Assembly: GCF_036971445.1 (NCBI RefSeq)
Contig: NC_091471.1
Coordinates: forward strand, 176,762,001 to 176,826,000
DNA: 64,000 bases
Reading direction: 5' to 3'
Origin: Narcine bancroftii
Lineage: Eukaryota
Below are positions 1 to 64,000 of this stretch, piece after piece. A program made the translations under genes and the position numbers. The notes under the pieces are model-generated. The model worked only from the letters and a program-made list of their open reading frames with translations. It had not been told where the DNA came from and did not search any database. Positions within the stretch are counted from its first letter, which is position 1. Each line of letters starts with the position of its first letter.

Positions 1-139
1 CTTGACTGCCATAAGGGAGTCAAGGAGGAATTTTTCAAAGTTTTTCCTGCAATTGGACAAAACAGGCTTTTTCTTTGGTTTTTTGCCTCTTCCAGGAGCT
101 ATAGTACCAGTATATTAGGGCAGAGAGTCATATAAAATT

Positions 140-3100
140 CATAAGGAACAGTAGCAGCCCAGTGAGGAGTAGCACAGGGAAGAAGTGGAGCTCTGCAGCT
201 TTGGCTCAAGAGGCTTCGGTGAGGAAGCTGAGGGAGGAGACCACGCCACAGTTGGCGAGGGTGAGAGGTGGTGAAGAAATGACAGGGAAACTGATTCAGT
301 GCGATGCTTGCATGATGTGGGAGGTCAGGGATACTGATGGTGCCTCTGGCTGATCCAAATGTGGAAAGTGTGTCCAGATTCAGCTCCTGAAGGACTGTGC
401 TGGGGCACTGGAGAAGTAATTGGATAACCTCAGGATCATCCGGGAAAATGAGAGTTTTCTGCACAGGACCTTAAGCAAGATTGTTACACCAAAGAAACTG
501 GAAGAGAGAAGGAGGGGGTGCAACGATGAGGAAGGGATGATTGCTTGAGTACAGGAGACCACAGGGGAAGTACCTCTTGAAAACAAGTTCACCCTCCTCA
601 TGGAATCTGTCAGGACAGAAGACACTGTCAGTCTGAGAGGTGGACCGGTCTGCAAGTCAAAAATTGGCACCGAAGCAAAGCCAAGGAGACGGAAGACGGA
701 CAGAGCCGTAATAGCAGGGGACTCGATAGTGAGAGGTACAGAAAGGGATTTCTGCGGCAACAGGCAGGATTTAAGGGTGATGTGTTGCCTATCTGGTGCC
801 AGGATCCAGGACATAATGAACCGATGGCAGGACATCCTTAAGGGTGAAGGTGAACAGCCGGAAGTGGTAGAGCATGTTGGCACAAATGACATCGGGAAGA
901 AGAGGAAAGAAATTCTGCAGCATGACTTCAGAGAACACTGAAGAAGGCTGAAAAGCAGGACCTCCAGGGTGATTATCTCCGGTTTCCTTCAAGTTCCTTG
1001 TGCTGGTGAAGACAGTAATAGGAAGATAGGGGATCTGAATGTGTGGCTGAGGAGCTGTGCATGAAGCAGGGATTTAGATTCTTAGACCACTGGGATCTGT
1101 TTTGGGGTAAGGAATGGGGGGGACAGGTTGCACCTTAACAGGCGAGGCACCAGCATTCTGGCAGGCAGGTCTGCCACTGCTATACTGCTTACTTAGTTTA
1201 AACTAAGGGGGGGGGGGGGGGGGGAAGGAGATGAACTGGTATTATAAGCATAAAGTCAGAAAGCTCAGGAAGGGATCGGAGAGTATGGCCAAGTGCAATA
1301 GGAATTGTCATGAAAGGGACGGGGATTAAAAATATTATATATGAATGCCCGAAGTACAAGAAATAAAGTGGATGAACTTGAGGCTCAGTTGGAAATTGGC
1401 AAGTATGATGCTGTAGGAGTAACTGAGACAAGGCTGCAAGAGGACCAGGGCTGGGAAATGAATATTCAAGGAAATACGTCCTATCAAAAAGACAGACATG
1501 TGGGAAGAGGGGGAGGGGAATGAAATTCAGTCCCTTGCAAGGGGTGACATAGAATCAGGAGATTTGGTAGAGTCTGTATGGGTAGAACTGAGAAATTGTA
1601 AAGGCAAAAAGACCCTAATGGGAGTTATCTACAGGCCCCCAAACAGTAGCCTGGATATAGGGTGCAAGTTCAATCAAGAGTTATAAGTGGCATGTCGCAA
1701 AGGTAATGCTACGGTTGTTATGGGGGATTTCAACATTCAGGTAGACTGGAAAATCATATTGGTACTGGACCCCAAGAAAGGGAGTTTCTGGAATGCCTCT
1801 GAGATAGATTCTTAGAGCAGCTTGTACTAAAGGCTAGCAGGGAGATGACAATTCTGGATTTAGTGTTGTGTATTGAGCCAGATTTGATAAGGGAACGCGA
1901 GGTAAAGGAACCATTAGGAGGTAGTGACCATAATATGATAAGTTTTAATCTACAATTTGAGAGGGAGAAGGGAAAATCGGAAATGTCAATATAACAGTTG
2001 AACAAAGGGGACGATGGAGCCATGAGGGAGGAGGTGGCCGAAGTTGATTGGAAAGATGCCCTAACAGGGATGAGAGTGGAACAACAATGGCAGGAATTTC
2101 TGGGAATACAGAAGGTGCAGGATCAGCTCATTCCCAAGAGGAAGAAAGATTCTAAGAGGACTAAGGGGCGACCGTGGCTGACAAGGGAAGTCAAGGACAG
2201 TATAAAAGTAAAGAGAAGTATAATGGCAGCAAAGATGAGTGGGAAGCCAGAGGATCAGGACATTTTTAAAGAGCAACAGAGATAACTTAAAAGGCAATGC
2301 AAGGAGAAAAGATGAGGTATGAAGGTAAGCCAGCCAAGAACATCAAGGAGGATAGTAAAAGTTTCTTTAGTTATGTGAAGAGGAAAACATTAGATAAGAT
2401 CAAAGTTGGGCCCTTGAAGACAGAAATGGGTGAAATTATCATAGGAATCAAGGAAATGGCAGATGAACTGAACAGGTACTTTGGATCTGTCTTCACCAGG
2501 GAAGACACAAACAATCTCCCAGGTGTAATAGTGGACAGAGGACCTAGGATAAAGGAGTAACTGAAGGAAATTCACATTAGGCAGAAAATGGTGTTGGGTA
2601 GACGGATGGGACTGAAGGCTGATAAATCCCTGGGGCCTGATGGCCTGCATCCCAGGGTAATTAAGGAAGTGGCTCTAGAAATCATGGATATATTAATAAT
2701 CATTTTCCAATGTTCTATAGATTCAGGATCAGTTCCGATGGATTGGAGCATAGCTAATGTTATCCCATTTCTTAAGAAAGGAGAGAGAGAGAAAATGAAA
2801 TTATAGACCAGTTAACCTGACATCAGTGGTGGGGAAGATACTGGGGTCAACTATAAAAGATGAAATAGCAGCACATTTGGATAGCAATAACAGGATCAGG
2901 TAGAATGAGCATGGATTTATGAAGGGGAAACCATGCTTGACTAATCTTCTGGAATTTTTTGAGGATGTAACTATGAAAATGGACAAGGGAGAGCCAGTGG
3001 ACATAGTGTACCTGGACTTTCAGAAAGCCTTTGGTAAGATTCATGGGCAAAATTAGAGCACATGGAATTGAGGCTAGGGTACTGTCATGGAGAGAAAATT

Positions 3101-3820
3101 GGTTGACAGACAGAAAATAAAGAGTAGGGATTAACAGGTCCCTTTCAGAATGGCAGGCAGTGACTTGAAGGGTACCGTAAGGCTCAGTGCTGGGACCGCA
3201 GCTATTTACAATATACATTAATGATTTAGATGAAGGAATTAAAAGTAACATTAGTAAATTTACAGATGACTCAAAGCTGGGAGATAGTGTGAAATGTGAG
3301 GAGGATGTTATGGGAATGCAGGGTAACTTGTACAGGTTGGGTGAGTGGACAGATGCAGTGTAATGTGGATAAATTTGAGGTTATCCACTTTGATGGCAAG
3401 AACAGGAAGGTAGATTACTATCTGAATGGTGTCAAGTTAGGAAAAGGGGAAGTACAACGAGATCTAGGTGTCCTTGTTCATCAATCACTGAAAGTAAGCA
3501 TGCAGGTACAACAGGCAGTTGAAGAAAGCTAATGGCATGCTGGCCTTCTCAACAAGGGGAGTTAAGTATAAAAGCAAAGAGGTCCTTCTACAGTTATACA
3601 TGGCCCTGGTGAAACCCCACCTGGAGTATTGTGTGCAGTTTTGGTCTCCAAGTTTGAGGAAGGACATTCTTGCTATTGAGGGAGGACAGCATAGGTTCAC
3701 AAGATTAATTCCCAGGATGGCGGGACTGTCATATGTTGAAAGATTGGAGCGACTGGATTTGTATACACTGGAATTTAGAAGGATGAGAGTGGATCTGATT
3801 GAAACATATAAGATTATTAA
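140..3820 (+). mobile_element. Near full-length degenerate CR1-clade LINE (ORF1 zinc finger + SGNH esterase; ORF2 APE + RT)
   Basis: CDACMMWE, VIAGDSIVRG and HVGTNDI (ORF1); NARSTRNKVDELE and IYRPPN (APE); GPDGLHPRVIKE and LYMALVKPHLEYCVQFWSP (RT region). Many stops and frameshifts. Confidence 0.92.
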
Positions 3821-4408
3821 GGAGGCCTATGGGATGCTGGGCTTCATTTATAGGGGGGTTGAGTACAGGAGTAGAGAGGTCATGTTGCATCCCTACAAAT
3901 CTCTGGTAAGGCCACATTTCTGGTCATCTTATTATAGGAAGGGTGTGGAAGCTATGGAGAGGGTGAAGAGATTTACCAGGATATTGCCTGGATTGGAAAA
4001 CAAGTCTTATGAGGCAAGGTTAGCAGAGCTGGGACTTTTCTCTTTGGAGCATAGAAGGATAAGAGGAGACTTGATAGAGGTCTATGAGAGGCATAGATAG
4101 GATGGACATCAGCACCTGTTTCCTAGGGCAGGATCAGCAAATACCAGAGGACATATGAGCAAAGTTAAAGGAGAGAAGTTTAGGGGAGACATCAGGGGTG
4201 TTTTTTTTTGCACAGAGAGTTGTGGGAGCCTGGATTGCCTTGCCAGGGATGGTGGTGGAGACTGAAACATTAGTGGCATTTAAGAAGCTCATAGGCAGAC
4301 ACATAGATGAAAGAAAAATAGAGGGTTACGGAACAGGGTAAGTTTAGTACTTTTTTTAAGGAATATATGGGCCTGAAGGGCCTGTACTGTGCTGCAGGGT
4401 TCTATGTA
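3821..4408 (+). mobile_element. Second CR1 3' fragment joined to the first
   Basis: ORF2 C-terminus repeated (AYGMLGFIYRGVEYRSREV...); ends in the gggcctgtactgtgctg..ttctatgt 3' tail. Confidence 0.8.
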
Positions 4409-6039
4409 AAGAAACTAGTTACCGTATTTCCATGACATCTGGAACATATTCTTTTTGTTATGCACCAATTTTCTACCCCTTCATTTGCACCATGGAGAAC
4501 ATGTACTTTGAGCCTGGGAAGCGGTATATTTTAGTCAACAGCAGATAGTGAAATTTTACCCTAATTCATCTTGAAATATAATGTGGCCCACCATATTATC
4601 TGTATTCTCACTTCCTGCCCCACACCAGGTAGCTTTTGCTCTATATATACTTACAGGGAATGATTGTGTATAATTTCAGACCATTAACCATTTCTCTGAT
4701 TACTTCTCAAACTTTGAATCATTTCATTATAAAGGAAGTCAAGCCAGCAGACGAAATTAATTGACATCTAGTTGATCTGAGACACATCAAGCAAAATGTC
4801 CATAGGTTATAAACGATGAATGAAACTCAAATAGTGGAATCTGGGTGATTTTCTGATAAAGCTTGTAGTTATGGGACATTTTTCAAAAGAAATAATTCCT
4901 ATATTTGTGTGATATCTATTTGAATTCCAAATAGGAAAACTGGACCTTAAAAACAATATTCATAAAAAATAAACTTTGCCACAGGCTTATGAGATATGAT
5001 CAAAAGGAAGGAATAAATAAATCCGTCACCTTGAAAACTAAAGGCTCTTATGCCAGATTTCTGGAAAATTTGTAAAGTCTTTGGACATTTACATCAGTTA
5101 AAACGAATTCTATTGAGCTGTTGACTTTGTCAACATAAGAATTACTGATTGAAGGTCGGCAAAGGTCAACTGGAAGCTTTCCTAATGCAATGTCCTACTT
5201 GCAAGTATCATGGCCTCTTGAACACACTGTCCGATGGAAGGAGTTTGAGTGTTCTTGTTCCGTGCTGAATCCAGTACCGCTGTCCACTTCTGCTGCATTA
5301 ACTCTTTTCGAAATAAGATATCTCCATTCTAATTGAAACAAAATATTTGAACTGATAAATCTACGTCACTAATTGACACAAATAACTTATAATTAATTCA
5401 CTCAAATGATCAAGAAATTAGCCACCAGGAATAAGCAGCACACAAACACAAAACCAAGTCAATTACTCATATTTTCCCAAATGTCTGTCAGTATCAGTTG
5501 CCATCCAAAATGCAACCACTCGGTTAAAACTGGCTGGAACCAAGCATATTTTCTCAATGTATGAACATAATATTATTGATTTACAAATTTTCACAAGAAT
5601 GCGATGGACCCTTGAGCATGCAAGTTACAAAGACAATTTTTTTGCTTCCTTACTCTTTAACAGTCATCAGTGTCTCTGATAATACCAGCATTGTTGTCAT
5701 TCTTGAGTTGTTCTTTAGAATATGATGATGCTCTGCTGCACCCCCCCCCCCCCCTTGAACCACTGTATAGTCGTAGAACGTGCACAGCGCTGTTTGTACA
5801 GGATAGCCAGTGTCCATGAAGGAATGAGGTCTGTCAGGCTCAGATTCTGAATATATGGTCCTGCCAATAATGTCCATCAATATCAATAAATTTTTCTTTG
5901 TTTGATGAAAAATATAGATGCCTGTTAAATTAAAATTCAAGTGCTTTGTTGCACTTCCTCCCTTCATTAGAAGCAGACCAATCAAGTAGTAAAGCGAGAA
6001 AGCTACGCCCAGGGTGGGGAGAAGTGTTTAAAACAAAGA

Positions 6040-9000
6040 ACTTTTCGTGGGTCTCGGCGCATGAGCAGCGGAACTATCAAGTGGCAGAGTGAGAATGCTA
6101 CACAGGAGCAGAGCAAATAAAGGTAAAGCAGACTAGTGCAGCCATTGTGTGAGTGGCTCAGTGTAGGATGGGAATTTGAGGCTTTATTGCACGAGGCTTC
6201 ACTCAGCAGAAGCCGAGGAGAAGGTGCAGGAGTTAAAGCAAGGCAAGGACAGGATTTTCACATTTTTATTCTGTATCATAAATAGTGGGAATGACAGCCA
6301 GGGCAGGGACATGCTTGTTTTGCAGAATGTGGATTGTCAGGGAAGCCAGTACTATCCCTGATGACTTCATCTGCAAGAAGTGCATCCAACTGCTGCTGTT
6401 TACAAACTGAGATAGGAGCTGGAGTTAGATGCACTCCAGATCATTTGGGGTGCTGAGGGGGTGATAGACAAGAGTTACAGGGAGACTATCACACCTAATA
6501 GGTAGGAAGAAGATAGCTGGGTGACAGTCAGGAAAGGGAAAGGGAACAGGTAGGCAGTGCAGGGCACCCCTGTGGCTGTTCCCCTGAATAACATGGATAT
6601 AATTTTGGATAATGTCGGGGGAGCACAACCTACCCAAGACAAGCCATGGCAATCAGATCTCTGGCATGGAGTCTGGTCCTGTGGCTAAGAAGGGAAAGGA
6701 GGAGAAGAGATGAGCTGTAGTGATAGGGAATTCCATAGTTAAGGGAACAGATAAAAGGTTCTGTGGAAGAGATCAAGAATCCCAGAAGGTATGTTGCCTC
6801 CCTGATGCAAGAGTCCAAGGTATCTCAGATTGAATTCCCACCATTCTCAGGAGGGAGGGTAAGCAGCCAGATGTCATCATCCATTTAGGGACCAATGATG
6901 AGACTAGGAAGGGTAATGAAGTCCTGCAAAGAGAGTTCAGGGTGTTAGGACCTCCAGGGTTGTAATCTCAGGAATGCTACAAGTATCACATGCTGGTGAG
7001 GTTAGAAATGGGATGATAATCCTGAACATGTGGCTAAAGGCATGGTGCAGGAGGGAGGGCTTCAGGTTTCTGGATCACTGAGCGATCTTTCATGGACTTG
7101 TTCCGACAGGATGGTTTGCATCTGAACTGGAGGGGGCTAATATCCTTGCAGGAAGGTTTGCTAGTGCTTTCCCAGAGGGTTTAAACTATATTTGCAGGGG
7201 GATGGGAACAGAGTACCAGGGCACTGTGGAGGAGGAAAAAGATGATGTGGAGGAGGAAAAAGACTAGTGCAGCTATAAAAATGCAAGGAATATTGTAGGA
7301 ACGGCAGACAAGCTCAGAGCATGGATTGGCACATTGAATTATGACATAGTGGCCATTAGTGAAACTTGATTGCCAAAGGGGCAAGACTGGCAGCTCAATT
7401 TTCTTGGCTTCCATTGTTTCAGAGCGGGAGGTATGACAGGGGAGGAGTGGCATTGCTCATCAGGGAAAATATCACAGCTGTGCTCAGGCAGGACAGTTCA
7501 GAGGGTTCATCCACTGCGGCTACATGGGTGGAGCTGAGGAATGGGACAGGTGTGACCACACTCATGGGGTTGTATTATAGACCGCCCAATAATCAAGGAG
7601 AATGGGAGGAGCAAATATGCAGAAAGAGAGCAGTTAGCTGCAGGAAGCATAGGTTGTGATAGGAGATTTTAACTTTCTGCATATAGACTGGGACTCCCAT
7701 ATTGTAAAAGGGCTGGATGGTTTGATTTTTATCAGTATGTTCAGGGAAAGTTTCTAAATCAATATATAGAGGGGCAAACTAGAGAGAGTGCAATATTGGA
7801 TCTCATATTAGGTAACCAGATGGGAGAAGAAACAGAGGTATGTGGAGGGAAAATTTTGGATCTAGTTATCATAAGTTTAGGTCTTGTGCCATTATTTTCA
7901 AGTTAACAATTGTTAGGTCTGCTTTGTTCATGAATGAGTGAGACAAACACCAGACTGAGTCGAAATCAGGGTTCTTTGTTCTTTATTACCGGATTGTAAC
8001 ACTTGCAACTAACCATGTTAGTTGGAGAATGCATTCTGCCGTTATCAGCAAAATGGTGATTTTTTATACCCTTGGATACGTGCTTAGAACATCATCATAT
8101 CATTACTTGTCCAATGACTAAAACTGTTGCTATCCTTTCCCTGCTAGCTTCCTGCCTCTCAATCCATCAATGTCTCTCTTATCTTGTAAGTACAAGGATG
8201 CATTCACATCTTGTTACAGCCCTGTACAGGGTAACTCCTTACACATTCCCATCTCATGATGTTTTACCTTACACTATGGATAAGGAAAGGTCTGGTCCTC
8301 GGGTTGAGATTCTAAACTGCAGAAAGGCCAATTTTGATGAATTGTAAAAGGATCTAGAAAGCATGGATTGGGATAAATTGGTCTCTTGCAAGGATGTGCA
8401 AGGTACGTGGAGGACCTTCAAAGGTGAAGTTTTGAAAGCACAAAGTTTGTATGTTCCTGTCAGGATTAAAGGCAAATTTAACAGGCATATGGAAACTTGG
8501 TTTTTGAGGGATATTGGGCATCTGGTTCAGAAGAGATAGGTGTATAGCAGGTACAGGCAACAAGGAGAACATGAGGTACAAGTGGAATATAAAGAATGCA
8601 AGAAAAAAAACTTAAGAAGGCATTTGTGGATGGGGGGGGGGGGGTGGTGTAAATGAAGGCACAATGTTTCTTTGGCAGACAATGTGAAGGAAAATCCTAA
8701 GGGTTTCTAAAGGTATATTAAGAGCAACAGGATATTATGGGACAAAATTGGATCCCTTGAAAATAACAGTGGTCAGCTATGTATGAAGCCAAAAGAGATG
8801 GGAGAGATCTTAAATGTGTTTTGCTTTGCATCAGTATTTACTAAGGAAACTGGCACAGTCTCAGGAAGTAAGGAAAACAGGCATGGAACCTATACAGATT
8901 AAAGAGGAGGAGCTGCTTGCTGTCTTAAGGCAAATAAGGGCAGATAAATCACCAAGGCCTGAAAAGGTATTCCCTCAGACCTTGAGGGAGGCTAGTGTAG

Positions 9001-9045
9001 AAATTGCAGGGGCTCTGGCAGAAATATTCAAAATGTCCCTTGCCA
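6040..9045 (+). mobile_element. Degenerate CR1 LINE 5' portion (ORF1, endonuclease, start of RT), interrupted by a solo LTR
   Basis: Esterase-like ORF1 remnants, GGVALLIRENITAV, LYYRPPN and ADKSPRPEKVFPQTLREAS. Confidence 0.88.
7911..8273 (-). mobile_element. Solo LTR (363 bp) inserted in CR1
   Basis: TGTTAGG...CCTTACA termini and imperfect 4-bp TSD caat/ctat. Minus-strand TATAAAA (~8065) and AATAAA (~7985). CR1 sequence resumes directly after. Confidence 0.75.
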
Positions 9046-9369
9046 CAAGTAATAATGATCATTGCAATGATTATGTTCTTTATTCCACAGCAAAGCCGGA
9101 TGCCATGAAAATCTCCCCTATAGTTTTGTGCTTCACCTGAGTGGCAGTGGATGTATTCAGCTAGGATATAAACAGCATGAAGGAAATAGCTGAGGGGGAA
9201 TTAAGCTCAATTTTTGTTGAAACACACTTCCAAAAACTTTAGCATTAGAGTTCCACTTCTTCAGAGAGGTCTAACATTCTGACTTTATTGCTGGCCAGAA
9301 GACCAAGAAGATACAGAACAGTCTGATCGCTCAGGATGTCAAACTAAATACATCACAGGAAAGGTAACA

Positions 9370-10005
9370 TAGTTAATAAGATTGTGTTCTGCTTTGGTCA
9401 CCAAACTATAGGAAAGATATCAATAAGATTGAAAGAGTGCAGATAAAATACTAGGATGTTTCTGGGACTTGAGGAATTGAGTCAGAGGGTAAAGGTAATG
9501 AAGTTCTGCAAAGAGAGTTTGGGGTGTTAGGACTTACAGGGTTGTAATCTCAGGAATGCTACAAGTACCATGTGAAGTTAGAAATGGGATGATAATGGTT
9601 AGGTCCTTATTCCATTGAGTGTAGAAGAATAAGGGGAGATTTGAAAGAGCCATACAAAATTATGTAGGATATAGATGGAGTAAATTCAAGCAGGCTTTTT
9701 CCACTGAAGTTAGGTCAGACAAGAAACAGAGGACATAGGTTAAGGGCGAAAGGAGAAATGTTTAAAGGGAACATTAGGGGAACTTCTTCGCATAGAGAGT
9801 GGTGAGAGTGTGGAACGAGTCACCAGCTGAAGTGGTGGAAGCAGACTCAATTTTGACATTTAAGAAAAATTTGGACAGGTACATGGATGGGAGGGGTATG
9901 GAGGGCTTTGGTTCAGCTGCAGATCAATGGGACTTTTCAGAATAATAGTTCAGCACAGACTAGATGGGCCAAAGGGCCTGTTCCTGTGCTGTAGAGTTCT
10001 ATAGT
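9370..10005 (+). mobile_element. CR1 3' fragment
   Basis: ORF2 C-terminal remnants and 3' tail gggcctgttcctgtgctgtagagttctat. Confidence 0.8.
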
Positions 10006-10254
10006 TTTCACGTTTTTATATGACATCAAAATTCTGACTTGCTGCAGCCACTCATGTACAGTATACAAGATACATCAACAACAATCTTATAAATTAAATT
10101 TGGAGAGGTTCAAGAGCCTGATAGTTCTTTGGAATTTTTTAAATCCAAAGATGCTGGAATTCAGCCTTCTGTACTTTCTACTTGAATGTAGCAGTGACAA
10201 GGACGATAATGGTGAAGATTTTATTGTCATGCACATTATGCAATGTCACTAGGA

Positions 10255-10875
10255 TAGTTAAGAAGACTTGTGGGCGCTGGGCTTTATTAGTTGGGGGATT
10301 GAGTTCAAGAATCGAGAGGTCATGTTGCAACTCTACAAATCTCTGATGAGACCACATTTCGAGTATTGTGTTCAGTTCTAGTCACCTCATTACAGGAAGG
10401 TGTGGAAGCTATGGAGAGGATGCAATATGTTGCCTGGATTGGAAAATAAGCCTTATAAGGCAAGGTTAGCATAGCTAAGGACTTTTCTCTTTGGACTGAA
10501 GGAGGAGGAGAGATGACTGAATAGAGGTCTACAAGATTCTGAGAGGCATAGAAAAGGTAGACAGCCAGAACCTTTTCCCCTGGGCAGCAATTGCAAACTC
10601 CAGAGGACATATACACAAAGGGAGGACAGTTTAGGGGAAATGACAGGGGTAGGTTTATTACACAGAGAGTTGTGAGTGCCTGGAATGCATTGCCAGTGGT
10701 TGTGGTGGAGACTGAAACATTAGGGGCTTTTAAGAGACTGTTAGACAGACACATGGATAAAATAAAAATAGAGGGTTATGAGGTAGAAAGGGTTTGTTTC
10801 TTTTTTGTTGGGAATACATAGCTCGGCACAACATTGAGGGTTGAAGGGTCTGTACTGAGCTGCAATGTTCTACAT
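10255..10875 (+). mobile_element. CR1 3' fragment
   Basis: ITQRVVSAWNALP...AFKRLLDRHM and CR1-type 3' tail. Confidence 0.8.
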
Positions 10876-11107
10876 TCTGTGTACAATCACTGCAGCATTT
10901 CAAGAAGGAAGCTAACAACCAGCTTCTCAATGATACTGATGGGCAATGAACAACGAGTATTTGGAAATCTATATCCAAGAGAACATGGGTGCTCAGTCTC
11001 TGCATTTAAAACTGAAATTGATGGCACATCATATGTCCAAATTGTTTAAAAACCATACATGCTTTCTGAAACATAGTGTGCAATATCTGGGTTTGGCATT
11101 CTTTTAC

Positions 11108-11179
11108 CTGGATCTGGGATCGTAAGTGGGTCAAAGAGTTTTTTAGGTCTGTGTACTTGCTGGGTGAGCTTTCATCTGC
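11108..11179 (-). CDS. Candidate 72-nt exon (ADESSPSKYTDLKNSLTHLRSQIQ)
   Basis: Acceptor ttctgtttgttctacactcag| and donor CAG|gtaaaa. Phase 0-0. Confidence 0.55.
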
Positions 11180-11833
11180 CTGAGTGTAGAACAAACAGAA
11201 CGTAAAATTAACTGACAATTTCAGTGTTTCACTTCCAATAATTTGTTTAGTAAAAATGCTGTTCTGATAATTAGTGTATTGTCATATGCATTGTACAACG
11301 TAATAATAAAGAAATTCTTATTTGCTGCACCCAATCAGATACTTTGTTATTAAAAAAAACTACCATAGTTTACATTAAATTAAATTAAAAAGATAATAAA
11401 TACAAAAGATTTAACAGGTTTTATGTGCTTTTTTTAGTGTAGTCCATTGAAAGGTTCATTTGGATTATCTGGAAAAGACACTTTCAAGATATTAGATCAG
11501 TGGTACACGCTGAGAGCTCAACAAATCTCATTTAATGAATCTTGACAAAAAGTCCCAACCTGAAACATTGGCTAACCATTCCTCTCCATGGATGCTGTTT
11601 GTCCAGCTAAGTCTCACCACCAGCTGCTCATTGCTTGCTCTCATTTAATACAATTCTGTCTTTTATTTATGTATAGAAATACTCTCTAATTGTATTTATA
11701 TTATTGATAGAGATATTAATGAAATTGTTCATCTCAGATATTTTTAATAGTGAAATTGAGTTATACTCAGTAGGAACAGTGAAAACTATAACTTATTTGA
11801 TACAGAGTAAAATCTTTCCCACGGTTTGTTATG

Positions 11834-12852
11834 AGCTCCTTTCACACTTGCATCCCACTAAATTTGTTGTTTAGTGTCCTGGGATAGGAATGGGGGGTGG
11901 TTTGGCTTTTCACACTTGACCACTCCTAACTGGGGCACTGAACGCTTTCACACTTGCAAGGAGCCATCCCAGGGGTTAGGACTGTTCTAACTTCTTCTGG
12001 TGACATCATGACATGTCGAGTGATGGTGGACCTGCCCTAAATCCTGATCAATGTATTATGAATTGAACAAAATTAAACATGTACAGCACAGTATGAGCCC
12101 TTCAGCTCCTGTTGTTGCTGTGCCGACATATATAAACCTTTATAAAGAATCGTGGGAAAGTGCTAGCAATAAATAGCAATAGCGGACAATTTTTAAACAT
12201 TTGGTAGCGCTGTAGTGCTCAACTTATTTAACGTTGGGAAGTTTGCAGAACTATTATGTACAATTTAAACAGCATGGAAAAGTTGGCAGCACTATTGCGT
12301 ACAATTTATAAATACCATGGGGAAAAAGCAATGGTGGGCCTGCCCTCCCTGAACTCTATGGTGGAGAAAGGGCTGTATGTCTGGAGCATTCATAGAGGTG
12401 TTTCTCTGCTGCAAGGCATTCTGGGAAGTCAAGTCCACCACCTTTTTTTCCCACAGCCTTTATAAGTTATGTACTATAGCGCTATCAATTTTCCCACGCT
12501 GTTTAAAAATTGTCCACTATTGGTATTTATTTCCTCTGTCTTTCTTTCTCTCTCTCCCCCACTGCGACTTTCCCATGGCAAAGTTTTAATCTTTCTTCCT
12601 TCACATTCCTGCACTCACACAAAAACTTGGGTCATTTCAATCCCGCAATCCAATTACTCATTTCACACTTGCCTGATTGCAACGCCAGTATCTGCAGGCG
12701 CCAGGAATTGTACTGGGGTCGAGGCCGTCAATCCCCGGCGTGAGATAATGTTATCTGATGCCGGCGTTGAGCTGATTTTGCTTTCACACTGGGCACTTTA
12801 AAGGCCGACTGGGGGTTAATTCCTGGGATCACTTGCAAGTGTAAAAGGGGCT
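11834..12852. mobile_element. Non-autonomous DNA transposon, PIF/Harbinger-like
   Basis: TIRs AGCTCCTTTCACACTTGCA / TGCAAGTGTAAAAGGGGCT, 3-bp TSD ATG on both sides, repeated TTTCACACT subterminal motifs. Confidence 0.75.
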
Positions 12853-13746
12853 ATGGATTATCCAAAAGTTTTGGAATTAATACAACAACTAATCTTCAAA
12901 AAACCTGTTCAAATGCAAATTAGAAGCAGTAAGTAGTTTTGAAACTGTAAGGGCTGCTTTGTAAACAAATAGGTAAACATAAAACAATGGTGCTGGAGAA
13001 ACTCAGCAGGTCAAGCAGCATCTATAGGAACTATATTCAAAGTTGACCCCAACATCTGAAGATTTTTTTGTTCAAAAATAATGGAGCTGGTTACTTGGCC
13101 TACATCAAACCAACATCAAAGTAAATTATTTTGTGCCACTGTGGCAAAGATTAAGGATGTTTCCAGACTAGATATTTTTGTCACTTTGTACTAAAATATT
13201 ATCTGAGGCATATTTCCTCTATCAATAACTCAGATATTTGTGCATTCAGAAGACTCAGCCCTCACATCACTTAATTGTGAGTGCCTGGGTTCTCTGTCAT
13301 CAGACCATCTGTGTGAATTACTTTGTCCCAGCAAAGATATTTGAACATTCTGAAGTCTTTTGTCAGTGTGCTTCTTTTGAAAATTTATAATCCAAAGGAA
13401 CAATTGTTAGGCTCAAAATATTGAAGTAAACTATGTCATTGCAGAGTTTGACCTTGCTGTTATTTTTGCTCTAGTATAAAAAAGTGATATACTAGGAGTG
13501 TGAAGAGCTTCCAATGACAGAGCTTCCAAGGGACAGTCTGTTTGCTTTGATGAATAAAGACCTTTTGCATCCATCAGATTTATGTCCAGTGACTCAATTC
13601 ACAGTCACAACAGAGTCCGGCATCTGAATCCAGTGCTGATCCATATATGATAGCTGATACAACTGAGGAACAAATGTTAATTATCCTGGAAGATTTTGAA
13701 CTGCATGTCATCAAATTCATGTCAAGCAAGTATTAAGAATGTTTAC

Positions 13747-13803
13747 CATATGTTGAAACACTGTGTTGCAGAGTCTGCTCAGGTGTTTATAATTTGAAGA
13801 TGC
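13747..13803 (-). CDS. Candidate 57-nt exon (ASSNYKHLSRLCNTVFQHM)
   Basis: Acceptor ttttttccctcttcag| and donor ATG|gtaaac. Open only in phase 0. Confidence 0.5.
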
Positions 13804-15249
13804 CTGAAGAGGGAAAAAATATAATTATTTCAACAACTGTTTCAAATACAAGCTTGCTTTCTCCTCAGCCCCCTGGAAGAAGATACTTCACACTTGCAAG
13901 GTACATGTGGACAAAGCAGCTGAAAACTGGAACTGGTGTAAAAGACTTCTCAGTGTGATTTGACACGGACATAAAAATCTGTTGTTGAAATTAATATCAA
14001 CCATTCAATGCCACTGATCTCTCAACTTTAACAGGAGTCGAATGAAGTACACAAAACTCAGCAGGTCCCACAACATCCAAGGCAGGTAAAAGGCAGTCAA
14101 CGTTTTGGGAATGAGACCTTCATCAGGAATCGAAAAATGAGACGGACCCCTGAATAAAAAGGTGGGGCTGGAGGGAGGGAGTAACATGGGCTAACAGGTA
14201 AGACTAATAAGTTCTGTGACTAACTGGGAATGAAATTGGAAGAGCACAGACAATGTTCTTCCTGACTGATATCTAGGATCATAGCTGTAGAATAAGGGGA
14301 GGCTATTTGAATTGAAATATGGAGACATTTCTTTACAAAGAGGAGGGTGAACCTTTGTAATTCTCTACCAAGGAATGATGGTGAATATCACCAAGCATTG
14401 TGTTCAAAACAGGAGTTTTTGAGGATAAAGGAATATGGAGATAGACCTACAAAACATCATTGAAGTTGATCAGTCAGAAGAAGCCAAATGGCCTGCTCCC
14501 TTCTATGTTACTTGTGTTGTTATGTGACATTACTGGTGGAGGTAACCGTGTTAGAGCAAACTTGCAGAATACAGGTGAACTGAAACTATGGAATTCAGGA
14601 CTTAGCTCTTGCCTCTCAAACCAAGATAATTTTTCACTGAGTAACCTTAGGAATAGCCTCAATGTTTTCCTCTGCAGAAAATGTCTCAACTGTGATTGGC
14701 CCACGTAACTACATTAAAATCCAGAGTCAAGCAGAAGCTGGAGGGACTCTGAAGGATTGAGCAGCATCAGTGGGGGGAAGAGAAAATAACTGTTGGCATT
14801 ACTTGTCAAAACCATTCATCAAATCAACCAATGAAGGAACTTGAAACGTTGTCAATTTCTTTATCCTCCGCAGATGCTGTCCAACTTGCCGACTTCCTCC
14901 AGTAGTTTGATACTTGTTCAAAGTTTCAGCATCTGTGGCACAAATGCTTATTGGATCCTTCCCCTCTCCACTCCACCCCACGACCACCACCATGATGACC
15001 ATACCCCAAGGTGGTCACACTAGCCTTGGTCTACATTGGTGCAAAACTCCGCACGACCTTATGGTTCTGTAACTTCTGTACATTCACTATGGATCTGCAG
15101 CTAGGTACAACCATTCAGGGATCATTAATTTAATTCCCACTGCACGGCTCCTGGTTTTATTCCATATTGACCTGCTATTTAGCTTAATGTGATTGCCCTA
15201 TGTAAGATGTTACAAAGAAGAGTCCTTTCAAGCCAGTTCCACTACTACC

Positions 15250-15860
15250 TAGATTGTGCCAATCTTCAAATTCAGATCCATTTTTCTGCACTCTGGTAAC
15301 TCTCTTCCCTTTCTCGATCTCTCTCCATTTCAGGAGAAAAACTATCTACAGACATCTTTTACCTCAACTACATTCCTGTCTCCAGTAAAAATGTTATTCC
15401 TCTCCCTCATTTCCTCCGTCTCCATCACATCTGCTCCTTGGATGAGACCTTCCATTCCAGGAAATCTGAGATGTCCTCCTTATTCAGAAAACATGACTTC
15501 CCCTCTATGCATTAACTCAGCCCTCACTCACATCTCCTCTATTTCCTGCACATATGTCCTGACCCCATCCCCCCCAATCCAAAACACAACAATGACAATG
15601 TTCCCCTTGAATTCACCTACCACCCCACCAGCTGCCACATGCAACATACTCTGTGACTTCTGATACCTAAACGGGATCCAACCACTAGACACATCTTCAC
15701 CTCCCCTCTCCACTTCGTATAAAGATCACACACCCTGTGTTACTCCCTCATTTACTCATCTCTTCCCACCTATCACCTTCTTGGAACCTAACCCTGTGAC
15801 CAAAAGAAGTGTAACACTTGCACTTGCACCTCCTCCCCCACCAATATTCTGGGCCCCAGT
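15250..15860 (+). mobile_element. Penelope-like element, RT C-terminal part (continues at 19093)
   Basis: LPFLDL-type thumb remnant; sequence joins (gggccccag|gtccttccaagtg) to the GIY-YIG part at 19093. Confidence 0.7.
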
Positions 15861-18800
15861 CTTTTTTTTAAGCTAAAAATATTTTTCCACAATCAATTAT
15901 TTACAAAACAGAAAACCATTCAAAGTATTTTTATACCTATAATGTCAGTCATATCTGTACCTTCTCATCAATGTACATTGATACGTGTTCTCTCAATACA
16001 CCATTACCACCACTGTAGCACCTTGTCATTTATTTCCCCCTCCCTTATTGGTTGAGGGGCTTCCCCTCAGTCTCAGCCCCTCAATGCCCAGAAATGGGAG
16101 GACTGTGGTCCATCCCAACAGCGCCCTTGTGTTGGCTGCACCCAGCATATGTGCATCCCTCAGCACATACTCCTGAGGCCAGGAATGTGCCAGTCTGCAG
16201 CATTCACAGACTGATACCCCAGTATGCTGAAAGACCAACAGGTTTTGAGCAGCTTTCACTGAGTTGATGGTCTTCCAGCAGTTTTTGATGTCTTGACTCT
16301 GAGTGCGTCTTCGAGAACAGCCCATATATCAGAGAGTTCTTGATCACGCTGCCCCTGCAGATGAATCATGAAGAGGACTTTTGCATCCTTCTCCACACCC
16401 TTTTTTTGTGAATCTGCATTCAGCAAAGAGGTGGGCAACAGCCTTCTCTCCATAACAGTCATCTCGAGGACAACATGCATGGAAGGATCTGACTTAGAGG
16501 CCTCGTCTCATGTTCAGCCAGGCCAAGTCCTGGTGCTTGTTGGTGAGCCCTGGTGATGAGGCATTCTACCAGATGACCTGAATAGTCTGCTCAGGTGATC
16601 ATCCTACTGGGTTCATCGAGTCCTTGTCTCTCAATATCTGCAGGATGTTCCGTGCTGAGCTACTGCTCAATAGCTTTGTGGTCAAGGTGTTGTTTTGAAA
16701 AAAATTCCCAAAATGGATAGATGATGTGCTAAGGTCCAGCTGACTGGGACATTCTGTGGCACAGGTAGAACCTCAGAACATAGCGGCACTTGGTGCCCTC
16801 GTTCTTTGATTCCATGCACAGCCTGAAGCAACCACATACAAAGATGGTCATCAGGATGAGGACCGTATTGGGTACACCTTTGCCCCCATTATCTAGCAAC
16901 ATATACATGGCACCGCTTTGACCCTATCCATTTTTGGTCTCCCAATGAAATCAGAAAACTGCTCTGCTGATCGCCAGGGCAGAGGTGCAAGGAATAGGCT
17001 AGATCTGTGCCACTTACAGCAATATTGAGAACACCTCACACCTGATGACCATGTTCTTCCCAGTTAATGGGAGGAAGCGCCACACCTACCAACCCACTTT
17101 TTGGTGAACCTTTGCGATCCGCTCTGACCAATTCTTGTTGCTGGCATTTTCAGATGGTCAGATCTGACTATGAAGGAGATGGCGGACCACTCAGACCAGA
17201 TACCGAAGAGCATTGCCTCAATCTTCCTCTGGTTACCCTAGTGCCTGATGTGGACTCAAAATGCCTGTATATGCTGGTTGGTCTCCAGACTGATCGTTTA
17301 TCTGAACAGAAGACAACAACGTCATCCATGTGTAGGAAGTCCTTACTCTGGGCACCTTGTGACAGAATATAGATATGTTTTTGGGAGATAAATTGGAGAA
17401 GGTTTTTTTAGTGTAGGTCACAAACAAACACTTTTAAACAGATCTTAATTGAAGTGCTGGAGCTCTGCTCATGGTAGCCATGTTGGGGCCAACAGCCTTT
17501 GCAAAAGCTTTGGAGAGTGCCCAAAAGACTTCACTAATAGATTGTTGTTTACAAAAAGGCAATAGATGAAAGAACTTGTCGGAGCCATAGATTGTCTGCA
17601 GGGAAACTTGCTGTTCTAAGAGGGTCATGTGATTTTGCAAGCAGAGAGAGTCAAACAGGCTTTCTCTCTGAGAGAAAGAGAGAGAGAGAGAAAGACAGAG
17701 ATAGAGATCAGTTCTACAGCTTAACAGTCAGCAGCAGCAGCTGGGATTGGAATAGGACAAGCTGGCAAGCTTGTGGAAAACTCCATTTGGAAGACAGGTT
17801 GTGAGTGCTTGGTTCAGCCTGGTCAAAGCAAGAGGAGAAGACTGGCTGTCTAATGTTTCACTTGAAATAAGGGAAACAAAAAGGATCTCTGTGGTGACCC
17901 GAAAGAAAGAGGTTATCATCTGGAAAACCCTGAAGGGGGAAGTTTCTTCGGCAAGACACTGAAGTGGCTGATTAAAAAGGCATCAGTGTGGGTGTCCAGC
18001 GTATAACAAATCTCTCTCTGAAAACCGACAAGAGCCTTCTTAAGTGGAAACCATTTACCTTTCAAGCACCAAAGCCTGGTGAACTTTATAAATGTTAAAT
18101 TCTGTGCACAGTATAAGAATTGCCTACAACCAATGAACTTGGAGGAATCAGAAGTGAGATTGGACTGTGAATCAAAGAACTTTTCTGAACTTACACACAC
18201 ATTACATACACATGCGCTTAGAATTAGAAGGGGGCTAGGTTAGGTTAGTTAAATCAATAGTGATAAGTTAGAGTGTGATTCTATTTTCATATTTAAAGAT
18301 TATTAAAAGCAACTTTGTTTAAGTAACCATTGTCTTGGTGAATATTGCTGCTGGATTTTGGGGTCCTCTGGGCTCGTAACAGCCTCCACTTCCTGGTAAC
18401 TCCTGTTTTGCATTCATCCTTCTTGTTGGATTCAGCAAAGGGCTCTATGCAGCACACAAATAAGACTGGAGATAGCAGGCAACCTTGCCTAACTCCAGAT
18501 GATGGAGAAGCAATTTGTTTTCCACCCATTGATTTGGACTGCGCTACAGATGTATGTGCAGAGCAGTTTAATACAATTCCAGATTCCCTCCCAAAGCCCA
18601 TTTTGGAGAGCACATCCATCATTTATTGTCAAAAGCCTTCTCCTGGTCTAAGCTGACCAGGCAGGAGTTTACCCCACCATCCTGTTATGTAGGTGATGGT
18701 ATCCCTGAGCAGTGGGAGCTTGTCAAGTCATCTTCCTGCCTGGAACCATGCAAGTTTGATTGGGTGGATTACCTGCCCAGGGCAGACTTGACTTGTCTGG

Positions 18801-19092
18801 CAATGGCCTTGGACAAGATTTTGTCATCAACGTTTAGCAATAATATAGGCCTCCAATTCCTGATATCATCCTTCTCTTCCTTCTATTTGAAGATGAGGGT
18901 AATGATGCCCTTCCTCATGGGGTCTGCTATGCTTCCTGCCAGGAGCATAGCATTTTATACTTCCAGCAGCTCCGGGCCCACTCAAACCCAGCGAGGCGTA
19001 TACGACTCTGTTGTTAGGCCATCGTTTCCGGGAGTCTTCCTTGATCCACAGGAATGGACAGAGTCCATCAGCTCCTCCAGGGTAATTGGCTG
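15861..19092 (-). mobile_element. Tx1/L1-clade LINE, 5'-truncated and degenerate, split by a solo LTR
   Basis: Minus-strand NWRPILLLNVD, LVSLDQEKAFD, SGVRQGCLLSPVLF and HMDDVVVF motifs. T-run at 15862 is the poly(A) tail. Confidence 0.85.
17358..18381 (+). mobile_element. Solo LTR (~1.02 kb), probably Gypsy-type
   Basis: TGTGAC...GTAACA termini, imperfect TSD acct/gcct and ATTAAA near the 3' end. Interrupts the Tx1 RT between the QG and DD motifs. Confidence 0.75.
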
Positions 19093-19740
19093 GTCCTTCC
19101 AAGTGAAGCAACACTTCACATGTAAATCTAAAGGAGTCATTTACTGCATCCAGTCCACCCAATGCAGCCTCCTCTACATCAGAGAGACTGGACACAAACA
19201 AGAAGATCACTTCACTGAGCACCTTCGCTCTGGCTACCGTAAAGCAAGGATCTCCAAGTGGCTAATCACTTTAATTCCACATACCAGTGGCACCCTGACA
19301 TATGTGTCCATGACCTCGCGTTCAATTTAAGGCCACCCACAAAATGGAGGAAACAACACCTTATATTTGTTCTCAGCAGGCTCCAAGCAGACAGCATCAA
19401 TATCAACCAACAATTTTTATTGACCACCCCTTCCCTGGTCGGTCAGTCGGTCTCTCTCTCTCCCCTCTTCATCCCTTTGTCTCTCTTCCTGCTCCCCAGC
19501 ACCTCCTTCCCCTTTTCTCCTATCCTCTCCCCATCCCCTCATCTTATTTCTCTTCTATCTCCCCATTTGTATCCACCAAATCCCTTTATCTCACCCTTCT
19601 CACCTCTCACCCCAACCCACTCTTTTATTCAGGCATCTGTCTGATTTTCTGTGCTCCTGAAGAAAGGCCTACTGCCTTTTACCTTGTATGGATGCTCAAA
19701 GACCTGTGGAGATTCTTCAATAGTTTTTTTGTGGCAAATT
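19093..19740 (+). mobile_element. Penelope-like element, GIY-YIG endonuclease and 3' terminal region
   Basis: FQVKQHFTCKSKGVIYCIQ..LLYIRETG..DHFTEH, then a pyrimidine tract and ctgaaga..ctgtggagattcttc terminal motif. Confidence 0.8.
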
Positions 19741-20182
19741 GTCTAATTTTCCACAATGCCAATTCCCTTCACTCAAGTCTTCACAGACCCATATCATTCA
19801 TCCACTCCTTTAACTATTGAAATACTATTTCAGTGTTCCCGCTTCTTTATTTTTCTCTCTCAGATATTAATTCTTTTAATAAAAAAAAATCTGAATAATA
19901 ATTGTTCGGATCCTGTGATTCCACCGCTGGACATAACTCAATCCTTTGCCTGTTGCCATATTTTGAGCTTTGATCTTTCACATTCTCCTTTTATCATCAC
20001 TGACAAATTAATAATTCATCGGTCAATCCTGCTTTACATTTGCTGAATGCTACCACAACTAATGGAACAAGAAGCATGCAAGTAAAAGAACATTTTGCTA
20101 AATATCATCTGACCCATGAGCAGAAACGCTACAATCATCTATATTTTATGAAGAAATAATCTACTATCAAAATGATAATGAC

Positions 20183-20293
20183 CTGATATTTTCCAAAGCT
20201 GTTTTGCATAAATTGCGATCTGTGGAAATGTACAAGCGTTGGTGCAGTAAAATCAACTGAGATCTGGAGTGGCTTCTGGCTCTCCTGCTGGCC
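20183..20293 (-). CDS. Possible 111-nt internal exon of the minus-strand gene
   Basis: aattatttcag| ... CAG|gtcatt, open in two frames. Weak donor; non-repetitive sequence. Confidence 0.3.
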
Positions 20294-20992
20294 CTGAAAT
20301 AATTGTTCCCACCAATGTTCAAATCCAAGCAACAATAATTAAAACATACAATCAACTAGCTCCAATGCTTGGTGAAAATGAGCCTTTATGCTTCTTAGCT
20401 ACAATGACCACAGAGTGGACATTTGCCTCAGCTATTTTTTTGTTGGACATCAATGCAGTAACAGTTGTATTTTGTAATGGAGTTTCAAAATGTAGTTACA
20501 TTGACATTAATAGAAGGGAGAAGGATATTTCAGAAAACAAATACAATTCAGAGTGCAACTTAAGATGAGCATGTACAGTACTTCTTAATATTTAAATTGT
20601 AAATTCAGGATTGTTCTTTTAAGGTTGCATGACTGTCAAAGACAAACATTGTTCTGTATCTATTTGTTCGTTTATGAAGCTCATATACTTTGCTTCAGGC
20701 TCAGGATGCATTGCCATGAACTAGTATGCAAATTAAATCAGAGCTGAAAGGAGTTATGGTAAGATTATCTATTGGAAGCTGCATTACTGACATGCCAGGA
20801 ACTGTGCCTTCCTCGCTGCTGTCTGACCAGAAACTGCAAGCCAGGAAGATGACAGAAATTCCCGCCCTGCCCATTGCTGCAGGCTGCCATGCTGGAAAGA
20901 TGGATTCAAGAAACCGGCTAAAATCCCATTCTCCTCATTGCTGCACTGGGAATTAGAACACAGTACGGTACAGACTACACCAACCATGTTAC

Positions 20993-21027
20993 TTTGATGA
21001 AGGGTTCAAGCCCGAAACATCGGTTAT
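20993..21027 (+). ncRNA. Relic minimal hammerhead-ribozyme-like motif in a Penelope terminal repeat
   Basis: TTGATGA-a-GGG ttcaag CCC-GAAAC atcg GTT: core CUGANGA (C>T), stem II, GAAA, minimal stem III and NUH triplet. Confidence 0.5.
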
Positions 21028-23577
21028 GCCTCTTAATCTTTGCTACATAAAATACACTGTTTGACCTGCTGAGTTTCTCCAGCATTGTGTCTTTATTTCA
21101 ACCATGCGTCTGCAGACAACACCAACCATGAAGACAATTTAAACTAATTCCACCTGCCTGCACATAGTCTATATCCCTCTATTCACTGTCTGTTGGTGTG
21201 TTTGTCTTAATGCCTCTAAAACATTGCTGTTGCATCTGCTTCCACCACCTCCCCTGGAAGCGTGTTCCAAGCACCTACTACTCTCTGTATAAGAATTCAC
21301 AACTTGTAAATTATTTTTCCATTCTTACCTTAAACATATCCTCTCCAGTATTTTATGTTTCCACTGTGGGATGAAGACTCTGACTTCACCTTCTCCATGC
21401 CTCCCATAATTTTTTTTTCAGATCATCCCTCAGCTTCCAGCACTCCACAGAAAACAATTCAAATTTGTCTAACTTCTCTTTCGAGCCAATACTAATCCTT
21501 GCCCTCTGCCATCACCCCAACAGTGAACCCCTATGGCTCATTGTCGAAAGACTGTCTGTGAGTGTAGTGTTGGGCAGGTCAGGGAGATCAATGCATCCAC
21601 TCAGATATGTACCCATGGCTGAACTGATGATGGCACAGTGAGTGCAGGCCATTGCTGGACATCTGTCAACCTTTGCTGTGGGAATCCCAGCGGAGGGCAA
21701 TGTTTCACCAGGTTTATGACACAGTATTGATGCAGAAAAAGTAGTGGTTTTATGTCTCTAGTACAGCATGGGAAAGGCAGTGGTCCACACCAGGTTCCTG
21801 ATATTCCAGCCGCAGACTGACTGGAGGATGATTTTACTGGGGATACCAACTCCTCAGTATTAACACTGGAGTCCAAATGTACTATTTCCTTCAGTGGAGA
21901 AGCGTTATGCACACCATTTTTGATTTTGCCTGAGTGCAAATTGTTTATATGCAACTTATGAAAAAATAGCCCCTTCAGTTTGCAGGTGGTGAAAGGATAA
22001 CTATGAATCGATAGAAAGCAAGGATGCTAGTTCAATATAAAGGGCAACACCTTGAACTCTCATGTTATCAAGGGACTTCAGAAAGTTTCTAATGAGTAGC
22101 AAGCAAAGGATTTTCCTTGGGGGCCAAATTATTATTTATCTCTCAGTCAACATCTTGCTAGATAATCAGACTGATGTAATTAACTCTAGGCTGTCTGGAT
22201 GCTCTGCTATCTTGAAAACCATGCTGTGGCCAATGTTTATCCCTCATCAAAATAATTTGAGATTATTGTTCAATATGAGATTAACAATTTTGGGACCAGG
22301 TTGCCACATTTGCCTATTTACAGCAGTGAATATATTTTAAAAGCTTTTGATTAACTTGATTAAGAAGTCCCATATAAATTAAATTATTTTTTCTTTCACT
22401 TCTGTGAATGGGATAGAGGTATTGCGGTTTCTCTTAATTATGGCAGTCTTCCTGCCTTGGGTTTTATATTTAATGACAGCTGTCAGTATATATTTGGCAT
22501 GCCCTCAGACTAGGCATAATCCGTCCCATCTGTTCCTACTGTATAGCTTCATTTAAAATTCAATGACATGACACACCAAAAACAAATGCACTTAAATAAA
22601 ATATTACTTAATGTGAAAGCTGCATCCAACACTTTGCAAAGGAAAATGGTCTCATGTTCAACCTGGAACAAATTTTGATGAAGGAACAGTGAATGGCACT
22701 GGTAACAATGTTTCATGAGTCTTAACTGCTCCAAAAGTGCTCATAGAAATCCAAGGATGAATGGAGCAGCTGTTAAGAAGTTGGAAGATTGATTAGAAAA
22801 AATATAAGGAGATTTGTAGCAAATTCTGGACCAACCCATCAGGTCAAGCTTTGTTATTCAACTGCAAGAACTAGAGTACATTAATCATTCTCATTTGACG
22901 ATGACACTGTAAAGCAACACAGAATAAGTAAATTTGCCTGTTGGCTATGGTGTAATGTGGAGGCTTGGTGATATGCATTCCAATATTCATTAATAAATTG
23001 GAATTCCTCTCAATTATCAACGATGCTATGTCTTATTTACAATTGCCATGATAAACGCATGGCATTGTGTTAAAAAAAAACAGCTCACCACTAGGTGTCA
23101 CAAATTATGTCAATGAATACCACATTCCAATATTTTCTTTGCTAAAAATGCTTACTCATTGACAATTGGAATGGAACTCAAATCTAACACTGGCTCTTCA
23201 TTCACTCATGCAGGAGATGAGATCAGCGGATTCAGTCTAAGTTGGAAATCTATCTTGAAATGAGGTGATGTCAAATGTTATAATACAGTCTGTTTCGCTT
23301 TGGAAGGAGACAATTATAGCAGTGTTAAGAATGTTGGAAGAAATCTATTACCTTCATAAATTGAATGTAGACAAGGAATAACTCATCAATAACTGAGTTT
23401 GTAGAACACAGAGAAGCAATTGCCAATTCCCCTCTTCAGTTTCCAAATAAACAATTCCCTGATATGACATGGCATCTTGTTTGCTTGACAGAAACACTGT
23501 GACATTACATCAACGATGCCAGTAGCCATACATTCTGTTGGTCACAACTATATTTTTGTCACAGCCTTGCACTTAAT

Positions 23578-24362
23578 GTCACCATGACTAAGGAGCTGAT
23601 TGTTGACGATAGAAAAGGAACACCAGATGTGTATGATCCATTAATTATTGGGGAGCCACGGTGTAGAGGATGAGAACATTTAAGTTCTTGGGAGTCACTA
23701 TCTTGGAGGATCTTTCCTGGACCCAACATACTAATGGCATCATGAAAAAAAGCACATCAGTGTCTCTACTTCCTCTGGACTTTGCAGAAGTTTGGTAAGA
23801 CATGGGATACCCTGGCAAATTTCTACAGATGTCTGGTGGAAATTCTGCTGACTGGCTGCATCACACTCTGCTATGGAGGCACCAATGCCTCCGGCATAAA
23901 ACCCTGCAAAAAGTAGTGGACACAGCCCAAGACATCACAGGCAAACCCCTTCCCACCATCAAGAACATCTATAGGGAACACTGCCGTCAGAGAGCAACAG
24001 CAATCATCAAGGATCCACACCATCCAGCACATCTCTGTTCTCACAGCTACCATCAGGAAAGAGGTACAAGTGCCACAAGACTTGTACCACCAGGTCAGGA
24101 ACAGCTGCTATCCCTCCACCATCAGTCTCTTTAACAACAACTTAATCAGAGACTCATTTAAAGAATCTTACTTTTGAACTTCATTGTTTTTTTTCTGCTC
24201 TCTGTATTGCACATTCAGTTGTTTTCACTTGTTTACATGTGTACATTGTGTAGTTTTTTTGGTACTACTAATGAGTGATAGTTCTGCCTGACTTGCAGAA
24301 AAAAGAATCTCAGGGTTGTATGTGATGTCATGTATGTACTCTGACAATCAATCTGAAATTTG
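23578..24362 (+). mobile_element. Rex1/Babar LINE 3' fragment
   Basis: TKELIVD, FKFLGVTI..DLSWTQH, AHQCLYFL and IIKDPHHP remnants; tail ctgacaat..ctgaaatttgaa. Confidence 0.8.
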
Positions 24363-24461
24363 AACCTCCTTCCTCAGCTTCTTAATCTCATTTACTTTAT
24401 ATTATTGCTTTTTTCCTCAAATCTATTCCAAGACCCATTTGCCCATATCTCAATTCACACA

Positions 24462-24935
24462 GCATCGAGTCCACGCTGCTGAAGATCCAGCTGCGCTGGA
24501 TGGGTCACGTCTCCAGAATGGAGGACCATCGCCTTTCCAAGATCGTGTTATATGGCGAGCTCTCCACTGGCCACCGTGACAGAGGTGCACCAAAGAAAAG
24601 GTACAAGGACTGCCTAAAGAAATCTCTTGGTGCCTGCCACATTGACCACCGCCAGTGGGCTGATAACGCCTCAAACCGTGCATCTTGGCGCCTCACAGTT
24701 TGGCGGGCAGCAACCTCCTTTGAAGAAGACCGCAGAGCCCACCTCACTGTCAAAAGGCAAAGGAGGAAAAACCCAACACCCAACCCCAACCAACCAATTT
24801 TCCCCTGCAACCGCTGCAACCGTGTCTGCCTGTCCCGCATCGGACTTGTCAGCCACAAACGAGCCTGCAGCTGACGTGGACTTTTACCCCCTCCATAAAT
24901 CTTCGTCCGCGAAGCCAAGCCAAAGAAGAAAGAAG
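24462..24935 (+). mobile_element. RTE-clade LINE 3' end, young copy
   Basis: Intact LRWMGHVSRMEDHRLSKIVLYGEL...CNRCNRVCLSRIGLVSHKRAC, (AAG)-rich tail and perfect 10-bp TSD AATTCACACA. Confidence 0.92.
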
Positions 24936-26471
24936 AATTCACACAATGCTCCACCCCCATCTCTCTTGTATTCTCTGACCTACAATGGCTCTTGGCGAGT
25001 ACACAGGCAATTTTTAAATTTTTTTATCCTTGATTTCAAGTCCATGGCCTTCCCTTTCATATTCCTCAAACTTTCTCCAGCCCTGTAATCCTCCAAGGTT
25101 CATTATTCCTCCATCTTAATTTAAATATCTCCACAATTAGTCATCAAGCCTTTAGAAATCAAAATCTTATCTCCCCAGAATCTCCTCACCTTTCCTTCCT
25201 CCTTTAAGGCATTCCTGAAAACCAATTTGTATGTGTAAGTATTTGGTCATTGACCTGAATCTTTCCTTTTGTATCTAAAGCGAGGCTTTGGCATGTTTAA
25301 CCATCCTAATTGCAAGCATTCTTGAATCCCATAAGAATATAACTTGAGGATTTGATGCATTCAAACTATAGACGTCAGTGCACAGTGGAGCCAAAGATTC
25401 AGACATCCTCAGATTAACTTATTATGTAAGAGAAAATCAAATTATCAATCACTGCAATGCAGAATAGAGTTTTTGACATACACCAGGTTGTTCTGTTTAT
25501 TCTCTCAGGAGCTTTAGGGTCTATTTATACAAGATAGAATTATCCAGGCAGCTGTATTGTTGCTGCAAATGAAATTGGATCTTGGCTTTCTGTCAGCAGT
25601 ATCTGCTTTGAAAGACCAAATCTGGCATATTTGGTATGATCTCCAAATCTCTAGCATTGTTTCAAATGTCATAAATGCCGCGTCAGATTCAAACCTGGGT
25701 TGCTGGCACTGTAATAGTGTTGTGATGACCACTATCCCTCAGGCACCAACTTTCCTGATAGTAAGAAGTACCCGTCTTTTCACTTCAGTTTGTCGATAGT
25801 ACCCGAAGTGCAGCAGAGGATATCTCAAACCTACTTAGATTGGTGTCACAAGCACCCAACAATTAGCAAAATTATAATTTCTGTTTCACCAATTACCCAG
25901 TGGATAGATGGGTCACCTTCTCCTTCATCCTTAAACTTGGTGGAATCTGTGATATAGGTGGGATACCACAGCAACCCTTATGAAATTCATGGTCATTACA
26001 TCATAGCAACTCACAAGAAATATATAGGCTATCCAGACAGCTTAGTGTTCATCAATTGTCTTATTTAGTCGTCTTCTGTGATATTAGCAAACGAATAACT
26101 TTTAGTCTGAATACCAGAGAAAATCGTTTTAAATCGACTTGTTCTGTTGTCACCTAGATCCATGGGAGTCAAGGTATTGTACTTCACATTTAACTAGCAT
26201 GTTCACTGTTGTTCAGGTTCATGCCTGAATCATCCATTTCTTTCAATCAAGTCTGATCATCAGTCATAAATCTGTCAACAGGCTGAACATATGATTAAAT
26301 TCATATAATAACATTTACTTTGCTAACTAACAGATTAGAAACAATAAGACAATAGTCTTGTGCCAAACTGCAGCATCTTTAAGCCAACACTCAACTTTAT
26401 TTTCAATAACTGAAAAGCTACAGTAACAGAACAATTTTGAGAGTAAAAAGAGACAGACATATTGTTCTCAC

Positions 26472-26531
26472 CTCTGGTGTAACTCCCTCCTGTAGCATCT
26501 CATCTGAACTGAATTGGAATTCACAATTCTG
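26472..26531 (-). CDS. C4orf50: 60-nt exon (QNCEFQFSSDEMLQEGVTPE), NAGNAG acceptor
   Basis: T-rich acceptor ...gtaaattctag|CAG and donor GAG|gtgaga. Phase 0-0, open frame. Confidence 0.65.
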
Positions 26532-27224
26532 CTAGAATTTACAAAAAAAAAGTGACACTATGAAAATTTAGTCTATCAGAGGCAGGTGTAAAGATTGAGT
26601 CAAAGGCCGAGAGATTTGTATTTGTTGTGTAGATTGAGCAGTCCCTCAAAATTGAGGACTTGCTTCCAATTCCAGCTCTGTGGGCTCTGAGGTGGCTGAG
26701 GAGTCCTGATGGGATCTACAGGTCATGCAACATGCATTTGTTCTGTAAACCCGTACTGAGGATGATCTTGGATTTGAACAGTTCCAGCTCATTCTGTGAA
26801 ATAGTTCAACCCCAACAAGAAACTTGCTGAAGGTGAGATGATGTATTGCAGTGGGAAATGTTGAGAAGAACTTTATTGTTTGACTATGATCTGCACTCTA
26901 ATTAAATCTGTGATGGACTAACTGTTTAAGCTTACAACTTGTACATCATAGTGGAGCAGGAGTAAAATGGTAATGAATTTCTAAGGACAACTACAACAGC
27001 TAGAAGGCCATCTGCACTTGCAGATTAGCTTTTACAATCGGTGATGGCTATTGTCCAAGATCAGAATTTGTTAAAACTATAGCTATTACATTATTTTGGG
27101 AGAGGCACCTCTCATTTAATGAATACCTTCCAGTTTGTCCTTTTTTCCTTTGGAAAAATTTTGATCTGCAAAACTTCTCACCTTCTCTCCCTCAGTTCAA
27201 TCCATTCAGAAGATACCTGGCACT

Positions 27225-29905
27225 TTACCATAACATCCCGACTCCTAAATTCAATACTTTGATTTATGAAGGCCAATATGCCAAGAGCTCTCCTTACAAT
27301 CCTATCCACCTGTGATCACCCTTTCAGGGAATTATGTATCTGGATTCCCAGGTCCCTCTGCTCTACTGCACTTTTCAGTGCCCTACCATTTACTGTGTAT
27401 GTCCTTTCTTGGTTTGTCCTTCCAAAATGCAACACCTCACACTTGTCTGCACTAAATTCCATCTGCCATTTTTCTAGCTGCTCGAGATCTCTCTGCAAGC
27501 TTTGAAAACCTTCTTCGCTGTCCACACCTCCAGTCTTTGTGTCATCTCCAAACCTGCTGATCCAATTTATCACATTAACATCCAGACCATTGATATAGAT
27601 GACAAAGAATGGTCCTTGAGGCACACCACTAGTCACAGACCTCCAATCTGAGAAGTAATCATCCACCACTACTCTCTGGCTTCTCAGCCATTGTCAAATC
27701 CAGTTCACTGCTTCACCATGAATAGCTAACCTTTCTGACTAACCTCCCTTGTGGGACCTTGTCAGAGGCCTTACTAAAGTCCATGTAGACAACATCCACA
27801 GACGTTCATCAACTTCCTTGAAAAAATCTACATTTGGTTAAAAACGACCTACCATGCGCAAAGCCATGTTGGCTATCCGTAATCAGTTTCTGGCTATCAA
27901 AATAATTGTAAATCTGATCTCTTAGAACACCTTCCAATAATTTACCTATTACTGTCATCAGGCTCACCGGCCTATCATTGCCAGGGTTACATTTGGAGCC
28001 TTTTTTAAACAAAGGAACAACATGAGCTACCCTCCAATCCTCTGGCACCACACCTGTGGCTCAGGACATTTTAAATATTTCTGCCAGATCCCCTGAAATT
28101 TCTACATTAACCCCCCCACCCCCCTTAAGGTCCAAGGGAATAGTTTGTTAGGTCCTGAAGATTTATCCACTCTTATTTGCTTTAAGACAACAAGCACTTC
28201 TTTCTCTTTACTTTGTATAGGTTCCTTGACCTCATTGCTTGTTTTTCTTACTTCTCATGACTCTGCCTGCTTCCTGAGTGAATACTGATGAAAAAAAAAC
28301 CATTTAAGATCTCCCCATCTCTTTTGGCTCCATACAAAGCCGACCACTCTGATATTCAAGGGAACCGATTTTATCCTTTTCAATTCTTTTGTCTTAATGT
28401 ACCCATAGAAACACTTAGGATTTTCTTTCACATTATCCTACTTTATTTCTTGAGGTTTTTCTTGCATTTTTTTATATGCCTCAAGTATGCCATTTGTTCC
28501 ATGTTGCCTATACCTGCTATACACCACTTTCTTCTTCCAAACCAGATCCCAAATATCACTTGAAAACCAAGGTTCCCTATGCCTGTTACCTTGCCTTTAA
28601 TCCTGACAAGAAAATACAATTTCTGTTCTCTCAAAACTTCACCTTTGTAGGTCCTCCACTTACCTCACACATCCTTGCTCGGAAACAACTTATCCCAATC
28701 CAGGTATTCTAGATCCTTTCTCATTTCCTCAGAATTAGCCTTTCTTCAGTTTAGAATCTTAACTCTTGGTCCACACCTATCCTTCTCCATAATTAACTTG
28801 AAACTAATGGCATTATGATCTCTGGACCCAAAATGTTTGCCTACAAATACTTCTGTCACCTGACCTGTCTGGTCCCCTAGTCGGAGATCAAGTATTGCAT
28901 CCTCTCTCGTTGGTATCTCTAATTATTGATTTAGAAAACTTTCCTGAACACATTTGACAAACTCCAAGCCATCCAGCCCTTTTACAGTATGGGAGTCCCA
29001 GTCACTATGTGGAAAGTTAAAGTCCCCTACTATCACAACCTATGTTTCTTGCAATTGCCTACTATCTCTCAACAGATTTTCTCCTCCAATACTCACTGAT
29101 TATTGGGTGATCTATAATACATCCATGAGTGTGGTCATATCTTTCCCATTCCTCAGCTCCACTCATATTGCCTCAATAGATGAGCCCTCTGGTCTGTCCT
29201 GTCTGAACACAGGTGTGATATTTTCCCTGATGAGCAATGTCACAGCTCCCATTTCATCTTCCCATTCTATCTCATCTAAAGCAACAGAAACTTGGAACAT
29301 TGAGCTGCCAGTCCTGCCCCTCCTGCAACCAATTTTCACTAATGGCCACAATGTCATAATTCCACATGCTAATCCATGCTCTAAGCTCATCTGCCTTTCC
29401 TACTAATACTCCTTGCTTTGAAATAGATGTACATTAGAAAATATCAACTATGTACAACCTGTTGACTTCTAACAGTACATACAATTTTCACTCCTCCACT
29501 CCTCTATCTGCTCTAGCACTCTGCTTCTCCTCCCCCTGCAAATCTAGTTTGAACCCACCAGAGCAGTACTAACAAACTTTCCCACAAGTATATTAGTCCC
29601 CCTCCAGTTCAGATGCAAACTGTCCTGTCAGAACAGGTCACAAGAACAGGTCACACCTTCCCTGGAAGAGAGCCCAGTGATCCAGAAACCTGAGCCCTCC
29701 TTCCTGCACCCTCTTTAGCCACATGTTAAGCTGCATTATCCTCCTCTTTCTAACCTCACTAGCACATGGCACAGGTAGCAATCCTGAGATCACTACCCTG
29801 CAGGTCTTCTCCTTCAACCTAGTCCCTAAGTCTCTGAACTCTCCTTGCAGGACTTCCTCTCCCTTCCTATTCACATCTTTGGACTCTATATGGACCACGA
29901 CAATC
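27225..29905 (-). mobile_element. Degenerate CR1 LINE (end of ORF1 through RT)
   Basis: VVISGLLPVP, VPEDWRVAHVVPLFKKG, SGVPQG and FGDDTK. Confidence 0.9.
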
Positions 29906-30664
29906 CTCTTTACCTGCAAACCTGAGAAGAGGATTTTCCAATTTCAGTCAGAGCTAATTTTTCAAATATGGCTGTGGACTGTCAAAACCAGTGCACTAAT
30001 CAGACATTATCAACATATTTTTTGGTTATGGCCCTTTCAGACTCTGGTCAAATTTATGGGGCCCCATTCCCTGTGAAGCAGTTGTTTATTTGGTTTCTTC
30101 CGTACATCTCTGGTACCAACTACATAAAAAGCATAAAAAATATTTTATGATTTCATCCTGTGGCCCCCAGAATGGCTGCACTACATCATTGAATTCCATT
30201 TGCAAATCTGGTATGTAACTCTATGTCTTAGTGCAGCACAATTCCACGACAAATGCTGGAATTCCTATCTGACTGGATTTTGTGTATATCCACTCATTGG
30301 ACCTGGAAGAATTTTCTACAACAGCCACTATCATGAGAATCTGAAATGTATTATAACTCTGGCATTCCAACACACACCACAAACGCCAAGCAGAAATTCT
30401 GCTGGAGAATGAATTGTTGCCATCATCCACTCCCTTTTCATCCTTTCCCTACACGTTTAATAAACAACTGCTGGGATAACAGCCAAACCACAGGAGTTCA
30501 ACAGCATATAATCAGAACCATTAAATGGTGAGATGCAAAAATAAATGCACATTTTGGAGTCACTAACTTCATTTAAAGTAATGGAATTTCACTGTAAAAT
30601 AGAGCAAATATAAAACAAAAACCTCACTTTGAGATTTTTCACATTATGTATCATCGATACTTAC

Positions 30665-31381
30665 AAATAATGTTTCATTCATTTTACTCTTGTCCTCCTC
30701 TGAATCGTCCTGTGGTTCTTCACCTTCTGGGACATTTAGATCATTTTCTTGTTCTTGCCAATCTTTCATCTCTCTTCTGAGCTTCTCATTCTCCTCTTCC
30801 AGGTCCTCGATTTGTTCTTGCAGGCTGCTCTCTGATAACTTCAGCTCATGGATCCGTGAGCGGAAGTCTTCCAGTTTACGTGTTAGGAAATTTTCGTTGT
30901 CTTCAGTTTGTTGAAGTCTTTCTAGGAGTTGCTCCTTTTCCTGGTTATTGATCTCTTCTTTTTCTAAAAGGTTCTTCACTTCATCCTGTAGGACCAGAAT
31001 TTGCTCTTTAAGTTGCTTTTCCCCATCCAACAGGCAGCTCCCCTTGTTGGCCAGATCCTTATTGTCCTCTGAATGACCTTTGCTCCTCCTGGTACATGCT
31101 TTCTCCAGCTTTGTGAACTTTTCTGTAACTTGTTGCAGCTCAGTTTGCAGCACAATGCTGGTAGCATTTAGATCGATTCTCTCTCTCTCCAGTTTGAAGA
31201 CCTGATTCTGCAAGCACTGCTCACGTTCCCTCAGCTTCGCCATTAATTGCAGTTGTCTTTGCTTATAGTGTTCAAAGTATTCAGACTGCTTGTTCATCTC
31301 ATCCTCCTTCATCCTTAACTGATTCTGAACACGGCACACTTTTCCCTTTAGCATCTCTTCAGTCCTCTCTTTTTCTGTAAG
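30665..31381 (-). CDS. C4orf50: C4orf50-like exon, 239 codons, coiled-coil (LTEKERTEEMLKGK...NETLF)
   Basis: Acceptor cttcttatttaaag| (phase 0) and donor TTT|gtaagt. Overlaps the 236-aa ORF; the EKER...LREREQCLQNQVFKLER pattern matches recalled C4orf50. Confidence 0.85.
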
Positions 31382-32904
31382 CTTTAAATAAGAAGCATTG
31401 CATTATGATCATGGATCTCAGCTCCAATCATCTGTAGTAAACACAATATTTAAGTCCTCAACCTTTGTATTGAGACATGTAAATAAAGCTGGTCACAAAA
31501 TTTGGTTTTATGGTTCCTGTCAGAGCCCGATGCAAAACATGAAATTAAACTGCTCAGATATTGTTATTTTATTTCTAATATTCAGAAGTTGCTTGTGATC
31601 GTTTGATACATATCAAAGAATTTTGAAGACTCCCCTACTTTAACTGAATTTATTAGGACCCATGTTTATAGATTACAATGAAGAACAATGCTCAAGTAGA
31701 TGGTCCACTTTGATTCAAGACTGCCCGAAGTGAGCTGCAAGATCTGCTCTTCTGTCATCCCATTTACCACCAAGAGCCCATATTAATTTTGAAAGCAAAG
31801 CAGGTACTGATCCTGCTCAAGAACTATGTGGTGGTCACCCCTATTAATACCTTAATTAACAGATGCAAATGTATTCCTGATTCTATTGGCTTCACTGAAT
31901 AAGGTTAACTTGTTGCAATACAGAAAGAGGCTATTTGGCCCATTGAGTCCTTGTTGACTCCCAGCAAACCAATCCAATCCATATTTTCTGTTGCCCTGCA
32001 GTTTATTCTCTTTCACAAGCCTGTGAACTACCCTTTAATTCTTGTGGCACTTACCTACACTAGTTTACAGTGGCCATTTAACCAATGGGATTTGGGATGA
32101 ACCTGGAGCACACACACAGTCACAGGGAGTGTTTGCAAATTCTACATAGACAGCAGTCAATATTAGGATCAAATCTATGTCTCTGGAGCTGTCAGTTACC
32201 AAGTGAAGCATATGAACAATTTCTGTTATGTTACTACTTCAACTAAATCTTTAATACTTGAATGAATAAATTGTCAAAACTAAACTTCTCCAGAGGTATA
32301 GTGTGCTATGACCCTTAAAGGATTCCACAATTGTCTCACTTTTCTATCTATTATCAAAAGTTAAAAGAAACTTACAGATATGAACAAGAGTAATAACTAT
32401 TTTCTGTCCTATGGCTGTTTTAAGCATCATGAACAAATACTTTGAGCATTTTAGAAATATGCCCATCCCAGTGCTGTATTCCACAAGGGACAAACCCAGG
32501 AATAACAAATAATGAAGTTATACAGATAAATAGACACCATAAAATTGAGAGAGCAGCCTGAAAAGGCCCATAAGAGGTCTCACTTCTTGTCTACTCAGAA
32601 GTGCAAATATGCTTGGTCACATTAGCTGCACCAACCCCATGGAGCTCCAAGCAAAGCTCTGGAATCCATTGGAGAGTCCCAACTCTTTGAAGGCACAATT
32701 CATGCTATCAACAGGCCTCAGTCTCAGTTAGGTGTGGGGGAGCACGTAAGTGTAAGGGTAAACAAGTCTAAGTGTAAACAAGAAAATTTCATTGAAAAAG
32801 ATTAGGAAACAATAATTTAGCCACAATTATTGAGTCAACTCAACTTCTGCTTCACTAACACCATTAAAAGCACTGAAGTGAAAAGGGGTGCCTGCCTTCA
32901 TTAT

Positions 32905-33125
32905 TCTACAGTTAGCATAACGGTTAGTGCTGCACTATCTCAATGCCAGCAAATTGGGTTCAAATCCGGTGCTCTCTGTTCTCTCCCTTTCTGCATGGGT
33001 TTCTCTGGGAGTTCCTGCTTCCTACTACTCTTCAATTAAGTACGGGGTTTCTACGTTAATTGGAGTATTTGGGCGTTGCAGGCATGTGGTCCGGAAGGGC
33101 CTGTTACCGTGCTGTTTCTCAAAAA
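32905..33125 (+). mobile_element. tRNA-derived SINE (V-SINE/HE1-like)
   Basis: A/B-box-like ggttcaaatcc head and CR1-like tail gggcctgttaccgtgctg. Confidence 0.6.
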
Positions 33126-34206
33126 TGTTTTTAAAAATTAAAAACTTCAACTGGCTGGATGCAGAACCTCCTGCTGGTTGGGCTGAAAATGTTAAATAAA
33201 CTGCCGGACAAGTAATCCAGGCATTAGAAAAATCATCGAGGAATATAAGGTCATAATATCAGAAAACCATCACAGAAATTTAAAATCAATTAATAAAGCA
33301 AATCTGGGATTTAAAAATAATGAGTAATGAGGGCCAGATTGTCTGAACACAAAACATCCAGTTCATTAACCACCTTCAGGTCTGACCTGTTCACAACTCC
33401 ATGCATACGGCAATGAACTTGGTGTTTAGCCACTCAGTTGAAAGGAAATTAGGGATGGACATCCATATAAATTTCATTCATTAATAAAAAAGGCAGCAAA
33501 AGAATCATGGAATTAAACAGCAGGGAAACAGTCCAAACAGCCCTCGATGGGCTGCCCACCAAATCTGCAAACATTCCGTTAAAGTAATCCTGCACTTTAC
33601 TCCCATTTTATTCTTCCCACATTCCCTTCAGATTCCATCCCTGACCCCATGCTCAGGGCAATTTACATACCAACTAGCAAGGGAAGCAAGAGAACCTGAG
33701 GAAACTCATTAAGGCAAATTTCTCTCAGTTAACATTGGCGTCAGGAATGAATTTGAACCACTGGATCCATGAGGCAGAAACACTATTAACGGGTCCATTT
33801 TGCCGACTTAATTCTTGAATGATCATTAATGTGGGAAACTGAACTGCACGGAGAAGAAATAACACCTGTCTGTATCAGCTTTGCTGGACTCAGCTAAGCA
33901 AATACATTCATTTATTATGCCAGACTTCCAGCTAGCAGCAGGGAAATAATTTAATTATGTGCCCATTCCTGTTTCCAAATAAGTATCAGCAATTTTTCTC
34001 TCTGTAAGCCAAAGGCATTTTTATTCTTCCTCAGTAGATTCCATGGAGAGTTTTTTGGATGAAGTTGGGTTTACGATTTTCAGATTAGCTCACGTTTCAG
34101 CCAAAATTGAAGAATCCTCACATGGTTCACGGCTTGAACGCTGCAGTAATGCAGAAACATCTGAATAGCAAGAACATTGCAACTCAGGATGAACAAACAG
34201 GCTTAC

Positions 34207-34354
34207 TGTGTTTCTAAGGCTCCTCTCCGAAATCTGCAGACATCGGAGCTTTCCCGAGAGTTGCAAATCATTGGTTGTCAATTGCTGTGACTTGGAAGTC
34301 AAATCATTGATTTTGTCCAGAAGCTTTTGTTTCGTCTGTTCCAGATCTTCAATT
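34207..34354 (-). CDS. C4orf50: C4orf50-like exon (RIEDLEQTKQKLLDKINDL...ISERSLRNT)
   Basis: Acceptor tttgattgtttag| (phase 2, completes AGA) and donor ACA|gtaagc (phase 0). 148 nt, coiled-coil. Confidence 0.8.
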
Positions 34355-34989
34355 CTAAACAATCAAACAGTAGCAACAAACTGCATTGAGTCAAAAACAA
34401 TTCAAAGCTTTAGGTAGATATAGCTGAGTGGACAGATATCATTGGTGACTCCTGCTGTGGCCACTCCCAGTTGCTGGACAATTGAACCAGCTTCTACTAT
34501 TCTGCCCTAACAACCAAACCCTGCTCCCAATCTCAAAAGAGTAATTTTCCTCTCATCTACTAATGTTACATTTGCCTGACTAAAACAGTCATTGCTAAGT
34601 AAACTTTGCCAATTAAATTATCAATTTTAACTTTAAATTACACAGCAGGCTTATTGGTAAGGAAATTAAAATAATTAACAGGTTACCTGCTTGGGCCCTG
34701 ATTGTCCCAAAAGCCATGACTACTCCCTCATTAGAACTCATGCTAGACATTGCTGGAGCTCTAAATGTATAGATGAGAAATAGTCTGAATTCAATCTGGG
34801 AAGGCCTGACTGGGCATTTGTTATCACTGGACAATTTTCCTCTAGATTAATTGAAACCCACACATAAAACACTAATATGTGCTGATACCCAGGCCTTTTA
34901 TTTACCCATGGCAGAAGACAGTCAACATTCACACCTATTCCCTAATTGACTTGAACTGACCATCTGCAACATTTCAGAAAGCAGTTAAG

Positions 34990-35690
34990 AATCCAAGATT
35001 CCTTTATTGTCATGTCATAGTACAGAACATGTAATATTAAATGAAATTTCCTCTGCCTGATTTAATGCAGATAGAGAGTCACCATTAGTGTCGCCTGGTG
35101 CCCCTTACAGTAAGATAGAAAGAGAAGCAAAACAGAGTCTCTTCAGAGTCACTGAGAGTCCGTGGATTTGTCTCCAGTGCTCCCGCAGCCTCTGCATCTG
35201 CACAGTCTCCTGTTCAATCCATCAGGCAACTCGAGCTCCAGATCCAAACCTCCAACACAATCAGTAAACACAATCAGAGGCCCTTCTGCCCTCAGCACCC
35301 TCTCCAATCCTGGCTCCACTACCTTGTTCCCCTGACCCATCAATCTGCAGCCCGTGCAGATCCCCCGACCGCAGGTCACCCACAGCCTGTAAGAATCGCT
35401 TAGCCGCTGAGCCTCTCGCTGCTCTGCCACCATGATTACCGACCTGTAGGGTTGCCTCCTTCTCAATAACGGGGCTGGGGGTGTTCTCATTTCTTGTGTC
35501 CTGTGCTGGTCCACTGCTCCTCGGTGTCTGCAACCAGTGGCTGCTGCCAAGCACAGCATCGCTATCTTCAGCACAGACCTCTGCAGTTGCAGAACTTTAG
35601 TTTAAAAACACAGTTGGTTCCTTTAACAGGCTGTTTAATGCCTGTACAGAGCCACCAGCATTAGGACTAGGTGGTTAAACCCTTCACTGC
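34990..35690 (-). repeat. Interspersed repeat with Rex1-like 3' tail (related tail at ~52045-52075, +)
   Basis: Minus-strand tail catgacaataaaggaatcttg matches tgcatgacaataaaataatcttgaatcttg at 52045. Confidence 0.4.
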
Positions 35691-37014
35691 AGCATTGTGT
35701 CTCCACTCTCCCAGTTTATTCTAGTGTCAGAACTGCCGTTAGAGCAGCTCTGGCAGCGCCACCATTCAGAAACCAAATAAGTCAAAGTATTGTATAGTTC
35801 CTCCTCAAAGTACAACCATGAAACAGATAGCTCAACCCCACATGCAAATTTGTCCTCTTTTGAATGAGTGGTGCAGTGGCACAACTGTTAGATCCAGGTT
35901 CAATCCTGACCTCAGGTACTGTCTGCATAGATTTTCTCCCACATTGATAGGGTAACTGGCCACTGTCAATTATCCCCAGTGCATGGCTGAATGTTGGAAT
36001 AGAAAGGGAGGATAAAAATGTAATTAATATGTGATTTATGTAAAAAGGGTGATTGATGGTTCGTCTGTGCTCAATGGGCTGAAAGAGCTGCCTCTGTGCT
36101 GTGAGGTTAGATGTCTTTGCTTTTCTCTGCTCGTTCTTCTGTAGGTATCTAACCCTTCCCTTCTGTGATTTCTACATTCTCATTACCTGTCCCTTCAAAG
36201 AGAGGAACAGAGGAAAGAATAAAGCAAAATATAAAAACAGAGCAGAGAACAGAAAAATGGAGGAATGAATAACAGAAAACAAGAATAATGAGAACCAAAG
36301 GGAGAGAGTGGAAGTTGCCACACACACTTTCCTCAGCATTCAGAGGTACTCAGACATCTTTCAGTGATTTATATCAGATTCCTTTAAAACAGAACTATAC
36401 ACTGCAATATCAATGTACCTCTCAATCCCCAAAAATTAACAGCCGTGTTCAATATCAATAGTGCTCGTAACTTACACATCAAAACAAATCAAGTGTCCTA
36501 AAAAACCTTGGAGCAACACCGTGACCTCAGAGAATTTTGTGATTTCTAAATTCTTACCCACTTCCTAATTTTTAGTTTGTTTAAGATCAGTTTTATGCCT
36601 TTAACCTATTGGTACCATTACCCACACTACCATGTGATTAGATGTATAACCTCCTCTGAAAGTTAACTCAATTGTCAATTCTTTAACCTGTAATAAGCTT
36701 CCTTCCAACACTGCCTTCTCTAATGCTTCCACTTTCCATCCAACCATGTTCTACCTTGTTTACTGTAAATGTCGTGGAACAAAGAATAAACTTGCAAACT
36801 TACCCCTTCAAAGCGTCCATTGTTGACTATGACCTCTGACTTACAATTACAATCGTCATCAATGCTCAAACTCTCATTATTCCAGTTTCAGTTAGTTCAA
36901 TGTTTCTTGCTTTGCCTAACCAACTTATTTGGAAAAATAGGAATTTATTTTCCCACCTGTGTTTGATAACTTAATGGAGGCAAAAGCAGATAATGAGCAA
37001 ATACTCAGCAGATC

Positions 37015-37235
37015 GCCAGTACAGAGCCAGTGACCCAGGTTCAAATCTGGCACTGTCTGTAAGAAGTTAGTACATTCTCCCCGTGACTCTGTGGGTTTAA
37101 TAATGGGTGCTCTGATTTCCTCCCTTCCCCCCCCCCCACCTCAGTAACGAATGGGATTTGTAGGCTAATTGGTATATTGGGGAACAAGGGTTAATGGGCT
37201 GGAAGGGCCTGTTACTGTGCTGTATATCTAAATTT
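37015..37235 (+). mobile_element. V-SINE/HE1-like SINE
   Basis: ggttcaaatc..gtctgtaagaagttagtacattctccccgtg core and gggcctgttactgtgctgtat tail. Confidence 0.65.
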
Positions 37236-37540
37236 AAATGTTTTTAAAAAATTAGAATTTGAGTATTTCCAGCATTTTTTTTTAAATATTTCTAGTATCT
37301 TCAGTTTTTTTTTTATCTTTAAATTTACAAAGGTCATTTTCCTTACCAGTTTCTGACATGATTCCATTTTAATTCTAGTTTTGTTGAGTAATGCTCTTAT
37401 CATTACATCCCGTTTCTCAAATGACAAATGGATTTTTATTCTCTGTTGATCATGTTTCATTTTCCTTTCTATCCTTTCCATTTTTTCCCTATCATTTCAG
37501 CTACCAGTCTCAAGTATTTCTCAAATACTCTATACATTTG

Positions 37541-37665
37541 GGGTAGCACGGTCGGTGTAGTGGTTAGCACAACACCTTTACAGCGCCAGCAATCTGGACT
37601 GGGGTTCGAATCCCACACTGTCTGTAAAGGGTTTGTACGATCTCCCCATCTGAGTGGGTTTTACC
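37541..37665 (+). mobile_element. SINE 5' part abutting a Gypsy fragment
   Basis: gcacggtcggtgtagtggttagc...ggttcgaatcc tRNA-like head. Confidence 0.65.
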
Positions 37666-40310
37666 AGGGTGGTGAGGTTCCGATTTTCGGATAAGGTCCA
37701 CCAAATGGCCCAAGCCACCACCTTTCCCCTCCCACCACCGAGGCGCAAGCAGCATTCGCTCACATCAGGCAGGACCTCGCCGATGCCACCATGCATGCCA
37801 TGGATGAGTACATCCCATCCAGGTGGAGTACGATGCCTCAGATGTTGCCCTCGCAGCCACCCTCAACCAAGGGGGCCAACCCATGGCCTTCTTCTCCAGG
37901 ACCCTCCACAGTTCAGAGCTCGGGCCACCATTGAAAAGGAGCCCCAGGCGATCGTGGAAGCGGTCCGCCACTGGTGCAACTACCTGGCAGGCAGGAGGTT
38001 TACCCTCCTCACCGACCAATGCACAGTGGCCTTCATGTTCAGCACCACCCACAAAAGAAAGATCAAAAACGATAAGATATTGCGCTGGAGAGTCGAGCTG
38101 GCCACGTTCAGCTATGACATCCAGTACAGACCTGGGAATTTCAATGATTCCCCTCGACACCCTATCCCAGACCTGCACCAGCCTGCAGTCCGATCAACTG
38201 CAGGCGCTGCACAACACCCTTTGTTACCTGGGCATTATGTGCCTGTATCACTTCATTAAGTCCCAGAACCTCCCCTTCACCGTCCAAGAAGTCCGGACCA
38301 TAACCGAGTCATGCAGGGTCTGTGTGGATTGCAAACCATGCTTCTTCCACCCACCACAGACCCACGTCGTCAAGGCCACTCGGCCATTCGAGCAGCTCAG
38401 TATCGACTTCAAGGATCCTCTGCCTTCTACAAACAAGAACGACTACTTCCTCTCAGTTATATAACTATAACCATATAACTGTTTACGGCGTGGAAACAGG
38501 CCATGTCGGCCCTTCAAGTCCACGCCGGTTCACTTGAACAATGCAACAGATTCACTTCTTCCTGTAAAGTGGAAAATCTTAATGAAGTTAATTCTCAGAA
38601 ACTGTTAGTTTCAGCAGGATTTGGAAGTGACTGAGAATTACATTTTATATATTTTTTTTACTTTTAGACTTGCAGCAATAGTAAAATGCCCTTCCAGGTC
38701 ACGAGTCTGAGATGCACAAATAATCCAATTCATCTATACCCCGTACATTTTCAATGATTCCCATTTCAGTATAGGCCACGTAGGATCAGCTGAAACCGGA
38801 GAGAGTTCGGCGAACATTCACTGGGATCTGAGAGCTAATATAATGAGAAGCTGAAGGGGCTCAGCGGTGCATAGAGGGGAACAGTCAGCCAACGTTTTGG
38901 GCCGAGATTCTTTATCACAACTGGGGACTTCAGCTACGGGGAGAGATCGGTATACATCGGGTAGGGGGTCTCAATAACAAGAGTGCTTCAGATCAAGATG
39001 AGAGATAGGAGTTTTAAAGTGGATCTTATGGTGGAACTAAAATGAAAGCCAGAATGGTTGCTATCTGTTGGTAAAATCCGATGCAATTACCCCTTTTAAG
39101 ATGCATTTGGACAGGTATTTAAATAGGGAAGGCATAGGTTGTAGACGAATATTCCCATTTTCCCTTCACCATCCCTTGCCGTTACACCTCCACAGCCACT
39201 GTTATCAGGGTGTTGACACAGATCTTTACCGCATTCAGATATCTGGCATTCATCCACAATAACTGGGGGTCCAGCTTTATGAATGAGGAGCTGTGCCAGT
39301 ACCTAGTAGCGCAAGGCACTGCATCTAGTCACATGACTAGCTACAACCCCCAGGAGCAACAGCCAGGTGGAGCACGAAAATAGGGTGATCTGGAAGGTAG
39401 TCCTCCTGGCCTTGAGGTCCAAAGGCTCGTCCGTTGACTACTGGCAAGAAGCACTCCATGCCATTAGGTTGCTCTTGTGCATGGCTACTAATCAGATCCT
39501 TCATGCCTTTCCTAGGAAATCGGGAACTGGCGTCTCCCTCCCAACATGGCTAATGTCTCTGGGATCGGTGCTCCTCCACAAGCACGTGCGGACCCACAAG
39601 TCCAACCCTCTGGTCGAACAGGTGCTCCTCCTCCATTCAAACCCAAACTATGCCTACATCAGGTACTCCAATGGACATGAGGACACTGTCTCGTCCAGGG
39701 ATCTGGCACCAGCATGGGCCCCACCCCACCCCCAATACCACATGTACCCCACCCAACCTCCCATTCAGGATTCACCAGGAGCTGACCTCCTTCCTCAGCC
39801 TCTCCACAGGGTCACACTCCTCGCGGACCAGACCAGCCCAGCCCACAGCACCCCCCCCCCCCCCCCTTGCTGCCAGACACCACCTCAGCTACACCGCTGC
39901 CTGCCTTGGCCACCCCGGGCCCAGCCGACCCTCAGGCAACCCTTCCCTCACCGACCTTTGACCAGAAGCTGACCCTGCAACAGTCTCAGAGGCACAGATG
40001 GCTGCCGGACCATCTAAACTTGTAAGATACAACCTGGCACCATTCCACACCCACTCAGACTTATTTTAAAGGGGTGAATATGGTGATACAACCGTCAGAC
40101 TACTGCAGAGGCCGACCTTTTTACCTGCAGGAAGACCACCTGGGAGGCTGACTCCACCTGGCCAGCTGTCAATAAACCGACCTGGATAAAGACCTTGAGC
40201 CGGCAGTCACACGTATAACCATCGAGACTGAAACTGGTATACAAGACTTTAAGTGGATTAAAGCCTGTGGTAGAGTCTTTCTGTGTTTTATGTCTGCTTG
40301 CTGCTCCACA
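37666..40310 (+). mobile_element. 5'-truncated Gypsy LTR retrotransposon (RNase H, integrase, PPT, 3' LTR 40079-40310), interrupted at ~38460-39150 by CR1/Penelope fragments
   Basis: DASDVALAATLNQGGQPMAFFSRTL, KIKNDKILRWRVEL and RPFEQLSIDFK. PPT aaaggggtgaa, then an LTR with AATAAA ending ...ccaca. Confidence 0.85.
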
Positions 40311-40871
40311 GATGTATATACTTGGTGACAATTTATCATGGTCAATTAACCTACATGCCTCCATGTCCTTGAGATGCGAGAAAGAATAAAATCGCCCAGG
40401 AAACCCCATAGATAGAATGTACAAACTCCATACAGCAGGAGGTCAGGAATGAACCCTGGTTACCAGAATTACTGCAGTTGTAAGACTGTTGCTCTTGCAA
40501 CTGCACTATAATAGTTTTGCTTTGGCAATTTGAGGTATCAAAATCAAAAAATCATGCTGGTTATTTTGGCCATTTTACCTGAAATGAAAAATGTTTATTT
40601 CCCCAATGGCTAGAAAATTTAACCATTTTAAAAATGATATTCAAAAGTCGCTCAGAAACCCAAGATTTCATGTGTACTTGAAATATTTTTAACAACCGCA
40701 GATTTGCTATATGAGAATTTTGAATAACTGATTATGTTTATTCCATGAATTTGAAGTTTTTACTTCTACTGTAGTCCTGATAAGGGACTTGTGCTGAGAA
40801 TGGTTATGCCACTTGCTTGGTGCTCTCAAATAAAGGCAGAGAAGACCACGTAAAATTCAAGTGTTGTCAGA

Positions 40872-41105
40872 AACGGTTGGTGTAGCGGTTAGCTCAAAAC
40901 CTTGACAGCGCCAGCGATCGGAACTAGGGTTCAAATCCCACGCTGACTGTACATTCTCCCTGAGCCTGCATGGGATTTCCCTGGGGGTTCTGGTTTCCTC
41001 CCACCATTCCAAACATATTGGGGGATGTAGGGTAATTGGGTATAAATTAGACAGCAAGGACTGATGGGCTGAAATGGCCTGTTACCGTGCTGTACGACTA
41101 AATTT
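40872..41105 (+). mobile_element. V-SINE/HE1-like SINE
   Basis: acggttggtgtagcggttagc..gggttcaaatccc head and ggcctgttaccgtgctgta tail. Confidence 0.7.
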
Positions 41106-41145
41106 AACTTGAAAATTTAAACAGAAGCAGAATTAGTGGTATTAC

Positions 41146-41429
41146 CTTCCTTGCAAAGTGGCCTCTGTCTTTACGAAGTTTCCAACGGTTTGCTTGAACA
41201 CCTTCTCAGATTGTGCAAAGTCCTCCAATCTCTGTTCAATATCATCAATTTCATGCTTATTGGTCTTCCATTCATCTTGTCGTGTCCCTTCCTTCTTTGC
41301 CTCTTCCAGGTCCTGTAATTGGCAGGAGGTACCAATGGTTATATATACCCTGAGTACACCTGTGCCTTCATCCCTGGGTGAAATGATATGATAACTAAAT
41401 TCTTGCATCTTATCGACGGAGGGCTCCAT
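41146..41429 (-). CDS. C4orf50: C4orf50-like coiled-coil protein, first conserved coding exon (MEPSVDKMQEFSYHIISP...ATLQGR)
   Basis: Resembles the tetrapod C4orf50 N-terminus as I recall it (MEP..FSY..P..G....V...I.TS...QD.E); not database-checked. Phase-2 donor AG|gtaata. Confidence 0.7.
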
Positions 41430-41640
41430 TCACAGTACCAGCAGTCTTGGCTGCGATATTGCAACAATGAACTGAACCCAAGGCAGAAGTTCAGCTGAGG
41501 ACTCTCCTGCCTTTGAATAGCTTGTTATTTTCATTCTGAGCCAACCTTTTGTTGATTTACTGGTCGTTAAATGCCTTTTCCAACAAAGGCGTAAAAATTT
41601 CCTTCCATTATTCATGGCTTTTTCAGTTCCACTGGACAAA
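41430..41640 (-). CDS. Candidate exon segment (phase-2 start) open until TGA 41432-41430; may instead be the 5' UTR of the C4orf50-like gene
   Basis: Acceptor aatttcacatgctag| followed by an open frame (LSSGTEKAMNNG...PRLLVL*) in the same frame as the downstream ATG at 41429. Confidence 0.4.
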
Positions 41641-42162
41641 CTAGCATGTGAAATTGATACAACATTCTAACATTACAGCATCAGAGAACTCTAACAATGA
41701 CCTTCTGAAGAGCTTTCACATTACATTGGGCAGAGGCCTCAATATTACAAATGCACAACTTTTATATTCAAATCAAAGTCATTGAAACAGTTTCTCTGAA
41801 CTGCTATTTTTCTCTCCAACATTTCTATGAAGGCCTGTTAGTTCTACTCCAGAATGTTTCAAGTCATCAATATCAGTAGTCAGAAAAAAGTACTATTCAG
41901 TAACTAACTCCTAACATCATCTAAAACACTGAAATCTGCAGACGATGTGATTGTAGTAAAAACACAAAAAAAGCTGGAGGAGCTGAGTACGTCTCGCAGT
42001 GTCCATCGGAGGTTACCTTGAAGAAGGGCACAGGCCCAAAACATTCATTACAGATTTTTATTTTCTATGGATGCTGCGAGACCTGCTGAGTTCCCTCAGT
42101 GTACACAAAAGTGCAAGAGAAACTGAGCAGGTCACGCAATGTCTATAGGAAGCAAAAATATA

Positions 42163-45100
42163 CAGTGCCTTCCATAACGTTTGGGACAAAGACACTTTAT
42201 TACTTTATTTTCCCCTGTGCTCCAGTTTTAAATTTGTAATCAATTGATTCATATGCGATTAAGGCACACATTTCAGATTTTTATTAAAGAGTATTTGTAT
42301 ACATTTTGGTTTGACCATGTAGTATTTACATCACTTTTTATAGATAGTCCCCAATTTCAAGGCCCCATAATATTTGGGACTTAGCAATGGTATGTATATT
42401 AATGTAGTCCTGTTTAGTACTTTGTTGCATATCCCTTGCATGCAAAGTCTGTGATTCATAGACATCACCAGGTGTTGAATCTTTTCTGGTGATGCTCTGC
42501 CAGGTCTCTACTGCAGCCACCTTCAGCTCCTGCTTGTTTTGGGGGTTTGTCCCCCTAAGCTTTCTCTTCAGCATATGGAAGGCATGCTCGATTGAATTTA
42601 GAATTTTCCAGCTTTTAGCTTTGAAAAGCCCCCTTGTTGCTTTATCAGTGTGTTTGGGATCATTGTCTTGCTGTAGAATGAAGCTCTGTCCAATGAGTTT
42701 GGAGGGATTTGCTCATACTTTCACAGATAAGATGTTTCTACACACCTCAAAATTAATTTTGTCACTTACATCAGTAATTACATCATCAATGAAGATAAGT
42801 GCACCAGTACCTGTGGCAGCCATACATGCCCAGGCCTTAACACCCCCACCACCACATTTCACCAATGAGGAGATATGCTTTAGATCTTGGGCACTTCCTT
42901 TACGCCCCCACACTTTGCTCTTGCCATCACTCTGATACAGGTTAATCTTGGTCTCATCTGTCCACAAGAAATTTTTCCAGAATTCTGCAGGCTCTTTTAA
43001 ATACATCTTGACAAATTGTAATCTGGTCAATGTGTTTCTGTGAACTAGTGGTTGGCCTCTTGTAGTGTAGCCTTGGTATTTCTGTTCATGAAATCTGTAG
43101 TCTTAGACACATCCACAACTGCCTCCTGAAGAGTGTTTCTGATCTTTAGAGAGGCATTTGGGGATTTATCGTCATTCTGATAAGAATTCTCTGTTATCAG
43201 GAGTGGAGGTCTTCCTTGGCCTTTGCGATTACTGAGCTCACCAGTATGTTCTTTCTTTTTAATGATGTTCCCAACATTGATTTTGGTCCTCCTGAGGTTT
43301 GGGTGATGCCTCTTGCTGTTTTATTCCTGTTTTTCAACCTCATAATGGCTTCTATGATTTGCATTGGCACCACCCTGGCAGAGTCAGTGTCAGAGAGATC
43401 TAATCGGGGGGGGGGGGGGGCATTAAGGTAACCACAGTGGGGGGGGTGGGCAAAAACTGTCATTTGATATCATTCAGTGGTGGGGGGGGGAGCGGGTGCC
43501 ATACCTGCCATGGACCTCCTCCATCCGTCGCGCCATCACACTTCCCCCTCCCTCCAGCATGCGTTTCAGACAAACGTATGTGCTTATAGCTTGTGGAGAT
43601 GAAACCACGTGATTCATTTTGGTGATGGCATCACTGAGGATTTTGTAGTAATGTCCTTAAAACTGATTTTTTGCTGAATATTTCCATTAGAAATATTTTT
43701 CAAAATTACTATTACATTCACATTGTAATCTGATATCATATGCCATTTACATCTGTCATCAAACTGAAGATAAGAATTGAATCCGGCACAGTGCAACTGT
43801 CCTGTAGGACAGCAAACTGCTCTCTGCAACAGGAGTGTCAAAAGAAATACAAATAAAGTCTGAGAATCACTCAACATGCAGTGTTTGAGATGCAGATAGA
43901 AACAAAAGAATTTATGGAAAAATAAATCACAAGTCATGTTAGCTCGGATTTTATGAGAAATGTCACAGGATAATTTTGCTTTCATTTAATGTACTCTGTC
44001 CATTATATGACTATATATTTATACATATTACTTTTATAAAGCACTTTTAAAGAGCGATTACAATTTGACTGGCTGACTAACTCAAAATAACAATCTGGTA
44101 ATGATTGATATTCCTAATGAAGGGTTCTGCCTCATTTGTCAGTGGTATTTGTTCAGTTCATTTTTCAGTATGTGTGTGACACTGGCATGGCTAATATTTA
44201 TTGACCACCATTGAGAAGATGGTAGCAAGCTCTCTTTTCATCTGATGCAATTATCTGCTTTTAGTACACTCACAATACTGTTGAATGTGAATACGCTAGA
44301 GTTAGATCCAGTAATGAAGAAGGAATTAACAGCTGTTAATTACCAGTTCTGGAGGTGAATCTGGAAATGGTGATTTTCCTATGAAACCATTGGTAGTAGA
44401 AGTTCTGGTTTAGGGGTTTAGGAGATACTAAGAAAGTAACTTAGTCAAATTCAGTGTTGGAGATGTTGGTACACATTAAAGTCATGGGAGTATTTTTTTT
44501 ATTTTGGATGGTGAATAGAATGTTTTATCCTAAAGAATGTCAATCATTATTTTGATAAGGGGGTTGTTATTGGGCCATATGATGGGCATTCTATGAACAG
44601 TTCTGATGTCCCCATTTTCTGGCTCCCAAGAGATGAGCCCCTCAATCATCCAGCCATTGACATTTATGTGACTGGCCAAGATGAGTGTTTTAGATCTATC
44701 CAGAGACAATGACTTGCCAATATCTGTGGAGCGTCATCCATTTGAAAACAAAAAGCAGAAAGAGCAATCGTCATTTTCGCTTTTGTTTGTCACACGTGGT
44801 TCAATCCCGTGCTGATTCACTTGCCAGTTTTGAATTTTAAAGGAGTATCTGTGAAACATGCCGTTCCACTTCATGTCAGCAAAAAACAACAAGTAATGAA
44901 ACTTCCAATGTATAGTAAAACAACGTACAAAACTTTCAAATGTCTATTTTACCAAATGGCCTGGCACCAATGCAGATGGGAATAGGAGGGGAAACTAAAT
45001 AAACTCACTCAGAAGTTCTGAAATGGGGAACCATCAGTGAGCAAGAGAATTGCCACAGTATTTGCGAGCATCTAGGCCGCAATATCACGCGGCCCGACTC

Positions 45101-45765
45101 CTTTCATCTTACCGGTATTGTGCTGGTCAATTAACTCTGGAGGCTACAAATGAGAGGTAGCAGACAGTTAAATTAATGCGATGAGGAGGGGAAGCGATAG
45201 CTGTTATCATGGATTCATATATAAAAAGTAATTTTGACACAATATGTTAAATTGAAGAAGCTCATGTAATGCAAATGCAACACTTCGATCATAGCCCCAC
45301 ATCAGCAAAGGTGCTTCAGAGTATAAAAAACAAATTTGGTGGTGGGGGGGGGGGGGGCGTGCATGGCTCACAGATGCCCCACCCCCATGATTCCGACCCT
45401 GACTCTGGTCCTCTTGTTGTAAAATGGCATGGTAACTGCAGACTCCAAAGGTGATCAAAACCTTAGCAGCTAGCCGAGCTCTCTTATAGCTGCATCAATG
45501 AACCAATTAAACATACCTGTGTGACCACAAATAGCTGTGAAGCCAAATGTCCCAAACATTTTTGTGTCCTGAAATGAGGGGACTATGTAGAAAAAATGCT
45601 GTAACTTCTACATGGTCAAAGCAAAATGTACACAAGTAACTTTGAATAAAATCTGGAATATATACTTTAATCACATGCAAATTGTTTGATTACCAATTTT
45701 AAACTGGAGCTCAGGGGCAAATAAAAGAAAAAATTGTCTTTGCCCAAACATCATGGAGGGCACTA
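42163..45765 (-). mobile_element. Tc1-family transposon (IR/DR type, degenerate transposase) carrying a ~2-kb nested insertion
   Basis: ~220-bp TIRs starting CAGTGCCTTCCATAACGTTTGGGAC after a TA, with an internal TTTGGGAC direct repeat. Transposase LWTDETKINLY...VKCGGGGVKAWACM. Confidence 0.92.
43379..45401 (-). mobile_element. Degenerate hAT-like DNA transposon nested in Tc1
   Basis: Short TIRs CAGAGTCAG / CCGACCCTG and TSD accctgg/actctgg; Tc1 sequence rejoins across it. Faint minus-strand FQMDD-STDI and ILRLYL..AESSF remnants. Confidence 0.55.
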
Positions 45766-46658
45766 AATAATCAACATTTCTGGCCTGAGTCCCTCACAAA
45801 GGTATAAGCAGAAAGCAGGCAGATGCCTAACTAAAAAGGTGGGGGGAGAAGGGCAGGGGAAGAGAACAGGCCAACAACCAAGAGATCATTGGTGGATATG
45901 CGTGGGAGGGCAGACAAGAAAAAAAGCTCAGATGTAATGGAGGAGAGGGTAGCTCTCTGGATGGAGAGGGAAGAGAGTGGGGAGCTGAAAGACAGAGAGA
46001 GAGAGAGAGAAAATGGGGGAAAAAAAAGAGGAAGGGAGAGGGAAGGGAAAAGAGAGGGGAAGTGAGAAAGAGCAAGAGAAAAAGAGAGAGAGAACAAGAG
46101 AGAGAGAAAGAGCAAGGGCACGCACACTAACAGAAACTGGAAAGTCAATGTTAATGCCATCTGCTGGTTGAGTGCCTCGACACATTAGGTGTTGTTCCTC
46201 AAATTTGTTGGTAGCTTCGGTTTAGCAGTGCGGGAAGCCATGAACAGATATGTCAGTGTAAGAATGCCTCTATATCCAACACATTATCCTCCAGAATTTC
46301 TGCCGCTTACAACACGATCCATCACCATACACATCATCCCCTCTCCTCCCCTCTCTAGTTTCCATAGGGACCACTCCCTCATCCATTCATCTCTTCCTAC
46401 TAATCTCCCCCACGTACCTGCCCGTCTCCGGGTAATGCTACACCTGTGCCCACATCTCCTCCCTCACCACCATTTGGGGCCTTCAACAGTCCCTGCAAGT
46501 GAAGCAACAGTTCTCTGTCTTTCTCTTTCACCTGTGGCCTCCCCTACATCAGAAAGATTGGACACAAACTGGGAGATCATTTCATTGACCACCTATTTTC
46601 TGTCCATTGTAATAATGGGAACCTCACAGTGACCACTGATTTCAATTCAACGCCCTTT
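45766..46658. mobile_element. Penelope-like fragments (minus to ~46250, plus from ~46270) with a GA-rich tract
   Basis: QPADGINIDF on the minus strand; GIY-YIG-region remnants on the plus strand that continue after the Gypsy element. Confidence 0.65.
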
Positions 46659-46663
46659 TGCAC

Positions 46664-49600
46664 TATGGTGGAACACGGTACTGCAGACATGACCTCGCTG
46701 GCCCGCTTTCCATCCCTGTAAGATCCCTAATAAAGGCTGATAGGTAGTCTCCTCCCTCATACCTGCCTTGGATGTGAGCCAGCAGCATGTAGAAGCATGA
46801 CAAGGTTTTCTGATTAATAAAACCTTTGACTACTTGCTTCATGTCTGCAGGTGGTCATTAATCGTGCCTCAATTTATTAATCATAATTTTATTTGCCATG
46901 GACAAGGTGATTAGACTGGAGAAGCTGGAAACTGATCCAAAGGAGCCAGAGGCCTTTGTCATGTTCGCTTGAAGGCCTACCTGAGGTGCCACTAGATCAC
47001 AGCCAACGTCGATCGATATGACTTGTTCTTCGCAGTGGTGGGCCACTGAGTGCACCAGATAATCCGTGACTGTGAAGGGTACAATGAGAAAATGGCCCAA
47101 CTGTGACAACAATATAGATCCCCGATAAACGCTATGTATGCTGGACACCCAACACCAGGGCCCTGGTGAGTCAAACATTGATTTTGTAAGGTCCATGCTG
47201 GGGGGAGCCTGTGGGTGCTAACATGTGACTACAGTGTCCTACCAGGAGGAGCTCTTCCGCGATGGGCTAGTTGTGGGCTTCCGCTCCCATCATATATAGG
47301 AGCAACTTCTGGAGAAAGCCAATCGGTCCCTACAATAAGTGATGTCGATGGCCTGATCACTGGAGACAGACCAAAATAATACAGAGGCCTATTCAGCAGG
47401 CCACGTGGATGCCAGGTGGGGAGAACGGGCGATGTCACCTTGGGACTCAGGGTCTCTGATTGCCGCTGCCACCGCCGAACACACGAGGTGCAACTATTGC
47501 GGCCAGGGCAAACACCCATGGAAGTACTCTCTGGCCTGTAGCATGACCAGCCCAAACTGCCAGAGGAAGGGGCACTACACAAAGGTACGCCGCTCTAAAC
47601 CCCATGTGCGGACCATGACCCACGCCGCCATCTTTGGCCGACCCACTTCCGGCGTCATTTCTAGTAGCTGAGAACCGAACGTCCTGAACAGGAGTGCGAC
47701 GACACAGGATAACATCACATCCGGCTTCTCCCATGGGATCCATGGGAGTGGGCATCTTCGCAATCTCCTGGGTGGCCATCTTGGCGGCAGCCATCCCAAC
47801 GATATAGCAGCAACGACTCGGACAGTGAGCTGACGTTGGCCTTCATCATGCTGGACCTGAGCAGGCCACACTAGCTGGGGCAATCGATGATGGACATTGA
47901 TGTAAACAGCCACACCATTGGCTGCCTGTTTGACACAGGAAGCACAGAGAGTTTCGTACACCCGGGCACGGCCGAACATTATTCCCTGATGTGTCCCCAT
48001 TGAAGTGCGAAGTAGCGCTGGCCTCCAAATCCCTCTCCATGGAAATCAGCAGGTGTTGCACCATGACCTTAACCATGAGAGTCGCAAAATATAAAAACTT
48101 CAAACTGCTGGTGATCCCCCACCTCTGCGCACCTGTCATATTGGGGCTGAACTTCCAGTGCCAGCTTAAGGGTGAGCTGATGCAGTATGACGGGCCCCAC
48201 CCCCCCCCCCCCCACTCACTATCAGTGATAACCAGTTCATGGAGGGCCCGCCCGTCCTCTCGAATGTGCCCAATCACACATCCGAACACCGTGCACAGCA
48301 ACTGCCCTGTGGTTTGGCAACCCTTTGGGTCCCTTCGTCCTCTCTATTCCAAAACCTCACCCTGGACTGCAAATCAGTCACCACTAATGGTAGGTGATAC
48401 AGCCCCAGGTGCAGGGAATTCATAAAAACAGAAGTGGGGCAACTCCTGGGGGAAGAGCATAATACAATTGAGTAACAGCCCCTGGAAGGTGCAAGTGGTG
48501 GTGGTGAAGAGTGGGAAGAAGCACTGAATGGTCATCAATTACAGCCAGTCCATCAACAGGTTCACCTTATTAGATGTCTACCCTCTCCCCCACATAGCCA
48601 ATATGCTGAATGAGATCACCCAGTTCAGGGTCTTTTCCACCACAGACCACAAATCAGCGTATCACCAAATTCCGATTTGCCCAGAAGACCCAGCCTCACA
48701 CGGCATGTGAGGCAGACGGCCCCCTCTATCACTTCCAGCGGGTTGTACTCGGCCTCACAAATTAGGTGTCAGTGTTCCAGGGGAGATGGATCACATGGTG
48801 GATGACAATAAAGCTAAAAGTTACTAGACTTATCCCTATTTGGATAATGTCACCATCTGCGGCCGGAACCAGGAGGAACACGGTGAGAACCTGGAGAGGT
48901 TCCTGGCCACCACAAAATCCCTCAACCTCACGTATAATAAGAAAATGTGTGTTTAGCACCAAGCAGCTGGCAATCCTGGGGTATGTGGTAGAGGATTGAG
49001 TCATTGCCCCTGACCCCGAGTACATGTGGCCTCTTCTGAAACTTCCTCTGCCCCAGAACCCCAAGGCTTTAAAAAGATGCCTGGGTTTCTTCTCATACTA
49101 TATCCAGTGGATCCTCAATTATGCAGACAAGGCCCAAACTCTGGGAAAACCACCACCTTTCCCCCTGTCGGCAGAGGCCCGTAAGGCTTTCAAGGCCATT
49201 AAGGACAAGAGTGCCAAGATGGGGATGCACTCCATTGATGAATCCATCCATTCCAAGTGGAGAGCGATGTCTCCGACTTTGCCCTGGCCACCATGCTGAA
49301 CCAAGCAAGCAGGCCAGTGGCATTTTTCTTCCAAACCCTCCAAGGTCCAAAACTCAGGTGCTCCACCAGTGAAAAGAGGCACAGGCTATAGTGGAAGCCA
49401 TGCATCACTGGAGGCACTATTTGGCCCACAGACCATTCACCCTGTTGACGGACCAGAGACCATCACTTTCATGTTTAATAACAAACAGCGGGGGAAAATT
49501 AAAAATGACAAGATCATGAGTTGTAGAATTGAGCTGTCCACCTATAATTATGAGATTTTGTATCGGTCAGGCAAGCTCAATGAGCCACCCGATGCCCTGT

Positions 49601-51111
49601 CCAGGGGAACCTGTGCCAGGGTGCAAGTTGATCACCTCCAAGCCCTCCCCAATAGCTTCTGCCACCTGGGGTTTCAAGGCTCTATCATTATGTGAGGGCC
49701 CATAACCTCCCCTATTCAGTAGAGGAGGTCAGGGAGCTGACTCACAATTGCACAGTCTGCGCAAAATGCAAGCCACATTTTTACCTACCGGAGGGAATCT
49801 AACTCATTAAAGCTACTTGCCCCTTCAAAGTCTCAGCATGGACTTTAAGGGGCCCCTCCCATCCATGAATCAGAACATGTACTTCCTGAATATCATGGTC
49901 GAGTACTCACGTTTCCCATTCACCATCCTCTCCCTGACATGATTACACCCACAGTCATTAAACCCCACTGTACCACCTCCACCCTGTTCAGATAACCCAG
50001 TTACATTCATAATGATGGGGGGGGGGGGGTTCCTCATTCATGAGTGAGGAGTGGTAATATTTCCTTTCTAAGGGTGAAGCCATGAGTAGAACCACCAGCT
50101 ACAATCCCTGTGAGCCTGTGAGAACAGGTAGGTGGAGAGGGAGAATGATATGATTTGGAAGGCAGTCTTTTTGGCCCTCAAGTTGAAAGGGATGCCTGTA
50201 TCCCAGAGGCAAGAGGTCCTTCCAGAAGCACTGCAGGCCATCAGGTCCCTGCTCTGCACAGCAACTGATGCCACCCCACATAAAAAAATGTTCTCCTTCC
50301 CTAGGAGGTTGCCATCAGGAACCATGCTGCGAGTCTGATTGATGACCCCAGGGCCAGTGCTTCTCCGAAAGTACGTTAGGACCCACAAGGTGGACCCGCT
50401 GATCGAGGAAGTCCACCTCCTGCATGCTAACCCAGACAGTACGGTACCCGGACAGAAGAGACAACACAGTGACTATCCAGGACCTGGCTCGAGCTGGGGC
50501 CTCGGCATGGAAGGGGCACCCAGTAGCCCACGTCAGTGACCAGTCAGCCCCAGGTACCACCCCGACAAGTGACAAAGAGAACCCACTACCACGCCCCCTC
50601 AGGCTGCCGTCCCCTCACCCCTACAAACAAGTCCCCCATCCCCCGTGGAACCGGTACACACGGACAAAGTTCAACCCTCCAACACCCAGCCTGCTGAACA
50701 AACCATCATTCTGTAGGAACTAACGACATAGCCGGTGCTGCACCAAACGCAGCACTGGATAAAAGCACCGGATTGGCCTATGAACTGTTATGGACTACAC
50801 GACCAGTGCCAATGGACATTTCCCCCCCTTCACCCAAAAAAAAGGGGTGAATGTGGTGGAACGTAGTACTGCAGGCATGACCTCGCTGGACTGGGCAGGC
50901 ATGACCTCACTGGACTGGGCAGGCATGACCTCCTTATGTACCTGTACCTCCTCCTGTAAGATCCCTAATAAAGGCTGAGAGACCTAGTCTCCTCCCTTAT
51001 ATTTGCCTTGGACGTGAACCAGCAGTATGTAGAAGCATGACAAGGTTTTCTGAATAATAGAGCCTTTGACTACTTGCTTTGTGTCTGTGGGTGGTCATTG
51101 ATCATGCCACA
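46664..51111 (+). mobile_element. Full-length degenerate Gypsy (Mag-like) LTR retrotransposon
   Basis: LTRs 46664-46871 and 50852-51111 with perfect 5-bp TSD TGCAC. Gag zinc knuckles (CNYCGQGKH..CQRKGHY), protease LFDTGS, RT (YPLPHI, YLDN), RNase H, integrase and PPT aaaaaaaggggtgaa. Confidence 0.95.
50871..50932 (+). repeat. 24-bp tandem repeat (~2.6 copies) in the 3' LTR
   Basis: gcaggcatgacctc(g/a)ctggactgg repeated; the 5' LTR has one partial copy. Confidence 0.9.
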
Positions 51112-51590
51112 TGCACACTGGCAAGTTTGTCCATGGCCTCATACACTGCTAAACTGAGCAGACCTGCAAATTGGAAAAACAATATTTAATATTCCATCTG
51201 GGCACTAGCCAATCAGATGGTATTAACATCAACTTCTCCAGTTTCCATAAAGCCCCTCTCTTGTCTCTCTTTCCCTTTGTCTCCTTTTCTCCAGCTCTCC
51301 ACCCCCTTCTTTCTCCTTTCAGAGAGCTACCCCTCCTCAGCCATTTTCTCTCTGCCCTTCTACCCATACCCTATAACCTCTTGCTTGTTGGCCTGAGCTC
51401 ATCTCTCTGCACCTTGCTTTTTATTCAGGTGCTTGCCTGCTTTCTCCTCATACCTCGACGAAGGTCTCAAGCCTGAAACCTTGGTTATAGTGTATATCTT
51501 AGCTTCCTATGGATGCTGTGTGACCTATTGAATTTCTCCAGCACTTTTGAGTATTGCATAACAATCGCAGCATCTGCAGACTTTCCAGAT
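51112..51590 (+). mobile_element. Penelope-like 3' end with hammerhead-like motif (51455-51487)
   Basis: EKQYLIFHLGTSQSDGININFS, pyrimidine tract and TCGACGA aggtctcaagcct GAAAC cttg GTT. Confidence 0.75.
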
Positions 51591-52380
51591 TAACGTCATT
51601 ATTCATTTGTAAGCACAAAATTGGGCTATAAGTTGGTAATCAAGAGAGACTGAATAATGTGAATGTACTGGAGAAAGTGCAGTGGAAACAAACCAGGATA
51701 TTAAGTGTTTTTGCAATGATGAAAGGCAGAAGTTATTTTCCTTGGAGGAGGAAGAAGACTGACTGTGGACATGAGCGAGGTATACAACTTTATAATCAGG
51801 ACGTGAGAGGGCGTTGGAGGTTTCCTGATCAAGTCAGAGCTTGGATTGCTGATGGTTCGGACTGAAGGCCATGTGGCTGAGGAGGCTGTGGGAGCGCTGG
51901 AGGTGAATCCATTGGCATTCAGTGACCTTGGGAGACTCTCTTTTGCTTCTCTTTCTCTGGCTATAATGGGTGCTGGACAATTTTTTGGAACCTTACAGAG
52001 GACCAAAGGAAATTTTGTGTAATATCACATTTTCTGTTTTATTGCATGACAATAAAATAATCTTGAATCTTGAAAGTAAAGAGCAGAGAGAGAAGGAACC
52101 CCTATTTCTCACAGCAGAGATGTCTGAAACTATGAAGAATAGGTTTAGAAAGAGGTTTTTTTTCCCCCACAGGGTGGATGGCATCGGAAACATACTGATT
52201 AAGTGGATGGAGGAGGAAGGTACTCTCATGCAGTAAACAAAGTATTTGAAATGCCAATGAATAGAGGGCCATGGGCAAGTACTGGTGAAGGGGATTAGTA
52301 CAAATAGGTATTTAAAGACCAGCATGGTCATAGTGGGTTGAAATGGTCCATTTCAGAGCTGTATAACTCCATGCCTCGAC

Positions 52381-52511
52381 ATTCCATCTGGGCACTAGCC
52401 AATCAGATGGTATTAACATCAACTTCTCCAGTTTCCATAAAGCCCCTCTCTTGTCTCTCTTTCCCTTTGTCTCCTTTTCTCCAGCTCTCCACCCCCTTCT
52501 TTCTCCTTTCA
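52381..52511 (+). repeat. 131-bp exact direct copy of 51191-51321
   Basis: Identical by eye from attccatctgggcac to ttctcctttca, 1190 bp apart. Confidence 0.9.
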
Positions 52512-52517
52512 CAGTAC

Positions 52518-52585
52518 CAGTGACACTGACTCAGAGAGAGCTTGACAACCTCAGCTGGTTTGCCTTCAGGAGATGCAAGTAGAAG
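52518..52585 (-). CDS. Candidate 68-nt exon (LLLASPEGKPAEVVKLSLSQCH), phase 0 to 2
   Basis: Strong polypyrimidine acceptor (ttttctgtcctcttttcattcatcag|) and donor TG|gtactg. Phases fit the exon ending at 56252 and the acceptor at 41640. Confidence 0.5.
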
Positions 52586-52641
52586 CTGATGAATGAAAAG
52601 AGGACAGAAAAAATTAGAATTGGAACCATGAGACATAAATA

Positions 52642-53218
52642 CAGATAGATCCCAACTTTCGATATTTTGAAATTACGATGATCAGAATCCAGATAAGTTG
52701 GGGTCTACCTGTATCAATGTGATTGCTTTTCCTTCTCTGAAGAAAATACTCCCATCCAATCAGAGCACACAAATTGCTTCCCAATTATGCTTTGTCGGAC
52801 CCATCGCCATTTTTAAACAGGTGATTTGGAACGCTTGTGCAGATTACTGTCGTTGGGGAGGGAGAGATTGAAGAGGGAGAGAGAATGACAGCAATCTTTG
52901 CATGGGTTCCAAATCACAATGTAGATGGTGAAGATAGGCCAATGCCCCTAGTTATCAGGCGCCATCTCGGGGTCCCGGCAGGAACAAGGACATTGAAGAC
53001 CCTGCTGCTGCTGGGAGGCCGGAGTCCTCGCTGCCACCAGGAGGCTCCCAGCAGGAGCAGGGACGTCAGGTTCACCTCCTGGTAAGAGGCAGGGATGTTG
53101 TCCTCCCGGCAGGAGCAGCTCGGTAAACTACATGTACAGGTAGACCTTGACTTACAACAATTTCGCCTTTCAATGCAAGTCGCGGAACCAACCCCCATTG
53201 TAAGTTGGGGTCTGCCTG
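52642..53218. mobile_element. Tigger/pogo-like non-autonomous element made of two small TIR units (52642-52711, 53137-53218) around a GC-rich core
   Basis: TA-CAG(A/G)TAGA..ACTT ... AAGTTGGGGTCT(A/G)CCTG termini in both units. Confidence 0.6.
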
Positions 53219-54889
53219 CATAGCAGATATTGCAAATCCATAATAAAGTAGAAATTTCCAGAAATGTTCAGCAGGTCAGACAGAATATGCAGAGAGAGGA
53301 AAACAGAGTTATCTTTATTGTTTGATAGCCTTTCAGAAGAACTGGCCAGTTTTGATACAAATTGGAATGTCTGGTTATCTAGAATCATTGAATTCAATAA
53401 ATTAAGTCCTAATGATTGTGAAGTTCGGTTCCTCCAACTTGTATTGAGTGTTAATGAGATAAGTGTAGGAGGACAAAGGCAGAAATGTTAGAGTGGAGAA
53501 ATTGAGGTGACAAGCAAATGGAAGCTGAGGGTTATTGTCGTAGACTGAACGGAAATGCGCTGAAAAAGTCACCCATTTTCCAGTTTGTATTTCCAAAGTA
53601 GAAGAGACTGTGTCATGAACATCGAGTGAAGATCAGTAACTCTGAAGAATCATTGCATCACTTGGAGTCAGTATTTGGGTCCCTGGACAGTAGGAAGAAG
53701 AAGAGAGGCTACAGCTTTATTCGAAGGGTCCAAGGACAAGTAAGTTGGATTTCGGTTTTTTACAAATTTTCACCCACAGGATATTCAAGGTGAGGAGAGA
53801 AAAGTTGGCGGAGATGTCAGAGGTAAGTTTTTTACTCAGAGGGTGATGGATGTCTGGAATGCATTGCCAGGGGTGGTGCCAGAGGCACATCCAAAAGACT
53901 CCTAGGCACATGGATATAAGAAAAATAGAAGGTTATGGGTGTGAGGCAGGGAAGGATCAGATTGTTGTGCAGTAGGTTTACATAGGTCAGCACCACATCT
54001 TGGGCAGAAGGGCTTTCATAATGCTGCCATGCTTTATGATAGGGATGTCACGTGCAAAATTTGCATGTATTGTCCTTCCCAATTACGCCCAAATTGAGGA
54101 GTTTGTTAGGCCATTTGATGTGGCGTTCCATGTGGCAAGAGGGACAAGGATAGAACATTTATTTCCTTGAAGGATGTTAGTAAAACAATTTGGTCATTAC
54201 AACATTTGAGAGGTTTCAGGGTCACTATGGTTGATAATGGTTATTTACTCTAAGAACATCTTGAATTTAGGCTCCCCAGCTGCCTTGAATGGATTTCAAC
54301 ATTTTTCTGGATTAAGGATTCAGCCTTGTAAATTCATTACCATATTAAACATTAGAGAGAGGAATAACGTTGGTATAATTATGAATGAATGAGTACTACT
54401 TCAAGCAAAGCATGGAATCCTCATTTAATGGAGATAAAAAAAATACTGAAGCTCTTTTCAGTTTCTGGCAAATAAAAAGGAACTGTGATTTTTTTGTGAA
54501 AATGAGAGATGTTCCTGGGAAGAGGTTTGCATGTTCCCAGTTTTATACTTCTGTTTAAGAAAGACTACACAAGTAAGTAAATAAGTACTTTATTGTTGTT
54601 GTGTAAGAAAAGGCAACAAAATTTTAAAAAGCAACCAACCACGGTACTCACAACAAACAAGAGCAAGTAAAACAAGAAAGAAGTCTCTCCCGTCCGAACC
54701 CGACATTCGCGAACAAATACGCACTCAAGAACACACACACAAACTGCAAAGAAGCGCCACGAGCCACTGTGTCTATGCGCGCCACCATCTTCAAAGATAA
54801 TCCACCCACATTTGCAGGTGGAACTTCAAAACTAGACAGCCTATTTTGAAGGAGTGGATTTCAAGCCAATAAAGCTCATTGGGGTCGAA

Positions 54890-55100
54890 CAAGAAAATCT
54901 GCAGATGTTGGGGTTGAGTGCAATGCAGAAAAGTGATGGAGAAACTCAGCAGGTCATGCAGCACCCATAGGATGTAAACAGTAGTTGATATTTCAGGCCT
55001 GAGCTTTCATTAGGAATTTGGGCTCAGACCTGAAACATCAACTGCCTTTTACTTCCTCTTAATGCTGCTTTATCCTTTGAGTTTCTCCAGTACTTTTGTG
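54890..55100. repeat. Inverted pair of Penelope terminal sequences (hairpin)
   Basis: ggagaaactcagcagg...gttgatatttcaggcctgagc / ggctcagacctgaaacatcaac...gagtttctccag. Confidence 0.65.
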
Positions 55101-56251
55101 CCATACAAGCACATTGAGTTCAAATGGTTCAGCTCGGATGAGATTACGAGCGCTGTTATTTCTGCCACTATTGCCATTTTATGCTCACATCCACTGTCCA
55201 CTTTCAGCCCCTCCCAGCTACAATTACAGGGATCTTCAGCTGATGCTCTGCAAAACTGTGGAGAGGTTTGGCATGCAGTTAGATCATGTTAAAATGCTTT
55301 TGGTTGCTGGCAGACAATCCCACATTTCTATAGGCATCTGACACCTCCCCCATTTGTTCATCATTTCATTCTTGGAATCTCACACCAAAGAGAAAGATCT
55401 TCAGCAGAATGAGCAAAGAAACAAAGTTGGAAGCACATACATCAGCGAAAAAGGTCAATCAGCCTATTGCGTCCATACTGACCATCACCCACTTTTACTC
55501 TTATTCTACTCATCAACTCTCACCCCCTTAGTTCAAATTCTACACAATGGGAACAAAAGAAAAGCAAGCAATCTAAACCTTTTTTTTTGGCTATGGCTAC
55601 CCTAAGATGGGTGCCCTTCACTGTGAAGCAGTCAAGTTTTGGTTTCTTCTGTACTTCTCTCCTACCGACTACTTCTTCATTAAAAAAAAAAGAAAAATAT
55701 TTACTTAGTGTGAGGTGAAAGGAAAACAAGGATTTTACTTAAATGTGCCGTCGTCCCCATTGAGAAGGGCTGATTTATAGCATCCAGTTTATCGACAAAG
55801 CTGCATGCTTTTGGAACTTGGAACCAGGGCGGAGCACTTGGAGGAAACCAATGCAGTCACAGGAAAAGTGTGAGCACTCTTGCATCCCTGAGGCATCCAA
55901 GGGGATTTCAGCCTCTGGAAATCCTCCCTCACTCTTCCCTTCTCTTAAACTGCTGAGATCCTGAGTATAAGGGGATTGAGGTTTGTCACCAACATCTGAC
56001 TCAAAGTTCTGGAAGCAATGATTCATGCATTTAATAGATTCACAGTTCTCCCCCCTATTCAGCAAGCAAATGAAGTCCTATAAGAATATAAAAAACATAA
56101 AAAATAGATACTGGAGTAGGCCATTCACTCATTTGTGTCTGCTCTGCCAATAATAAATCAATGCTGATTTGTTTTTATCTTGGCAGCAGAGGCTCCAAAG
56201 ATTATATCTTCTCTTTAAGCCGTTGTCGGTCCCATAACATTTTGTGCCTAC

Positions 56252-58534
56252 CTGTTCCAAATCCTGGACTCTGACCTGCAGCAGTGAGTGATGCTCTTGC
56301 AGTGATCGCAAAGCTGCTTCCTTATTGTGTAGCTCTCCCTTCAGAATCTGTAACCGCTGGCATTCCTCATTCACCACGGCCTCCAAAGAAACAACCAACT
56401 GAGACTCTTTGGTGAGTTGAGTTTCAAGTGTTTTCTTTTCCTGCCGAAGAGTGATTTCTACTCTCTTTCTTTCACTCTGTGTTTCTTCTGCCTCCTCGAC
56501 TTGTTTTTCAAGCCGCTTAACATTCCCCTCAGACACTTCAAATTCTTTTATCCTCTTTTTCAATTGCATTTCGAGATTTTGCTTTGATGCTTGGCAGATG
56601 GACTCTTTGAACTCAAGCTCTTTAATCTTTTCGTTGAGCTCTGCTATCACACTTACTTGTTCCTTTCTCTTCAAAATATCAAGCTCAAAGTCATTGACTT
56701 TCTTTTGAAGTTGAGCTTCCAGGTTGATTTTAGCAGTTTCTAATTCATTTATCCTATCCATCTGCCACTGTGTTTTGACTTTAACTTCCCTTTCAAATTT
56801 TTCAAGATCAGAACACTTCACTTTCCAATGATGCAGTTCTTCACTCATCCCACGTTGTTTGATACCCAACTCTTCATTACGTTGTGCCAGCCTTCCCTGT
56901 GTCTCTTCCATTGCTTTTAGAAGAGACTCCTGGTTGGAAATTCTTGCCTGAAATTTCTCCACAGTTTCTTCTTTCATAATGAGGAGCTTTTCCATGCGAG
57001 CTATTTTTTCCTGCAAGTTCCTGGTCTCTCCTTCCTGTACCCCTTCGATTAGCTTTTCCAGCATCCTGCTTCGTTCCTGCAACCTCCTTTCAGACTCTTG
57101 TTGCTGCTCTTGTAATCTACCAATCTCCTCTGTTAAACACTCTACTTCATCTTTGAAGTGTTCCAGTTCTTCATTCTTTGCACTCAGCTCCATTTCAAAC
57201 CTGCTTCTCATTTTCACAATGAATCCCGCTTTGCCTATCTCAACCTCTGTCTTTTGGCTCAACTCAGCTTCACATTCTGCCTTTTCCTTGTCAGCCTCTG
57301 GAAAGGTGTCATGTTTTTTGTCCACCAGGGTCTCTGCATTCTTAACACTTCTCATCTTTTCTTCCATTGTCTTCAATGTCTTTCTTAAAGCCTCATCTTT
57401 CTCCATTAATTGTTTCCTTAGAGTCTTAATTTTGTCAGAATGCTTCCCTTCCACTCGCTTGAATTGCTCATTCATTTGCTGTTCAAAATGCTCCCACTCA
57501 TGGACAGTTTTTTCCAGATCTGAACATTGCTTTTTTAACTTCAGCTCGCAGCTCACTCTCTCTTCGAGGTCCATCTTTAATTTGGCAGTCTTTAATTCAA
57601 GAGCATTTCTGCATTCTTCTAACTCATCAATTTTCCAAAGCAAATCTTTGTTTATTTCTTCAAGCTGGGAATGAGCCTCATCTCGCTCCTTAATCTCATC
57701 AAGCAATGTTTTCATTTGCTCCTGGAACTCTTCCTCAGCATTTTCCTTGTCCATCTGGAGCTGCTCCACCTGCTTATACCTCTCCTCCAGCTTACTTTCA
57801 ATATCTTCCTTCTGCTTTGCCAACTGATCCAATTTGGCACAGCGCGAGCTAAGTAGGCTTTGATTCTCTTGGCTTTGCTGAAGTTGAGCTTCAAGACCCT
57901 TGACTCTTTCAATCAGCTCCTTCTCACTCATGTCTTTAAGCTTCAAAAGTCCTTCTAAATTTTTGACTGTTTGAAGGAGTTCTGCTTTGGCACTGTGTTT
58001 ACCTTCACTTTCTTCATCACTGCTGTGGGAATCCAGTGATTCTAATTCCCTCACCGAGGCCAGCTTGCCTTTAAGAGCATCGCCCTCAAAACGAAGTTGA
58101 TGGCACAGAATTTCCGTCTCAATCAGCTTATTCCTCAGAGTTGCTATCTCTTCCTTTCTGACCTCCTGTTGAATTACATACACCTTTAATTTCTCTTCAA
58201 GAATTTTCTGATTGTCAAGAGCTTCACTCCCTGTGAAATTGGGCTCTGCTAGCAAATTGACAAATTTTAAAATATTATCTTCAAGTTCTGCTATCCTGTT
58301 GCCTCTGCATTTGTTTTCCTCTTTCAGTGTTATCAGGTACTCTTGTAAAGTTTTGATATTTATATCAGTCATTTGTTCCCCTGGAAAGGACTCAAAATGT
58401 CCTTTTTTCTCAGGTTCTGGGGGAGACAACACATGTTCCTCTGAAGGTGGTGAGTCCTGTAATTGTATCCTCTTATCTTCAGCATCTTGCCATTTGTCCT
58501 CAGCACTCTGTGTTTTTTTAAGTTGGTTCTCCAT
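56252..58534 (-). CDS. Large coding exon (761 codons) of an E/K/Q/L-rich coiled-coil protein; either an upstream part of the C4orf50-like locus or a separate gene
   Basis: Uninterrupted 802-aa ORF with heptad-like composition. ATG at 58534 has a good Kozak context (gtgATGG). Coiled-coil character ends at the phase-0 donor CAG|gtaggc at 56252. Confidence 0.85.
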
Positions 58535-60699
58535 CACACCTGAATCAGCTATTTAGAATTTTTCTTCAAATACTCCTTGGTAGTTAAAAAAAAAACAAAT
58601 CTTTGTTTGAATGATCTTCCTCCTGATTAAACAGAAATGCATTTGAAAAATTTGAATGGCATCGTCCAATGTGGATTTAGCATGAGTGTATGTATTGATT
58701 ATCTCCTTGTGTTTGTCTTTAATGGAAGCTTGGAATTTGGTCGATGCCTCCACTTCAATGTATTGGTTTTGCTTTGTACATTTTGAGATTTGCTCTGCCA
58801 CCTTAGCTTTATCTTCTGTGAGCTTTCTTGTAGTCTAAAAATGAAAAGAATTAAAAGGTAACAATGAGGAGTATTATTAAATGGATGTTAAAAACTATGA
58901 AAAATACTGTTTTAAACAAAGCTGTAAATTATATGCTTTTTAGAAGCAAGCAGAAAATATTTTCACAAAGTTTATTCATTTTGTTTTTCCAAGCCTACAC
59001 ACAGTGCCAGGTGATTTAGGGATGTGGAATACTCTTCAAGCTTTCACTGAGTCAGTATTATAGTCATGCTATTGAATTATAGGGACACAGGAGTCATTCA
59101 GCTCACAGCTCATTAAGCTCACTCTGCTATTTGAGTTCATTCCAGCTTTAAGTGTGACCCCATGGCCATATAGCATGTGGGATCCTTGGTTTTGTGCATT
59201 GAGGCATGGAGGTGAAGAGTATAAACCAACAACTGCAATATTGTTATACAGGAAAGCCTGCAGACGCTGTGACTGCAGTGCAACACACAAAAATGTTGGA
59301 GAAACTCAAATATTTTCTCCAGCTCTTTTGTACATTCAATTGGAATACTGTACCCACTTTTTGATGCTTCAGGTGAGGAAAAATATGAAACCCTTAAGTG
59401 AAACACAAATCAGTCAGCCAGAATGATTCCAGGGATGTGTGGCTTCAGTTCCATGCACAAAGTGGAGAAACTGGAGCTATTCCCTTGGAATATTGGAGGT
59501 TGAAAGGGGTTCTCATACAATTCTGAAGGGTCAAGTCAGAACAGAGAGAAACTATATTTGTTGGCAGAAGGAGTGAAGCATGAAAGACTGCAGTCACTGT
59601 GATTGTAGTTGAAAAAAAGACATATTGGAGGAACTCATCTGGTCTTGTAGTGTCCATAGGAGATAGAGATATAATATGGACGTTTTGGGACTGAACTCTT
59701 CTTCAAGGATCAAAATCCAAAGAACGTGGAATGAAGGTGATGATATCAGAACGAAAAGTGACATGAGAATTTTTGTTTCCATTGTAAAGAATTAGACACC
59801 ATTAGGCTGGGAGAGGCCATTTTAATCAGGGCATTAAAAAGGGAATTGCAGAAGTATTGAAAGGGAAAAGAAAGATAGAGGGCAAGGGAGTGGGTTGCTC
59901 TTAAAGCTAGACTGGACTCGAAGAGCTACTGGGGCAGTCCCTCCACATCCAAACCAATTAAATTGAGGTAGATGGTGATGCCAGCTAATGGGCAGAGACC
60001 ATTAGGAAATTAATTGGGAGCTATTTTTCTCAGAGAGACGTTCAAAAGATTTGACTGAGATTTTGATAAGAGTAAACAGGGAGAAGCTATTTCTGATGGC
60101 GGAAGGGTGAGCCAACCAAATGACATAGGTTCAAAGTTTAATTGGCAAAAGACTCAGGGGAAGATGAGCAATCTTTTATAATGCTGTTATAATCTGGACT
60201 CCATTTCCTGAGCAATGTTGAAACAGTAACTTTCAAAGGGGATAACATACGAAACATTGAAAACTTTGTTGAGCTATGGCAAAAAGCAGGAAGGAAAGAT
60301 TAATTGCATAGCTCTTCAAAGCTGTACTAGTCGCATAATACAATGATGTTCACATTTTGCACACAGAGAATAACATCAAGACCTGTGGGCTATTACCTAT
60401 TAATCCCTTCCAGAGAGGAACTGCTTTAGCTGGGAAACCATCATGATGATCTAACCCAATTAACTCACTGGAAATTGCATTTACTGGATGAACCAGCAGA
60501 AAGATTTACTAAAGATATTTATTTTAAAATGCAATATATTTATTAGATGTTTAAAAAGAAATGCTGTTATTGTACAGCAATAAATTCTTCTCATAAAAGT
60601 GCAGTAATAGTATATTTTTAATCTACATCTTCAATGTATAAAGAATGTTCTTAATAACTACTGGAAGAGCAAACTTTAAATTATGAGAGATGGTTTGAT

Positions 60700-63600
60700 G
60701 GAACATTACAGCACAAAAACAGGCCCTTCTGCCCTTCTAGTCTGGCCAAATTATTATTCTGCCTAGTCCCACTGACCTGCACCCAAACCATAGCCCTCCC
60801 ATCCATGTACCTGTCAAATTTTCTTAAATTTGAAAATTGACCCTGCATTCAGCTGACAGCTTGATCGGCACCCCCATTACCCTCTGTGTGAAGAATTTCC
60901 GCATAGGTTCCCTCTAAACCAGTTGTTTTCAAACTTTTTCTTTCCACTCACATACCACTTCAAGCATTTCCTATGCCATAGGTGCCCTGTGATTAGTATG
61001 GGATTGCTTAAGGTGGCATGTGAGTGGGAAGAAAAATTTTGAAAACCACTGTTTTAATCATACCTAATTGACTCATTATGTGCACAGTTCGTAACTTCAA
61101 AGGAAATGGGCCAATGACAATTTTACTCAAGCAAAATACTTCAGTAACCATTAGGTCTAGAGCAGTCAACCTTCCCTTCCCACTCACTTACCACCTTAAG
61201 TAATCCCTTACTAATCACAGAGCATAGGGATTACTTAAAGTGGAATGTGATTGGAAAGAAAAAATTTGAAAACCACTGGTCTAAACGTTTTCCCTTTCAC
61301 CCTTAACCCAAATGCTCTGGTTTGTATCTCACACCTAACCTCAGTAGAAAAAGCTTATCTACACTGACTCTATTTATACTCCTCATAATTTTGTATACCT
61401 CTATCAAATCTACCCTCATTCTTCTATGCTCCAGGGAATAAAGTCCCAACCAGTTTAACCTTTCCCTGTAACTCAGTTCCTGCAGTCCGGGCATCATCCC
61501 AATAAATCTTCTCTGAAATCTTTCTATCTTATTGATATCTTTCCTGCAGTTATGTGACAAAAACAGCACGCAATACTCCAAATTTGCCCTCACCAATGTT
61601 TTATACAACATTAACATAACATCCCAACTGCTCTACACATTATTTTGATTTATGAAGGCCAATATGCCAAAAGCACTCTTTGCAACCCTATCTAACTATG
61701 ACACCATTTTCAGGGAATTATGTATCTGTATTCCCAGATTTCTCTATTCTACTGCACTCAGCAGTGCTCTACCATTTACCATGTATGTCCTATCTTGGTT
61801 TGTCCTTTCCAACTGCAAAACCTCACACTTGTCTGCAATAAATTCCATCTGTCATTTTTCCTGCTGGTCCAGATCCCTCTGCAAGCTTTGAAAACCTCCC
61901 TTGCTGTCCACATCACCTCCAATCTTTGTGTCATCTGCAAACCTGCTGATTCAATTGACCACATTATCATCCAGATCATTGACATAGAGGACAAACAGCA
62001 ATGGTCCCAGCACCGATCCCTGGAGCACACCACTAGTCACAGGATTCCAATCTGAGAAGCACTCTCTGGCTTCTCCCGTATAGCCTATGTCAAATCCTAT
62101 TTACTACCTCACCATGAATTCCAAACATCTGAACCTTCCTGAATAACATTCCATGTAGACAACATCCACAGCCTTTCTTTCATCAATGTTCCTGGTAAGG
62201 TCCTCAAAAAACTCTACAAGATTGGTTAAATATGACCTACAAGGCACAAATCTATATTGACTATCCCTAATCAGTTCCCAGCTATCCAAATGGGTGTATA
62301 TCCAATCTCGTAGGACACCTTCCAATAATTTACCACCTACTGATGTCAGGCTCATTGGCCTATAATTTCTTTGGAGCCTCTTTTAAACAACAGAACAACA
62401 TGAGCTATCCTCCAATCCTCCCACACATCATTTATGGTTAAGAACATTTTAAATATTTCTGCCAGAGCCTCTGCAATTTCTACACTAGCCTCCCTCAAGG
62501 TCCTGGGGATTATCTACCTTTATTTACTTTAAGACAGCAAGCACCTCCTCCTCTCATTACCTCACTGCTTGTTTTCCTTACTTCCAACAACTCTGTGTCT
62601 GTTTCCTGAGTAAATACTGATATATAAAAAAAGCATTTAAGATCTACCCCATCTCTTTTCCTCTGTACATAGCTGACCACTCTAATATTCAAGGGGACAA
62701 ATTCTATTAACCTTTTGCTCTTAATATACCTCTAAAAATCCTTGGGATTTTCATTCGCATTGTCTGCCAAAGCAAACTCATGCCTTCTTTTAGCCTTCCT
62801 GATTTTCTTCTTAAGATTTTCTTGCATTTTTATACTCCTTAAGTACTTATTTGCTCCTTGTTACCTATACTTGCTATAAACTTCTCTCTTCTTCCAAACC
62901 AGATCTCCAAAATCCCTCAAAAACCAAGGTTCCCTATGCTTGCTAACCTTACCTTTTATCTTGACAGCAACATACATGCTCGGTACTATCAAAATTTCAT
63001 CTTTGAAGGCTTTACATTTATTGAATACATCCTTGCCAGAAAACAACTGGTCCCAAGCTTCCCTTTCTAGATCCTTTCTCGTTTCCTCAAAATTGGCCTT
63101 TCTTTACTTTAGAATCTCAACCTGAAACCCAGACCTATCCATTTCCATAATTAACTTGAAACTAGTGGCATTATAATCACTGGACCCAAAATGTTCCCCT
63201 ACACATATTTCTGTCACCTGTTCTGTCTCGTTTTCTAATAAGATATCCAGTACAGCACTCTCTCTAGTTGGTACCTCAATATATTGATTTAGAAAATTTT
63301 CATGAAAACATATGACAAAGTCCAAGCCATTCAACCCTTTTACAATATAGAAGTCCCAGTCAATATGTGGAAGGTTAAAATCTAATATCACTTCTTTAAG
63401 GTTCCTGCAGCTGTCTGCTACCTCTCTACAGATTTGCTTCTCCAATACTTGCTGTCTATAATACAAGTATACCATTTTGGATACTGTTGAGTGTGGTCAT
63501 AGCTTTCCCATTCCTCAGTTCCACCCATATAGCCTCAGTAGAGGAACCCTCTGCTCTGTCCTTTCTGAACACAGATGTGATATTTTCCCTTACAAACAAT

Positions 63601-64000
63601 GCCACCCCCCCCCCCTTCAATCCTTCACCCTCTATTACGACTGAAACAAATGATCCCCAGAACATTCTATTGCCAGTCCTGCCCCCCGTGTAAACAATTT
63701 TCACTAACGGCCACAATGTAATAATTCCACTTGTCAAACCACACTCTAAACTCGTATGACTTTCTGAACCATATCCTTTGCCATTGAAATAGCTGCACCT
63801 GAGAACATTTCACCATGTACAACCCTTTGATTCCTAACTTTACATGCAGATCTTTTTCCTCTTCCACTCCACTCTCTGCTCTGGCACTCTAGTTTCCATC
63901 CCTCTGCAAATCCAGTTTAAACCATCCCAGAGCAGCTCGAGAAAACCTTGGAGGACGTGTCCTTCAACCTAGTGCCCAATTCCCTGACTTTCTTTGCGGG
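60700..64000 (-). mobile_element. Degenerate CR1 LINE (ORF1 remnant to 3' tail)
   Basis: GGGVALFVRENIT, DFNLPHIDW, YLTNLVEFFEDLT and LYKTLVRANLEYCV; 3' tail at ~60700. Confidence 0.9.
60920..61278. mobile_element. hAT (Charlie-like) MITE inserted in CR1
   Basis: TIRs CAGTTGTTTTCAAACTTTTT / AAAAATTTGAAAACCACTG and 8-bp TSD ctctaaac/gtctaaac. Confidence 0.85.

Follow-up and report, generated by a model that had tools for sequence, protein, structure and literature searches.

A window of 64,000 nucleotides from the ray Narcine bancroftii very probably carries, on its minus strand, part of one C4orf50 gene with two alternative N-termini: a long form, in which an upstream coiled-coil exon (e1) is spliced directly from its donor at 56252 into an acceptor at 41312 (56252>41312), and a short form starting at the ATG at 41429, the TGA next to this ATG being likely untranslated (Table 1). 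As judged by comparison with homologous proteins, both the ATG at 41429 and the acceptor at 41312 are real and mark conserved alternative N-termini. This corrects the gene structure of the uncharacterized C4orf50, for which databases give one of the two N-termini per species. Rays, skates and sturgeon seem to have retained both, the same 117 bases being coding in one form and a splice acceptor region in the other. We did not find the two N-termini, or the split-gene link described below, stated in the openly accessible papers searched.

Table 1 Features of the C4orf50 locus (window positions, unless prefixed C8)
Feature	Position	Strand	Remarks
JAKMIP1, last two coding exons	C8:176827914-176827964, 176828252-176828317	-	Stop of the tail-anchor exon 7.4 kb upstream of the e1 ATG
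Exon e1, coiled coil; first coding exon (761 codons) in the long form	56252..58534	-	Orthologs 55-76% identical; two contigs end at its donor CAG|gtaggc (56252)
77-codon tail used by NCBI model P0101	55778..56008	-	Private: in no other protein of the 158 compared
Proposed bridging exon	52518..52585	-	Unsupported; donor borders a dispersed repeat; joining to 34354 gives a stop
69-codon stretch before the TGA	41433..41640	-	Single-copy DNA without protein match; putative intron, 5' UTR or promoter region
TGA	41430..41432	-	Putative 5' UTR or intron; ends no conserved reading frame
39-codon N-terminal extension of the short form	41313..41429	-	In the long form these bases are the intron's 3' end
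Dual-use exon, donor AAG|gtaata at 41146	41146..41429	-	Short form: whole, from the ATG; long form: from internal acceptor 41312 on
167-nt core exon, phase 0 to 2, common to both forms	41146..41312	-	tblastn of orthologs; X1 junction; skipped in X2 contig
Exon e3, 148 nt, phase 2 to 0	34207..34354	-	Ortholog mapping; entered straight from e1 reads Asn-stop
Exon e4, 717 nt, coiled coil	30665..31381	-	Ortholog mapping
Further small C4orf50 exons near 26531-26472, 13809-13747, 11194-11108 and 5328-5200	5200..26531	-	Alignment limits, not exact splice sites

Across the junction the minus strand reads CTG GTA CTG TGA ATG GAG CCC, with the TGA (41432-41430) directly 5' of the ATG, as a first-pass annotation of this DNA had described. 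That annotation had also assembled a chain from 58534-56252, 52585-52518 and 41640 onward, which does stay open for 853 codons in the phases claimed, and had bracketed the stop with a donor (CTG|gtactg) and an acceptor (ttacag|GAC), both of which are present at those places. A stop directly precedes 97 of the 1,339 minus-strand ATGs in the window (7.2%); a TGA beside an ATG is ordinary here and no more than expected by chance.

Searching with e1 yielded 16 proteins of cartilaginous fishes, 1,481-2,663 aa long, and in 15 of them the chain also contains DUF4527 (PF15030). Mapped back onto the window, the orthologs use 58534-56252, 41312-41146, 34354-34207 and 31381-30665 and place nothing at 52585 or 41640-41313. 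Both flanks of the e1 join were present in 44 of 48 proteins in a first comparison; 42 of them join with a gap of 0, and two chimaera rows give a gap of -4 that stems from poor local alignment. The end of e1 together with the start of e4 was found in 87 of 158 proteins, mostly automated gene models and many of them isoforms of one gene, which corresponds to an independent count of some twenty species. The spacer between the two measures 99-107 aa in 86 proteins and 88 in one; 105 residues are expected for the direct splice and 195 for the route via 52585 and 41640, and none lies near 195. Species with the long form include sturgeon, paddlefish, gar, bichir, tarpon and eels, and no tetrapod long form emerged from protein searches taking up to 8,000 candidates each. 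The giant protein regarded in the first-pass annotation as a possible fusion isoform is, by this protein evidence, the normal fish gene: the upstream coiled-coil exon and C4orf50 do share one chain, but the path is the direct splice and not the proposed one through 52585-52518, 41640 and a 126-nt intron.

Translation of 52585-52518 and of 41640 onward up to the TGA, followed by readthrough, reinitiation or splicing of that 126-nt intron around the stop, is thus highly improbable. Its appeal lies in the open 853-codon chain, in the 78 codons that are open in frame before the TGA and in the acceptor tract of 52585-52518, which is strong (17 of 20 pyrimidines). Against this, 33 open phase 0-to-2 AG..GT segments of the intron 56251-41641 pass equal thresholds (at least 14 of 20 pyrimidines and a donor with at least 5 of 9 consensus matches). 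The donors at 52518 and 41439 are both the identical, weak CTG|gtactg, scoring 5/9 versus 6-7/9 for four homology-supported donors, where scores are simple counts against a consensus rather than the output of a trained splice model. The 78-codon stretch contains 18 AG acceptors in all three phases. The extra 90 residues occur in 0 of the 87 informative proteins, and neither the 52585-52518 peptide nor the 69 codons upstream of the TGA match any of the 158 proteins compared; the latter also lack a match in Pfam and have a single genomic match (41433-41640). Finally, neither of the two contigs leaving the donor at 56252 takes a stop-retaining route or enters 52585, thin as this sampling is, and a sense codon rather than a stop precedes the matching Met in bat C4orf50. 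Use of 52585-52518 as a mutually exclusive alternative to the 167-nt exon was considered separately and rejected, as joining it to 34354 leads to a stop at codon 784.

An adjoining stop and start is a feature of readthrough and termination-reinitiation junctions, and the DNA resembles them in this respect. Unlike them, it has no conserved upstream frame that ends at this TGA. Because the 69 codons before the TGA match no compared protein, the readthrough, reinitiation and nonsense readings all lose their basis. UGA-CUAG is a leaky stop-codon context for readthrough; no such context is found here, the actual one being TGA ATG G, nor is there conserved coding on both sides of the stop, as the 69 upstream codons match nothing and the ortholog spacer excludes them. 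Ortholog spacers and the 158-protein comparison likewise revealed no conserved, translated upstream ORF ending at the TGA that would allow reinitiation. We conclude that the abutting stop and start very probably play no part of their own in translation and that the TGA is likely untranslated, incidental filler. At the protein level, 41640-41430 shows no match and looks like unconserved intron or UTR, a possibility that the first-pass annotation had itself raised. The idea that a once continuous gene acquired a nonsense change, or that the TGA is an assembly error, carries practically no weight. It draws on nothing beyond the in-frame position of the stop; codons flanking the TGA are absent from the orthologs throughout, which leaves no continuous frame that could have been broken, and the gene is intact along the direct path.

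Four runs (X1-X4) were compared at the 56252 donor in the form of assembled contigs, which we only guess to be RNA. A contig of X1, a relative that is 90-95% alike in this region, passes from the donor into 41311-41282 with 1 mismatch in 30, which corresponds to the long-form junction. Thus, the orthologs and this contig both splice at 41312 and bear out the acceptor proposed there, while nothing in the contigs leaving 56252 supports entry into 52585. An X2 contig joins the same donor to 34354-34325 with 0 mismatches and at exact splice sites. This junction omits the 167-nt exon and shifts the frame, giving a stop at codon 763, two codons past the join. Each junction is represented by one low-depth contig (depth 4.2 and 7.3), and the sole junction without mismatch to the window is the skip 56252>34354, not 56252>41312. 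Internal use of 41312-41146 is hence seen in a relative and in the ortholog joins, not in a run identical to the window. X3 showed no junction and X4 nothing at 56170-56720, a lack of cover that is not proof of absence. Among the low-depth assembled contigs of the runs compared, no transcript over 41429-41313 was seen. A run search with 41146-41640 named no RNA dataset that contains it, a result to which we give no weight. Repeats overwhelmed an initial placement of contigs on 40000-59500 at 80% likeness, and nothing could be learned from the table of joints.

The X2 junction could be taken to indicate a real protein consisting of e1 only, with 762 aa through the skip or 838 aa through the tail at 56008-55778. 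The latter is used by the NCBI model P0101 from Narcine bancroftii, which is 100% identical to e1 and closes it as a separate gene. We regard an e1-only product as quite unlikely. A stop upstream of many junctions is the usual trigger of nonsense-mediated decay, and the skip product, seen in one contig, is most likely a decay substrate. P0101, whose 77-aa tail is private, is the only stand-alone e1 model among 27 matches of 418-5,193 aa, and it agrees neither with the 853-codon chain nor with the orthologs. For the chimaera gene (P0015/P0047/P0048), an older annotation gives a single model of 2,566 aa, where a newer one has two, of 1,481 and 1,080 aa. The annotation of this locus is unstable.

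Next, we inspected the 39-codon extension that begins at ATG 41429. It shares 64% identity with sawshark P0049, 46% with P0053, 38% with caecilian P0056 and 36% with bat P0067, and scores 73 bits against a profile built without it. The alignment starts at residue 1 of the sawshark, caecilian and P0053/P0068/P0070 proteins and at residue 4 of bat C4orf50; in most bat rows Met-Ser-Glu/Gly precedes the matching Met, and no stop abuts it there. The N-terminus is thus homologous to that of named C4orf50 proteins (P0049, P0056 and the P0067 cluster), which confirms the earlier view of ATG 41429 as a C4orf50-type start. P0068 and P0070 carry the extension, and the sequence that follows it agrees nearly or fully with the long forms of skate (P0006) and sturgeon (P0050); therefore, both N-termini appear to coexist in these lineages. 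Both are intact in the skate-like and sturgeon-like sequences and in this ray; no case of both isoforms being listed for one species was present among the 158 proteins compared. Three of the seven matches of a representative search (P0069, P0071 and P0072) were dropped as repetitive proteins without real alignment. An AlphaFold model of the 94-aa ORF (6 sequences, mean pLDDT 68.8) contains only a helix from residue 38 and predicts the extension, at low confidence, to lack regular structure, and is thus uninformative on the extension. The ESM Atlas gave no usable match for the 94-aa ORF, and Pfam only weak coiled-coil matches on pieces of the window.

The short-form start might also be ancestral but decaying in the lineage of this ray, which would then make the long form only, with 41429-41313 being just intron. 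In line with such decay, the extension has changed 4 of 12 columns that are invariant in six other taxa (D24G, N27R, V30I, W36C; the others have 0-2 changes each). The ATG has a pyrimidine at -3, a weak start context, with seven upstream ATGs within 270 nt, and no database protein of this species starting at ATG 41429 was present among 35 matches or the 7 representative matches. However, the frame is still open and the ATG intact, and identity to the skate-like P0068 is as high in the extension (30 of 39 residues) as in the core (38 of 55). We therefore consider this decay unlikely.

Under the preferred reading of two N-termini, the long mRNA would arise by splicing of e1 into the acceptor at 41312, whereby the TGA and ATG 41429 leave with the intron. 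The short mRNA would retain 41429-41313 and be translated from ATG 41429; conservation of the protein is observed, and the transcript is postulated. It would presumably be entered from a transcription start of its own just upstream of the ATG, making this a hybrid first-internal exon, and this ray would employ both forms. The predicted products measure ~2,500 aa (long) and ~1,700-1,800 aa (short), the rod differing in length by ~720 residues, and should have in common a coiled coil and DUF4527 plus an SH3, FN3-like, SH3 tail. Skipping of the 167-nt exon would add an mRNA with a stop at codon 763, most likely destined for decay. From their domain content, the proteins may serve as rod-like scaffolds or tethers. 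The two alternative beginnings are likely old.

Exons of the hybrid first-internal type, about 80,000 of them, are reported in human tissues in bioRxiv 10.1101/2021.05.27.446076 and PMC11797052. As in these, the exon described here would be internal in some transcripts and, putatively, first in others, with a change of the protein start. Unlike hybrid exons in general, its first part codes for 39 residues, is conserved from rays to bats and overlaps the pyrimidine tract of the acceptor.

Downstream of the window's alternative starts, exons account for 2,469 residues of a stingray isoform (2,596 in all) with no internal stop, and the gene extends ~85 kb past the low end of the window. PF15030 has a single genomic match (C8:176724153-176724338), on the same strand, downstream and inside the mapped exon series. 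A pseudogene reading was rejected, since the two stops in tblastn matches lie in alignment overhangs at exon edges. The gene resembles vertebrate C4orf50 (DUF4527, PF15030) in its N-terminus, downstream exons, DUF4527 and place behind JAKMIP1. In contrast to other vertebrate C4orf50, sharks, rays and early bony fishes add the upstream coiled-coil exon (761 codons here) and keep SH3, FN3-like and SH3 domains, the bat model P0076 having DUF4527 only. Pfam finds SH3 and Ig_RIMBP2 at the C-terminus of the long-form orthologs as well. A coiled coil followed by SH3 and Ig_RIMBP2 (PF25523) is reminiscent of RIM-binding proteins (RIMBP2, TSPOAP1), whose SH3 domains number three and whose FN3 repeats number two to three according to PMC7565545. 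Unlike these, the long form of C4orf50 combines two SH3 stretches with a single FN3-like domain and DUF4527, and it lacks RIMB1_N; P0001, P0006 and P0008 each show two SH3 stretches, one Ig_RIMBP2 and no RIMB1_N (compare P0108), and hence do not have the domain make-up of RIMBPs, whose loci lie elsewhere in this genome (C29 and C9).

Upstream of e1 and on the same strand lie exons for JAKMIP_CC3, and the remaining JAKMIP exons run to the tail-anchor exon. We take this gene to be JAKMIP1 rather than a paralog, an assumption based on human synteny and on bat C4orf50 P0080, which is filed as a JAKMIP1 isoform. A donor-like site (CAG|gttagt) 22 nt after the tail-anchor stop is a possible route for read-on splicing into C4orf50. 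Because the e1 acceptors are out of phase with the penultimate exon of JAKMIP1, no fused protein is predicted from a splice out of that exon. With the phase-0 donor tested, neither the acceptor at 58548 nor that at 58539 gives a JAKMIP1-e1 fusion in frame, and this possibility was rejected. Ahead of the e1 ATG, the two acceptor-like AGs (58548-58532) are phase 1, and a phase-0 entry reads a TGA overlapping the ATG (TGATG). Thirteen of 16 orthologs begin with Met-Met and would retain the TGA of TGATG, which may be chance.

With this arrangement, the short form, and perhaps also the long form, might be translated from JAKMIP1-initiated transcripts that are spliced past the JAKMIP1 stop, giving a two-ORF mRNA with JAKMIP1 and not e1 as the first ORF. 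The proximity of the JAKMIP1 stop on the same strand, 7.4 kb upstream of the e1 ATG, the donor-like site behind it, the name 'JAKMIP1 isoform X1' of P0080 and the invertebrate models described below, which hold both modules in one chain, would fit. JAKMIP1 is also the transcript most correlated with C4orf50 in human tumors (r=0.642; PMC13657826), although co-expression of neighbors has many causes. On the other hand, no linking transcript was seen among the contigs compared, the interval from the JAKMIP1 stop to e1 contains six AATAAA, and one contig of X1 continues without splicing over the e1 acceptors and start (58435-58658) with few differences, which fits e1 as a first exon, or else unspliced RNA or DNA. 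Such a JAKMIP1-initiated origin is improbable in our judgment.

The invertebrate models come from amphioxus (P0102/P0103), acorn worm (P0104) and snail (P0106) and are single chains of 3,700-4,900 aa in which JAKMIP_CC3 is followed by a long repeat coiled coil and then by an FN3-like/SH3 tail (Ig_RIMBP2 + SH3). Their N-terminal parts match the JAKMIP1 exons of this genome in order, with individually weak E-values. In each of the 6 invertebrate proteins tested, the last 450 residues do better against C4orf50 long forms (106-166 bits) than against shark RIMBPs (67-89 bits). A profile of the middle repeat, run without composition correction and thus of moderate support, gives 49 bits on e1, versus 7 on reversed e1, at most 14.5 in 20 shuffles and 10-18 on RIMBP N-termini; a strict regular expression of the repeat matched nowhere in e1 (0 copies). 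For the acorn worm there is a Rimbp entry of its own, the short motif of which is absent from 4 of 4 giant isoforms. Orthology of the giants was assigned by best hits on automated models rather than by a tree, with shark RIMBPs as the RIMBPs compared. These comparisons suggest that JAKMIP1 and C4orf50 probably descend from the two parts of a single gene of ancestral animals, built as JAKMIP, long coiled coil and SH3-FN3-SH3. Unlike the giants with their single frame, JAKMIP1 of this ray ends in a tail-anchor exon, with e1 acceptors out of phase. If the link holds, it tells where C4orf50 comes from and assigns it a role that can be tested, that of the SH3/FN3 tail lost from JAKMIP1. The full proposal would be that the ancestral gene was split in vertebrates by the tail-anchor exon and new downstream starts, is still one transcription unit, and has C4orf50 translated from JAKMIP1-initiated two-ORF mRNAs; as a whole we hold it to be doubtful. 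If true, the bicistronic idea of the first-pass annotation would be right, with JAKMIP1 as the first ORF. PMC3765260 describes the JAKMIP family as vertebrate-specific, and a term search of a JAKMIP1 preprint (10.1101/2025.10.21.683757) returned no mention of C4orf50.

Further resemblances were observed among these families. Hydra P0105 has weaker JAKMIP-like matches and three SH3 stretches. In blastp, the N-termini of shark RIMBPs match the giants weakly (E 4e-4 to 6e-3), and a sea-anemone Rimbp N-terminus, from the PMC7565545 supplement, resembles by eye the JAKMIP N-terminus of the acorn-worm giant P0104. RIMBP and JAKMIP-C4orf50 may be ancient paralogs.

The dispersed repeat that borders the 52518 donor has copies at 52514-52380 and 51324-51191, which are 99% identical over 134 nt and 1.2 kb apart; the pair is a recent local duplication. 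Elsewhere in the window, the GC-rich stretches 37650-39970 and 47200-50470 hold broken ORFs that, by eye, we presume to be pieces of retroelement RNase H and integrase, and the fragments at 549-941, 3498-4100, 24386-24874, 27316-27693 and 42338-43102 are presumably LINE-like and Tc1-like.
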